NCBI RefSeq assembly: GCF_006345805.1
Contig: NC_043015.1
Span: 13,578,001-13,642,000, forward strand
Source of the DNA: Octopus sinensis
Lineage: Eukaryota
Direction of reading: 5' to 3'
DNA length: 64,000 bases
The notes beneath the pieces were generated by a model. The model had not been told where the DNA came from. It was given only the letters and a program-made list of their open reading frames with translations, and made no database searches. The position numbers and the translations under genes are program-made. Positions 1-64,000 of this stretch are shown piece by piece; the first letter of the stretch is position 1, and each line of letters begins with the position of its first letter.

Positions 1-23
1 TATTATTATTATTATTATTATTA

Positions 24-71
<48 letters not shown>

Positions 72-200
72 GGATGGCAAGCTGGCAGAATCGTTAGCAT
101 GCTAGGGCAAGATGCTTAGCAGATATTTGCTGTAGCCCATCTTTTATACCAAGTTATTATTATTATTATTATATTATTATTATTTTATTATTATTATTAT
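1..200. repeat. (TAT)n tracts enclosing an 80-bp chimeric SINE-head/repeat-tail fragment (71-150)
   Basis: Direct reading; 71-120 is the exact reverse complement of 60241-60290. Confidence 0.9.
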
Positions 201-790
201 TGAGTGAGAGAGCAGTGCATGCCATCAAAGTGACACTGGGGTAAAATATACGAAGCCCAGTATACCCATCATGACTACCCGTCTGATAAAGGTACACTAG
301 GCACATGCATCACAACCACATGTGCGCAACATGTTGATCTCATATCAAGATAAACAGCACATGACCTTCCAGGTGGGCCCAGTTATAATTTTCTTCTGGT
401 CGAGGGACCTTTTGAGCGGGATGCTCAAAAGGTCCCTGAATAAGGGTTGTTTAAGGATGTTGAACAAAACATGTTTCCAGAGGTGAATTATCCAAACCCC
501 AAAGAATCCCTCTCAACACATGGCTATGATGCCCCCCCACAACTTCTGCTCGTGATCAGAGATGCACATATCGTCAGCCACTAAGGGACATGCTCAACTG
601 GTTAAGGTCAAACAACTGACAAACAAATCTGTGGTATTGAGCAGAATATTTGCTGTAGCCCATCTTTTATACCAAGACAAAACAATGTACATGATAACAC
701 TTCCAATCAGTTAAGATCAGAAGCCATGAGAGCCACTGCCTGGTACTGCATCAGGGCATTGAGAGCCACTGCCTGGTACTGCATCAGGGC
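201..790 (+). mobile_element. Interspersed repeat embedded in (TAT)n microsatellite (unclassified retroposon)
   Basis: Close inverted second copy at 60481-61012; both copies flanked by (TAT)n; ends in a 32-bp tandem duplication (gagagccactgcctggtactgcatcagggcat x2). Confidence 0.85.
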
Positions 791-791
791 A

Positions 792-857
<66 letters not shown>
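791..857. repeat. (TAT)n microsatellite
   Basis: Direct reading; source of the poly-Tyr ORF 726-944. Confidence 0.98.
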
Positions 858-858
<1 letters not shown>

Positions 859-2379
859 TTAGTGTATTTTGTCTAAAATCTTTCATCACACCTCCTGTGA
901 CCTCTTCAGCGACTCTCTATCTCATGTGTCTCCTCCTGTTCTAGAAAATTGATTTCTGTTTAATAATTCCGTCAGTTATTTATGCTGAAACAGGGATGTA
1001 TATTCGATCGAATTTAACTGGCGTCTATTTTATCGGCCACGGAAATGTAAAATCGACCCCGACGGGTTTTCGAGGAGGGAAGTAATTACTGTAAGTCAAC
1101 TCTAGTTGTTTTGTTATAGTTCTTGCTGCTGCTGCTGCTGCTGTTTAGTAGTTTAGTACCATGACAGGCTTGATCCATGTCGTACCACGATGAAATACAT
1201 ACCAGCTTGTTTTCAAACATGGTGAATCTAGAACTACATCATCCAGAGTATTCTTCCTTCTTAACGGAGTACAATGTGACTTTAGGGAAATTTGGCTGCT
1301 ATTTCTAGCGGATAGAACTACGTCATTGGCTTATAAAGCAAGTTCTCAAGAGTGCAATGAGTTCAGTCGATAAGATGTCGGGCAACCAGCAGACAGATCG
1401 GTGGTTCGAGTTCTGTTCAAACACTGACATTAGCTTCTGTCCTAGATAAAGACACCTTCAGTTTGCAATGGGCCAGTCCATCAACCTGCAAATAGATACA
1501 CAGGGCGCTATAATCACTGCTGTAAGTAACGATAACGTTGTTAAACTAGAAGATGTTGTCCTGGATACAATTTCACTATTGAGAACGGTTTCCTATGAGA
1601 GGGGAGGGGGAGGGGCGAACTTTGTAATCTGCACAAAACTATGGCAATCTGCAATAAACACATCAAGTACTGAGCTGCCAAAGTTGGCACACTCGTATAG
1701 AATTGCTATTATTTTCATCCTGATATGCGTTTGGTACGACGCCCGAAATTTTTGGTTTGTTTTAGAAATTTTGTAAGGAGAAAAAAAAGAAGTTCCTCAG
1801 CTTTGCGTTTGCCATTCACCACATTTGCACTGAATTGCTCTATTATTTAAGTGTCAACCGAGAAGTTTTATTAATATTTAAGCAATAGTCCTAATCTAAA
1901 TAAATTCAAAGTTTACAATTGCCAATCGTCATCATGGCTTTCCATGAAACAAGATGAAGAAATAATTTTAGAACTTTGCCTTGCACTTTTCTTTTTCGTC
2001 TTTACGTCTGTTGTTTTCGAAGAAAGTTATGGTCTTTCAGCACATCTCAGATACCTGACATTTATTGTAGAAAGCATCGATTTGATAACTCAATAGAAAT
2101 TTCCTTTAAAGAACTGTAAGAATTTAGAGTGAATATTTTAAATTTCTGTTTGCTTTAAGAAGCGGATGTTTCAGTACTTCTTATTTTGCAAAGTCAGAGT
2201 TGCTTAAGCTGTTGGATTTAACCAAAATTAATTATACCATTAATTCTGAAATTTTCCAGTTTTGTTCATAATAAACATTATGAACAAATTAAGAATAGGG
2301 ACTAGATATGGCAAGATCAACTACCTAACGTAAGAATATGCCTGAAAAGTTTTTGTTTACCATATCTGAAGCAAATTGT

Positions 2380-2545
2380 GGAAACGAATATCACTTCCCT
2401 TCATTTTCAAAATTTATAATTACTCTTTCACCGACTGAACACTCAGTAGGTGCTAAAAGTGTTTTCTCCTTGCTCAATAGCATTAAAGTTTAAAATTATA
2501 CATCTCTGAAAGCATCCAACTTAAATGCATTTATAAGATCTGAAT
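2380..2545 (+). pseudogene. Decayed hAT transposase C-terminal (dimerization) remnant
   Basis: Manual translation HFQNL*LLFSPTEHSVGAKSVFSLLNSIKV*NYTSLKASNLNAFIRS resembles the hAT F.NL...P.S.A..E.VFS..N.IK...RN.L....L.A motif; has stops. Confidence 0.4.
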
Positions 2546-3757
2546 CTTTACTCCAAGACTTTAACTGCATGACATAGAACCAACCATCATTGAACCTAAG
2601 AAAAGAATCGATATTGTTATGGACGATATTGATTGTTGAAGTTTTTTAATAAAATAAGGTAAACATTGTCTGTTTAACATGTTGTATATGGTTTGTCTTA
2701 TATAAAATTTTATACGATTTTATGTGTCTTGATGCAAACTTTTGATATGAACAAATTAAAATTTGACCGTTCCGTTCAAATAATCCACAAAGAGTTGTGT
2801 AAGAAAATAATGAAAGTCAGCGAAAAGCGCTAAAAATCAGTTGATTAAACTGACTTTAGTTCATGATAGATGATAACTGTTTTGGTTTCGGAAGTATAAC
2901 ACTCAAGTATGGTTTGAACAGAGATTACAAAGTGTAAATTTATACTGCATGGTTTGTTGTCCGGTACTCAAACATTTCTGCTAGATAGTTAAAAACCACT
3001 TGCTTTAAATGCAATGACAAGCAACAAATTTAATCTACCAACGATGGAATCACTTCGTGGTCGCTCGGCCTGGTCAAAATAGCACTGATTAAAAGATAGC
3101 GTAATTTACAGCTGCAGCATCTTAATCATAGAATTTCGTGATCAGAGTTGACCTGAGACGAAACAACAGCGCCGATAAAGAGGAGCTCTTATTCAGAGAG
3201 AAGTAAGTTTTAACTGGTTACCCTTTGAAATTGAATTGAGCCCGTTTACACAGCGTTTACTGGAGCATTCACTCCCTTCTGGTCATTTCGTTTTTGTATT
3301 GCATATAAAAAGTCAAGTTGATAGAATTCATTCTATAGCAGTCTGCTTACCAATCTATGAACTCATTAGTACGCTCATGTACAAAATGAGTCAGGAAGCA
3401 CATTATCTGTATTTTGGGGGAGAGTGGAAAGGAGAAGAAAGAGAAGGACAATAAGAAATCCCAATACAGGGCTGGTACTTTATTTATTCACTCTGGGATT
3501 TGAATTTAGAACGCAGGGAGCCAGAACTTATTACAAGGTATTTTTTTCAGACGTTCGACTGTTTCTGTCTATTCACAGCCTTACTACAACGGCAGCGATA
3601 TGAGGTTACGAATGATACTTTTTTTTCACTTTCTGTCTGTACTAGAAAATGTGGAATTATGTATCACAATAGTAAAATACAAACCTCGACCGTTTTATCA
3701 TTAAGAGAAAATTATTTAGGTAACTAATTTGAAGCAACAAGTGCTATTTATATAGAA

Positions 3758-5403
3758 CTAGCAGAAATACCCAGTATTGCTCAGGATTAAAATGGCATAG
3801 TTTGTATATAATATATTACAGTTATGTTGAAACAGGTAATATGGGAAAGTGCACCACTGAAAACAAAACATTTGTAGAGTAAATGCTGGGCTAATTCGTC
3901 TAAGCAACATGCTATGCGTCCGTTTGGAGTATTTCAGGCCCTAACCTGTCATGGAAAATTGGAGGTGGAGGTTATGTGATTTTTGAACGCGCCGAAAAGC
4001 TGTCAATGGATATGCTCTCCTTTGCAGCAGTCGGCGATGTATCAAACACGACCCATCATCTGAAATTTTGACACTTCCGTCGGGTTTGTCGTCCTACATC
4101 ACTCATAAAGTAAATTTGGAGGAACTGTGGTTGTTTATTTGCGAGTAACAGGGAACCAATGAGGTGATAGACTTGCCCTTGAACTTTGACGCCGGCGTAA
4201 ATTCATGTTTATCTATCTTCTTAGATGCACCAAACGATGTCATTTGAAATGCAGAGTTGTATTGTCTGATATTGTTCAGAAAATCCTTTGACTGGATGGA
4301 AGTGCCTTCTAGAAGATCCATCAGAGGTTGAGAAGGAGCTGGTAGTGTTGGCAATAATACCTGACCGCCTGAGCAGTACATACCATTTGTTTCATTGGAA
4401 AATTTCAAAGCTCTACATAAACGACAATTTGTTTTTAGCACGCCAATTTGGACAGCCTTATCATTTTTATAAGAATGGAATGGATCGTGTCTGAAAACAG
4501 TTTCAGGAGTTGTGAAGAATGAATTTGTACGTAGTCTGTTTCTGAGAGCTATTCTACTGGACCTCTGTCTAAACATTAAAACATCGAGTTAATAATCCAG
4601 CATTAAGTGCTGCAACATGCATTTGCTGATCTTAAGAAAATCTCATCTCTCTTTAGACTCTTGCCTTCGGTTTTCTACAATTCCCCTTGCTTTATACTTG
4701 TTTCTGGAGAGATTACGTCTTTTCTGTGCTTTAAATAAAAATACTTTAAGTATTTTATTTCGATATTATGTATATATGTATGTATGAGCCAATGAGGGAG
4801 ACCGCTACATAGTAGCTAGACCTGGTAGAAATAGCAGCCAAATCTTCCTCAAAACACCCTACTGTCTTAATCCAGCAATTCTACCTATTATGTAGTTTGA
4901 ATGAGATACTAAAGATTAAGATTATTAACCGCAAAATTTTACGCGTTTTTTGCGTACCTTTTCCTGTCAGCTGTAAAGGTGAAGAGGGATAACTTGGACG
5001 GTGTTAAGTAGTGGAGATGTTTGGTGATTCTATGGGGTGGTTAATTTTGACTCTTTCTACTCAATAAGGATAACTGATTGATAACGAATCTTAACACAAT
5101 ATATATACAACTTCAAGTGGAATTGGACGTCATAAGAGAGACAGAATAGCGACGGGTTTGGCTGACTGTCATCCTGTACTCCCCTTGTTGCTAACGAAAT
5201 GGTATGTGCCGGCTGTCTGAGCAACTGTTTATTTTAATGGCGGAACAAACAGGACAAAAAAATTGCAAAAATACCGATTCTCATCTTGAAACTCCGCTCT
5301 GTCATGTATCCATGATTAAAATTTCAGCACGATCGGCTGAACAATACTCGAATTATAAGCGCACAGACAGACAGATAGACAGCACAGATTTTATATGTTA
5401 AGA
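3758..5403 (-). mobile_element. Non-autonomous Helitron (internal deletion derivative)
   Basis: Minus strand starts A|TCTTAACATATAAAATCTG (5403) and ends ...CTGCTAG|T (3758), i.e. TC/CTAG termini in an AT target; Rep-region coding remnant inside. Confidence 0.7.
4085..4500 (-). pseudogene. Helitron Rep/helicase N-terminal region remnant (frameshifted)
   Basis: CRLCRALKFSNETNGMYCSGGQVLLPTLPAP..LL.G..FLNNIRQYNSAFQMTSFGA, then after a frameshift KVQGQVYHLIGSLL...QFLQIYF; hallmark Helitron motifs. Confidence 0.85.
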
Positions 5404-7631
5404 TTGTATTTCAATATCTGCTGTTGTCCATCGTGACTAGCATTGTAACTCAGAAATATTGTTTTCTTTGATCTGGCACCACCTGTTACGCGGCAAACAA
5501 TATGGTCTGAGATTTTCGACTGTGAACAAAGTATTGTTCACATACATAAACAAGGTATTGTGGTTTTTATTTATTAGAACTCTGGTCATGAATTCATTCT
5601 CTCATTTTCACTCGTCACCAATAAAATAAACAACATTTTATTTATATTTATTTTCTCTTAAACATTAGTTCAGATCTATTAGCAGACTAAGTTACTCTTT
5701 GTAACTGAAAACTGTTTTGAACTTTCAGATAAATTTGGATGGACAAGAACAGCGCTAGGGATTTGTCATTATGTTGTGTATGTAGGACAGGTTATGAGAC
5801 GTTTTGGCACAGCCGTTTGGCTCCGCGTATTTGACGTAGCTGATTCGCTATTAACTTACTCCCCATCAGACATTACAATGTTTCTCTCGTTCTCTCCCTC
5901 TCTGTTGTTGTATCTATCTATCTTACTCTCTGTCTCTGTCTCTCTCTTTCTTTCTGTATCTGTATGTATATATTTCTGCGTATGTGTGTGTGTGTGTGTG
6001 TGTGCATTTACCTCCAGTGCCAAAACATACCGTCGCCAAAACATTAAATGTCTTGTTAACCGCTCGCAATCGTCTCCTTCCGTCTAAGTCAAGTCCTCTT
6101 AACAAAGCACAAGCTAGAAACCTTAATTTTTTATATATAAGAAAGGAAAGGCAGTGCTCCCAATACATTTTTCAAGGCCTCCGAGACTGCAAAGGAAAGA
6201 GTAGAAGCTATCATCAAAGTAGTTAACCGATCCGGTTACATGCAACAAAATACTCCAATAAATGCACCCAAGAATCAGGCGATGATGTTAAACAGGGCGA
6301 CGAAGTAAGTTTGCGACCTAAAGACCTAGAATACAAAATACCGAAACAAAATAGCAAAAAGCATCAGGATTCCAACCGTCAAAGTTAGAACCCTTAACTT
6401 AATCTGTTACGATTCCTCATGCGGGCAGTTTGTTAACGAGGATCTCATTCCACACAATGTCAACGTATGGTATCGTGTATACATTCAGTGTAAAAGACGG
6501 AAGAAGTCGTAGCATCGTCTACTGGGATCTCAAGAGTACTGTAAATCACATACCCGAGCTGACTACTACATACTTAAATTAGTTCATATGTAGTAAAGAG
6601 ACGAAAAGTCTAATGTTTCTGGAGAAGATCACGGATTAATGGGAAAGTTTATGACAACACTAATATTATATAAAGTTCGATAATGCAAAAATAAATATTT
6701 CGTGAAAAAGTAAGAAGATGCGACTAACCAGAGGTTGAGTAAGAGGTCTTAGTGCCTCAATTTGAACTTGGGGATTTCGGTAGGAGGCTTAGTGTCTCAA
6801 TTTGAAAGAACGATTGAATATATTTGCAGAAATTTTGTGAGATTTGATTGGTAAGACACTCAGCGTCTCAATTTGTAACTGTTGTAAGAGGATCAATACT
6901 TCATTTGTGTTTTTTTTTAAAAAAAAGGAACAATGTTTTCGAGAAGTAGCAATTGGTAGGCGTTGTCTGCCTCCCCCACCAACCATCTCTTTTATCATTC
7001 CATTATCATTGTGTCTGTGTCCAGCCCGCAAGCTTCCATCTGTATTATGCCTTTATGGCAAATGTAATGAAATAAAGAAGGAAAGGTGGAGATAACAAAA
7101 TAAAAAGCGCATTGATAGAAGAGAGGCTAATGGTATAGGTAAGTTTAAGGAGAACAAAATATTTTTATTTAGTGTTTGATTGTAAGGAGAACATGACTTT
7201 AAATAGTAGTAAAATAATTATGTGCATTTTAATAATAGAAAAACCTGTTTCTTCTCTTAAAATGTTTGAGAACATTTCGGAGACATTTGTTATAAAATAA
7301 AATAGTTTCTTTATTAGTTGTTCGATAAAGTTTATTTGTCACTATAGTTGCAAACGCAAATTCACATGTCTTTGTTATCTTTCTCGCAAGCGTTGATTTG
7401 CAATGGTTCAAGTGGAATATCGATGGCATCTATCCGTAGCAATGGGGTGGGGGGAACCACAAAGCCACCGAGTAAAAACAAATCTGTTTGGGAGAAGTAT
7501 CATAAAGAGGCTCCCACTTTAGTTCATGACATTATATAAGGCAAAAACCTTAGGTGTGTGATATGATTTGAAGAGGAACTTCTTAATACTTCTAGAAGGT
7601 TGCGATCCCAAATAGCGATATACCGTTGTAG

Positions 7632-7721
<90 letters not shown>

Positions 7722-8304
7722 ACACAATATACGATTAGAAGGAGATTTTCCTTCTACATGTATTACGATTATCAATGAAACACGTCTACCTCATTGGTTC
7801 ATACGGTATGTATTCATGTACAGAGGAAGATGAGAGTAGTTTGGAGATGAAATGAGCCTTGGTTGATAATTGTAACACATCTGGCCACCATTTTTCTTGG
7901 AACAATCAAAAGTAAGATGTAGCTTGAGGTTATATTGCTCCTTAGTTGGTTCAAGCGCACATTTTTACATAAAATAGTAAATTTTATATTGGATGAGATT
8001 TTGATGCGATTCCTTTTATGGCTGCCTACGCGCGTTGATTCTTGCACATTTTATGCTTATATATAAGAATAATGTTTGTGCGTGTGCATATTTAATGTGT
8101 TGAGAGAGATAGAGAAGAGAGAGAGAGATAAAGAGAGGACGATAGAGCGAGAGACAGAAAATGAAGAAGACATACAGATACAACCTCTAACGTACACGCT
8201 TACACACAAACCCATTAACATTCTCACTTCTAGACTTGCGTTTGTAACTATGGTGATATAGTAAGTTTATAGAAGAACAAATGACGAAAATATAATACTG
8301 TATT

Positions 8305-8565
8305 ACAGAAATATCTTGAAAATATTCTCAACTAATTTAATAGCAATAAATGTACATTTTATTGAAATACTCACCATGTTCATAGCATATTGTTGACATA
8401 AGTTAGGTAAACATTATTTCGTCTTCATAATACTCTATTGGTACATGCAGTTATATTCCCTTTACATCATATGTGTCCAATTAAATATTCTGTGGAAAGT
8501 ATGACAGAGTGAAGCATATGATTCAGGTAGGACTCATATTCCTATCAGAAACGATTTAAGAGCGC
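8305..8565. repeat. ~260-bp duplicated unit, copy 1 (copy 2 at 10319-10581)
   Basis: Near-identical direct repeat read by eye; minus strand carries an exon-like segment tttccacag...aacATG|gtgagt. Confidence 0.9.
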
Positions 8566-8920
8566 ACGCGCCCTTAGATGTGTGTCTGTTAGGAAAGGCT
8601 GTTTGCTAGAAAGCGAAAGTCATACAGCGTGTGGAAACGAAAAATTACTGACCGCAAAACTAAATGCCTTATCTATGATAACATCCAAATGACCGCAGAA
8701 TTCTAATTCAAACAAAAGAACCAAGATAAGTTTGACGGGTGACTTCATAAATTTCTGAGCATTAACGCCGGAAATAAAGGAAAGGATCTTGTAGGAAAAT
8801 CTGGGTTAGTGTTTCGATTCTTGGCTATCAATCAAGAAACGATTTCGTACAAACTTCATTTTGGCAAAAGCTAGAAAGAGACTAAATCAAAGCTAATTTA
8901 TATTGTCAAGACAAACGTTA

Positions 8921-8937
8921 CCAATATTGTGACGTCA
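8921..8937. promoter_or_regulatory. CCAAT next to a palindromic CRE-type site TGACGTCA
   Basis: ccaat at 8921-8925, TGACGTCA at 8930-8937; degenerate paralogous site (tgtgatgtcat) near 10935. Motif match only. Confidence 0.2.
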
Positions 8938-9449
8938 TAATGATTCTTTCGACTTTTGTTTTTGTTAAATTATAAATAATAAAGACTAAAATTTATTAAA
9001 CTAAAGTCATGGGATTTGTGTTGCATGTCCCGTTTCTCTGTTTTTTCGTTGTTCAAAAAAAAGTTCGTTTTCTATGGTTTTGTTTTTATGTTTTCGTTTC
9101 TCATTGTGTTCAACGTTTTTTTTTTTATGTCCTGTACCCATATATGCATGTATATATACATATATATGTAGGTATGTATGTACATATATGTATGTATATA
9201 TGCATATATTTATATATTATTTATATTATTATTATTATGTAAATGCCTCCTGGTTGTAACTGACGTATCTTATGCGTATACGTAAGATATTGTTATCTCA
9301 AATTTGCTTTCACCAGTGAACAGAGATTTTTCAAGTAGGAAATGAATTGTAAAGAATATTATCCAGTATAACTTACCTAATTAACTACCTGTGGTAGTTG
9401 TGTAATTAAGCAGCAGAAGATGGGTAGAGAGAATAAATGGTGTATTAAG

Positions 9450-9895
9450 TCGCGCCTCGCAGATATGATTGCAAAGGCGTTGCCGCGGAGAATGGCCAGC
9501 GACAATCGCTCCTACAGCCTACACACCTAGCGGAGCCGCAGTTACCCCGATTTTGCGGAGGAAATTGGCAGTGCTAGGTCCAAGAACACCGGAAGTCTCG
9601 GTGGTGACCGGCACAAACTGATAGCGGCCAGTTAGGTTCCTGTATATGTTTATACTCGGGTTTGTAGCCGAAGCTGCAAGGCTGGAGCTGGAGACGTGTC
9701 GCAGCACGTCGCGTTCCTGATCTGCTGCCCTCGTATGGGAAGAAGATTGTTCCCTCGCTTACCATCCCTGTAGCCAAAACTACCGGCTCCAGTTGTGACA
9801 AGAAGCCAGCAGCATCGAGGTTCCCTCTAAGTGTGTCATTCAGGACAGCGTGTCGAGTGAACCGGCCCTCATGTTGTGTCTGATCACAGCAGGCT
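9450..9895 (-). mobile_element. CRE-clade non-LTR retrotransposon 3' fragment (restriction-like endonuclease), copy 1
   Basis: GRFTRHAVLNDTLRGNLDAAGFLSQLEP...; YRNLTGRYQFVPVTTETSGVLGP..FLRKIG; LAILRGNAFAI; frameshifted. Confidence 0.75.
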
Positions 9896-10318
9896 GACAG
9901 AGAGCGAGAGAGTGGCCGACAGTAAATGAGAAAGACATACAAGGAGGATAAGAGAGAGAGGGAGAAAGACTGACGGACAGACATAGACAGAGTCAGTGCG
10001 AAGGAGACCAATCGACACTAACTACATACTCTAGCATGCATTCGTACACTCAAGTTCATCATGTACACACTTGTAGCCAAAGACTTGTGAAGTTATGACA
10101 CCACATGATATCTGAATTTTGTCGAACAAATAACGAAGCTATTTTACTTTACTCCAGAAATATATCGTAAATATTCCTCAGTATTTTAATAACAACAAAC
10201 ATATATTTTAATAAAATACTCACCATATTTGTAGTCATATACTCCGTTAACGCAGGAATGATTACATAAAGTGTAACCATTATTTTAGTGTTCATTCTCT
10301 TTACATTATATTATCTTT

Positions 10319-10581
10319 ACAGAAATATCTTGAAAATATTCTCAACTAATTTAATAGCAATAAATGTACATTTTATTGAAATACTCACCATGTTCATAGC
10401 CATATTATTGACATAAGTTAGGTAAACATTATTTCGTCTTCATAATACTTTATTGGTACATACAGTAATATTCCCTTTACATCATATGTGTCCAATTAAA
10501 TATTCTGTGGAAAGTATGACAGAGTGAAGCCTATGATTCAGGTTGGACTCATATGCCTATCAGAAACGATTTAAGAGCGCA
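10319..10581. repeat. ~260-bp duplicated unit, copy 2; a diverged third donor-bearing piece at 10154-10290
   Basis: Alignment by eye to 8305-8565. Confidence 0.9.
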
Positions 10582-11359
10582 TTATATTCTCTTTACATTA
10601 TATTCTCTTTACATTATATTCTCTTTACATTCGCACGGTTGTGTTCAATAAAATATTCTATGTGAATGCAACGAGAGTGGAGAATATGTTTCAAGTTCCT
10701 GTTTCAAGAGCCAACGTTGGAGTAACATTAGCTTGTTACACAGTGTTTAAGATATCAAGGTTACCTAAAACTACCCACCACAATTGCTAAAAGCAAGGTG
10801 AAGATGATTTAATTTTACACTAGTCTTCACAAATCCAAGTCTCCAGTCGCTGCGAAATTTGGGAAGTGACAGAAAATGTTGAGAAATCAAAGCTAATTTA
10901 CAAATCATTTTTCCAGATAAACGTTAACAAAATTGTGATGTCATATTGACATTATAGAGAGAATTAACAATTTCTCGACTAGAACAAACCTTAAACTAAT
11001 TTCACACACACACACACACACGAACGTACATACTAACATACACGTATACGTGCAAACATGCATACATACATAAGACAAACATGCATACATACATAAGACA
11101 ATAAGATTGTATTGCATTTATTCATTCATTTATATATTAACACATTTATTTATTTATTTAGATCAGCGAAAGCATTTTCTGAACATCACTAGGATCACTT
11201 CATAACAACCAGTCCTTCTCTGCAAAGCCAGAAGATATTTCAGTCTCCAACAACTTTTGATGCTTCGCAAATCTCACGTTAACCCTAAAGTGGAGCAACA
11301 GTGCTGCTGCTACTGCTACTGCTGCTGAAAACAAATATTTTACCGCATCCAGATAAGAA

Positions 11360-11660
11360 CCACTTTACAGACACATTCCAGCCTCTTGCCCGTAGGCGAG
11401 AAATACATCTTCTCTCTGCCTTTTACTCGGGCAATTATAAATGGTCTGTGTTCCTTACAGCTAGCTCTCCGCTCAACAATTCCTGTACCATTCTTCCCTC
11501 TTCTCATCACTCATGTTGTGTACAAGTTCTCAAGGTACTGGCACAAATCACTACACTCAGTCCTTACTTCCCAGAATGCAAGTCCACTCTATTACCCTCC
11601 CTGCTCATATCTTTCCCGTGGGTGTTGATTTGCAAAGGTTTATATCGGAATACTGATTTC
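11360..11660 (+). pseudogene. CR1/L2/Jockey-type LINE ORF2 C-terminal remnant
   Basis: TFQPLARRREIHLLSAFY and HYTQSLLPR..LPAHIFP..DLQRF resemble L.PL..RR...LS.FY and HY..SF.PRT..LWN.LP..VFP; a similar remnant may lie at 16010-16150 (-). Confidence 0.5.
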
Positions 11661-12020
11661 ATAAAAGAAAATGGACCAGCGATGCCGTTGGCACTGTTCT
11701 TCTACGGCTCTGACTACGTAAAAGACATCTCTGATAGAAATGTCATAAAAGGATTTTTTTTTGTCTATATCAATAGAAATGCAAGTGAATACGAAGTGGT
11801 TTGATGACGTAGTTAACTGATGATGAATTGTTTAACATGTCTAGAAGGTTATGTTACAAAACGTTCCCTTCGGGGGTTCGTATATTATTCCTTCACTCTC
11901 CAGAGCTTGAACCGATGTCCCGGCTGAAAGCTATCTCTTACAGGTCGTGTGTATTATCATATATTTGTGTGTGTGTGTATGTGTGTGTGTGTGTATGTGT
12001 GTGTGTGTATGTGTGTGTGA

Positions 12021-12057
<37 letters not shown>

Positions 12058-12084
12058 CGTCTATATATATATATATATGTACTC

Positions 12085-12376
12085 GTGAAGGCACGTGGTT
12101 TAGTGCATTCGGCTCGCGATCGTAAGGTCGTGAGATCAATTCCTGGCGACGCACTGTATCCTTGAGCAAGACACTTTATTTCACGTTGCTCCAGTCCATT
12201 CAGCTGGTAAAAATGAGTTGTTCCTGTATTTCAAAGGGGAAGCCTTGTCGCACTGTGTCACACTGAAGTTCTCAGTGAACTACGTTAAGGGTACGCGTGT
12301 CTGTGGAGCGTTCATGAGCAAGCTGTTCCGCTGATCGGATCAACTGGAACCCACGTCATCATAACCGACGGAGTGC
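12085..12376 (+). mobile_element. tRNA-derived SINE (family C; ccttgagcaagacactt core)
   Basis: Pol III-like head; 3' half shared with 15581-15962 and 57983-58345 (ctgtatttcaaaggg...aaccgacggagtg). Confidence 0.8.
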
Positions 12377-12515
12377 CAATTTATATATGTATATACATAT
12401 GTATATATGTATGTATTTATGTATACATATACATACCTACATCGTATACACACATACACACATCTGTATGTGTATTTTAAATATTTATAAATCTATATAC
12501 ATTTATAATGTACCT

Positions 12516-12520
<5 letters not shown>

Positions 12521-12601
<81 letters not shown>

Positions 12602-12617
12602 CGTGTGTGTGTGTGTG
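12521..12617. repeat. (TG)n microsatellite
   Basis: Direct reading; similar tracts at 11967-12056, 34864-34960, 42820-42860. Confidence 0.98.
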
Positions 12618-13089
12618 TTTTCCTCTGTGTGCGTATGTTTGCGCATGTAGATGCGAATGCGTGTATGCTTGTGTGAGTGAAATTATTTTAAGAATAATTC
12701 GTCTTGTTGAAAGCATTTTAGACGTCAAAACGGGTAAAGTTCGTCTAGGAACATTAGACTTGATTTCAACAAATGTTCACTTTCTTCCTACCTTCGCAGT
12801 GATGCGAGACTTTGAGCCGTGGGAACACATTCAAATATATAAAAGAAACATTGCGATTGTGAGTCATCTTCATCATATTTTTTTTTTGTGTGTGTGTGTG
12901 TTTGTGGAATAGATTTATGAACAAATAATGGAAGACAGAAGTGTCATAATTTTATTAGAGCATTTAAATACAAAGAAACGGGAAAGGAGAGAAATAAGAA
13001 TGAAAAAGAAAGAAAAAGGGGGGATATAGCAGCAGAAGACAGAGGGAGGGGCGATGGGCCACATACCCCAGAGCAAATGATATGCTGAG

Positions 13090-13495
13090 CCACGCCCCGC
13101 GATTATGACTGAGATGCCGTCGCCGCGGAGAATGGCCAGTAACAGTTCCTGCAGTAGCCATTCCACCTCACGGGGCTCATTGCTCTGGGTGGCAACTGGC
13201 TCAAACTGATACTGACTGGTCAGGCCCCTGTCTTTATTGATTTCTCGCACCCCCGCGTTACGGGTGACGACGACACTCGGGTTTGCAGCCGATGCATCAA
13301 GGTTTGAGCCGGAGAATGTGTTGCTGCACGTCGCTTCCCAAACTAGAGATCTACCTCCCTCGAATGGGAAGGCGGTTATCCTGTCGGGTTGCTTACCATA
13401 CCTGCAGTCGAGACCTGCTGGCTCAAGATGAGACGGGAAGGCCCACTTCTAATTATGTCATTCAGAACAGCGTATCGCGGGTAATCAGCGCGCTC
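13090..13495 (-). mobile_element. CRE-clade non-LTR retrotransposon 3' fragment, copy 2
   Basis: RGLTSQYQFEPVA..EPREVEWLLQELLLAILRGDGIS; homologous to, but diverged from, 9450-9895. Confidence 0.7.
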
Positions 13496-14007
13496 TGAGG
13501 TTTTTATTTATTTACAAATTAACTTTCTTATATGCTCGTTGCTTCCCTAATGTTGCTACAATGTTCATAAACTTGTGTAACAGTAAAAGGAACGTGACAT
13601 TGAATAACAATCAAAATTGATGAACAAGAAATAAAGGTTACTCAACATATAATAAAACATCTCAAATGAATGTAAAGACGGTTAGTAATTTAATAAGACA
13701 TATTTCTTGCTATAAAAATGTTGACAATATTTCCTAGAAATTTCTGTAATGAATTAAAATAGTTTGGTCTTTACTTAACCAATAAACTTAATATATTATC
13801 ACAGTTGAAAGACACAAGTCTCCCTACGTCATTGGTTTCAAGTGTGTGTGTTTGGGTATCTATGTATAGGTGCATGCTTGGTTATGTTATGTCTGTTAGT
13901 CGTTCTCCGCTCTCTATCTCTCTCTCCCGCCCTCTCTCAAACCCCCTCTCGCTTTCAAACTCTCTCTCATACTCGCTCTCCCTCTCTCTCTCATACTCGC
14001 TCTCCCC

Positions 14008-14052
<45 letters not shown>

Positions 14053-14130
14053 ACATACACACATATACACATTAGAGATAGACAGACAGACGGTCGGACA
14101 GACAGACAACTGGTTAGATAGAGAGGTAGC

Positions 14131-14184
<54 letters not shown>

Positions 14185-14612
14185 CAGGCAGTCAGGCAGA
14201 CTGACAGACATGCAGGCAGGCAGGCAGGCAGGTAGACAGGCAGGCAGACAAACATAGTTAATTAGATATTACACACTGAAATCATATATATACGCATAAA
14301 GAATCAACGAGCGAACATCTACATGGTACCTAGCTATTACATCTGTGTCAATGATAGTCCTGCTAAGTAAAGCACATACAGCTCCCTTAAATTATTCCAT
14401 GTGTCTTAGGTATAATATTACGCGTAAGTCACACTTTTAGACCGGCGTTTTGAACCATAGCCTAAAAATATTAGCCAGTTCGTCCTTAGGTCACATCCTT
14501 CTGTTATGTGTTCAGCAAGGTAATGTTTTAAACCACAGAGTAGGCCTCCGTATGATAACATTACCCGTAAGAAGAGTTTTTCTTTCTTTTTTTTTCTTTC
14601 CTGAGTTTAGAC

Positions 14613-14923
14613 CAATGGTTGTCAACCATTTTTTTGCCTTTGGGCCCCTTTGATTACCATTCTTTTCTTGTAGATCCTTAAGCCATTCAATGAGTAGAAA
14701 TTAGTTTTATAGACACTCTTTTTTAAATTCCCATTTTGTTTTTTATACAATAACATGTTCAAGTTACACTATGTAAAACGTTCGAGAAAGAAACCTAATT
14801 GTTTCTTTGCAAAGCAACATTTTTTTTATGGACTCTTAAAATATTACTGTGGATCCCCCAATTTACTATTCTTCTTGCATGGGGACCTCCGGGGGTCATA
14901 TAGACCCTGGTTGAGAACCACTG
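14613..14923. mobile_element. hAT/Charlie-type MITE
   Basis: TIRs caatggttgtcaacc / ggttgagaaccactg; 8-bp TSD gtttagac / gtctagac; second copy at 41699-42082. Confidence 0.85.
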
Positions 14924-15062
14924 GTCTAGACGAAGGGCAGCGCTTATAATTTTTTCAGGATCTCCAGCAAATGCGAGACTGGTACTATTAATTTTCTTCT
15001 TGAACCACTGCAAGTCATAGCCTACTGGGTAGATAAGAGATGGATATCTAGAGAGTCAGCCT

Positions 15063-15444
15063 ATTTCTTTACTACCCACAAGGGGCTAAACACAGAAAGG
15101 ACAAACGGATTAAGTCGACCCCAGTGCGTAACTAGTACTTATTTAAACGACCCCGAAAGAATGAAAGGCAAAGTTGACCTCGGCGGAATTTGAACTCAGA
15201 ACGTAACGGCAGACGAAATGCCTATTTCTTTACTACCCACAAGGGGCTAAACACAAAGGGGACAAACAAGGACAGACAAACGGATTAAGTCGATTACATC
15301 GATCCCAGTGCGTAACTGGTATTTAATTTATCGACGCCGAAAGGATGAAAGGCAAAGTCGACCTCGGCGGAATTTGAACTCAGAACGTTACGGCAGACGA
15401 AATATCGCTAAGCATTTCGCCTGGCGTGCTAACGTTTCCGCCAG
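15063..15444 (-). mobile_element. Dimeric SINE (family B, GGCGGCGAGCTGGCAGA-type head) within one TSD
   Basis: 15-bp TSD CTAGAGAGTCAGCCT at 15048-15062 and 15445-15459; near-full copy plus a head-less copy. Confidence 0.9.
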
Positions 15445-15580
15445 CTAGAGAGTCAGCCTTCTCCGGAAGAAAGGACTGGGCAAATAAAATAAGAATTCCT
15501 GATTGAAGGCGGCATGGCCCCAGCCAACTCTAAGAAGCAGTGGCTATTACAGTCGCGATAGGAAAGGTAAAGAGGAGAGA

Positions 15581-15962
15581 GGAGGCGCAATGGCCCTGTG
15601 GTTAGGGCAGCGGACTCGCGGTCATAGGATCGCGGTTTCGATTACCAGACCGGGCGTTGTGAGTGTTTATTGAGCGAAAACACCTAAAAGAGCTCCACGA
15701 GGCTCCGGTAGGGGATGGTGGTGATCCCTGCTGTACTCTTTCACCACAACTTTCTCTCACTCTTACTTCGTGTTTCTGTTGTACCTGTATTTCAAGGGGC
15801 CGGCCTTGTCACTCTCTGTGTCACGCTGAATATCCCCGAGAACTACGTTAAGTGTGCACGTGTCTGTGGAGTGCTCAGCCACTTACACGTTAATTTCACG
15901 AGCAGGCTGTTCCGTTGATTCGGATCAACCGGAACCCTCGTCGTCGTAACCGACGGAGTGCT
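15581..15962 (+). mobile_element. tRNA-derived SINE (family C variant), full length
   Basis: A-box (tggccctgtggtt) and B-box (ggtttcgattacc) like head; near-identical copy at 57983-58345. Confidence 0.9.
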
Positions 15963-16492
15963 TTTAAAAAGAGGAGAGAACGGACAAGAAGATGGAATGT
16001 GTCTTTCAATAATTTTACACCTATCAATGGGTGGGAGGGGGGGCTTTCTGAATGCGGTTTAGAAAGTCCTGTGTGTTCGGCAGCAGCACTGTTCTGGATG
16101 TGAGGGTATTTCTCCATTGTGGACTTCACCTGAGGTTTGTAGAACATCAAATGAATGTTGGTTGCTAAAAACATTTTTGGGCTCAGAAAAAAGATGGACC
16201 AGTCGTTGGAATGCGATATTTATTTATGTGAACGATATGCTTAGCAAAAAATAAATAAATAAAATAAATAAAAAGTAAAAATACATCACACCATCCTATG
16301 CATGTATACATGTATACAGCGATAGTGATGTTTGGTACATATGTTAACCATACATAAATGAATGATTTTTAAATTAGTTTGCACATGCAACTACACACAC
16401 ACACACAAACACATGCACGCATGCACACGCACACACACATATGCACGCACACACGCACACACACATACATGCTATATATTCTATATATACAT

Positions 16493-16590
16493 TGGCGCAG
16501 GCGTGGTTGTGAGGTAAGAAGCTTGCTTCCCAACCACATAGTTCCAGGTTCAGTCCCACTGCGTGGCACCTTGGCTGAGTGTCTTCTGAG
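16493..16590 (+). mobile_element. SINE family A head fragment
   Basis: ggcgcaggcgtggttgtgaggtaagaagcttgcttcccaaccac... matches the many full copies. Confidence 0.85.
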
Positions 16591-16838
16591 ATCGTGTGCT
16601 GGAACGAAAACAATTGCAGTGTGGAAGGTGTTTATAAGCAATTTAAAACAAAATCCCGTGCTGCCCGGAATTTTGTCCGTGAACAGTTCGATACGAAAAT
16701 ATTTTGGCAAATTAAATTTAAATGTTGAAGTGAATCTAAGGTTTTTAGGTTTTTGTGTTTTAAATGGCTTATGAACACCTTCCACGCTGCAATTGTTTTC
16801 ATAATAATATTATAACATTTATTGACATAATGAATTAT

Positions 16839-17280
16839 TTAACCACATGAGCACTCAAAAACCCTATTAATCATGGAACCTGTTAATTTCTTTATAGTAG
16901 CAGGCTGGATTCCCTCTGCTGCAGCTTTGATGGTCGCCCATAAGATATCTTGCTTAATGATGGACCAAAGATTTTCCATAAGGTTGGGATTTGGAGATGC
17001 TGGCGGCCACACTATCAACCTTTCATCTTGTATGCCGTAAGACCAGAGTAATGCTTGGGTGGTCCTAGCAGAGTGGCAGGAAGCATTGTCATGCATGAGT
17101 TCGAGATTCCTTAGAAGTGACAGCGGTATGTCATTTAACCAGGGATTCAAGACCTTCAGGAGATTGCAGTAGGTGGTTGTGGTCACTTTAACCCCTTCAG
17201 GCACCCTGACTGGGCCAACACGTCTGTCCCCAATGATACCAGCCCACAACATGACTCCTCCATCCTGTAGTTGACATCAC
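16839..17280 (-). pseudogene. Tc1-like DD37E (TRT-like) transposase, catalytic C-terminal half
   Basis: GGVMLWAGI..VGPVRVPEGVKV...MHDNASCH...WPPASPNPNLMENLWSIIK; I count 37 residues between the second D and the E. Confidence 0.85.
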
Positions 17281-18397
17281 ACGCATACACACACACACAC
17301 CACACACACACACACACACAACACACACACACACACACACACAGGGCTTCCAGGAAACATCTTGCAATATGGAACATGACGGCTTTCGGTATCCGTAAAA
17401 TAATCATGTTTTTCCCTAGCTCTCCGGGTCCCAGATCCATTATACCAGCTGATCATGTCTTTCATAGGCCCTGGGTGCAAATGGAAACCTATTCCCTGGG
17501 TATAAGAGCTAATATATTGTCTCCAGTTTAGAGGGGACGTTCACATGCATAGAGTATCTGACCTCCGCATTAAGACATTTTTATTTCCTTGTCCTATACA
17601 AAAATATCAGACCGATTGTATCTGAGGTGGCTTACTGTCTTCATTAGAATGCTTCACTAGAATTCCTTATTTTTTAATGGATACATTTCGGTTCTACGCT
17701 GCATTTGGTATGGCCATCAGGATATTCCTTCGTACAATCAACATTATAAATGACTAGGACAACTGATAATATGAGTGATATCTACCAAATTGGTAGAATC
17801 GACATTGATTTTCGATAACTATGTGATTGCTTAGAGCATAGGTGAGGAAACACTCCGTTTTATCGTGCCTGCAGGTTGATATACTCGTATGTACAAAATA
17901 TATTAAATTTTTCAATCAAAATTTATACAATATTCGTATACCTATTTGCGACGTAGGTCGCGTTTCCGCTACGACTTAAAATGGTCAGAAATCGGCCGGT
18001 AATTGCCATTTGAATGGAAATTTTGTTTCCACTGTAGAACACATAGTGCTAAGTTTATTCCACCCCCTTGAGACCCAACTATACTTTAGTTGATAAAAAT
18101 AGAATACCTCATAGGTATAAACGTCCTAAATTCAGTAGCTGCGTTAAAGAAGGTGTTACGCGTTAATTTAACGCTAAACTTATCTTTATTAATGTATGAC
18201 ATTTTCTTAGAAAATTTTTGCCCGCCGCACTAAAAAGTACTAAAAAGTATCCCCACCCCTGGCTTAGAGGCATCCTTATCTCTCTTATTGATGAAGTATT
18301 TTGTAGTTCCCTCCAGTTCCTGGACAGAAAACATGTAGCGTTCTCGGGGATTGAGGACGTATCTATTGCACGACTATAAGAGGTCACTCTTCCTTTC

Positions 18398-19593
18398 AAT
18401 GTATGTATGAATGTATGTATGTATGTATGTATGTATGTATGTATGTATGTATGTATGTATGTATGTATGTATGTATGAATGTATGTATGTATGTATGTAT
18501 GTATGTATGAATGTATGTATGTATGTATGAATGTATGTATGTATGTATGAATGTATGTATGTATGTATGTATGTATGTATGTATGTATGAATGTATGTAT
18601 GTATGTATGTATGTATGTATGTATGTATGTATGTATGTATGTATGTATGTATGTATGTATGTATGTATGTATGTATGTATGTATGTATGTATGTATGTAT
18701 GTATGTATGTATGCAACGTATGTATGTATGTATGTAATTTTATGTGTATACGTATTTATGTGTTTGTATGTATGTATGAATGTATATATGTACCTATGTG
18801 TTTGCTTGCATGTATGTATGCTTGCATGTATGTATGCTTGCATGTATGTATGCTTGCATGTATGTATGTATATATGTATGCATGTATGTATGTATATATG
18901 TGTATATGTATGAATGTATGAATGTGTATGCTTCTATGTATGTACGAATTATGTGTTCGTATGATGCATGTATATATATATATGTATGTATGCTTGCATG
19001 TAAGTATATGTATGTATGCAAGTACATGTATGTATGCACGTATATTATGTATGCATGTATGTATGCATTCATGTATGCAACTCTGTATGTAAGAATTTTT
19101 ATATTTATACGTATGTATGTGTTTGTATGCATATATGAATGTATATATGTGTTTGCTTACATGTATGTATATATGTATGTATGTATGTATGAATGCATGA
19201 ATGTGTATGCTTCTATGTATGCACGAATGTATGTGTTCGTATGAATGCATGTACGTATGCAAGTATATGCATGTATGTATGTATATATGCTTGCATGTAA
19301 GTATATGTATGTATGCAAGAACATGTATGCCCGTATATTATGTATGCATGTATGTATGAATCCCTGCAAGTATGTATACATGCATGTATATGTATCCATG
19401 CATGCATGTATGTATGCATGTATGTATGTATGTATGTATGTATGTATGTATGTATGTATGTATGCATGCATGCATGCATGTATGTATGTATGTATGTATG
19501 TATGTATGTATGTATGCATGCATGCATGCATGCATGTATGTATGTATGTATGTATGTATGTATGTATGTATGTATGTATGTATGTATGTATGT
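18398..19593. repeat. ~1.2-kb (TATG)n microsatellite with a degenerate higher-order centre
   Basis: Direct reading; all overlapping His/Thr/Tyr/Ile or Met/Tyr/Val/Cys ORFs come from it. Confidence 0.98.
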
Positions 19594-19869
19594 TATCTCA
19601 ACATTTAGACAAATGAACTAGGCCAGTGTATCATAGATGTTGCAGGAAGGCCACAAGAGTATTGGTAAGAGATACGTGAAGCATCAAAGTGAGAGTGGAG
19701 AATGTTGTTAAAATAGGTGAGTAAACAGTGAAATTCGACAAGGAATGTGGGTAAGGTAAAGAAACAGTACCTATCATTAGGTATTCATAAGACAAACCGG
19801 TCTTATACTCACGTGTAAGTGTGTGTGTGTATATGCATGTGTATGTGTATATATGTGTGTGAACGGAAC

Positions 19870-20400
<531 letters not shown>

Positions 20401-20920
20401 CACTTATACATGCACGCTTGCACACACGCACACACGCGCACGCATATACAGTGCGTCAAACAAATGGTTTTCCATCTGGCTCATCACGTTTTGAGTTCTC
20501 GAGCACGAGTGATAGCTCTGCCCCAGTTATCGGTCAATTAGCCCGGCTCTCGCGCTCACCCTCTCTCTCTCTCCCTCTCCCTCTCCCTCTCTCTCACGCA
20601 CACACACACACATGTATATATATATATATTTCGTTTTTGCATTTGGTTTGCAAGATTCTTTATGTGAATTCGAGCGTTGAAGCATATTTTATTGTATCTG
20701 GGGAGAGTCATTCTCTTTTAGTGCCTTATTAATTTAACACACTCACTGGTCTGATTTCCACTCATTTGCTTATTTATTTTTACTAAAATTTTCGTTGCGT
20801 CTTGCAACCTTTTCAATTTTCGTTGACTGTCCGTTACCGGAACAGCGTCCTTTTATTCTGTTTTTTTTTTTTTTGTTTGCTTGTGCGCATGCGTGTGCAT
20901 TAGTGTACGTGAGCATACAC

Positions 20921-20951
<31 letters not shown>

Positions 20952-21349
20952 TGTATGATGTGCGTGTATGTATGTATGTGTGCATGTATGTGTGCATGTA
21001 TGTGTGCATGTGTGTGTATGCATGTATGTTTGTGTATGCATATATATGTACGCATGTGTGCACGTTTGTATGTATGTATTCTGCATGTATCTGTGTGTAT
21101 GCATATATATATATGTGTGTGTGTGTGTGCGCGTGTGTGTGTATATATGTATTTATGTATGCATATAAGCACGTTTGTATGTGTGTATGTATGTATTCTG
21201 CACGTATGTATTCTGCATAACCATGTGCTTGTGTGTTTATGTGTGTGTTTGTGTGTGGGTGTGTTTGCGTTCATGTTTCTGTATTTGTATGTTTGTGTGT
21301 GTGCATGATTGTGGGTGTCTGTGTCTAGATTTTTATCACAGAGATCCTT

Positions 21350-21740
21350 CAGATCACAACTATGTAGGACGTACTCCTTTGAGAATACCACATGCACCAA
21401 TGATAACTGCATGTTATGTAAGATTAACCCTGGAATTAACTGTAGAACTAGAAATGTAGTCTACAGCATAAAGTACATAGCGAGTGCTTGTAAAGACAAG
21501 GACATTATATACATAAGCGAGACATTTAGAAGCATTGCAGAGAGACTAAATAAACTTTGAGACAATATGACGACGAAAGACAATCCTCCATACTCTACCA
21601 GCATGCCAATGACCAACATGGAGGCACACTGGGTTAACTTGTCATCTGTATTTTATCCAAGCACCGGAGGACCCATCACTCTGACAGATACAAGAGCACG
21701 TCCTCATTAATGAAACATCCCCAATATTAATACGAAATAT
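21350..21740 (+). mobile_element. Penelope-like element 3' end (GIY-YIG endonuclease remnant)
   Basis: CTNDNCMLCKINPGINCRTRNVVYSI...IIYISETFRSIAERL; downstream ILYQHANDQHGG and IQEHVLINE-like pieces. Confidence 0.8.
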
Positions 21741-21844
21741 ACATACAAGGTATCATATCCCAATACCCACAGTTTATATAGTTATTACACAAACCCATAC
21801 ACAGACAACGTATGTTTTATAAAAGGCGTCCGTTATATGGATAT

Positions 21845-21885
21845 CAGCAAATATGAAGATTAACATTGTGAAATGTTTTTTGTTG
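21845..21885 (+). ncRNA. Decayed minimal hammerhead-like motif downstream of the Penelope remnant
   Basis: cagcaaa-t-ATGAAGA...GAAATGTT-tttgttg: helix I pairs, but the core deviates from CUGANGA and GAAAC. Confidence 0.35.
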
Positions 21886-23779
21886 ACTACCCAATGTTTT
21901 TCTATTTCTTGCCCAAGGTGCCGCGCATAATCTCTACCTGTATTTTCCCAAGGTGCCGCGCATGATATCCACTTGTACTTGCCCAAGATGCTGTACAGAG
22001 GGACAGAACCCGAAAGCACGTGGCTTCAAAGCGAGCTTTTTAACTCCACAGCCATGCCGGCGCCTATTCAGTGATTAATTTACAAGAACACAAAAATAGT
22101 GCTTCCAAAGAATCTCCCTGCATACATTTGTAGTAAGAAAGACGAGTAAATATTGTATCAGTGCTAGATATAAGGGAACGTGGCTTTGGTGATAAGGATG
22201 TTGATCTCACGATCATAAGGCTGTAGGTTCGATTCCTTTTTGTCTTTGAGAGGACACTCCATTTCACGTTGTTCCAATTTACCCATCCAGTGCAGCCATT
22301 CTGTTTCGCTGAGTCAAGAGAAGGAGGACGAGAGTGTTTGTATGTCTACTAGCACCAACAATAGGTGCCTAAAATAATTAGCTAGTACATGGTGCATCAT
22401 AAGAAGTCATGCTCGCTTGCCAGCGGTGGTTGTAGTTAATAACCATATATGGGGCCAGAACTAGCAGAGAATTCGTTAAATGATTCAGAATTTATTCACA
22501 TAAGAATGAGTTGATTCCACTTTAAATTTGATATTTTGGAGACACCAAAATGAAATGGAAACATAATGTAAATGGTTTTCACAACCAAATTATAAAATAC
22601 TTGTTTTTTCGCAGCTGGATGATTTCGGCGGCTTCCCTAGAGACTAAAATTAGCACTTGTTATATAATACGTCCCTTCTTATTAGAAATACAAAAGAATC
22701 TTAAATACAGCAAGCACTCAGATTTGACATTATAAACATACCCCACACAGAGAAGATAAAAGTTATAGGTGTTAAAATACCATGGCAACATTCACATCAC
22801 TAGTGTAAGAGAGAAAAGTAAGTAAAGTAATACACAAATACACGTTGAGCACCAACAAATAACACATTTGTCTAGCAGCATAAAGACAACAACATCAAAG
22901 TACAAACAATACAATGTCTGTCCTATCTTGGTTCCAACCTCTATACAATAAATTACAAACAATATAAACAGTACGCACAAAATGCTGATAGAAAACACAT
23001 ACACAGACCACCAACAGAACGAAACTAGAATACTTGAAGTGAAAAGCCACCTGGATATTAGCGTAACTGGAAGGGAGAGGGGCGATGTGGTGGCACTTTT
23101 GGGTGGAAGTAGAAAACTCAAGGGCTTCCCCGGCCAGTACAGACTCGAACTCCGCCACAGATCATACAGAATCATACCCAGTAGACCACCTGAACATAGA
23201 CCACACCTGTAAACCGCCTACATAACGAAGCTAAAATAAAGTACGGAAAATGAAAAACTACCTTGACACATTTACAAACACCAATCTGCGAATAACCTCC
23301 TTTGACTCTCTTCAAACTACATATAAATATAATTGCTACATCATCAATAAATCGCGTTAGTTTCAGAGACTGTAATGAAATACACACCAGAAATAAGTGC
23401 TGAAAATCACCAGGTGTAACGCTCTGACTGAATATAGCTTACTGTCTATAGTAGAGGAAGTGCAACATTCACAATCTGCAACACTGCACTCTGCGCATTA
23501 ATTATTCGATGCAGTATGGACTTCAACCAAATGAAGGCATGAAATATCCAATGCGCCATAGTTTGCTCGAGCAGAGCTCATTGAAATTACATAACAACCA
23601 GTATTTGCTCCTGATATTTATTTAAACTAATTTTTAAATTGATTGATCACGTGAGACCCGATGCTAAACACTCAAGCAGCAACTTAAAAAGTGAAATTAA
23701 ATAAAGATTCTTTGGACATTAATCAAAGTTGATGCTCCAAGTATGGAGAATTTCTGATTAGTATATCGTGCAAATTTGC

Positions 23780-24000
23780 TGTGAAAATCATTTTATAACA
23801 ACATTTAGACATGCAAGGAGTGAATGCAAGATGATGTTACTTATTAATGATTAAATGATACAAGAATACTCGTTCATTGCATTTCAGAGTTGTTGTGACT
23901 TGTTGATGCAAACAAATGATATCTTTGAAGAAGTAGTTATTGGAGATGTAACGTGGTTACTATTATGAAGAACAGGAAGGCAGTGGTTGGGATGGCAGAA
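23780..24000 (+). pseudogene. Old mariner transposase remnant
   Basis: IL*QHLDMQGVNAR...CCDLLMQTNDIFEEVVIGDVTW resembles HLGMRKV.ARW...C..LL....FL..IVTGDETW. Confidence 0.45.
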
Positions 24001-24169
24001 ACGACAGAATCAGGATTAATTACTTTTCAGTTTTTAGATTCGTTCATTGCGTTCTAAGTTCAAAAACTGACGATGTTAACTTTACTCTGGATAATAACAG
24101 CCAGAACAACTAGTTTATGAACCGAAATCAATGTAACACATCCTTATAATTCTTTCGAATTTTGATACA

Positions 24170-24368
24170 GGTCCAGCAATCTTGAGAGGAAGGAGCAAGT
24201 AGATTTCATCGATCCCAGTTCTTGACTAGCACTTTGTTTTATCTATCCTGGAAGGATCAAAGGCAAAATTGACCTCGACGGGATTTAAGTCCGAAAGCAA
24301 GAGCCTGAAGAAATGCTGCTAATTATTTTTGTCCGACGCGCAAACGATTCAACCAGCTCGCCGCCTTA
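24170..24368 (-). mobile_element. SINE family B variant
   Basis: Ends ccagctcgccgcctta (reverse of the head); related copies at 24700-24870, 36820-36990, 38160-38290, 38570-38770, 39870-40090. Confidence 0.8.
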
Positions 24369-24962
24369 TACATCTTTATAATGGTTATAAAGCCATCTTA
24401 AGTCTTAAAATTATTACCTTCCAACAGTCTTTAACCAAATCAATCAAAATAGTCAAAATCTATCCGGAACATATTGACAACTATATGGTGGGATCGAAAA
24501 TAATTTTATTAGAAGAATATTTTACCAAGGAGTCAACTATTACCGGTGCTTAAATGATAAATTTTCTTACTCACTTGTTGAGGATAAATGTGAAGCGGTG
24601 GGAAATGGACTGGATTTTTGTCATATAAAGCATTGTTTTTGCAAACAACGTGCAATATTTTGTTGAAGAAACCGGTTTTTAATATTTTAACAGCTAAAAG
24701 CGACGGCATTTTGTCCGTCTTCACGTTCTGAATTCAAATTCTGCCGAGGTCGACTTTACCTTCCATCCTTTCAAGGACGATAAAATAAGTACTAGTTAAG
24801 CATTTGGGTCGGTGTAATCGACTTTCCCCCTTCAAACCGAAATTGCTAGCCTTGTGCCAAAATTTGAAGCCAATATTTTAACAGCTAAATCAAATTATTC
24901 ATGCAATATATGAAGTTTAGTTGCCCTGAAAACGAGAGTCGATTTAAACGACTTTGCTCCCT

Positions 24963-25013
<51 letters not shown>

Positions 25014-25659
25014 CTTTTTCTTATGTCCTTATACTATTGTCATAAATTAGAATTAGCGCATTACATAATCGTCGGCATAGAACGGTATGATGTTTGACTG
25101 TGTCGTATGAAAGAAAAACGTGATTTTAATCATTAGAAAGCAATCTTTCTCTGACCTACGATAACCTATACTGTAAACATGAATAATCTAACTGGAATTA
25201 GCGCTACTGGTTGTCAGTTGAGTGAGGGATGAAATAATTAGTGTAATGAATAGATTATTTGATTAATTATAATTAGCTTTTCAATGGAAAAAAACAGAAA
25301 CTCAACGATTAATGGTAATTAAATATCTTAAAGGCAAATGAGCGACGACCGCAGAATTTTAATAATCAAATCTTGAATTACAGTGAAACAGTGGTCAATG
25401 TTAACCCTTGGCCTGTCCAAAGCATTTTCATAAGTTTGTTCTAAACGTCCATGTTTGTTATCAGACTTTTATTTCGCCCTTGTTTCATACGTTCTGAATA
25501 ATATAAAGCTTTCCTTTCATAAGACTCAAATTACTCCAGCGATTGATGAAAAAAATTGGGAATGTTTCTCATATATTATGCAGAGACACAAAAAATGTGT
25601 TTTGTGCATCACATGCGATACACAGGTCAGGTAAATGGTTAGCTTGCTTCAGTTTATCT

Positions 25660-25963
25660 TTTATCCTTTAACTTTTACTTGTTTTAGTCATTAGATTGCC
25701 GCCATGCTGGGACACCAGCTTAAAGAATTTTTAGTCGAATGAATCAACCTCAATACAAGCTCGTTACTTATTTTATCATCTATTTTGCCGAATCGCTAAG
25801 TTACAGGGTGGTCTTAAACACACTAACACCGGTTGTCAAGTAACAGTGATGGGGACAAACGCACTCACACATACACACACACGCACTCACACACACGCAC
25901 GTACACTCATACACACACGCACACACACACACACACACTCACACACATACACACACACACACA

Positions 25964-26003
<40 letters not shown>

Positions 26004-26681
26004 TATGCGGCGGACTTCTTTCAACTTCCGTCTACCAAATCCAGTTACGAGGCTTTAGTCGGCCCGAGGGTTATAGTAGAAAACACTTGGCCAAGGTGCA
26101 AGGCAATGAGAATGAACCCGGTGTAGCAAGTCAAATTAACCACTACTCAGATTGAACCCGGGTATAGTTTTGGGATAAATTGTCATAGACCAAACTATAC
26201 TTGGGGTATAAAATAGCCTGGGCCAGGCTATACCCTTCCGGGCTAGAATATACCCATCTAACGTGGTAGTCAATCTCAAACGATGTGTTGTTAATTAGAG
26301 TGTATCAGCGGAGCCGTGAACTGTGACTTGATTTTAACATTAAACTGGTTGAATTTTCAATTTGTTATCAAGACATGACAAATATTTGCTATCCCTCCTG
26401 ATTAAACGGTCACTAACCGGGGATATGCGCTCCGCTTAACCGAATCTGGGATTCAAAATGGCGGCCACCGGCCATTAATGCAAGCAGGGGAATATGAATT
26501 GGCCTAGGCCAATTTATACCCCGGAGTATAGATTGACCTTACGTCATAATATATCCCAGAGTATAATCTAGTCTTGGCCCCTTGAACCCCAGGTATAGCC
26601 CGGAGAACTTGGGGTATACTATGGCCTGTTACACCGGAACCATACGGCTAGAAACCAAACTGCTTACTATACAGCCTGGTC
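25660..26681 (-). mobile_element. SINE family A interrupted in its head by a MITE
   Basis: SINE sequence stops at gaacccgg (26121) and resumes at ccggaacc (26634). Confidence 0.85.
26122..26633. mobile_element. 512-bp non-autonomous DNA transposon with TGT..ACA ends and CCGG TSD (Ginger-like)
   Basis: CCGG|TGTAGCA...TGTTACA|CCGG; imperfect TIRs; many subterminal gggtata/tataccc motifs. Confidence 0.7.
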
Positions 26682-26800
26682 TACTGTGAGAAGTTGGAAC
26701 TACCATTGTCTTATTAAAGTGGCTATCGTTTTCATCTACGAAAGAAATTTTTAAAATTGTTCTCCGCTATTGTTTATTTATTTATTCATTTATTTATCTT

Positions 26801-26801
<1 letters not shown>

Positions 26802-26865
<64 letters not shown>

Positions 26866-27030
26866 ATAACTAGTTAGTTTGTTTGTTAGTTAGTTAGTTA
26901 GTTAATTAGTTAGTTAATTAGTTAGTTAGTTAGTTAGATAACTAGTTAGTTAGATAACTAGTTAGTTAGTTAGTTAGTTAGTAAGTTGCTTGGTTAGCTT
27001 GTTCTGTTAGTTTGTTTAGTTAGTTAGTCA
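26802..27030. repeat. (TTAG)n microsatellite
   Basis: Direct reading; not the TTAGGG telomere unit. Confidence 0.95.
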
Positions 27031-27503
27031 GTCATTTATTTATTTATTTATTTATCAGTGTTATTGAAGTTGTTGTTGCTGCAGCTATTATTCTTGTTAC
27101 TTAACATTCCTCAATCAGCTCTGCTAGAGCAGGTTTATTGCTCCAAAGTAACCAACCAATCGAACACCAAAGAACGAAGATATAGAGAGTTTAAATGTGA
27201 TCTCAATGTGTAAACTAACAGAGGCTGGATACCATTGGGTAACTAAAATTAACATAATGCCCCTCTCTCCGCATCACTTGGTTTGCACAAAACAGGTTGA
27301 TGCCCTCTCTTTCGAAAATATTACGTTTGTGAGAGATATGGGCGTCATGCATTTACATTTTCTTCTCTTTAAATCTAAAGTTTATATACCTCGTGTTTCT
27401 TAGAGCTGAGATTCTGTACTGAGGATATGTATTAAGAGTATTAATATAAAGGTGTGTGGGTGCGTGTACATACATATATCTTTATGAATCTGTCTATCTA
27501 TCA

Positions 27504-27577
<74 letters not shown>

Positions 27578-28127
27578 TGTATGTCTTTGTGTTTGTCTGT
27601 GTGTGCACACGTGAAGTATTCAGAAGAAAGAGTGAGGTAGGGTGGGAATAATGAAAATGCAAGAGAGTGAGACGTTAAGTTTACATGGAAGAAGACTAAT
27701 AGTGGGCCATTGTCCTCCTGAGTCCTTGTCTGAGAAGTGATGCAGAGAGAGACTGTCTGGAATATACAGATAACTGGAATGTCTGAAAATATTCAGACAA
27801 TGGAATGTCTGAAAAAAAATGTACAGACAGTGTGTGTGTGTGTAGTGATGTAAAGTATGTGTTGTCTGTGACATAAAGAGAATAAAAGAAATTGAATGAG
27901 AGTGAGAGACAAATATTGAATAAAAGAGAGAGAGTGAGAAATTGAGAAAAAGTGAGAGAGAGAGATTGAATGAGAAAGTGAGAGAGAGAGAAAAAGAGTC
28001 GTTTAAAAAGGTGGAAGTAAATCAAGGTAGGCTGCTGGTTTGTGTGGGGAGGAATCAACTGCATGTAACTGGAACAAGGTAAACACATCTGGTAGGCTGT
28101 CTAGTGTGGTTTAATAGGCTTTGTAGG

Positions 28128-28216
<89 letters not shown>

Positions 28217-28854
28217 TGTATGTATGTATGTATGTATTTATGTATATATATATATATATACTAGTATGAACACGTTATTTTTAAGATAGTTTGTTTTACA
28301 TTGGTTTGATATCATTGTATCGTGCAGCGTGCGTGTGGGAAGAATGCCGGCAAGGCATGCAACATGAATGAAGCTCTAACATCAATATTGGAAAACGTAA
28401 AAAAGAGCTGTAAGATGAAATGCAATTATGCTTTAAAAATAACGTGTATTTATAAAGCAATGGAAAAGTACTACCTAAAACTTGCACGCATACTTACTGA
28501 TACTCTTCACGTTTATAACAACAACAAATTCCAATAAAATCCAAATCTACGCCATGTCTACACCATCTGAAGCGAATTTGTAGAAAATTTCATTGAAATA
28601 TACCCATGCTTTTGAAAGTTATGAGGAAAGAAACATGACGGGCGCTTATGTGTAGGTATGCTTCAGCTAACAAGGGCCGGTTACTATATATCATTGCGCA
28701 TGTATTTAAGGAAGTCCATAGAAAATATAAGAAACTTGCTTCCCGACCACATATTTGCAGGTTCAGTGTCACTGCGTGGCACCTTCAACAAGTATCTTCT
28801 ACTGTAGCTTTGTGCTAACCAAGCCATATTATGTCTTGACATGCTCATATATAC

Positions 28855-29150
28855 TTAAATGATAAACTTCTGGAAAGTTTTACAGATTTTTACAGTTCCA
28901 GTGATAGACTGTATCTGTAATCTTCGAATCAGCTTTCTCCTTTTTGGTTTTGAGAAGCCTAATTTCTCAAAATCGGTACTTAGGCAGTGTGTAACATATC
29001 CCAGTGCCCCAATAATTACAGATATAAAGCTGAACTTGTGATAGAGTAACTGTAGATTTCTCATTAGTTCAGCGTAGGTATTTTCAGTTTCGCTGACCCT
29101 TAGATTCATGTTGACAACCGCTGAGCAGTGGACTTCCACAACTGTATATA
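28855..29150 (-). mobile_element. HERO/R4-like non-LTR retrotransposon 3' end (RLE C-terminus)
   Basis: VVEVHCSAVVNM..VSETENTYAELMRNLQLLY..F..VIIGALGYV...LGF...KLIRRLQIQSITGTVKICKTF; IIGALG motif. Confidence 0.75.
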
Positions 29151-29693
29151 TGCATGTAATAAGATAAAAACCATATAATAAATGTACAAACAAACGGAAA
29201 ATTGTCACAGAAGGTCACCAAATCCTCGTCAGTTATCGACTAGAGGGTCAAACGCAATTTCGCGCCTTCAACGATAATGATGAACCCTCTGGTGGTGCTG
29301 ACAGCAAGAAGCCGTTGGGACCAAACATGAAAGAAAGTGAACGAACAAACAAGAAATAAACAAATACTCAATACGGAAAGTGAACAACTCAACATGAAAT
29401 GAATGAGATTCAAGGCGTGACCATTAGTGGACAGATGAAGGACAACGACTGAAAGAAACAAAACGAAATGTGGACATACGAACAAACTGAAATAAATAAA
29501 GAGAATATGGCCTTAGGGCCGGACAGGAGACGAAAATATGGTTAATGCCAGTAGGAATATCCTAAAGGGTTAGAAATTGAAAAACATCAGATAGACAGCG
29601 AAACTGGTTGAAAGTGAGAGACGAGAGAAAATGCGACCAGTTGCTTGGGCGGTCGGCGTGAAAAAGAAAGAGAGAGAATAAAGATGACGATGA

Positions 29694-29724
<31 letters not shown>

Positions 29725-30289
29725 TGTAGTATGTATGTATGTATGTATGTATGTATGTATGTATGTATGTATGTATGTATGTATGTATGTATGTATAAAC
29801 ACGTTGTGGTCTTTCTTAGAGAAGGCTGTGTGTATTGTGGTAGAGACAGCGACCGAGAGTTGCTGCTCAAAGGGGAGATAAACGTTTTTCGTGGAGAATT
29901 TTTTCAAAGAGTGATGCATGCGTGAACATTAGTGTCAACAAACTTGTTAATACATACATACATACATACATACATACATACATACATACATACATACATA
30001 CATACACACATACATACATGGTGGCTGCCCCCTCGTTATCGAGTATGGCCATTGCATGAAACTTAATCAATGTTGTTATCGTGCAATGCCTGTGCAAGAA
30101 GATTTTTTTTAAAGTGAGGAAAGGCTGTGCACTGAGTCAATCCCACTCACTAAGCAACAGCAGCCATAATCCGAAAAGAAGAACAAGTCAACATCATCGG
30201 TAACCACTGAGCCGCAGGTTTTATGTCGGAGTTATCCCAATTACCTGAGTTACCTTCTCAGTTACCTGAGTTACCTCCTAGCCTAATAA

Positions 30290-30545
30290 AGGCTAGGAGT
30301 CAGGTCACTTTCGAGTGCTACTGGTAACATGTAACCCAGTACAACCTGTTGCATGGTCGGGTCGTTGGCGACTAAACCGGCAACCCCACCAAGCTTGCCT
30401 GGTAAGGAGGGTGTTTATTGGACACCCTGCGGGATGAAAAACAAAACCCGTCAAAGGGCGGAGGAACTCTTGAGAGTCAACGGCCATCCAATAAATGTCT
30501 TAAGGCTGTATCATGCACGGGGACATAGAAATAATCGGACTGAAC
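30290..30545 (+). mobile_element. Probable LINE (RTE-type) 5' region
   Basis: ggcgactaaaccggcaacccc...ggatgaaaaac motif recalled from RTE leaders; preceded by a perfect hairpin ctcctagcct-aataa-aggctaggag. Recognition is tentative. Confidence 0.4.
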
Positions 30546-30570
30546 ACATACATATATACATACATACATA

Positions 30571-31290
30571 CACTGGCGAAAATAAATTTAAGACTGATGT
30601 GATGATAAAAGTTCTATTTCTTACAAAATATTTTGTTACTAATACCATACAAATTATGCAGAATTTATTTTTCTTTCGAATGATGCAGACAATAACTATT
30701 TTTATACAATTTGAAGAATTCTAATGCTAAATTAATATAAACGTTTCAAATTTACTGGTAAAATAAGTTTAAGACCATGTAATATGTATGCAAATATTTT
30801 TGCCAAAATGGGTGGTCACACAACTAGCCTAACTGCACTATATAGTGTTATAATTTAACGTTATTATACAATTGATTAATAATGGGGAAACAACGTAGCC
30901 TCAGTCCAGTCACGAGAGCAAGAATCGTATTACTCCACTGGCAATAAGTTTTTTCGAACATCAGCAAGCAACTAAAGTGCAGTAAAACGACTTGCGAGCA
31001 AGCGTGGAAGTTATACTCGGAGACTGGTCAATATAAACATCGGCAAAGGACTGGCGTCCCAAGAAAAACGACGGCGCAGTTGGACCGTCGGAATCCACCG
31101 ACTTTAGGAAGGCAGCCGGATGCTGGCAGCCGTTGACATTTGTAAACAATTGTCCAACGAGAATGGTGTTATTTTTACACCACAAACCGTCCGTTTGAGA
31201 GAATTTGGACTACATGGACGAATCGCTAGGAAGAAGCCAATAATATCCGAAAGAAATCGCCTTAATTTCGCAAAAAGCCATGTCTTTATA
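30571..31290 (+). mobile_element. Tc1-like element 5' part: IR/DR-type left end plus transposase N-terminus
   Basis: TA|cactggcgaaaataaatttaagac with inner repeat actggtaaaataagtttaagac (30754); ATG 30882 MGKQRSLSPVTRARIVLLH*..ISKQLKCSKTT..PRKTT..DRR..TVR..EFGLHGRIARKKP; stops and frameshifts. Confidence 0.85.
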
Positions 31291-31689
31291 TAGGATGTAA
31301 ATAGCAAAATAAGTTCATATTATCTAGACCTGAAGATTGGCAATATAATCGTTTTAATATAGTATAGTATTTCAAGACCTTCTATTTCAGCAATATCGAT
31401 TAATATGATGTCAAGAAACGCGCGTAGTCTATAAAATGTAAAGTACATGATTTGGAATAAGAACTGAAGGTATTAATTTTGATAATTTTAATATTTAGTC
31501 CTATATGTACCTACGTGGATAATTTCGTTCAATGATGATTGAGTTGCTTGATGGTGATTCTGTCTCTTAAACCTTTCTATATATATGTATATAATACAGT
31601 GAGTAATTCATTTTAGTACCACTAAATTGAACTTCTCACCCTGTGGACTCGGAAATAACTTCCCTAATATTAATATTAAATATATATAT

Positions 31690-31734
<45 letters not shown>

Positions 31735-31748
31735 TACATATATATATA

Positions 31749-31815
<67 letters not shown>

Positions 31816-32104
31816 TTGTATGTATGCATGTCATTCAGTTTCATTCTCTTATGGCAAGAAATCTTGAAATAACACTGAACAATGACATACATACATACAT
31901 ACATACTTACATAAACAAATATATATGTTAATATATATGTATGTATGTATATTTGAGCCACTAACAAACAACCCAGCTTCAGAATTTTTCCCCTCTATAA
32001 ATTCAGGGATGATGCAACCTGTAGTCAGCGCATTATTAAAGAGTCATTCTTTATTACAAAATATAAATCCCTTTTGCATGCGTCCACCACAAATGACACT
32101 ATTA

Positions 32105-32163
32105 CAATAATAATAATAATAATAATGATAATAATAAAGATAATAATAATAATAATAATAATA

Positions 32164-32202
<39 letters not shown>

Positions 32203-32210
32203 TAATAATG

Positions 32211-32270
<60 letters not shown>

Positions 32271-32288
32271 GTAATAATGATAATAATA

Positions 32289-32338
<50 letters not shown>

Positions 32339-32347
32339 GTAATAATG

Positions 32348-32386
<39 letters not shown>

Positions 32387-32408
32387 TAATAATAATAATA
32401 ATAATAAC
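32105..32408. repeat. (AAT)n microsatellite, left target of the Dong-like element
   Basis: Direct reading; resumes at 33104-33280. Confidence 0.98.
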
Positions 32409-33103
32409 AGGCACGATAGAGCTGCACAATATATTCACTGGGTAATCTGTAAAAACCTGGATTTGCCCCATGAAAAAAACTGGTGGGAACACAAACCACC
32501 CCCAGTGCTTGAAAATGACCACATCTCACTCCTCTGGAACTTCACCATTCAAACTGACAGGAAGATAGATGCAAATAGGCCAGACATCATATTGAAAGAC
32601 TTCAAACAAAGAACATGCCTCCTCATTGATATGACTGTCCCAATCGATATAACGTATCTGTCAGGACCTACTGAGCAATATAAAGATCTTGAAATAGAAA
32701 TCAGCAAAATGTGGAAGCTGAAGACTAAAACAATACCTGTTGTCATAGGTGCCCTGGGAATGATAGCAAAAGGGGCTGATAGCTACCTAACTCAGATACC
32801 AGGAAACCCAAAAATGGCAGAAGTTCAAAAGATAGTGCTCATGGGAACTGCTCATATCCTACGCAAAATACTCTCTATGTAACCTCAAGGTTTAAAACAA
32901 CCATAATTTTCGGTTTAAAAAAAAAAAAAAAAAAAAAAATTTTTTTTTTTTTTAGACATTCATTAGTACTACATCCCCACCCCCCAAATTATGGCACACT
33001 AGGCATAACAACAACATGAACTTCCAACCCTGTTGTCTCTTGAGGTCTCTGGGTGAGACTTGGAGCCAACTTAACAAATATAAAGCAAAGTCAAACATAG
33101 AAT
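32409..33103 (+). mobile_element. 5'-truncated R4/Dong-like non-LTR retrotransposon inserted in (TAA)n
   Basis: RHDRAAQYIHW..C..LDLPHEKNWWEHKP...WNFTIQTDRKIDANRPDIILKD..CLLIDMTVP..YKDLEIEI..W..KTIPVVIGALG..LMGTAHILRKILSM*; PD..D RLE motif; 3' UTR ends in (AAT)n. Confidence 0.9.
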
Positions 33104-33292
33104 AATAATAATAATAATAATAATGATAATAATGATAATAATAATAATAATAATAATAATAAAATAAAATAATAATAATAAATAATAATAATAATAATGA
33201 TAATATAATAATAATAATAATAATAATAATATAATAATAATATAATAATAATAATAATAATATAATAATAATAATAATACAACAACAACAAC

Positions 33293-33470
33293 ATCGAAAA
33301 ATACCTTAGGAATGAGAACCCAGGGTTCGAAATTTCCCCAAGATACCTGAAGAAGGCTGGAGGGCATATTAGCCGAAACGTTGTGTTAACAACAAACAAG
33401 ATGAGGACAAATATCCGTCGAATGTAAATAATGTACATAATTCCTCATCTCTCCAAATATAGAACTGAAG
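33293..33470 (+). mobile_element. Penelope-derived short repeat carrying a hammerhead motif
   Basis: cctgaagaagg...gccgaaacgttg signature typical of Penelope pseudo-LTRs. Confidence 0.6.
33342..33387 (+). ncRNA. Putative minimal type I hammerhead ribozyme
   Basis: gatac-CTGAAGA-a-GGCTGG..TTAGCC-GAAAC-GT-T-gtgtt: intact core boxes, helix II, helix I with wobbles, palindromic AACGTT in place of helix III. Confidence 0.55.
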
Positions 33471-34179
33471 TCTAGAGTTGTTTGCTTAGAAGAAGCTTTT
33501 TTTTTCGCTCTCTATAAATTTCTCGGTAACTCGCAGAAGTATTTGTTATGGTAGTAGAAACTATTTGCACTACGTTCAAAATTTGGACCTTGGGCTTGAA
33601 ATATAAAACTCGTTAAGCTGGGGTGTCGTAAAGTGAGGCTCTTTCTTGGCACATCACCAAAAAATTTTTAATTTACAGCCAAGATACAAGAGATGGAGGT
33701 TTCGTTGTAGTTAACTCTTTCCTCAACTTTAGACCAAATGTTCACATCCTCAAGGCAGCTGGCAAGTATAATATTGCATGATTTTTGTTCTTTATTCTGG
33801 AGAACACATTCAAAACTGCTGTGTTAACATTAGACTGTTGTTTTTATTGAAATATTTGAGGTGTAATCTTATTTCTAAAAGCGTTGTTTCGGTCTGATTC
33901 TTGTACGTCCTTGGTATGGCCATCAACGTGACTATGTTCGTTTGGCTTTATTTCTCAAATTTTACTCCAGTAAAGAAAAGACAGACAGATCCCCAAATAA
34001 AGTTTCTTTCATTGGAATTTAGACAACCTACAACTAGGTAATCAAGGACGCAATTTTTACTTATTTGAGGTCTTCCTGTAAGTAAGGAACTAGTTTCTAA
34101 TAAAGGTACAAAGCTTCATCTTTGAAGCTTCGTATCTTTGTTGTCACATTTTGTATATATGTATCGTGTCACATTTTGC

Positions 34180-34345
34180 ATGTATGTATGTATGTATGTA
34201 TGTATGTATGTATGTAGGTAGGTAGGTAGGTAGGTTGGTAGGTAGGTAGGTAGGTAGGTAGGTAGGTAGGTAGGTAGGTAGGTAGGTAGGTAGGTAGGTA
34301 GGTAGGTAGGTAGGTAGGTAGGTAGGTAGGTAGGCAGGCAGGTAG
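34180..34345. repeat. Compound (TATG)n-(TAGG)n-(CAGG)n microsatellite
   Basis: Direct reading. Confidence 0.95.
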
Positions 34346-34926
34346 GAGCTCTAGAGTTTTCTTTTGGTGCGGAGGTTCGGACTCACTCCTTTGTTACCAT
34401 TACTTCTAAGTTTGGTTTGAACCGGAACGATAGTATCTGTCAGGGTCCCATCTATTGGTGAAATAGATTTTCTAAGGGTAAAGGATGTTCCCGTTATTTC
34501 TGACCAAGCCGTGGGAAAGGCAGCTCTTATAAGAGAAGGATACTCTGACAATAAAGCTCACAGTCAAAATAGTACCACACATCTTGCAACGTTTGTCATT
34601 GGAACCTACTATGGTAACCGAGAGTGGCAAAAGTGTTGTACAAACTTTTGCCACTTAAATCTAATGGCGTACAGATGTCACACAGTAATTTAATCTTTTG
34701 ATCCGTTTTGTACTTTATGAAGTCCTATGGTAATGAATGCGTGACGGAAAAGTCATATCCGCGCACATGTAAGAATGAAAGCAAATCAGAACAATCAGAC
34801 TGAATATGAGATGGTTATTATCTGACAAGATGAGACAATCATCGGGTAGGTAAATAGGTATATATGTGTGTGTGTGCCAGTGCATGTGTGTGTGTGCCTG
34901 TGCATGTGTGTGTATGTGTGTGTGCC

Positions 34927-34959
<33 letters not shown>

Positions 34960-35086
34960 TGTATATTACAGGCTATTCTAAATATTCAGAATGAACACAG
35001 GATGAGGTAATTAGTCGCTTGCGAGTTCAACAAATGTAGACAGACAGACTGATTGATTAATTGATTGATTGATTGATTGATTGATT

Positions 35087-35318
35087 AAGGCGGCGAGCTG
35101 GCAGAGTCGTTAGCACGCCGGCCGGAATACCAAGCGGTATTTCGGTTGCTGTTACGTTCTGAGTTCAAATTCTGCCGAGGTTGACTTTGCCTTTCATCCT
35201 TTCGGGGTCGATAGATTAAGTACCAATTACACACTGGGGTCGATATAATCGACTTAATCCGTTTGTCTGTCCTTGTTTGTCCCCTCTGTGTTTAGCCCCT
35301 TGTGGATAGTAAAGAAAC
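35087..35318 (+). mobile_element. SINE family B, full length, in a (GATT)n tract
   Basis: aaggcggcgagctggcagag...gtaaagaaa; (GATT)n on both sides. Confidence 0.92.
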
Positions 35319-36029
35319 AGATTGATTGATTGATTGATTGATTGGTTGACGTTATCTGTCAAAATCGTCTGAGGATGAAGCCACTGTGGATAAGGTTAAA
35401 TGATAGTGAAAAATACTATCATCTACTGAAGAATTTTATATGATAAAAGTAAGCAACAAATAAGTCATCTGTGTGTGTATGTGCGTGTGTGAGGGAGAGA
35501 GAGAGAGAGAGAAAGAGATGGGGGATAGAAAGGGAGTGAAAAAGGAACCCTAAACTAAACCAAGCTTGATAAAATCTGGGTCGAAGATGGTCCCATCGGT
35601 GCATGCGTAAGTAGGACAACAGCAAACTTCCTACGCAAGAGATGAAAAATATTGGAGTCAATAAACAAGCCAGCAAGAAAGTTTTGTCAGATTTGGATGA
35701 AGGTTTGGCTGATCCCATGGCAAACAACACTGTTTTCTCGAAGATGTGGAAGTTCTTCCCCAGAGATGTGGTGCGTGCGTTGCTGAGAAATAAACAGCAC
35801 CCATGAGCTTTGCTTTCTCTGCGATTTGTGCCCAGCTTGAAATTCCGATGGTTATAATTTGTAGACAGGGTTAATTAGATGTTTTGCGGGAAGAAACACG
35901 TAGATGGCAGGGTCGGGGCGGAAACATTGCACTCAATGGAGGAAATTCTCTATGTTATTGTAACAAATAAAGATTACTCATACTAGACCTTACATAACTG
36001 CAGCATATATATATATATATATATGTATG

Positions 36030-36098
<69 letters not shown>

Positions 36099-36202
36099 TT
36101 ATTATATATATTATATATATATATATATATAGTATAATATAATATATTATATATATATATATATGTATGTATATATATATATATATATATGTTATATATG
36201 TG

Positions 36203-36264
<62 letters not shown>

Positions 36265-36407
36265 CTCCACCCAATTATCTTTTAACACATGGCTCTCAAC
36301 ATTTATTTAGTTTATACGAGTTCAGTTCTGTCGGAAATACCAAACTAAACAAACTGTAAAGTTGGTTCTAATATATTTGATAAACCCAGTCAAGAAAATG
36401 TTTACGT

Positions 36408-36765
36408 TACTCTTACTCTTTACTCTTTTACTTGTTTCAGTCATTTGACTGCGGCCATGCTGGAGCACCACCTTTTAGTACTTATTCTATCGGTCTCTTT
36501 TTGCCGAACGCTAGGTGACGGGGACGTAAACACACCAGCACGGTTGTCAAGCAATGCTAGGGGGACAAACACAGACAACAAAACACACACACATATACAT
36601 ATATAACATATATACGACAGGCTTCTTTCAGTTTCCGTCTACCAAATCCACTCACAAGGCATTGGTCGGCCCGGGGCTATAGCAGAAGACACTTGCCCAA
36701 GATGCCACGCAGTGGGACTGAACCCGCAACCGTGTGGTTGGTTAGCAAGCTACTTACTACACAGT
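36408..36765 (-). mobile_element. SINE family A, full length
   Basis: (TTTTACTC)n tail, central CA tract, tRNA-like head. Confidence 0.92.
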
Positions 36766-39700
36766 ATGTTATTTATGTTATTTATGTTATTGATATATTT
36801 AATAGTCCTTTCTACTTTCGGTAGACAAAACCTGAGAATTGGAGAAAGGAGGCAAGTCGATTACATCGACACTGAAAGGATGTAAGGCAAAGTCGACCTC
36901 GGCAGCATTTGAACTCAGAACGTAAAGAACCGGAAGAAACGCAGCTAAGCATTTTATCCGGCGCGGTAATTATCCTACCCGCTCGCCGCACTTATTGGTA
37001 TATTAACCGAATAGCTCGTCGTTGCTGGGCAATTTTTACAATAGAATGTCTCATATAAATTTTTGTTTATTCCATGTCAGACCATGCCTTCCCCGACAGA
37101 TTTATGCAATTTTTCACAAAAAACTTCGTTGAAGATTTTTTTTTTTTTTTTCCTTTTTAAATTATTTGCATGTCTGTTCGATCGTTTCACATGACTTTAT
37201 TCATTAAAACTTATTAAAACTTCTGAAGTTCTTACAATTTTGGTCGTCGTAATGCATTGCTTTCGTGTGTTTAATAATAATTCCTCCTTGTAATGATTTT
37301 GCTTTCATTTTGTGATAGACAGCTATCATGCAGAAAATGCCAGCTTCCAAATACTGTTTTCTGTTTACTGATTAGGTAAAACTGATTAAACTTTAAACCT
37401 CTATAACATTTTTCTGAAATTTTTCTGTAACAAATAATTAAATAATTAACAAAATCGGATTTAACGTGGAAAACTATTTCAATATACCAAATTTGAAAGT
37501 TTTGACGTAATTTCAAAATTTTACATGTGACAACAAAAGTATAGAGACAGACAATTATAGGACGTGACACATACACACACACACACAAACACACACACAC
37601 ATTTACAAACGTACACACAGGTAATCACGAGTTTAAAATGGTGTATAGTAGACATATGTATGTATCTACGTATGCATGTATATGTGTGTATGTGTGTATG
37701 TGTGTGTGTGCGTGTGTGTGTGTGTGTGTTTCTTTGCGATGGACTGTAGAAAAGCCACCAAACCCATCTCTCCTTAAAGCTACGTATTCCTCACACCCAC
37801 CTTTCTTTCCCTTCCTCGGCGTTTCAAAAGTTACTTATGACAGCTGTATTAACGTTATCATCCAACTGCCACTCCATATTTGTCATTTACACAGCACTGT
37901 TCTCTCCTTCCCTGATATCAGCCACACTCACTATGCTACCATATTTCCCTCACACTAACTTTTCTGCACCCTTCTCATTTTATCAAATAGTACACCCCCC
38001 TTCCTAGGAGCCCGATTATTGATTTTCATTGAAATCCAATTAGCCTATAATTGAACTGGGTGTTATTCTAACATGAATGCAAAGTTTCAAGATTGGTTCA
38101 CCGGTGTAGGCATCAAGATGGTATCAGACAGATCGACAGACAGAAATTGCCATTTAATGTATTCGTCCGGCTTTACGTTCTGAGTTCAAATTCCGCCGAG
38201 GTTGATTTTATCTTTTCGGGGTCGATAAAATAAGTACCAGTTGAATACTGGGTGAATATAATCGATTATTCACTTCTCTCGAAATTGATGACCTTATGCC
38301 AATCTATGAAACCAATAATACTGCATATTTTTTGTGTTTACACATATTTTGTGTAAACACAATCCAACAGTTTGACCCGTCTGTCCGATTACACACGTGC
38401 GATTGTGATTAATATTTGGAAAAATATTGTACGGCGCCACGATGGTGTCACTGGTTAGTAACAGTGTACTTCCATTTCACGACCCAGATTATGATAGAAA
38501 CCGGTCTACGATGTTTTGTAGCAACAGAAAGAATGAAATGTCTTCTGGACATTAACAACTGTTTCAAATTTTGGCACAAGGCCAGAAACTTTGGTAGATG
38601 AGTTAGTCGACTGCACCGATTCCAGTACTTGACTGGTATTTTATCCTGGAAGGATGAAATAGCAAAGCTGACCTCGATGGGATTTCAACTCAGAACGTAA
38701 AGAGCCAAAAAAAATACCGCAAAACATTTTGTCCGATGAGCTAACGGGTCTACCAGCTCACCGCTCTGATCTGCTGGACATTGTTAACATAAAACAAATA
38801 ACAGACTTTTTTTTTAATGAAGCAACTATGATGGCCGCACGAATAGAGTTCAGTAATGATGAAAACCGAGGAACTTTAAAAAATGAACATTAGCGGTATA
38901 AGATTTTCGATATTATCATCAGTTCACCCCTGAAAGATGATAATTACTGCATGAGTCAGATTCTTGTCACAATACCAAAATCCCACTGAATCTTTTTCAG
39001 GTTATTCTCAATGATTACTTGAGTCAGCTTGTTTTTGCGAGTTGATAGTTTTCGAACTAAAGGACAGACTGGAGTAGATCTTATGATTTAAATGAGATCC
39101 CATAGATTGGATGTAATCATATGAGCTTCATGTGAACGCAATGGAATATCTACAAGCAGATTGCGTACTTTAATGCATGCATTCAATTTACTCAACTGTT
39201 AGAAATGATGTTTAAATTTCAAATGAGTAAAACAAGAAGAAAATACAAAATAAGAATGACCGTAATTTTCTTCTTACGGTATCACGTATAAATCTGATGA
39301 AAAATGTCGCTTATGTGGATATAAGTTAATATCATTAAAGTATCTAGCATGTATAAATTGTGGGAAAATATAATCAGTTGGTACATAAAATCTACAAAAG
39401 TACATAAATCTACAAGTTGGTACATAAATCTGCAAAATAAAGGATTAAACTTTATCATTGTCTGTTTTGCAGATATAAGCATGCGTCATCAAAATACCCT
39501 ACCTTTCATAAAACCATTATTAATGTACAAAAATAATCATTTTGACAGTATGTAAATCTATAAGAATGTTTGGGGAGATTAAAAAGGAAAATTTGCAAGT
39601 ATTTACTACACTTGTTTTAAAAACTCACTGAAATTATTTGTGGGAAATTCGGTAATGAAGGCGCTAAAATGCAGATTTATAACCATAATAATGGATCGAT

Positions 39701-40199
39701 TTGCATAAACCAAAAATTAAGGAAATGGGATCTCAAACTAAAACCATTTTATAGATCATTTATTGAAATTTTTTTGAAAATTTGATGGAATAATGGAAGA
39801 TGATAAGAGAATGAGATGTAAAAATAAAAGACTCGTTATTTGTTTAGCATGGTTGTGACGATTGTTGATAGAAGAGTTTCAAATTTTGGCACATAGCCCG
39901 CAATTTGGGGGAAGGAAAAACCCGATTACATCTACCTCAGTGTTTGTCAGGTACTTATTTTAACTGGTACTCATTTTACCGCCCCTAGGAGGATAAAAGA
40001 CAAAGTTAACCTTGATTTGAAACCAGGACGCAAAAGAACCGAAGAAATACCGCAAAACACTTCTGACGCTGCAATATGCCAACGATAATGCTGTCCGTCT
40101 TCAACCAAATTCTATCTACAAACCATCCCTCATTCATTCCTTCATGTTGGTGATATACTTGACTCCACTGTCAACATACCAAATCAATTCGAAGAAGAA

Positions 40200-40720
40200 A
40201 GAAGACCTCTTCAAATTATTACCCTTCATTATCTCGGTAGTATTTTGTCTCACTCCCGCGAAGATGACATCAACCGGTTACGATTAGTCCATGAAGTCAT
40301 TAAGCACTTCCCACTCTTGTGTCTTTCTCAACCACAAACTGAGACTCAAAATAAAAGTTTTGGTATATCAAGGTGTTGTGTTCTCTACGTTGTTCCACGG
40401 CCGTGAGATTTAGGTGGCTTATCGACCTTAAATACTTTGATTTCAGAGACTTCGCCAAGCAAAAATACAATCGGTCCAGAGCGCCGAATGGGATGAATAT
40501 AATACAAAGATGTCGGAAAAGAACAAAATCTATGGAAGAAAAAAATCAACTTCTTTGATACCTTCGGAAACATGTAAAAGTAAAGATCCCCTTCGATTAC
40601 GAATAACCATCGGATTACACGTAGAAAGTGCCCCTTCCAAGGTACAAATCCAGGGAAGGTTGTTTATGGAAGACCAACAGTCGCCCATGTATACCAGTAA
40701 TATGTAAAGAGGATGTCAGA
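40200..40720 (+). pseudogene. Old RTE-BovB-type reverse transcriptase C-terminal remnant
   Basis: HYLGSILSH and NHKLRLKIKVLVYQGVVFSTLFHGREI* match YLGS..S and NH.LRL.TK..VY.AVV.STLLYG.ETW. Confidence 0.65.
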
Positions 40721-40806
40721 TACAGGAATATCTTAACAGGTTTTGTACTCGGAACTTATTGAAGATAATTACTCAAATGACGATCACCCTGAAACACTTT
40801 CGTGAC

Positions 40807-40936
40807 GAATAGCGTAGCTACAGTGTGTGCCGCCCAGAGTAGCCCTTTATTTGGCTGCTCCTCCCCGCACCCCCATACATGCTTATCCAGGAGACCCAAA
40901 AGTGCAGCTCAATCTCCTCCTCTAGCTACGCTACTG
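40807..40936. mobile_element. 130-bp hAT-type MITE
   Basis: TIR tagcgtagcta / tagctacgcta; 8-bp TSD ttcgtgac / tttgtgac. Confidence 0.75.
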
Positions 40937-41698
40937 TTTGTGACTTTGTAGAGACCGTGCAGTTGTTCACCATCCGAACTAACAACTGGGAAAAGAAGGC
41001 AAATATATTTATCATTAGTATTCCCTGGAGTTAAACATACAGAAAAGGAGCTGTTGCTGCAAATAGTCAGTTTTTCTCCTTCAACTTATATCAATAAGCT
41101 GGCTGAGAAAAATTACCCATCTTCGCTGTTTCAGGACCGACTTTGTGTCCAACGAATTAGTTCAAAAATGGAAACCTTGAAAAACCACGTCGACAAATAT
41201 ATATACAGAGTATTCTCCCTTAGTATGTGGGCCTGCATGATTTCTTGAAGAGTTATTTCCCTTTGACTACAAAAAACAAAAAAACAGTTGAAATGCCCGA
41301 GTTAAAAACTGGGGGAATTAACGGTAACATTACATTTATCTAACTTTAAGTAAATTATTGAAAAACACTCAGCGAACTTTCAGAATAAGTTCACTTAGTA
41401 GATATCTTCTTACTTTTTTAAAAAAGGTTTTTTTTTTTTTTATCAGATACCCAAATTTTAAACTTTACAGTTTCAGTTCTGTAAAAAGTTGTACACAAAT
41501 TCAATCCCCCAAATCCTTGTTAAATGTAATTTTACTCTAATCTGAAACTGTCCTCCTAATTGCTAACACCAACCCCCAACTTTAATTGCAAAGCCTTAGC
41601 CCTTAACTTAGACTCTAACTTGAAAACCTAACCCTAATCTTATTTCTGTTACCTACATACTGACCCCAACCTCAAGCCCAACGTGAGTTTATTTAAAT

Positions 41699-42082
41699 CA
41701 AGGGTTCTCGACCATTTTTTACCTACGAGCCGCTTTGATTACTATTCTATTCTGGTGGACCCCATAGCTGTTCAATATTTAAACACTAGTTTTATAGAAA
41801 TTTCTTTCAAATTTCCTATTCTGTTTTTCACACATTAACTTGTGTAGGTTGTGCTATGTAAAATGTTAGATAAAGAATCCAAACTGCTTCTTGCAATATA
41901 TACCAGTACATACATCTAAAGCAAAAATTTTTCAGAGACCCTTAAAATGCTATTGTGGATCCCCAGTTTACTATTTTGCTTATGTAGACCCCTATACCCC
42001 CCATACCCCCCACACCCCTACCCACTAAAAAAATATTGTATGAATCCCCAGGGGACATATGAACCCCAATTAAGAATCACTG
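41699..42082. mobile_element. hAT/Charlie-type MITE, copy 2
   Basis: Homologous to 14613-14923; flanks atttaaat / gtttaaag. Confidence 0.8.
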
Positions 42083-42675
42083 GTTTAAAGCATGTGCTTC
42101 TAGAAAGAAATCTTAAAATGAAAAGGTTACAGACAGGTACGCACTTTAAAAGCAAGTAGGGAAAGAAAATGAAACACAACTGAAATCCTGGAGGACTTTT
42201 TATTTGTAGAATTGTAATCTCAGGTGTTTAAAACATTGACATTCAAAGATATCTTCAAAGAAATATATAAAACATATGACAGCTATGTTGTGTGTTTATC
42301 CCAAACTTGCCAAACAGTAATAAAAGGGCACTAGACATTCCAAACTTGTAGTATTGCATCAACACATCAACACGGAACATCTAATTTCCTGTGAACAATA
42401 ATTGAGTATCTGCTCTTCAATTTGAGTCTATGAGGTGGCACCCCGGGAGATGCTAGACTGTTAAGAAACTTGTTGTTATAGTTTAGTTTCTTTTGGGTTT
42501 AAAATATAACCTACAGACTAATGTAAAATTTCAATTCTATGTAAAGTCAATTCACATTTTTACCCCAATCAATGTAAATGTGCATGTGTGTGTGTGTGTG
42601 TAAGTGTATGTATATATATATATATATGATACAGGTAAGATGATTTTTTTTAATGCAGAATTGTCGTTAGAACTT

Positions 42676-42804
42676 CAGAGAGACTGAGTAAATTACCCTT
42701 ACAAAGTGGAAAAATTTGTCAACAAATATCCATGGTACTCGGAGTTCATGGCTGTTTATTGACAAATTTTTCCACTTTGTAAGGGTAAATTACCCAGTAT
42801 TTCT
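42676..42804. repeat. Near-perfect ~125-bp fold-back (palindromic MITE or hairpin)
   Basis: 42693-42722 is the exact reverse complement of 42759-42788; pairing continues imperfectly inward and outward. Confidence 0.9.
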
Positions 42805-42818
42805 GCTGTTATAACAGC

Positions 42819-42862
<44 letters not shown>

Positions 42863-43428
42863 TGTATTTATATTAAGGTTACCTGATACTTCTCAGGTGA
42901 CAACCTATAAAATAGTTTTGCCATGCTACACACATTTTAGAATTTATTTGTAAGCTTCTCACTTCAGTTAGTGTTTATTTCAAGACAATATCTTTTATCA
43001 AACTATGTGACCCTCTACATCAAAACAAGAGCATCTTTTACTGTGTCTGATTCACATTCCTAATAACATTTTACAAAACAGCATGTACTACTATGTCTTA
43101 TATCATTCATGTTCAACTGGTGAAGCAATGAGAACCATTTAGTCATCCTGAAATGACTGATGAGTGGCACAGTGACTTTGTCTAAAGTGAAGAAGAGCTG
43201 TGCACCATCAAGCTCACTCTCTCATCCCTCATCATCAACCCCACTCTACATAAGCAAACCCTAATGTGTTACTTAACCCAAAACTGGGATCATGACATGT
43301 GCAACTACTCTGAGTCACAGAAAACCTGAGAACAACAGTGGCTAAGAGGTGATTCTGAACTCCTTAAAAACCCTGGAATTCACAAACCATGGCCTCACTG
43401 CCGGATACAGTTTAAAGCTGGCAGTGAA

Positions 43429-43658
43429 GACGGCGAGCTGGCAGAAACGTTAGCACGCCGGGCGAAATGTTTAGCGGTATTTCGTCTGTCTTTAGGTTCT
43501 GAGTTCAAATTCCGCCTTGGTCGACTTTGCTTTTCATCCTTTCGGGGTCGATAAATAAAGTACCAGTTACGCACTGGGGTCGATGTAATCGATTTAATCC
43601 CTTTGTCTGTCCTTGTTTGTCCCCTCTGTGTTTAGCCCCTCGTGGCTAATAAAGAAAT
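43429..43658 (+). mobile_element. SINE family B, full length, CpG-retaining
   Basis: gacggcgagctggcagaaacgttagcacgccgggcg... Confidence 0.92.
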
Positions 43659-43781
43659 ATATTTAGACACACAACTCTGAAGAATCACATACCTGGTATC
43701 TAAGTTAAAATTCTACATCTTCATTCTACTACCCCTACTACTCTCAGTTATGTTCCTCTGGTGAGATACTATAACTAAAAA

Positions 43782-44701
43782 CAGGCTGTCCCAGAATTAA
43801 CTATCTATTTCAGTGAGATTGGACGATTTTTTTTTTTAAACTCACTTTTATTTATGTTTATCATTTTTAATATGTGTTAAAAGTGTATAAAATTTTAATT
43901 TTGTTTATAATTTTATAATTTTTTTTCTTTTTGATAATTTTATTTTCATTCCTGTTGGATCCCACTTATTCTGTCCACAACAGCTTTTTTTTTAATTTGG
44001 CTGCAATAATTTCCTCTACTTCCATCCCCAGGATGGAGCAATAGTTTTGCTGAACTTAAAAAGAATGCATTCAATTAGCAGTACCGGAGATAATTCTTGA
44101 AATGCTTCAAAATGTGTTTCACACCCCTGAGGATAGATCTGAAATTTGCAGGGATACAGACGGAGCACATGTTGAAAACTTTTGATCAGCTTTGACATAA
44201 GATTTCTAAATCTATTTGTTTTGGTATCATAATTAAGTAATAATAAATCTCTGAACGAGATGTAAACAGTAACTGCACGACAATGTAAGGTATACTAGCC
44301 ATCTCAATATTGCTTGCATACAGTTTTTCGAAATCAGTGATGAAAGGTTACTGGAAAAACGATATATAAGGATTTGCAAACAGACTCCCTTCATCGAAAA
44401 CCGGTGATTGCCGTACGCCGAAGACAGGCAAATACCTAGAAACTGCAGTCCGTGCGTATCACTTAGGTTGACGAGAGAGGGATGACCTCCCTTTGCAAAT
44501 ACCATAAGGGCACAGAAAGTGTGCCTAAAGCCAGCTGGAGACAATGATCTACTGGGGCTACAAGCTACAGTAACACCCACCCTTAGTGGTTAGCCATATT
44601 GAGATGGCTAGTATACCTTACATAATTAAGTAATAAACATCAATTTTTTTTAAAACTTGCCCAATTTCATTGAAATAGATAATTAATTCTGGGACACCTT
44701 G
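43782..44701. mobile_element. Tc1/mariner deletion derivative with ~45-bp TIRs
   Basis: caggctgtcccagaattaactatctatttcagtgagattgg versus ccaatttcattgaaatagataattaattctgggacaccttg|ta; weak transposase-like remnant at 44016-44198 (-). Confidence 0.75.
44283..44623. mobile_element. 341-bp element with perfect 28-bp TIRs nested in the mariner derivative
   Basis: atgtaaggtatactagccatctcaatat (44283-44310) is the exact reverse complement of 44596-44623. Confidence 0.85.
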
Positions 44702-44862
44702 TATTATAAGGAAAATTTTGTAAAATTCTTGAAGCACGTGTCCATGGCTTTAAGCTAAGAATCATCACCTGAGAAAAGAACAACAACATCATCAATAATA
44801 AATAACAGCAGTAGTTATATATAAGCCTTCCTTTAAGGCATTCAAGTTTCAACAATACACAT

Positions 44863-45297
44863 AGGCGCAGGCGTGGTTGTGTGGTAAGAAGCCTGCTTCC
44901 CAACCACACGGTTAAGGTTCAGTCCCACTGCAAGGCACCTTGGGCAAGTGTCTTCTGCTATAGCCTCAGGCTTATCAAAGCCTTGTGAGTGGATTTGGTA
45001 GATAGGAACTGATAGAAGTCTGTCATATGTGTGTGTGTGTGTGCATGTATATGTATATGTATATATTTATGTGTGTGTTTGTGTGTGTCCCCCACTACCA
45101 CCACTATTGCTTGATAACCTATGGTGGTGTGTTTATATCCCTGTAACTTAGCAGTTTGGCAAAAGAGTCCAACAGAATAAGTAATAGGCTTGCAAAGAAT
45201 AAGTCCTGGGGTTGATTTCTTCAACTAAAAACCCTTTAAGGAGGTGCTCCAGCATGGGCACTGTCATATGACTGAAACAAATAGAAGAATAAAATAA
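44863..45297 (+). mobile_element. SINE family A, full length
   Basis: Head ggcgcaggcgtggttgtgtggtaagaag; typical tail. Confidence 0.9.
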
Positions 45298-45452
45298 AAA
45301 GAATATATTCACCATTAATTACAATAAACTTGTGCCTTTCATAACAGTCTTTTTTCTTGTAAGATATATCTCCAAATATAAAGTAAATCATTTTATCAGC
45401 TTTATAAAGGAGAAGAATTCTAGAAATATTTTCCTCATTGAACTTACCTGTA

Positions 45453-45690
45453 AACACACACACACACACACACACACACATGTGCCTGCACAGGTGTGTG
45501 CAACACACACACAAACACACACATGTACGCACACACACACACACTCACACACACACACAAACACACACATGTACGCACACACACACACACATGTGCCTGC
45601 ACAGGTGTGTGCAACACACACACAAACACACACATGTACGCACACACACACACACATGTGCCTGCACAGGTGTGTGCAACACACACACAA
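45453..45690. repeat. Tandem repeat of catgtgcctgcacaggtgtgtgcaac x3 in a (CA)n matrix
   Basis: Direct reading; units start near 45479, 45590 and 45656. Confidence 0.95.
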
Positions 45691-45837
45691 ACAAACAATA
45701 AATGGAAACATTTTTATCACTGTAAATCAATGAAAAAGCTATAAAGAAAATAATCTGACAAGTTCTGATTAGAAAAACATTTTTACTTTCTCAACAGAAT
45801 TGGTTTTAGTTTTGAAACTTAGGCATGTATCACATAC

Positions 45838-45843
45838 TTTATT
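45838..45843 (-). terminator. Candidate polyadenylation signal (AATAAA) of the minus-strand gene; alternative at 46016-46021
   Basis: Hexamer match 0.7-0.9 kb past the stop in AT-rich sequence; weak on its own. Confidence 0.3.
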
Positions 45844-46742
45844 ACATATTAGTGTTCAGTACCATTAACCAGTTCTCAACTAATTACAAAGATCACATTC
45901 CATAAAGCCAAATATTGTAAACTATTTACATTTCATGTGGTGTATTCATGTAACTCTAAAGCCTACATTCCAGAAGGCAGGTCTTTAATACTTTCTTTTG
46001 TATTATTGCAGTGTTTTATTCATTTGTCTATGAATGATACCAGCTGTTGCATTGGCGCCATGTTATGCAATACATGCTCAGCTGTTACCATATTATAATA
46101 GAGGCTGCAATTAAAACAGATGTGGAGATAAAGAATATGTTTTAAAAATGCTGTTTGCCTAATCTTGGCCAAATATTGTTCTGTTTTACAAGTAATGTTG
46201 AAATTATTTAGTTCTATTGGATTTCCAGATTACTTGCAGATCCTGCTGGAATTACAACTTTGTTAAATAGAATAATCTGATTGAAGATAAAGAAGGAATA
46301 GAAAGGAGAAAAAGATAAAGTCATTTTTTTTTTTTTAATCAGAAGAGAAAGATAGAAGTTGGAGGAGAGGCAGAGGAGGTTAAATGAATATGAACTGTAA
46401 CTTAGTAGTTGGAAGGAAATGTTGAAGAGAAATAAAGGATAAGTTGAAAATAAAAATAATTTTTTTACAATTTTTCTAAATAACTCAATTTTGTTTCTGC
46501 TGTTGAATTTTGTGTTAATTTTCCTGTGTAATAGTGAATAAATGTCCATATATATTGATAGTAGTTCAATAGTATTGATGATATTTTATGAAATATGATT
46601 TTATATTGTATATTGTCTCATACAATACTTTATGTAATATCAAAATGTAATAGACATAATATCACACATTAAATCATATCTTTTTTATGATACATAATTA
46701 TATAGAAAGTACAAATAAGAGATAAATAAGGACTGAAATATC

Positions 46743-48289
46743 CTATGAATTTATAGAAGTAGACGTATAGTAGTTAGTATCTGATTTGGGCCGAAGTTTT
46801 GAAGTTAATCTCCCAACAATAGTATTATTACCATTTTTTGTTCTTTTGGGTGGTTTACTTTCAGCTTGATTTTCATTAAATCTTGATTCCAGCTCCTTTG
46901 CTGTCCACTGCGTTCCTCGGTTATTGTCGACCACCCTAGTGGTTAAAAACTTTTCATAGGAATTCTTTGTGCGCATGAAATCATCATCATCTGTAAATAT
47001 TTCCTGCTTCTTCTGATAGCGGCTTTCAGGTTTTGCAGTGGTTGGCTTTACACTCATCTTCGTATCAGCATAGCTAAAATCCCTCAAATTGTGTCTCATT
47101 ATATTACCTTTTATTTTGGGGGCAGATTTGAACATTGCTTGAGCTGTTTTGGATTTTTTGGTCGGTTCCTTTTAATTTCTGTGTTAGCTTTCTGTGATTT
47201 AGGGCTTGAAGTCTGATACTGAATATTTTTGCGCCAAGTGTAACCATTTGTATCAACAAAGTCTTCCTCATCAGAAAGATATTTACCAAAATCTTCTCCT
47301 TCATAGTTCGTAAAGAGTTGCCGAGGAGAGTTTTCCTGTGAATCTGTGTTGCCAAAATCTTCATTCTTAAAGCTGAGAGTGGCTTCATCTTCATCATAAT
47401 CAGGGTCAGGAATGTAAATTTCTTCATAATCATTATCCATTAAGTTTGAGTTTAAAAGGTTCCTTCGAGAGAGGTAATCTGGTTCAACTGTTGCTGCAAC
47501 TGTCATCCGATTATTAGTCATCAATTTAGATTCCTTATTTAGGCCATCCATATTGTTATCATAAACTTTTAGATTTATAGACTCATAGAGTGACTTGTCT
47601 GTATGTTGTATAGTAGTCTTTTGGTCACTGTTTAGAGACAGAACACCTACATTTTGAGAAATCTCCCCAATTTGATCATCATTGCTCTGTAATGAATCCA
47701 AGACATCATGATATTCTGATGTTGAGGTGTCAGAAGGCTTTTCAAATAGTGTATGAGTTTCATAAAGAGGATTATCTCTTACTTTATGATCCAATGGTTC
47801 AGGATCAAAAGGAGTGGAATTATTTGTTTGATCTGATGAGTCATTGTTTGCTTTATTGGGTATTTTTTCCAAATCAGTGGGTTCATTTCCACCCATGAGC
47901 AAAAAACCATTTGTTGCCTCCATAGTATTACAATTAATTTCCGTATAATTATCTTTGTCATTAAAAGTGGTAACTTTTATTGGGGTCTTTTTAAATGTAG
48001 ATATTTTAAAAATTGAATTGATTGGTTTAACGTTTTTTGAAGTATCTTTATTTTTTACATTTTCTGGAGAAGAACTGTTGGGTTTAAACGATTTATTTTT
48101 CCACTTGAGCATCTTGACAAATTGGTTAATCTTAACAATTGGTTCAAAGTCTTGACAATTGGTTCAAAGTCACTGCAAGTTTTAGTGTCTGCAAGTGGCA
48201 GAATAAACTTTGATGCACTCTTTCTCACTTGAAGTATTCTCGTAGTTTGTATCAACAGCAATGGTTGACTGCTGTTTGTCAACAAACTC
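46743..48289 (-). CDS. Terminal coding exon (~500 aa) of an unidentified gene; low-complexity Asn/Asp/Lys/Thr-rich tail with Tyr motifs (NYEN, NPLYET, LYESI, YEEIYIPDPDYDE); interrupted as assembled
   Basis: Strong acceptor ctttctttttgtttctttcag|GAG at 48290; 333-aa ORF 48112-47111 in frame with the exon start; 130-aa ORF to TAG 46743 joined by one missing A at 47170-47173; stops at 48164-48184. No domain recognised. Confidence 0.75.
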
Positions 48290-48359
48290 CTGAAAGAAAC
48301 AAAAAGAAAGAGTGGTTAGTTATATTTTTGAAATTTTGAATAATAAAAGAATATTTACA

Positions 48360-48387
48360 TTATCATCCTCATCATCATTAACATCAC

Positions 48388-48425
<38 letters not shown>

Positions 48426-48464
48426 TATTATTATTATTATTATTAACATTATTATTATTATTAA

Positions 48465-48524
<60 letters not shown>

Positions 48525-48565
48525 CATTATTATTATCATCATCATCATCATCATTATTATTATTG
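48360..48565. repeat. (ATT)n/(CAT)n microsatellite followed by a SINE B copy (48575-48745, +)
   Basis: Direct reading. Confidence 0.92.
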
Positions 48566-49079
48566 AGACCAAGAGCTGGCAGAATTGTTAGGAAGCCAGG
48601 CAAAATGCTTCTGTTCTTATGTTCTGAGTTCAAATTCTGCCAAGGTCAACTTTACCTTTCATCCTTTCAGAGTTGATAAATTAAGTACCAGCGAAACACT
48701 GGGGTCAATGTAATCGACTAGTCTCCTCCCACAAAATTTCATCTTGCTTACGTTCTATGACGTCCTGTACCCATATGTGCATATGTATATACATATATAT
48801 GTAAGTAAGTACATATATGTATATATGCATATATATATATTATTTATATTATATATACATATCTATATATATATATATATATAAATAATATATATATACA
48901 TACATACATGCATATATGCACAAAAACATATATATATATATCACATGATCACGTGACCGACCAGGCTATCAGATGTTGCTACACATCGCTAGTCACAATG
49001 CACTTCGCATTGTTTTAGCCTTCAAATGACACCACCCTGCTGGCTAAGTGAGCAGGCCATATATATATATATATATATT

Positions 49080-49290
49080 GTTAATCCAAACAAGAAAACA
49101 CAAAAAAACAAAAATAACACAACAACGCGAGGACGTGGAACAAATAAAGTATTATTGGACGCTCAGGAAAGAACGGAAGAAGGAGGGTTTAACGTTTCGA
49201 GCGGAGCTCTTTGTCGGAAACATAGAAGAAGGAAAGATCCTGAGAAGGGAAGACGGAGGAAAAAAAATCGACAGCGGTACTCACGAGGTC
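49080..49290 (-). mobile_element. Penelope-derived short repeat with a mutated hammerhead motif (49187-49221)
   Basis: Minus strand gttt-CCGACAA-a-GAGC-tcc-GCTC-GAAAC-GT-T-aaac. Confidence 0.55.
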
Positions 49291-49304
49291 ACATACACAT
49301 ATAT

Positions 49305-49355
<51 letters not shown>

Positions 49356-49651
49356 CATATACATATATATATATACGGAAGGTGGAATATACGAGAATTT
49401 ATGCTCCTGAACCAGTTGTTGAGTGTCCCACCCAAGAGGAATTGATGCTAGATGTGTTGAAGCAGTTGTTGTGATCAATAAATTCTTGTATATTCCATCT
49501 TCTGTCTTTCATTTGCTACATACATATATAAACATATATACACACATTTTTATATACAATGGACTTCTTTCAGTTTCCATCTAGCAAATTAATTCTCATG
49601 GCTTTGAAACCATAATGTCTATGATATATGTATATATATAATGTATATAAA

Positions 49652-51557
49652 TAACTACAGAGGTATCAAGCTGTTGGATCAGGTGATGAAGGTTACGGAG
49701 AGGGTCATAGCCCAACTAATTAGAGAGAGAGTTAGTTTAGATGAGATGCAGTTTGGGTTTGTGCCAGGGAAAAGTACTACTGATGCTATATTCCTGGTAA
49801 GGCAGCTGCAGGAGAAATACCTAGCCAAAGATAAGCCCCTGTACCTGGCTTTTGTTGACATGGAGAAAGCCTTTGACAGGGTCCCCCGATCCCTTATCTG
49901 GTGGGCAATGAGGAAACTAGGGATAGATGATGGTTAGTGAGAGCTTGCGGGCCATGTATAGGGACGCTGCTAGTAGGGTGAGGGTTGGAAACAAGTACAG
50001 TGAAGAATTCCGGGTAGAGGTAGGGTGTCCACAAGGCTCAGTACTCAGCCCCCTCCTATTTATCATAGTCTTCCAGGCAATAACGGAGAATTCAAGACAG
50101 GATGCCCTTGGGAGCTCCTCTATGCTGATGACCTTGCTCTAATTGCTGAGTCACTATCAGAACTGGAGGAAAGTTTCAGGTGTGGAAACAAGGATTAGAA
50201 TCGAGGGCCTCAGTCAACTAGCTAAAACACAAGTCGTAATCAGTAGGAAGGTAGACAAATCACAAAACGCCTTCAGGTGATGGCCCTGCTCGATCTGTAG
50301 AAAAGGTGTAGGTAGAAACTCTATAAGATGCACCAAGTGTTAAGCTATGGACACATAAGAGGTGCAGCAATGTCAAAGGAAGGCTAACTAGGAAGATGGT
50401 TTTTTGTATGTGGCAGATGCTCAGGAACAATAAACACTGAAAATGCTCTGAGACCAACTTCCGTCACTTTCCAGGGAGAAAAACTAGAAATAGTTGATAG
50501 TTTCCGTTACCTAGGGACCAAGTCAGCAGCGGGGGCGGGGTGTGCTGAAAGTGTAACTGCTAGAGTAAGATAGCTTGGGCAAAGTTCAGAGAGCTCTTAC
50601 CTCTGCTGGTGACAAGGCCTCTCGCACAGAGTGAAAGGCAGACTGTATGATGCGTGTGTACGAACAGCCATGCTACATGGCAGTGAAACATGGGCCATGA
50701 CTGCTGAGGATATGCGTAAGCTCGCAAGAAATGAAGCCAGTATGCTCCGATGGATGTTAATGTCAGTACTCATACTCGGCAGAGTGTAAGTACCTTGAGA
50801 GAAAAGCTTGACCTAAGAAGCATCAGTTGTGGTGTGCAAGAGAGACGTTTGCGCTGGTATGGTCATGTGGCGAGAATGGATGAAGATAGTTGTGTGAAAA
50901 AGTGCCACACCCTAGCGGTTGAGGAACCTGTGAGAGGCAGACCCAGGAAAACCTGGGACGAGGTGGTGAAGCACGACCTTCGAACTTTAGGTTTCACTGA
51001 GGAAATGACTAGAGACCGAGTCCTCTGGAAGTAGCTGTGAGCGCGAGAAGACCCGGCAGGACAAGTGAGTCCATAACCCATGGCCTCTACATGGGATGGA
51101 GCCAGCCTAGTATGCATACCTTCCCTTCTTGGGACACAAAACTCTACTTGTGAAGACCTGTTGAGGCAAGTGAGGATCAGAATCGAAATCGATCATGGAA
51201 TTGCAGATGTGTTACCAGTGCCGTGGCATGTAAGAGAACCTTCCGTTTCGCGACCGTTGCCAGCACCGCCCTGTTTCGTGTCCGTTGCCAGCCTCGCCTG
51301 GCCCTCGTGCCGGTGGCACATAAAAAGCACCATCCGTTCGTGGCCGTTTGCCAGCTCTGTCTGGCTCCTGTGCGGGTGGCACGTAAAAAGCACCCACTAC
51401 ACTCACGGAGTTTTGGCGTTAGGAAGGGCATCCAGCCGTAGAACACTGCCAGATTTGACTGGGCCTGATGAAGCCTTCTGGCTTCACAGACCCAGTAGAA
51501 CCGTCCAATCCATGCTAGCATGGAAAACGGACGCTAACGATGATGATGATGATGATG
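49652..51557 (+). mobile_element. RTE-clade LINE, 5'-truncated: RT plus 3' UTR plus (GAT)n tail
   Basis: NYRGIKLL..QFGFVPGKSTTDAIF..QEKY..FVDMEKAFDRVP; QGSVLSPLLF; LLYADDL; RLRWYGHVARM; GRPRKTW; many 1-bp deletions. Confidence 0.95.
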
Positions 51558-52244
51558 AACTATCTATGTATGTCTGTCCATGTTTGTGTTTGTCCACCAC
51601 CATCATTTGACAATCGATGTTGGTTTGTTTATAATCCCAACTTAGCAGTTCAACAAAAGAGAATGATAGAATAAGTTCTGGGCTTGGAAAAGAAAAATAG
51701 CAATGGGGGTTGATCTTTTCAATTAAACCCTTCAAGGCAGTACCCCAGTATGGCCATAGTCCAAAGACTTGAATGAGTAAGAAATAAATGACAATGACAA
51801 TCATGATTGTGTCAGCAGTGGTGGTCGAGGATGGAGGAGGTAATGTTGGGGTGGAATACTTGAAGAAGATAACTGTTGAGAGCAATGAAAACCTCATTTG
51901 TAAAAATTGAGACCACGAGAAGCCAATATTGGAACCTCTATGTGGCCACTCCACAAGCAAAAATAACCAAATCTCCCTCAAACCACACCCTATTATCTTA
52001 ATATTAGTTTGAAATTTTGGCACTAGGCCAGCAGTTTCAGTGGCGGGTTAAGTCAATTATATTGTCTCCAATGCTCAGCTGGTACTTATTTTATCAACCG
52101 CCAAAAAATGACAGGCAAAGTTGACCTCAGCAGAATTTGAACTCAGAATGTGAAGATGGATGAAATGTTGCTAAGCATCTTGCCTAATGTCCTAATGATT
52201 CTGCTGGCATTGCCACCTTACTACTATCTTAATATTAGGACAGA

Positions 52245-52830
52245 TTAAGGCAGCAAGCTGGCAGAATAGTTAGTATGCTAACTGTAGGAGTGGCTGTGTG
52301 GTAAGTTGCTTGCTTACAAACCACATGGTTCCAGGTTCAGTTCCACTGTGTGGCATCTTGGGCAAGTGTCTTCTACTATAGCCTCAGGCCGACCAAAGCC
52401 TTGTGAGTGGATTTGGTAGACGGAAACTGAAAGAAGCCCATCATATATATGTATATATACATATATATATGTGTGTGTATGTTTGTGTGTCTGTGTTTGT
52501 CCCCCCAACATTGCTTGACAACCGACGCTGGTGTGTTTACATCCCCGTAACTTAGCAGTTCGGCAAAAGAGACTGATAGAATAAGTACCAGGTTTACAAA
52601 GAATAAGTCCTGGGGTCGATTTGCTTGACTAAAGGTGGTGCTCCAGCATGGCCACAGTCAAATGACTGAAACAAGTAAAAGAGTAAAAAGAGTATGCTGG
52701 GCAAAAGACTTAGCAGTATTTCATCCAACTTCACGTTCTGAGTTCAAATTTCACTGAGGTCAGCTTTACCCTTCAACCTTTCAGGGTCGATAAAATAAGA
52801 ACCAGGTGAGTACTAAGGTCAATATAATCA
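52245..52830 (+). mobile_element. SINE A (52280-52695) nested in SINE B
   Basis: B head interrupted and then resumed; agtatgct duplicated at both junctions. Confidence 0.8.
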
Positions 52831-52932
52831 ACTTATATATGCATTTGATTTGCTGATAAAATTTGAAATCAATATTAGGGCAGATTTGATGTTGTGTCCC
52901 AAGGTACACTGGGTCAGGAAAGGAATAAAAAA

Positions 52933-53165
52933 AGAGCACTAGACTGGTCAATGATAACAGAGGAACATAGTTATCATTGACCAGTCTTGTGCTCTGAGGA
53001 ACTGAGGAACACAGTGGACAGTAAATGGGCTGGAAACTAGAGTTAATGAATGCCAAGCTGAAAGTAAACCACCCAAAAAAACAAAAAAATGGTAATAATG
53101 CTATTGTTGGGAGGTTAACTTCAAAACTTTCACCTAAATCAGACGCTTGTAGAATATTCATAACT
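52933..53165 (+). pseudogene. Inverted partial copy of the 3' end of the terminal coding exon (46750-46950)
   Basis: Encodes PKKQKNGNNAIVGRLTSKLSPKSD versus exon PKRTKNGNNTIVGRLTSKLRPKSD; ~19 differences in ~137 aligned nt by hand. Confidence 0.92.
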
Positions 53166-53767
53166 GGAATGACTTTTATGGCAAATTGGTCATTCAGAGT
53201 AGTTCAGTTGCTAAGCAACAACTGTGATAATGACAATGATAGTCAGAAAAATAATTATTCTCTATCAAGCACAAAGCTTGAAATTTTTAGCAGGTAGGGA
53301 TTGATTAATTACGTTGACCCCATTGCTCAACTGGTAATTACTCTATCGACCCCTAAGGGATGAAAGGCAAAGTCAGTCTTGGTGAATTTTCAATTCTGAA
53401 CAGAATGAGCTGCAAGAAATGCTGTTATGTATTTTATACAATGTACTAATGATTCTGCCATCTCACATCCTTTATTATCAGGGAAATAATAGCAATGATT
53501 TAATGATGGTTCTAACCAGTATAGAGACAATGACAGTCTTAGTGATTACAATAAGGTTAATGGTCATAGTGACATCACTAATGAAGTGCTGATAATGATG
53601 CTGGTAGTAATAATGGTTTCACATTTTGGCACAAGGACAGCAAGTTCGGAGAAGGACATAAGTCAATTAGATTGACCCCAGTGTTCAACTGGTACTTATT
53701 TTACCAACCCCAAAAGGATGAAAGGTAAAGTCAGTATTGGTGGTATTTAAACTCAGAATGTAAAGAG

Positions 53768-54683
53768 AGAGTGGCTGTGTGATAAGTAGGTTGCTTACCA
53801 ACTACATGGTTCCAGGTTCAGTCCCATTACGTGGCACCTTGGGCAAGTGTCTTCTACTATAGCCTCAGGCTGACCAAAGCCTTGTGAGTGGATTTGGTAG
53901 ACAGAAACTGAAAGAAGCCCATCGTATATGTGTGTGTGTGTGTGTGTGTCTGTTTTTGTCCCACCCCACAACATCGCTTGACAACCAATGCTGGTGTGTT
54001 TATGTCCCCGTAACTTAGTGGTTCGGCAAAAGAGACTGATAGAATAAGTGCTGGGCTTACAAAGGATAAGTCCTGGGGTTGATTTGCTTGACTAAAGGTG
54101 GTGCTCCAGCATGGCCACAGTCAAATGACTGAAACAAGTAAAAGAGTAAAAGAGAGATGGAATGCCACTAAGCATTTTCCCCAGTGTGCTAATGATTCTG
54201 CCAGCTCACTGCCTTATACGATGGCTGTAATAATAGCATTGGTTTCAAATTTTGGCAGAAGGCCAACAATTTCAGTGGAGGGGTTAAGTTGATTACATCG
54301 ATCCCAGTTTTCAACTGATATTTATTTTATCAATCCCTGAAGGGTGAAAGGAAAATTCAACCTCAGCGGAATTTGTAAAAACGATTCTAGCAATAACAAT
54401 GTGGTATGGGTAATAGACATGTAATTAAGAAGTTTGATTACACTACTTAGTATCTTGGCCAAGCATTGCCTATAGGCAATATTTTACATAGGTGCAGGCA
54501 TGGTTGTGTGGTAAGAAGCTTGCTTCCCAACGAGATGGTTCAGAGGTTCAGTCCCACTGTGTGGCATCTTTTGGGCTAGTGTCTTCTACTATAGCTTCAG
54601 GCTAACCAAAGCCTTCTGAGTGGATTTGGAATTGGGAGACATAAACTGAAGGAAACCTGTCATGTGTGTGTGTATATATAAAC

Positions 54684-54723
<40 letters not shown>

Positions 54724-55365
54724 GGGGGGTGGAGGGGGAGAGAGAAAGAGAGAGGACTGTGTTTGTCCTCCACTATCACTTGACCATTGGTATTGGTGGA
54801 TTAACATCCTGGTAACTTAGCGATTCAGTAACAGAGTCTGATAGAATAATAAACAGGCTTTAAAAAATTCAAAAATAAGTACTGGGGTTGATTCATTCAA
54901 CTAAAAATTCTTTAAAGCAGCACCCCAGCATGGCTGCAGTCTAATGACTGGAAAAAGTCAAAGATGAAAGATAAAATATGCACAGGAGTGGCTGTGTGGT
55001 AAGTAGCTTGCTTACCAACCACATGGTTCTGGTTTCAGTCCCACTGCGTGGCACCTTAGGCAAGTGTCTTCTATTATAGCCTCAAGCTGACCAAAGCCTT
55101 GTGAGTGGATTTGGTAGACAGAAACTAAAAGAAGCCTGTCGTATATATGTATACATATATGTGTGTGTGTTCGTGTTTGTCTCCCCAACATTGCTTGACA
55201 ACCGATGCTGGTGTTTTTATGTCCCTGTAATTTAGCAGTTCGGCAAAAGAGACCAATAGAATAAGTACTAGGCTTACAAAGAATAAGTCCTGGGGTTGAT
55301 TTGCTCGATTAAAGGCGGTGCTCCAGCATGGCCACAGTCAAATGACTGAAACAAGTAGAAGAGTA
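53768..55365 (+). mobile_element. Cluster of SINE A copies (53768-54153, 54488-54960, 54980-55365) interleaved with SINE B variants
   Basis: Repeated heads and tails; CpG sites mostly converted to TpG/CpA. Confidence 0.9.
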
Positions 55366-55745
55366 TGCATGCCCTCCCTGTCATCAATACTCACTTGTTT
55401 TTTGAGTAAGAAATCTCTTCCATTTATTTAACCTCCCTTCACAAGTGCAGAACAACTACAGGACATATTGTTCACGGAAAATGTAAAAATGACATCACTG
55501 TTATGCTCAATTATGACATATGAAAACAAGTGGAATGTAATCATTCATGAATGCTTACACATATATGCAATTATGCACACATGTCTGCACGTATACATAT
55601 GTATATCACATACCCACCCACACACACATATATAAATATACATATACATAAAGACACACATAGATATATATGCACACTCACACACATACATATGCCATAG
55701 GTGCATGGTTAAGAAGCCTGCTTTGCAACTGCATGGTTTCAAATT

Positions 55746-55801
55746 CAGATGCAATTTTATGTGTGTGTGTATGTATACACACACACATAAAATTGCATCT
55801 G
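55746..55801. repeat. Perfect palindrome (27-bp arms, 2-nt centre) truncating a SINE A head
   Basis: cagatgcaattttatgtgtgtgtgtat-gt-atacacacacacataaaattgcatctg. Confidence 0.95.
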
Positions 55802-55807
55802 TTCCTG

Positions 55808-55981
55808 TACGATAAGAAATAAATGAAATACTTATATCCACCCAGAATAGTTCACACATGTGCTGAGGCTGGCTAAAGGATTTTACATTTAGATATAACT
55901 GGGTACTTGTGAGTACTCGTGACTCTTGCTTATGCTTTTTTCCATGGGTGCGTATAAGTATTTCATTTATTTCTTATCGTA
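55808..55981. mobile_element. 174-bp TA-flanked MITE with perfect 29-bp terminal inverted repeats
   Basis: tacgataagaaataaatgaaatacttata is the reverse complement of 55953-55981. Confidence 0.85.
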
Positions 55982-56334
55982 TTTTCTACTGAAGAGGGAA
56001 GAATCCATAGGATTAATTCTGAAATTGATTCAATATAGAAATAACGAACTTTAAAAAAAAATTCTATTGGCTAGCTTTCCTCGATTTCAGCACATGTATT
56101 TATAGTGAATGCATAATGAAATGTAGAAACTGACGATTTAAAGTCTGTTATCAGCATATTGGCATAGAAATAAAGTTTCTTTTGCCCTTGTTTATAAGTT
56201 ATTTATAATTTTAACTTTTAAAGGTATTTTAATATGCTGCCACTTTTGATGAAATTTTTTTCTGAAAAAATTTTATCCTATATTAGTAGTAGTAGTACAT
56301 ATATATATATATACACACACATAGGAGGGAGATC

Positions 56335-56735
56335 AAGGCACAGGCATAGTTGTGTGTTTAACAAGTTTGCTTCCCAATCACATGGTGCCAGTTTCAGTCC
56401 CAATGCTTGGTATCTCAGGCAAGTGTCTTCTACTATAGCCTCAGGCTAACCAAAGCTTTATGAGTAGATTTAGTAGACAGAAACTGCAAGAAGTCTGTCA
56501 TGTGTGTATGTGTGTGTGTGTGTCCTTCAGTCTGTGTTTGTCCCTCCAACATCACTTGACACCCGATGCTGGTGTGTTTACGTATCCGTAACTTAGCAGT
56601 TCAGCAAAGGAGACCAATCGAATAAGTACTAGGCTTACAAAGAATAATTCCTGGGTCAATTTGCTCAACTAAAGGCGGTGCTCCACCATTGCTACATTCA
56701 AATGACTGAAACAAGTAAAAGAGTAAAAGAGTGTA
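56335..56735 (+). mobile_element. SINE family A
   Basis: Full head-to-tail copy; further plus-strand copies at 51583-51770, 58410-58590, 59240-59690, 59740-59900. Confidence 0.9.
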
Positions 56736-57982
56736 TGATTAAGAGCCCCCATGTAGATTATGATTATCGTGTCAGCTTCCTGAATGGTGATTAGTCTAAT
56801 TCTGTACTTAACAATATTACCTGTTATGATATACAGAGCATAAGTAGTGGAATTTAAGATAAATGCCAGTATAAATATTCAATTCATACATATGTTTCCC
56901 CACTGCATTTATTTAGAACACAGTGTTAGATGTTCCAAGTGCATTTAGATGTGTCTGTGTGTACGTGTGTGTGTGTGTGTGTGTGTGTTGTGTGTGTGTG
57001 TGTGTGTGTGTTCATGTGTGTGTGTGTGTGTGTGTTAGTGTGTGTGTTGCCATGTCTTGACATTAGAGTATAGTTACAAGCAAGTGTGCTCTTCATATAT
57101 GTAATAGAGTCCCTCATTTCCAGTCTTCCATGAAAACATGTCCCTCCACAAAGAAATGTTACCCTGCTTGGAAACAAGTGACAGGAAGGGCATCCAACCA
57201 TAGAAAATCTACCTCAACAAATTCAGTCTGATCCATGCAAGCATGAAAAAGTGGAAGTTAAAATGATGACAACAGTAGTGGTGGTGGTGGTGGTGGTGGT
57301 GGTGGTGAGGAGGAGGAGGTATAGAAGGAAGAGGGAGATCAAGGCTTACAGTTTTAAGATTGAGGGCTTAAAGCATATGGTCCTTTTTTTTCAAGATGGT
57401 AGAGAATTTGTTGAGACAATTTCTAATGCTGGGTTTATGAAATATTTCTGTGTGATATCATAATATTTTGAACTAAATAATGACCAACATAGATTAATAT
57501 TTCAAAGTCACTGAGTTGAATAACAAAGATTATGAACCCTTTTAGTGGTAATCAATGACCAACAAATTTTAGAACTCAAACAAGTGCTAACCAATAAGCA
57601 ATATGAAATAACATCTTTGCATAGAACTAGAGAAATGACTAGGTTTAGTAACTCTGACTTGTAAAAGCAAATGATTAACACAGGCTTAACACTTTAACTA
57701 GTAATACTAACAAGTAATACTAACTAGAACTGAGCTATTATACAGTAGTTTATGCTATGTAACATACTTGTTTGTGAATATAAAAAAAAAAAATTAGTCA
57801 CTTGCTAGATGTGAATAGAACATTTTTCTGAAAAGAAGTAGCATAAAAACGATATCAAAATAGCAATTTATAATGAATAAAGCATTCAAATTTGATATAA
57901 AAGGCTGAGAAAACATATGACAATACATGTTACAGCTTACAATGATTCATAACTAAAGGTCTGATGTGTATAGTTTCTTTGA

Positions 57983-58345
57983 GGAGGCGCAATGGCCCAG
58001 TGGTTAGGACAGCGGACTCGCGGTCGTAGGATCGCGGTTTCGATTCCCAGACCGGGCGTTGTGAGTGTTTATTGAGCAAAAACACCTAAAGCTCCACGAG
58101 GCTCCGGCAGGAATGGTGGTGATCCCTGCTGTACTCTTTCACCACAACTCTCTCTCACTCTTACTTCCTGTTTCTGTTGTACCTGTATTTCAAAGGGCCG
58201 GCCTTGTCACTCTCTGTGTCATGCTGAATATCCCCAAGAACTACGTTAAGGGTACACGTGTCTGTGGAGTGCTCAGCCACTTACACGTTAATTTCACGAG
58301 CAGGCTCAACCGGAACCCTCATCGTCGTAACCGACGGAGTACTTC
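57983..58345 (+). mobile_element. tRNA-derived SINE (family C variant)
   Basis: Homologous to 15581-15962. Confidence 0.9.
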
Positions 58346-58600
58346 CATCCATAGTTTCTTTGAAACATTCACTGTCAAAAGATCTGAGTTTATTATAAAA
58401 ACTTTGCAGATATGACTGTGTGGTTACGAAGCTTGCCTTCCAACCATATGGTCTTGAATTTAGTCCCACTGAGTAGCACTTTGTAGCACAATCCCACTGT
58501 GTAGCAAGTATTTTTTACTTGCCTCAGGGCTGACCAAAGTTTTGTGAATGGATTTGGTAGACAGAAGCTGAAAGAAACCCATTGTGTATGTATATATATA

Positions 58601-59225
58601 CTAGCTGTTGCACCCTACATTGCTCATGTTTTCCATGTTGAAGTTAAGTCCACTTCTGACCATTGAAATTTTACACGTGATTACAGTTCATGTCAATTAG
58701 TTGATGCCAGCTCTGGAATTAATTAAAACCTTTACTGTCTCCCCTACCACAAAATTTACCTAAATCTCAAATTTCATTAAAATTGAATAAAAAATATAAA
58801 AGTTATGGCCAAAAATAAAATCCCTATGGGTATTTGCTTGCAAAAAGCCTATTGATTTTATAAAACCACTGCCCAGGCGTAATTATCGATTTTTTGTCAA
58901 TGCCATATACTGACATCAACTCACTGCCATGAGCCTCACTCACTCATTGATTTTCATCAAAATCAGACAAAAAATGCAAAAGTTGTAGGAAAAATAACAT
59001 CGTTATGGGAATTTCCATTCAAATGCCCTATTGAGCTCACAAAAATCGATGCCAACTGAGCCTTATCGAGTTTTCGAAAAATTTCTGGTCTTATTTGAAC
59101 TTCAGGGTATGGGATCTACCTATGCGCCAAAAATCATTAAAATCGGTTGGACAGTGTGGGAGGCGTTAGAGTAACCCCAAACACACACACACACAGACAG
59201 AGACCATTACACATTTATGTATATA
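58601..59225 (-). mobile_element. Short non-autonomous Helitron-like element
   Basis: 3' end ...CAGCTAG|T at 58601, similar to the 3758 end; 5' end with (TA)n/gtctgtgtg leader; internal degenerate tandem repeats. Confidence 0.55.
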
Positions 59226-59691
59226 TATATATACATATATGTGCAGGCGTGAGTTTGTAGGTATAGGCATAGGAATGGCTTTATAGGTACAGGCATCACT
59301 TTATAAGAAGCTTGCTTCCAACTATATAGTTCTGGGTTCAGTCCCACTGCGTGGCACCTTGGGCAAGTGTTTTCTACTGTAACCTCAGGCCAACCAAAGC
59401 CTCGTGAGTGGATTTGGTAGACAGAAACTGAAAGAAGCCTGTTGTATGTATATGTAGACATCTATATGTGTGTGTCTTTGTATCTGTGTTTGTCCCCCAT
59501 CACCATTTGACAACTGGTGTTGGTGTGTTAATGCTACCGTAACTTAGTAGTTCAGCAAAAGAGACTGATAGAATAAGTACAAGGCTTAAAATATAAGTCT
59601 TGGGGTCGATTTCTTCAACTAAAACCCCACAGGGCAGTGCTCCATCATGGCCATAATCAAATGACTGAAACAAGTAAAAGAATAAAAGAAA

Positions 59692-59727
<36 letters not shown>

Positions 59728-60289
59728 GTATGTGAAGGTGTGTGTCCAAGTGTGTGCCTTTGTGCTTATGTTTGTCTGCCACCACTGCTTAACAACTAGT
59801 GTTGGTTTGTTTACATCCCTGTAACTTGGCAGTATGGCAAAAAAAAATGATGGAATAGGTACCAAGTTTTGAAAAATTAGTACTGGGTTCAATCTGTTCA
59901 ACTAAGTGAAACTAGTAAAAGAAAAAATAAAGATATAATAAAATAAGTTAGTTTACAAGAGGAAGAGAAGATACTTGATGTTTCAGGTAGAACCACTTCA
60001 TCATACTTATCATTTACCAATGTTAGTTTCAAAACTAGCTTCATTGGATTCTACTGTTTTCCTAAGTTTATTACAGAATTAACAAATACATGGATTTAAA
60101 TAATTCTATTGTTATGTTACTGGCTTTCCAAATACAGTACCAGGCAGTGACTCACATGGCTTCTGATTTTAACTGATTGGAAGTGTTATTATGTACATGA
60201 TTTTGTCTTGGTGTAAAAGATGGGCTATAGCAAATATTCTGCTAAGCATCTTGCCCTAGCATGCTAACGATTCTGCCAGCTTGCCATCC

Positions 60290-60379
<90 letters not shown>

Positions 60380-60410
60380 TGATTGATAACAATAATAATG
60401 ATGATGATGG

Positions 60411-60480
<70 letters not shown>
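60290..60480. repeat. (AAT)n-(GAT)n-(AAT)n microsatellite
   Basis: Direct reading. Confidence 0.97.
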
Positions 60481-60482
<2 letters not shown>

Positions 60483-61012
60483 GCTCTCATGGCTTCTGAT
60501 CTTAACTGATTGGAAGTGTTATCATGTACATTGTTTTGTCTTGGTATAAAAGATGGGCTACAGCAAATATTCTGCTCAATACCACAGATTTGTTTGTCAG
60601 TTGTTTGACCTAACCAGTTGAGCATGTCCCTTAGTGGCTGACGATATGTGCATCTCTGATCACGAGCAGAAGTAGTGGGGGAGCATCATAGCCATGTGTT
60701 GAGAGGGATTCTTTGGGGTTTGAATAGTTCACCTCTGGAAACATGGGTGGTTCTTTCAACATCCTTAAACAACTCTTATTCAGGGACCGTTTGAGCGGGA
60801 TGGGCTACTCAACTGAAGAAAATTCTAACTGGGCCCCACCTGCAAGGTCATGTGCTGTTTATCTTGATATGAGATGACCATGTCGCGCACATATGGTTGT
60901 GATGCATGTGCCTGGTGTACCTTTATCAGACGGGTAGTCATGATGGGTATATTGGGCTTCGTATATTTTACCCCAGTGTCACTTTGATGGCATGAACTGC
61001 TCTCTCACTCAA
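60481..61012 (-). mobile_element. Inverted second copy of the 201-790 repeat
   Basis: Reverse complement aligns along the whole length with scattered substitutions. Confidence 0.9.
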
Positions 61013-61400
61013 TAATAATAATAATAATAATAAGGATAATGATAATAATGCCTGAAAGTAACTTAAATACCATAAAGCACAAAAATTAAAACCGTGATAT
61101 ATTGTCATCACTGTTGCAGTCGTCATCATCATCATCATCAACATCATCATCATCATTGTCGTCATCATCATTGTCGTCATCATCATCATTATCAATGAAA
61201 CATGAAAACAATTTTTTAGGTTTTCATTTACATGAGATGGAGGTAAGCACTGTAGCTAGGTTGGATTAATCCCCACACACATATCCCTTTGCACCTGCCA
61301 TTGTTCGTATTGTTGTCTTATGTACCTAAAGGCAATTGCTAACACTTTTTTAAGTTGATTAACATAAGATAAATACCCATGTGTTCAGAGCAAGACTTAC

Positions 61401-61567
61401 ACTAGTTTGTTAATCAGCGAACAGTTTTGTCTGATGAAACTATAAACGAAGCCAATGGCTTGAACAGGCTCAAAGAGCAGGTGATTCTGGCTGATGAAGC
61501 ACATCATGTCAAAACACCTTTGTCCTAGAATTCCTTGTACCAATGAGCTGAGTGCATTATGAACACA
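61401..61567 (-). CDS. Candidate internal coding exon (167 nt) of the minus-strand gene
   Basis: Acceptor ttccttttatgatgacag| and donor |gtaagt; open frame CVHNALSSLVQGILGQRCFDMMCFISQNHLLFEPVQAIGFVYSFIRQNCSLINKL; unique non-repeat sequence. No family recognised. Confidence 0.4.
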
Positions 61568-61789
61568 CTGTCATCATAAAAGGAAGTTGTTCTGTGATAT
61601 ACACAACTGGGACTATCATATTTGTGTTTGAATCTGCTAGAACTTAATTTTAATGCCTCTGTCCTGACAGCGATACAAAAATAATGACCAGACATAGATT
61701 TCCACTGTTTCTTGCTTTCTAATCTTGCATTTCTTTGCTTCATTCACTAGGGCACAAGTGCATAGGCAGAGGTTATCGGTGTCATCATC

Positions 61790-62730
61790 TCATCTTTTAA
61801 CGTCTGTTCTTCATGCTGGCATGGGTTGGACGCTTTGACAGAAGATGGCCAGCTGAAGAGCTATCTAGCTTCCATTTGTCTGTTTATGCATGGTTTCTAT
61901 AGTCGCATGCCTTCCTAATGCCAACCACTTTACAGAGAATACTGAGTGATTTTGTGGGACTGGCACAGGCACTTTTATGTGACCCCAGCATGGGTGCTTT
62001 TATGAAGCACTGGCATGGGTGAATTTACACCCACAAGCCTGCAAGACCAGGATCTCTTAGTTGAGAGAGGGATGTAGAGGACATGCCTGTATGCATAAAC
62101 AACCACAATTTTACTTAGCTTGGCATATCTTCTCAAGCACAGCAAACAGCCAACAGTCTCGGTCCCTTGTCATCTCTGTAAGGCCTTTCTCTCCTTTCTC
62201 ACAACTTCATCCCATCAACTGACTATACCAGCACAATCTTTTCTTTTGAACACTACATCTAATGCCTCATGTACCCAATGCTTCTCTCAAATCACTTACA
62301 ATCTGACATACACACTCACTGATATTACCCATCCAGCAGAGCATGTTGATTGCATTTCTTTGAAACCTTCACATATCCTCAGTAGTCACAGTCCATGTCT
62401 CACTGCCATTTAGCATAGCTGTTCATACACAGGTATCATATAATCTGCTTTTCACTCTGAGGGAGAGGCCCTTTGTTACCAGCAAATATAGCAGTTCTCT
62501 GAACTCTGCCCAACCTGTTCTTATTCTAACAACTATGCTTTCAGAACTAACTTGGTCACCTAAGTAACAAAAACTGTCTACCACTTTTAAGGATGCTTTA
62601 GGACATTTGAGGGAATCTATTTTTTTGTACATTCCTGGTGTTTAATGTACCTGCACATCTGCCTCATATAAAGACTACTTTCTCTTTTAACCTTCCTGTG
62701 ATACTGTTGCGCCTCTTATGTGTCCATAGC
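61790..62730 (-). mobile_element. Older RTE LINE 3' part, same family as 49652-51557
   Basis: VVDSFCYLGDQVS..RIRTGWAEFRELL.LLVTKGLSLRVKSRLYDTCV; shared 3' tail. Confidence 0.85.
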
Positions 62731-64000
62731 CTACAATAGGTACACTGCAGAGATATATCTAACAATATTAGCCCGTATTTTAGCTGAGCCTTAAGTTTTA
62801 AAAGTGCAGCTGACTACTATTACATTTTACCCTTTCAATTGAGAAATTTTTTCCCAACCTTCCCTAGAGGGCTTGTTTAAATCACTGCTTGTTTACAGTA
62901 TAAGCTAAAATAATGTTCTTGAGAGTTAATGTGTCAAGTATGCATGAATTAAAAACAATAGCAGGTTTTAATTTTCTGGGTTAATTAGGTGATGTTTATA
63001 ATATAGGTTTAATTAAAATTCTTGGGAATATTTTATGGAAATGACAACATTTATGGGAAGATATTATCTGTAGCATTCTGTCCTGAGAAATAATTATTTG
63101 ACAATTTTTTTTTTTAGGGTAGAGCCTGAAAGGGAACAGAAAACTGCATCAAATTTGAACATCTGAGTTCAAATGTTGCTGAGATTGACTTTGCCCTTCA
63201 TCATTTCAGTGTCAATAAGATAAAGCACCAGCCAAGTACTAGAGTTGGTCTAGCAGCAAAATATGAAACTGTTATTATTTAGCCCCAGTTTGTCCAGCAG
63301 ACTTCTGACTAAAGCTTTTCCAGCTGTGACCATCCCACCTTTTATTCAAACAAAATGCATCTAGGTCTACATTATTCAATGTATCCTTCCATTATTAATG
63401 ATTTGAGTGAGATTTAGCTGCTACTGCTAGCAAACAGATCAACGAAATGGGAGCTCCCACATTAGCTCATATTTATTGCTGTTTGTAATAATGGTCCCAA
63501 ATTTTGGTACATGGTCAGCAGTTTTTTAGGGGTGGTGGGTTAGTGAATTACTTCAACCCAATTGCTCGTACTTAATTTATTGATCCTAGAAGGATAGGAA
63601 GTAAAGTCAACTTGGGTGAAATTTGAACCCAGGATGAGAAAAGCAGGTGGAAGTATTTTTATGAAGGATGGGTAACTGTAATAGATTAAGAGTGTTGTTT
63701 GATAATACCAACATTTCTTGAACATAAACCAATACTAACATTGTACGCGGCACAGATACACCGTGTTTATTTGAATAGAAAACTTGTAACAAATATTCCC
63801 ATGTCATGAAATTCCTTCTTAATTGAATTAACACTCTGTAGCTCTCTTAAATTTCTAAAAGGGAAAGACCTGTTTCACGTTGAAGCTGTATAGAATGTTG
63901 GGTTTCACTACCATTCTACAATTAATAATCATTTCACACAGTTTATTCTTTACTGGGAGTGGGATGAGAAGTAACTTGTTGTTAACAAAGGTTACAAAAG

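What the first reader, a model, noticed from the sequence alone, without database searches (positions are those of the whole stretch)
46750..53165. Intronic inverted copy of the gene's own last coding exon: possible long-range editing-complementary sequence
Seen: 52935-53165 (+) is a reverse-orientation copy of the final ~200 nt of the minus-strand terminal exon (46750-46950), ~85% identical over ~137 nt by hand alignment. It is not a TE. Inference: the exon has a splice acceptor, no exon is visible in 48.3-53.2 kb, and CpG depletion plus SINE strand bias extend to 64 kb. So the copy probably lies in the preceding intron and could fold back on the coding exon in the pre-mRNA as a long imperfect duplex with a ~6-kb loop. 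Established: ADARs edit such exon-intron duplexes, and coleoid cephalopods recode mRNA heavily by A-to-I editing. An editing partner made by inverted duplication of the exon itself would be a neat route to new recoding clusters. It may equally be a neutral relic.
Basis: partly seen in the sequence, partly recalled or inferred. Interest (0 to 1): 0.72.

Follow-up and report, generated by a model that had tools for sequence, protein, structure and literature searches.

The report
Inverted exon-fragment copy upstream of octopus gene
A 210-base stretch about 5 kb upstream of an octopus gene is an old, inverted, decaying copy of the end of that gene's coding sequence; it could pair with the exon in the RNA and attract editing enzymes, but its evolution looks neutral and no editing could be tested.

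Summary
Window 53000-53143 (+) is an inverted copy of 46780-46922 (125/143 identical, one indel, E 6e-44). A 25-nt extension and a quasi-palindromic insertion make the whole copy 52934-53143. The window is Octopus sinensis. The same copy sits at the same place in the independent O. vulgaris assembly, so it is not an artefact. It was not found in O. bimaculoides or Argonauta.

The "terminal exon" actually holds the entire 455-aa CDS of a mollusc-wide uncharacterised gene. An intronic position for the copy is plausible but unproven. Support comes from a positionally conserved acceptor, a CpG-depleted domain from 41 to beyond 64 kb, and a 10:1 SINE orientation bias. If both arms are in one transcript, they are predicted to form about 133 bp of duplex.

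Nothing suggests selection for pairing:
- The copy keeps ancestral states that the exon has since lost.
- It carries about 8% private substitutions, at or above the neutral rate.
- None of the exon's 5-8 later changes is compensated.
- Only 6 of 17 transitions are wobble-compatible.
- O. sinensis and O. vulgaris differ in the copy as much as in its flanks.

Best reading: a neutral relic of a small inverted duplication that may be an incidental ADAR substrate. Editing is untested.

The parts
46780..46922 (-). Main exon arm. It codes residues NRGTQWTAKELESRFNENQAESKPPKRTKNGNNTIVGRLTSKLRPKS, the most conserved C-terminal motif of the protein.
   Evidence: 87% to the copy. (conserved motif; 63 adenosines, of which 57 face U and 4 face C).
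46923..46944 (-). Extension of the parent segment. It matches the 5' piece of the copy (52934-52955).
53000..53143 (+). Main arm of the inverted copy, sense-like on the + strand. On the minus-strand transcript it reads antisense to the exon.
   Evidence: Present in O. vulgaris L005.
52934..52995 (.). Quasi-palindrome at the 5' end of the copy. Exon-derived 25 nt, an 11-nt loop, then an inverted re-copy form a 25-bp hairpin. This is probably a template-switch mutation. It is shared by O. sinensis and O. vulgaris.
   Evidence: dG -41.6 kcal/mol, z -11.5.
46743..48112 (-). Complete CDS (ATG at 48112, TAG at 46745-46743) of a mollusc-wide uncharacterised protein, all in a single coding exon. In this assembly it is broken by a 1-nt homopolymer deletion at 47150-47151.
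48289..48293 (-). Candidate 3' splice site (polypyrimidine tract, then CAG|G). The exon would start at 48289, giving a 177-nt 5' UTR part.
   Evidence: the position is conserved in O. sinensis, O. vulgaris, O. bimaculoides, the Logan species and Argonauta.
49641..50142 (+). LINE reverse-transcriptase fragment in the interval between the arms, antisense to the gene.
   Evidence: RVT_1, E 8e-12 and 1.7e-5.
41000..64000 (.). CpG-depleted domain (o/e 0.2-0.5, against 0.8-0.95 at 35-41 kb) that contains both arms. Read here as a germline-methylated gene body.
   Evidence: PMC9476566.

Best explanation
A 165-nt piece of the 3' part of the gene's only coding exon was duplicated at the DNA level, in inverted orientation, about 6 kb away and 4.9 kb upstream of the start codon. 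This happened at or before the split of the O. bimaculoides and O. vulgaris/O. sinensis lineages. The copy then acquired a 43-nt quasi-palindromic internal duplication and one or two 1-nt indels, and it has drifted at the neutral rate. It survives in O. vulgaris and O. sinensis and was not found in O. bimaculoides. It is a relic without a selected function.

It probably lies in a 5'-UTR intron (inferred, about 0.6). If so, it is transcribed on the same pre-mRNA as an antisense-like segment. There it can zip up with the exon into an imperfect duplex of about 133 bp across a 6-kb loop. ADAR would then be expected to edit that duplex as a by-product, much as it edits inverted Alu pairs.

Shown: the copy, its extent, its phylogenetic distribution, its neutral-looking substitution pattern and its pairing potential in silico. 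Inferred: its intronic position and its origin by template switching. Untested: duplex formation in vivo and editing.
For: - Reality and extent of the copy.
- Independent assembly (O. vulgaris).
- Age: at 5 unambiguous sites (up to 8 with the ambiguous ones) the O. sinensis/O. vulgaris exon has a derived base, and the copy keeps the ancestral base seen in O. bimaculoides and/or the Logan species. The copy has TGC (as in the Logan species) where O. sinensis and O. bimaculoides share AAT. It shares 4 derived states with O. sinensis plus O. bimaculoides against the Logan species plus Argonauta. In the NJ bootstrap the two exons group to the exclusion of the copy in 73% of replicates. A copy + O. 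sinensis-exon clade is not among the listed clades, the least frequent of which has 7%.
- Neutral decay: 13 private substitutions in 165 nt (7.9%). O. sinensis-O. bimaculoides non-coding divergence is 9-12%, or about 5-6% per lineage.
- No compensation of the exon's own changes. Of 17 transitions only 6 are G.U-compatible and 11 give A.C or C.A mismatches (site table; the wobble tally from it was done by hand).
- The copy's reading frame is broken by a 1-nt insertion.
- O. sinensis vs O. vulgaris: 2 substitutions in the copy against 2.5 expected from the 1.2% flank divergence, P = 0.53.
- The copy and its unique flanks are absent from the O. bimaculoides interval bounded by probable orthologous anchors, with no gap between those anchors. 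They are also absent from Argonauta.
- Pairing potential.
- Intronic position.
Against: - The power to detect constraint is low. The copy is only 165-210 nt and the sister species differ by just 1.2%.
- A long duplex tolerates many mismatches, so neutral-looking drift does not exclude use as an editing partner.
- Retention for longer than the O. bimaculoides split in a region of heavy TE turnover could hint at some constraint.
- The O. bimaculoides assembly has N gaps (171 and 580 nt) in the upstream 10 kb, and the orthology of the anchors rests on repeat-family members. Absence there is likely but not certain.
- The long-branch copy may be drawn towards the base of the NJ tree.
- No transcript or RNA-seq evidence of any kind was available.
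Confidence: 0.68

Rival explanations
1. Selected long-range editing-complementary sequence. The copy lies in the 5'-UTR intron, pairs with the end of the CDS in the pre-mRNA, and is maintained because ADAR recoding of the conserved C-terminal motif is useful in the O. vulgaris/O. sinensis lineage.
For: - A duplex of about 133 bp with ddG about -128 kcal/mol is predicted.
- The exon arm has 63 adenosines; 41 would recode if edited, and 4 face a C, a context ADAR favours.
- Indirect evidence puts the copy in the transcribed gene body.
- Exon-intron stems are the usual editing substrates in other animals (PMC6724681).
- The copy has persisted since about the O. bimaculoides split.
Against: - There is no compensatory evolution and no excess of wobble-compatible changes.
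- The private substitution rate is at or above neutral.
- The copy is no better conserved than its flanks between sister species.
- It was not found in O. bimaculoides or Argonauta, although the protein motif is invariant there.
- The partner lies in the upstream intron and the paired site is about 1.4 kb inside the exon. The intron could therefore be spliced out before the exon arm is made (inference).
- Much cephalopod editing is thought to use exonic structure (my own knowledge).
Confidence: 0.1
2. The copy lies outside the gene's transcript, either upstream intergenic DNA or a different transcription unit. In that case no exon-copy duplex ever forms in cis and the copy is pure DNA debris.
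For: - The whole CDS is in one exon, so no upstream coding exon is needed.
- No upstream exon or transcript was identified.
- The 2-kb Logan contigs are colinear with the genome across the putative acceptor. If they are RNA-derived, this would mean an unspliced transcript or one that starts nearby.
Against: - The acceptor is conserved in position out to Argonauta.
- O. bimaculoides has two, and Haliotis four, mRNA isoforms encoding one identical protein, which implies splicing in the UTRs.
- CpG depletion continues at least 16 kb upstream.
- The SINE-like family shows a 10:1 orientation bias, and the LINE fragment is antisense to the gene.
- No other gene is annotated within 10 kb in four assemblies.
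Confidence: 0.3
3. Small-RNA source. The 25-bp exon-derived hairpin (52934-52995), or the long exon-copy duplex, is diced into siRNA- or miRNA-like RNAs that repress the parent gene. This follows the model in which hairpin-RNA and new microRNA genes arise by inverted duplication of their targets.
For: - The hairpin is near-perfect and stable (dG -41.6, z -11.5).
- It is made of sequence derived from the gene's CDS.
- It is shared by two species.
Against: - The hairpin arm differs from the present exon at about 6 of 23 positions.
- The stem is shorter than a typical animal pri-miRNA (my own knowledge).
- No small-RNA data were available.
- It was not found in O. bimaculoides.
Confidence: 0.04
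4. Assembly artefact or member of a dispersed repeat family.
For: The genome-wide copy number could not be checked with these tools.
Against: - The arms differ by 13%, which is not what a mis-assembled duplicate looks like.
- The same copy with the same flanks is in an independent O. vulgaris assembly.
- It is the only such match in 64 kb, and related loci each have only the gene's own copy.
Confidence: 0.02

Closest known systems
Intronic editing-complementary sequences of ADAR targets (GRIA2 Q/R and R/G sites; insect Syt1; exon-intron stems in general)
   Same: An intronic stretch complementary to a coding exon could form the dsRNA that ADAR needs. Exon-intron stems are described as frequent editing substrates (PMC6724681, PMC5705066).
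   Different: - Classical ECSs are short and usually lie in the adjacent downstream intron within about 1 kb.
- They are conserved, with covariation.
- Here the partner is 143 nt long, 6 kb away in the upstream (5'-UTR) intron, lineage-restricted and drifting neutrally.
- Editing has not been shown.
Inverted Alu/SINE pairs and editing inducer elements (long intronic hairpins, e.g. Gabra3)
   Same: A long imperfect duplex built from inverted duplicated sequence in one pre-mRNA. Such duplexes are edited promiscuously and mostly non-adaptively. Distant intronic duplexes can raise editing elsewhere (PMC5654063).
   Different: One arm here is a unique coding exon rather than a second repeat copy. 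Editing would therefore hit codons directly.
Hairpin-RNA and young microRNA genes born by inverted duplication of target-gene sequence (plant MIR genes, Allen et al. 2004; Drosophila hpRNAs; my own knowledge)
   Same: Both originate from an inverted duplicate of part of a protein-coding gene that can fold against sequence of that gene.
   Different: In those loci the two arms are both duplicates, lie adjacent, and act in trans through small RNAs. Here the main partner is the founder exon itself, in cis, with a 6-kb loop, and no small RNAs are known.
Gene-fragment micro-duplications and quasi-palindrome template-switch mutations (replication-based rearrangements; my own knowledge)
   Same: A short, non-TE, non-retroposed inverted fragment with a junctional quasi-palindrome. 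There is no poly(A), no 3' UTR and no sign of TE termini.
   Different: None that matters. This is what the DNA-level event most resembles. The exact mechanism was not reconstructed.

Membership tests
ADAR editing-complementary sequence (ECS) | Lies in the same primary transcript as the edited exon | tested here: inconclusive
   Only indirect support: the conserved acceptor, same-protein mRNA isoforms, the CpG-depleted domain from 41 to beyond 64 kb and the SINE orientation bias. No transcript data were available.
ADAR editing-complementary sequence (ECS) | Base-pairs with the exon into an extended dsRNA | tested here: met
   In silico only: 133 intermolecular bp (81 AU, 47 GC, 5 GU). Duplexfold gives -206 kcal/mol, against -65 +/- 7 for shuffles.
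ADAR editing-complementary sequence (ECS) | A-to-I editing of the paired exon that depends on the partner | not testable with these tools
   No RNA-seq was accessible. The Logan contigs of another species differ by ordinary SNPs in both directions, including one C/T.
ADAR editing-complementary sequence (ECS) | Conservation and covariation of the partner with the exon | tested here: not met
   The copy was not found in O. bimaculoides or Argonauta. None of the 5-8 exon changes is compensated. Only 6 of 17 transitions are wobble-compatible. Private divergence is 7.9%, at or above neutral. Constraint is at flank level between sister species.
Processed pseudogene / retrocopy fragment | Includes the mRNA 3' end with poly(A), often with target-site duplications | tested here: not met
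   Homology stops 37 nt before the stop codon. There is no 3' UTR and no poly(A).
Transposable element / dispersed repeat | Multiple dispersed copies | tested here: inconclusive
   It is single-copy in the 64-kb window and in the 21-kb related loci. Genome-wide copy number is not testable here.
hpRNA / inverted-duplication small-RNA locus | Inverted duplicate of target-gene sequence forming a compact hairpin | tested here: inconclusive
   An exon-derived 25-bp hairpin exists, but the main arms are 6 kb apart. The hairpin arm differs from the present exon at about 6 of 23 positions.
hpRNA / inverted-duplication small-RNA locus | Produces small RNAs that target the parent gene | not testable with these tools
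   No small-RNA data were available.
Assembly duplication artefact | Absent from independent assemblies or reads | tested here: not met
   The copy is present with identical flanks in O. vulgaris GCA_951406725.2.

The most novel reading that the evidence does not exclude
The inverted copy is co-transcribed in the 5'-UTR intron. On its own it creates a lineage-specific cluster of A-to-I sites in the last ~48 paired codons of the gene in O. vulgaris and O. sinensis, a cluster that O. bimaculoides (which appears to lack the copy) does not have. That would be a documented case of an editing partner born by inverted duplication of the edited exon itself, whether or not the recoding is adaptive.
Probability: 0.2. 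Interest if true: 0.65.

Novelty: new member of a known kind. Interest (0 to 1): 0.33.

Why it matters
How the tens of thousands of cephalopod recoding sites acquire their dsRNA partners is poorly understood.

This locus offers a clean natural comparison. Two species carry a 143-nt exon-complementary segment upstream of an otherwise conserved single-exon CDS, and a third appears not to. Public matched DNA/RNA-seq from these species could show directly whether a newly made exon-intron inverted repeat is enough to create a recoding cluster.

If no editing is found, the locus is only one more small, neutrally decaying segmental duplication. The present evidence favours that ordinary outcome.

Tried and rejected
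- **Pfam on the exon ORFs and the copy ORF:** no domain. The NCBI name "homeobox protein 4-like" is not supported.
- **Word-index protein search with the C-terminal 130 aa:** it returned nothing, not even the known orthologues. It therefore says nothing about paralogues. The full HMMER search found only distant mollusc homologues and no octopus paralogue that could have donated the copy.
- **Logan contigs L002 and L006 as possible transcripts:** they are colinear with the genome across the acceptor and differ by 5 transitions in both directions, including one C/T. This is uninformative about splicing or editing. The run accession was not found in the literature.
- **Exact look-ups of the two ORFs overlapping the copy:** neither is on record, so there is no independent read-level or transcript support from that route.
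- **Locating exon 1 by conservation:** the whole 57.0-59.6 kb upstream block is 94-99% identical to O. bimaculoides and is partly repeat-derived. No exon stands out.
- **Orthologous empty site in O. bimaculoides:** the unique flanks of the copy have no counterpart there. Deletion in O. bimaculoides cannot be told apart from later arrival of an older copy in O. vulgaris/O. sinensis.
- **Retrocopy origin:** rejected, because there is no 3' end and no poly(A).
- **Literature searches:** none found an ECS made by inverted exon duplication.
- **Technical limit:** L003, L005 and L006 were not exported to the script environment, so they were analysed through the alignment and pattern tools.

Full report
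**Observation**

The repeat finder reports two adjoining inverted pairs: 46834-46922/53000-53088 (87%) and 46780-46850/53073-53143 (86%). A local alignment joins them into 143/144 nt with 125 identities and one 1-nt indel. blastn of 46000-48400 against the whole window gives E = 6e-44. It finds no other match apart from microsatellites.

Reading the sequence and re-aligning after removing an internal insertion shows that the copy starts at 52934.
- Positions 52934-52958 match exon 46944-46920.
- The next 12 exon bases follow.
- Then comes an inverted re-copy of the first piece.
- Homology then resumes at 53000.

The result is a 25-bp hairpin at 52934-52995 (dG -41.6 kcal/mol, z -11.5). Homology ends at 53143, which is 37 nt short of the stop codon. 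Neither the 3' UTR nor a poly(A) tract is copied. So the parent segment is 46780-46944 (165 nt) and the copy is 52934-53143 (210 nt).

**What the gene is**

The 333-aa ORF at 47111-48112 has three close relatives:
- O. bimaculoides XP_014773718/9, 455 aa, named "homeobox protein 4-like".
- A Logan-assembled octopod protein, 453 aa.
- An Argonauta hians protein, 461 aa.

An exact look-up places the window in O. sinensis GCA_006345805.1, chromosome CM016877.1. Cluster members include the 456-aa O. vulgaris protein CAI9736536.1.

In O. bimaculoides, O. vulgaris and Argonauta the gene range equals the CDS length, so the entire CDS is one exon. In the window the CDS runs from ATG 48112 to TAG 46743.

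There is no Pfam domain. A full HMMER search finds 32 relatives at 30-40% identity, among them bivalve and gastropod proteins. The gene is therefore a mollusc-wide uncharacterised gene and its NCBI name is a misnomer.

The O. sinensis CDS is split into two frames by a CC-for-CCC difference at 47150-47151 relative to O. vulgaris. This is most simply a homopolymer assembly error.

The exon arm encodes the most conserved C-terminal motif of the protein, KNGNNT.VGRLTSKLRPKSD, which is invariant out to Argonauta.

**Distribution of the copy**

A degenerate 32-mer and an exact 20-mer from the arm hit twice in the O. sinensis and O. vulgaris loci. One hit is the gene and the other is an opposite-strand copy 4.6-4.9 kb upstream of the ATG. 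They hit only once, or not at all, in the O. bimaculoides, Logan-species and Argonauta loci.

The O. vulgaris copy has the same flanks and the same hairpin. It is therefore orthologous, and an assembly artefact is excluded.

In O. bimaculoides the window's copy matches only the gene's own 3' end. Syntenic anchors at window 56.3-59.6 kb correspond to L001 3.2 kb-1, so they bracket the interval. The best one-to-one anchors are 52289-52688 with 8871-8470 at 90%, and 55056-55787 with 8189-7313. They leave only about 280 gap-free bases where O. sinensis has 2.4 kb that includes the copy. The copy's unique flanks have no counterpart there.

Caveat: L001 has N runs at 6759-6929 and 8893-9472, and the anchors are members of repeat families. 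Absence is probable, not proven.

**Age and mode of evolution**

This analysis covers 165 aligned sites.
- The copy carries none of the 5 unambiguous (up to 8) substitutions specific to the O. sinensis/O. vulgaris exon.
- It has TGC, as in the Logan species, where O. sinensis and O. bimaculoides share AAT.
- It shares four derived states with O. sinensis plus O. bimaculoides against the Logan species plus Argonauta.
- In the NJ bootstrap the two exons group without the copy in 73% of replicates. A copy + O. sinensis-exon clade does not appear among the listed clades, the least frequent of which has 7%.

The duplication therefore dates to about the O. bimaculoides/O. vulgaris split or earlier. 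This implies either later loss in O. bimaculoides or relocation of an older copy.

The copy has 13 private substitutions (7.9%) plus indels. O. sinensis-O. bimaculoides non-coding divergence is 9-12%, or about 5-6% per lineage. The copy has therefore changed at least as fast as neutral DNA.

Of the 25 exon-copy differences, 17 are transitions. On the minus-strand RNA only 6 of these would give G.U pairs, while 11 give A.C or C.A mismatches. I tallied this by hand from the site table.

The copy's reading frame is broken.

Between O. sinensis and O. vulgaris the copy has 2 substitutions and 1 indel in 212 nt. From the 1.2% flank divergence, 2.5 substitutions are expected (P = 0.53).

None of these tests shows constraint on pairing, although their power is limited.

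**Is the copy in the transcript?**

Evidence for:
- A polypyrimidine tract followed by CAG|G, 177 nt upstream of the ATG, is conserved in position in all five species. Similarity to Argonauta fades upstream of it.
- O. bimaculoides has two, and Haliotis four, mRNA isoforms encoding one identical protein. With a single coding exon, this implies splicing in the UTRs.
- CpG o/e is 0.8-0.95 at 35-41 kb and 0.13-0.58 in every 2-kb window from 41 kb to the end of the window.
- In O. bimaculoides, methylated CpGs cluster on the gene bodies of expressed genes and are virtually absent from TEs and intergenic DNA (PMC9476566). The depleted domain is therefore best read as a transcribed gene body that includes both arms.
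- One SINE-like family is 10 plus to 1 minus in 46-64 kb, against 3:3 elsewhere. A second family shows no bias.
- The LINE RT fragment at 49641-50142 is also antisense to the gene.
- No other gene is annotated within 10 kb in four assemblies.

Evidence against: only that no upstream exon or transcript could be identified.

I put the intronic position at about 0.6.

**Pairing potential**

I co-folded the minus-strand versions of 52930-53165 and 46740-46960.
- The result is 133 intermolecular base pairs: 81 AU, 47 GC and 5 GU.
- The total energy is -239 kcal/mol, against -111.5 for the two pieces folded alone.
- Duplexfold gives -206, against -65 +/- 7 for shuffled partners.
- The exon arm holds 63 adenosines, of which 57 face U and 4 face C: 46894 E>G, 46870 N>S, 46823 T>A and 46809 (synonymous).
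- 41 of the 63 would recode if edited.

One kinetic reservation is an inference. The partner is in the upstream intron, and the paired site lies about 1.4 kb past the acceptor. Splicing could therefore remove the partner before the exon arm is transcribed.

**Comparison with known systems**

Functionally, the arrangement would work like an intronic ECS or an inverted-repeat ADAR substrate (PMC6724681, PMC5654063, PMC5705066). It meets the pairing criterion in silico. It fails the conservation and covariation criterion. The two decisive criteria, co-transcription and editing, could not be tested.

By origin it resembles the inverted-duplication route known for hairpin-RNA and young microRNA genes (my own knowledge). 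The difference is that the founder exon itself is one arm.

Literature searches found no described ECS made in this way.

**Verdict**

The feature is real and independently confirmed. It is best explained as an old, neutrally decaying inverted micro-duplication of part of the single coding exon. It probably sits in the 5'-UTR intron, where it could act as an incidental ADAR substrate.

The functional idea is neither supported nor excluded.

Interest is modest (0.33). It rests mainly on the ready-made comparison between species with and without the copy.

Noticed in passing
window 47150-47151: The O. sinensis CDS has CC where O. vulgaris has CCC. This shifts the frame and truncates the annotated protein to 333 aa. 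The orthologues in O. vulgaris, O. bimaculoides, the Logan species and Argonauta are intact at 453-461 aa. It is probably a homopolymer error of the long-read assembly.
   Followed up: partly
window 48120-48170: A 26-nt tandem duplication (CCAATTGTCAAGACTTTGAA-like unit) lies in the 5' UTR part of the exon. It is present in O. sinensis and O. vulgaris only.
   Followed up: no
window 52934-52995: A near-perfect 25-bp hairpin built from exon-derived sequence and its inverted re-copy (dG -41.6 kcal/mol, z -11.5). It looks like a template-switch quasi-palindrome. Whether it yields small RNAs is unknown.
   Followed up: partly
window about 41000: A sharp CpG o/e boundary: 0.8-0.95 below 41 kb and 0.13-0.58 from 41 kb to 64 kb. 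This is about 5.7 kb beyond the stop codon, which suggests a long 3' UTR or read-through, or a larger transcription unit.
   Followed up: partly
window 46000-64000: A roughly 400-nt SINE-like family (for example 52289-52688) is oriented 10 plus to 1 minus in this region, against 3:3 in the rest of the window. A second, roughly 130-nt SINE family (for example 48610-48738) shows no bias.
   Followed up: partly
window 57000-59576: This block is 94-99% identical to O. bimaculoides over long stretches, well above the 88-91% of the 3' flank, although it is partly repeat-like. It could hold regulatory elements or the missing 5' exon.
   Followed up: partly
window 49641-50142 (+): A degenerate LINE reverse-transcriptase fragment (RVT_1) lies between the two arms, antisense to the gene. 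CpG o/e is locally higher there (about 0.5).
   Followed up: yes
L001 6759-6929, 8893-9472, 13492-21368: The O. bimaculoides locus has runs of N, including two in the 10 kb upstream of the gene. These limit any statement that a sequence is absent there.
   Followed up: yes
L002 / L006 (Logan runs SRR11869394 and SRR11869384): Identical 2016-nt contigs from several runs of an unidentified octopod differ at 5 transitions, one of which gives S/N at residue 244. They look like SNPs between individuals. The species and library type are unknown.
   Followed up: partly
window 4103-4576 (-), 16839-17252 (-), 32463-32882 (+): By eye these ORFs look TE-derived: Helitron-like, mariner/Tc1 transposase-like and retroelement-like. 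None was checked against a library.
   Followed up: no
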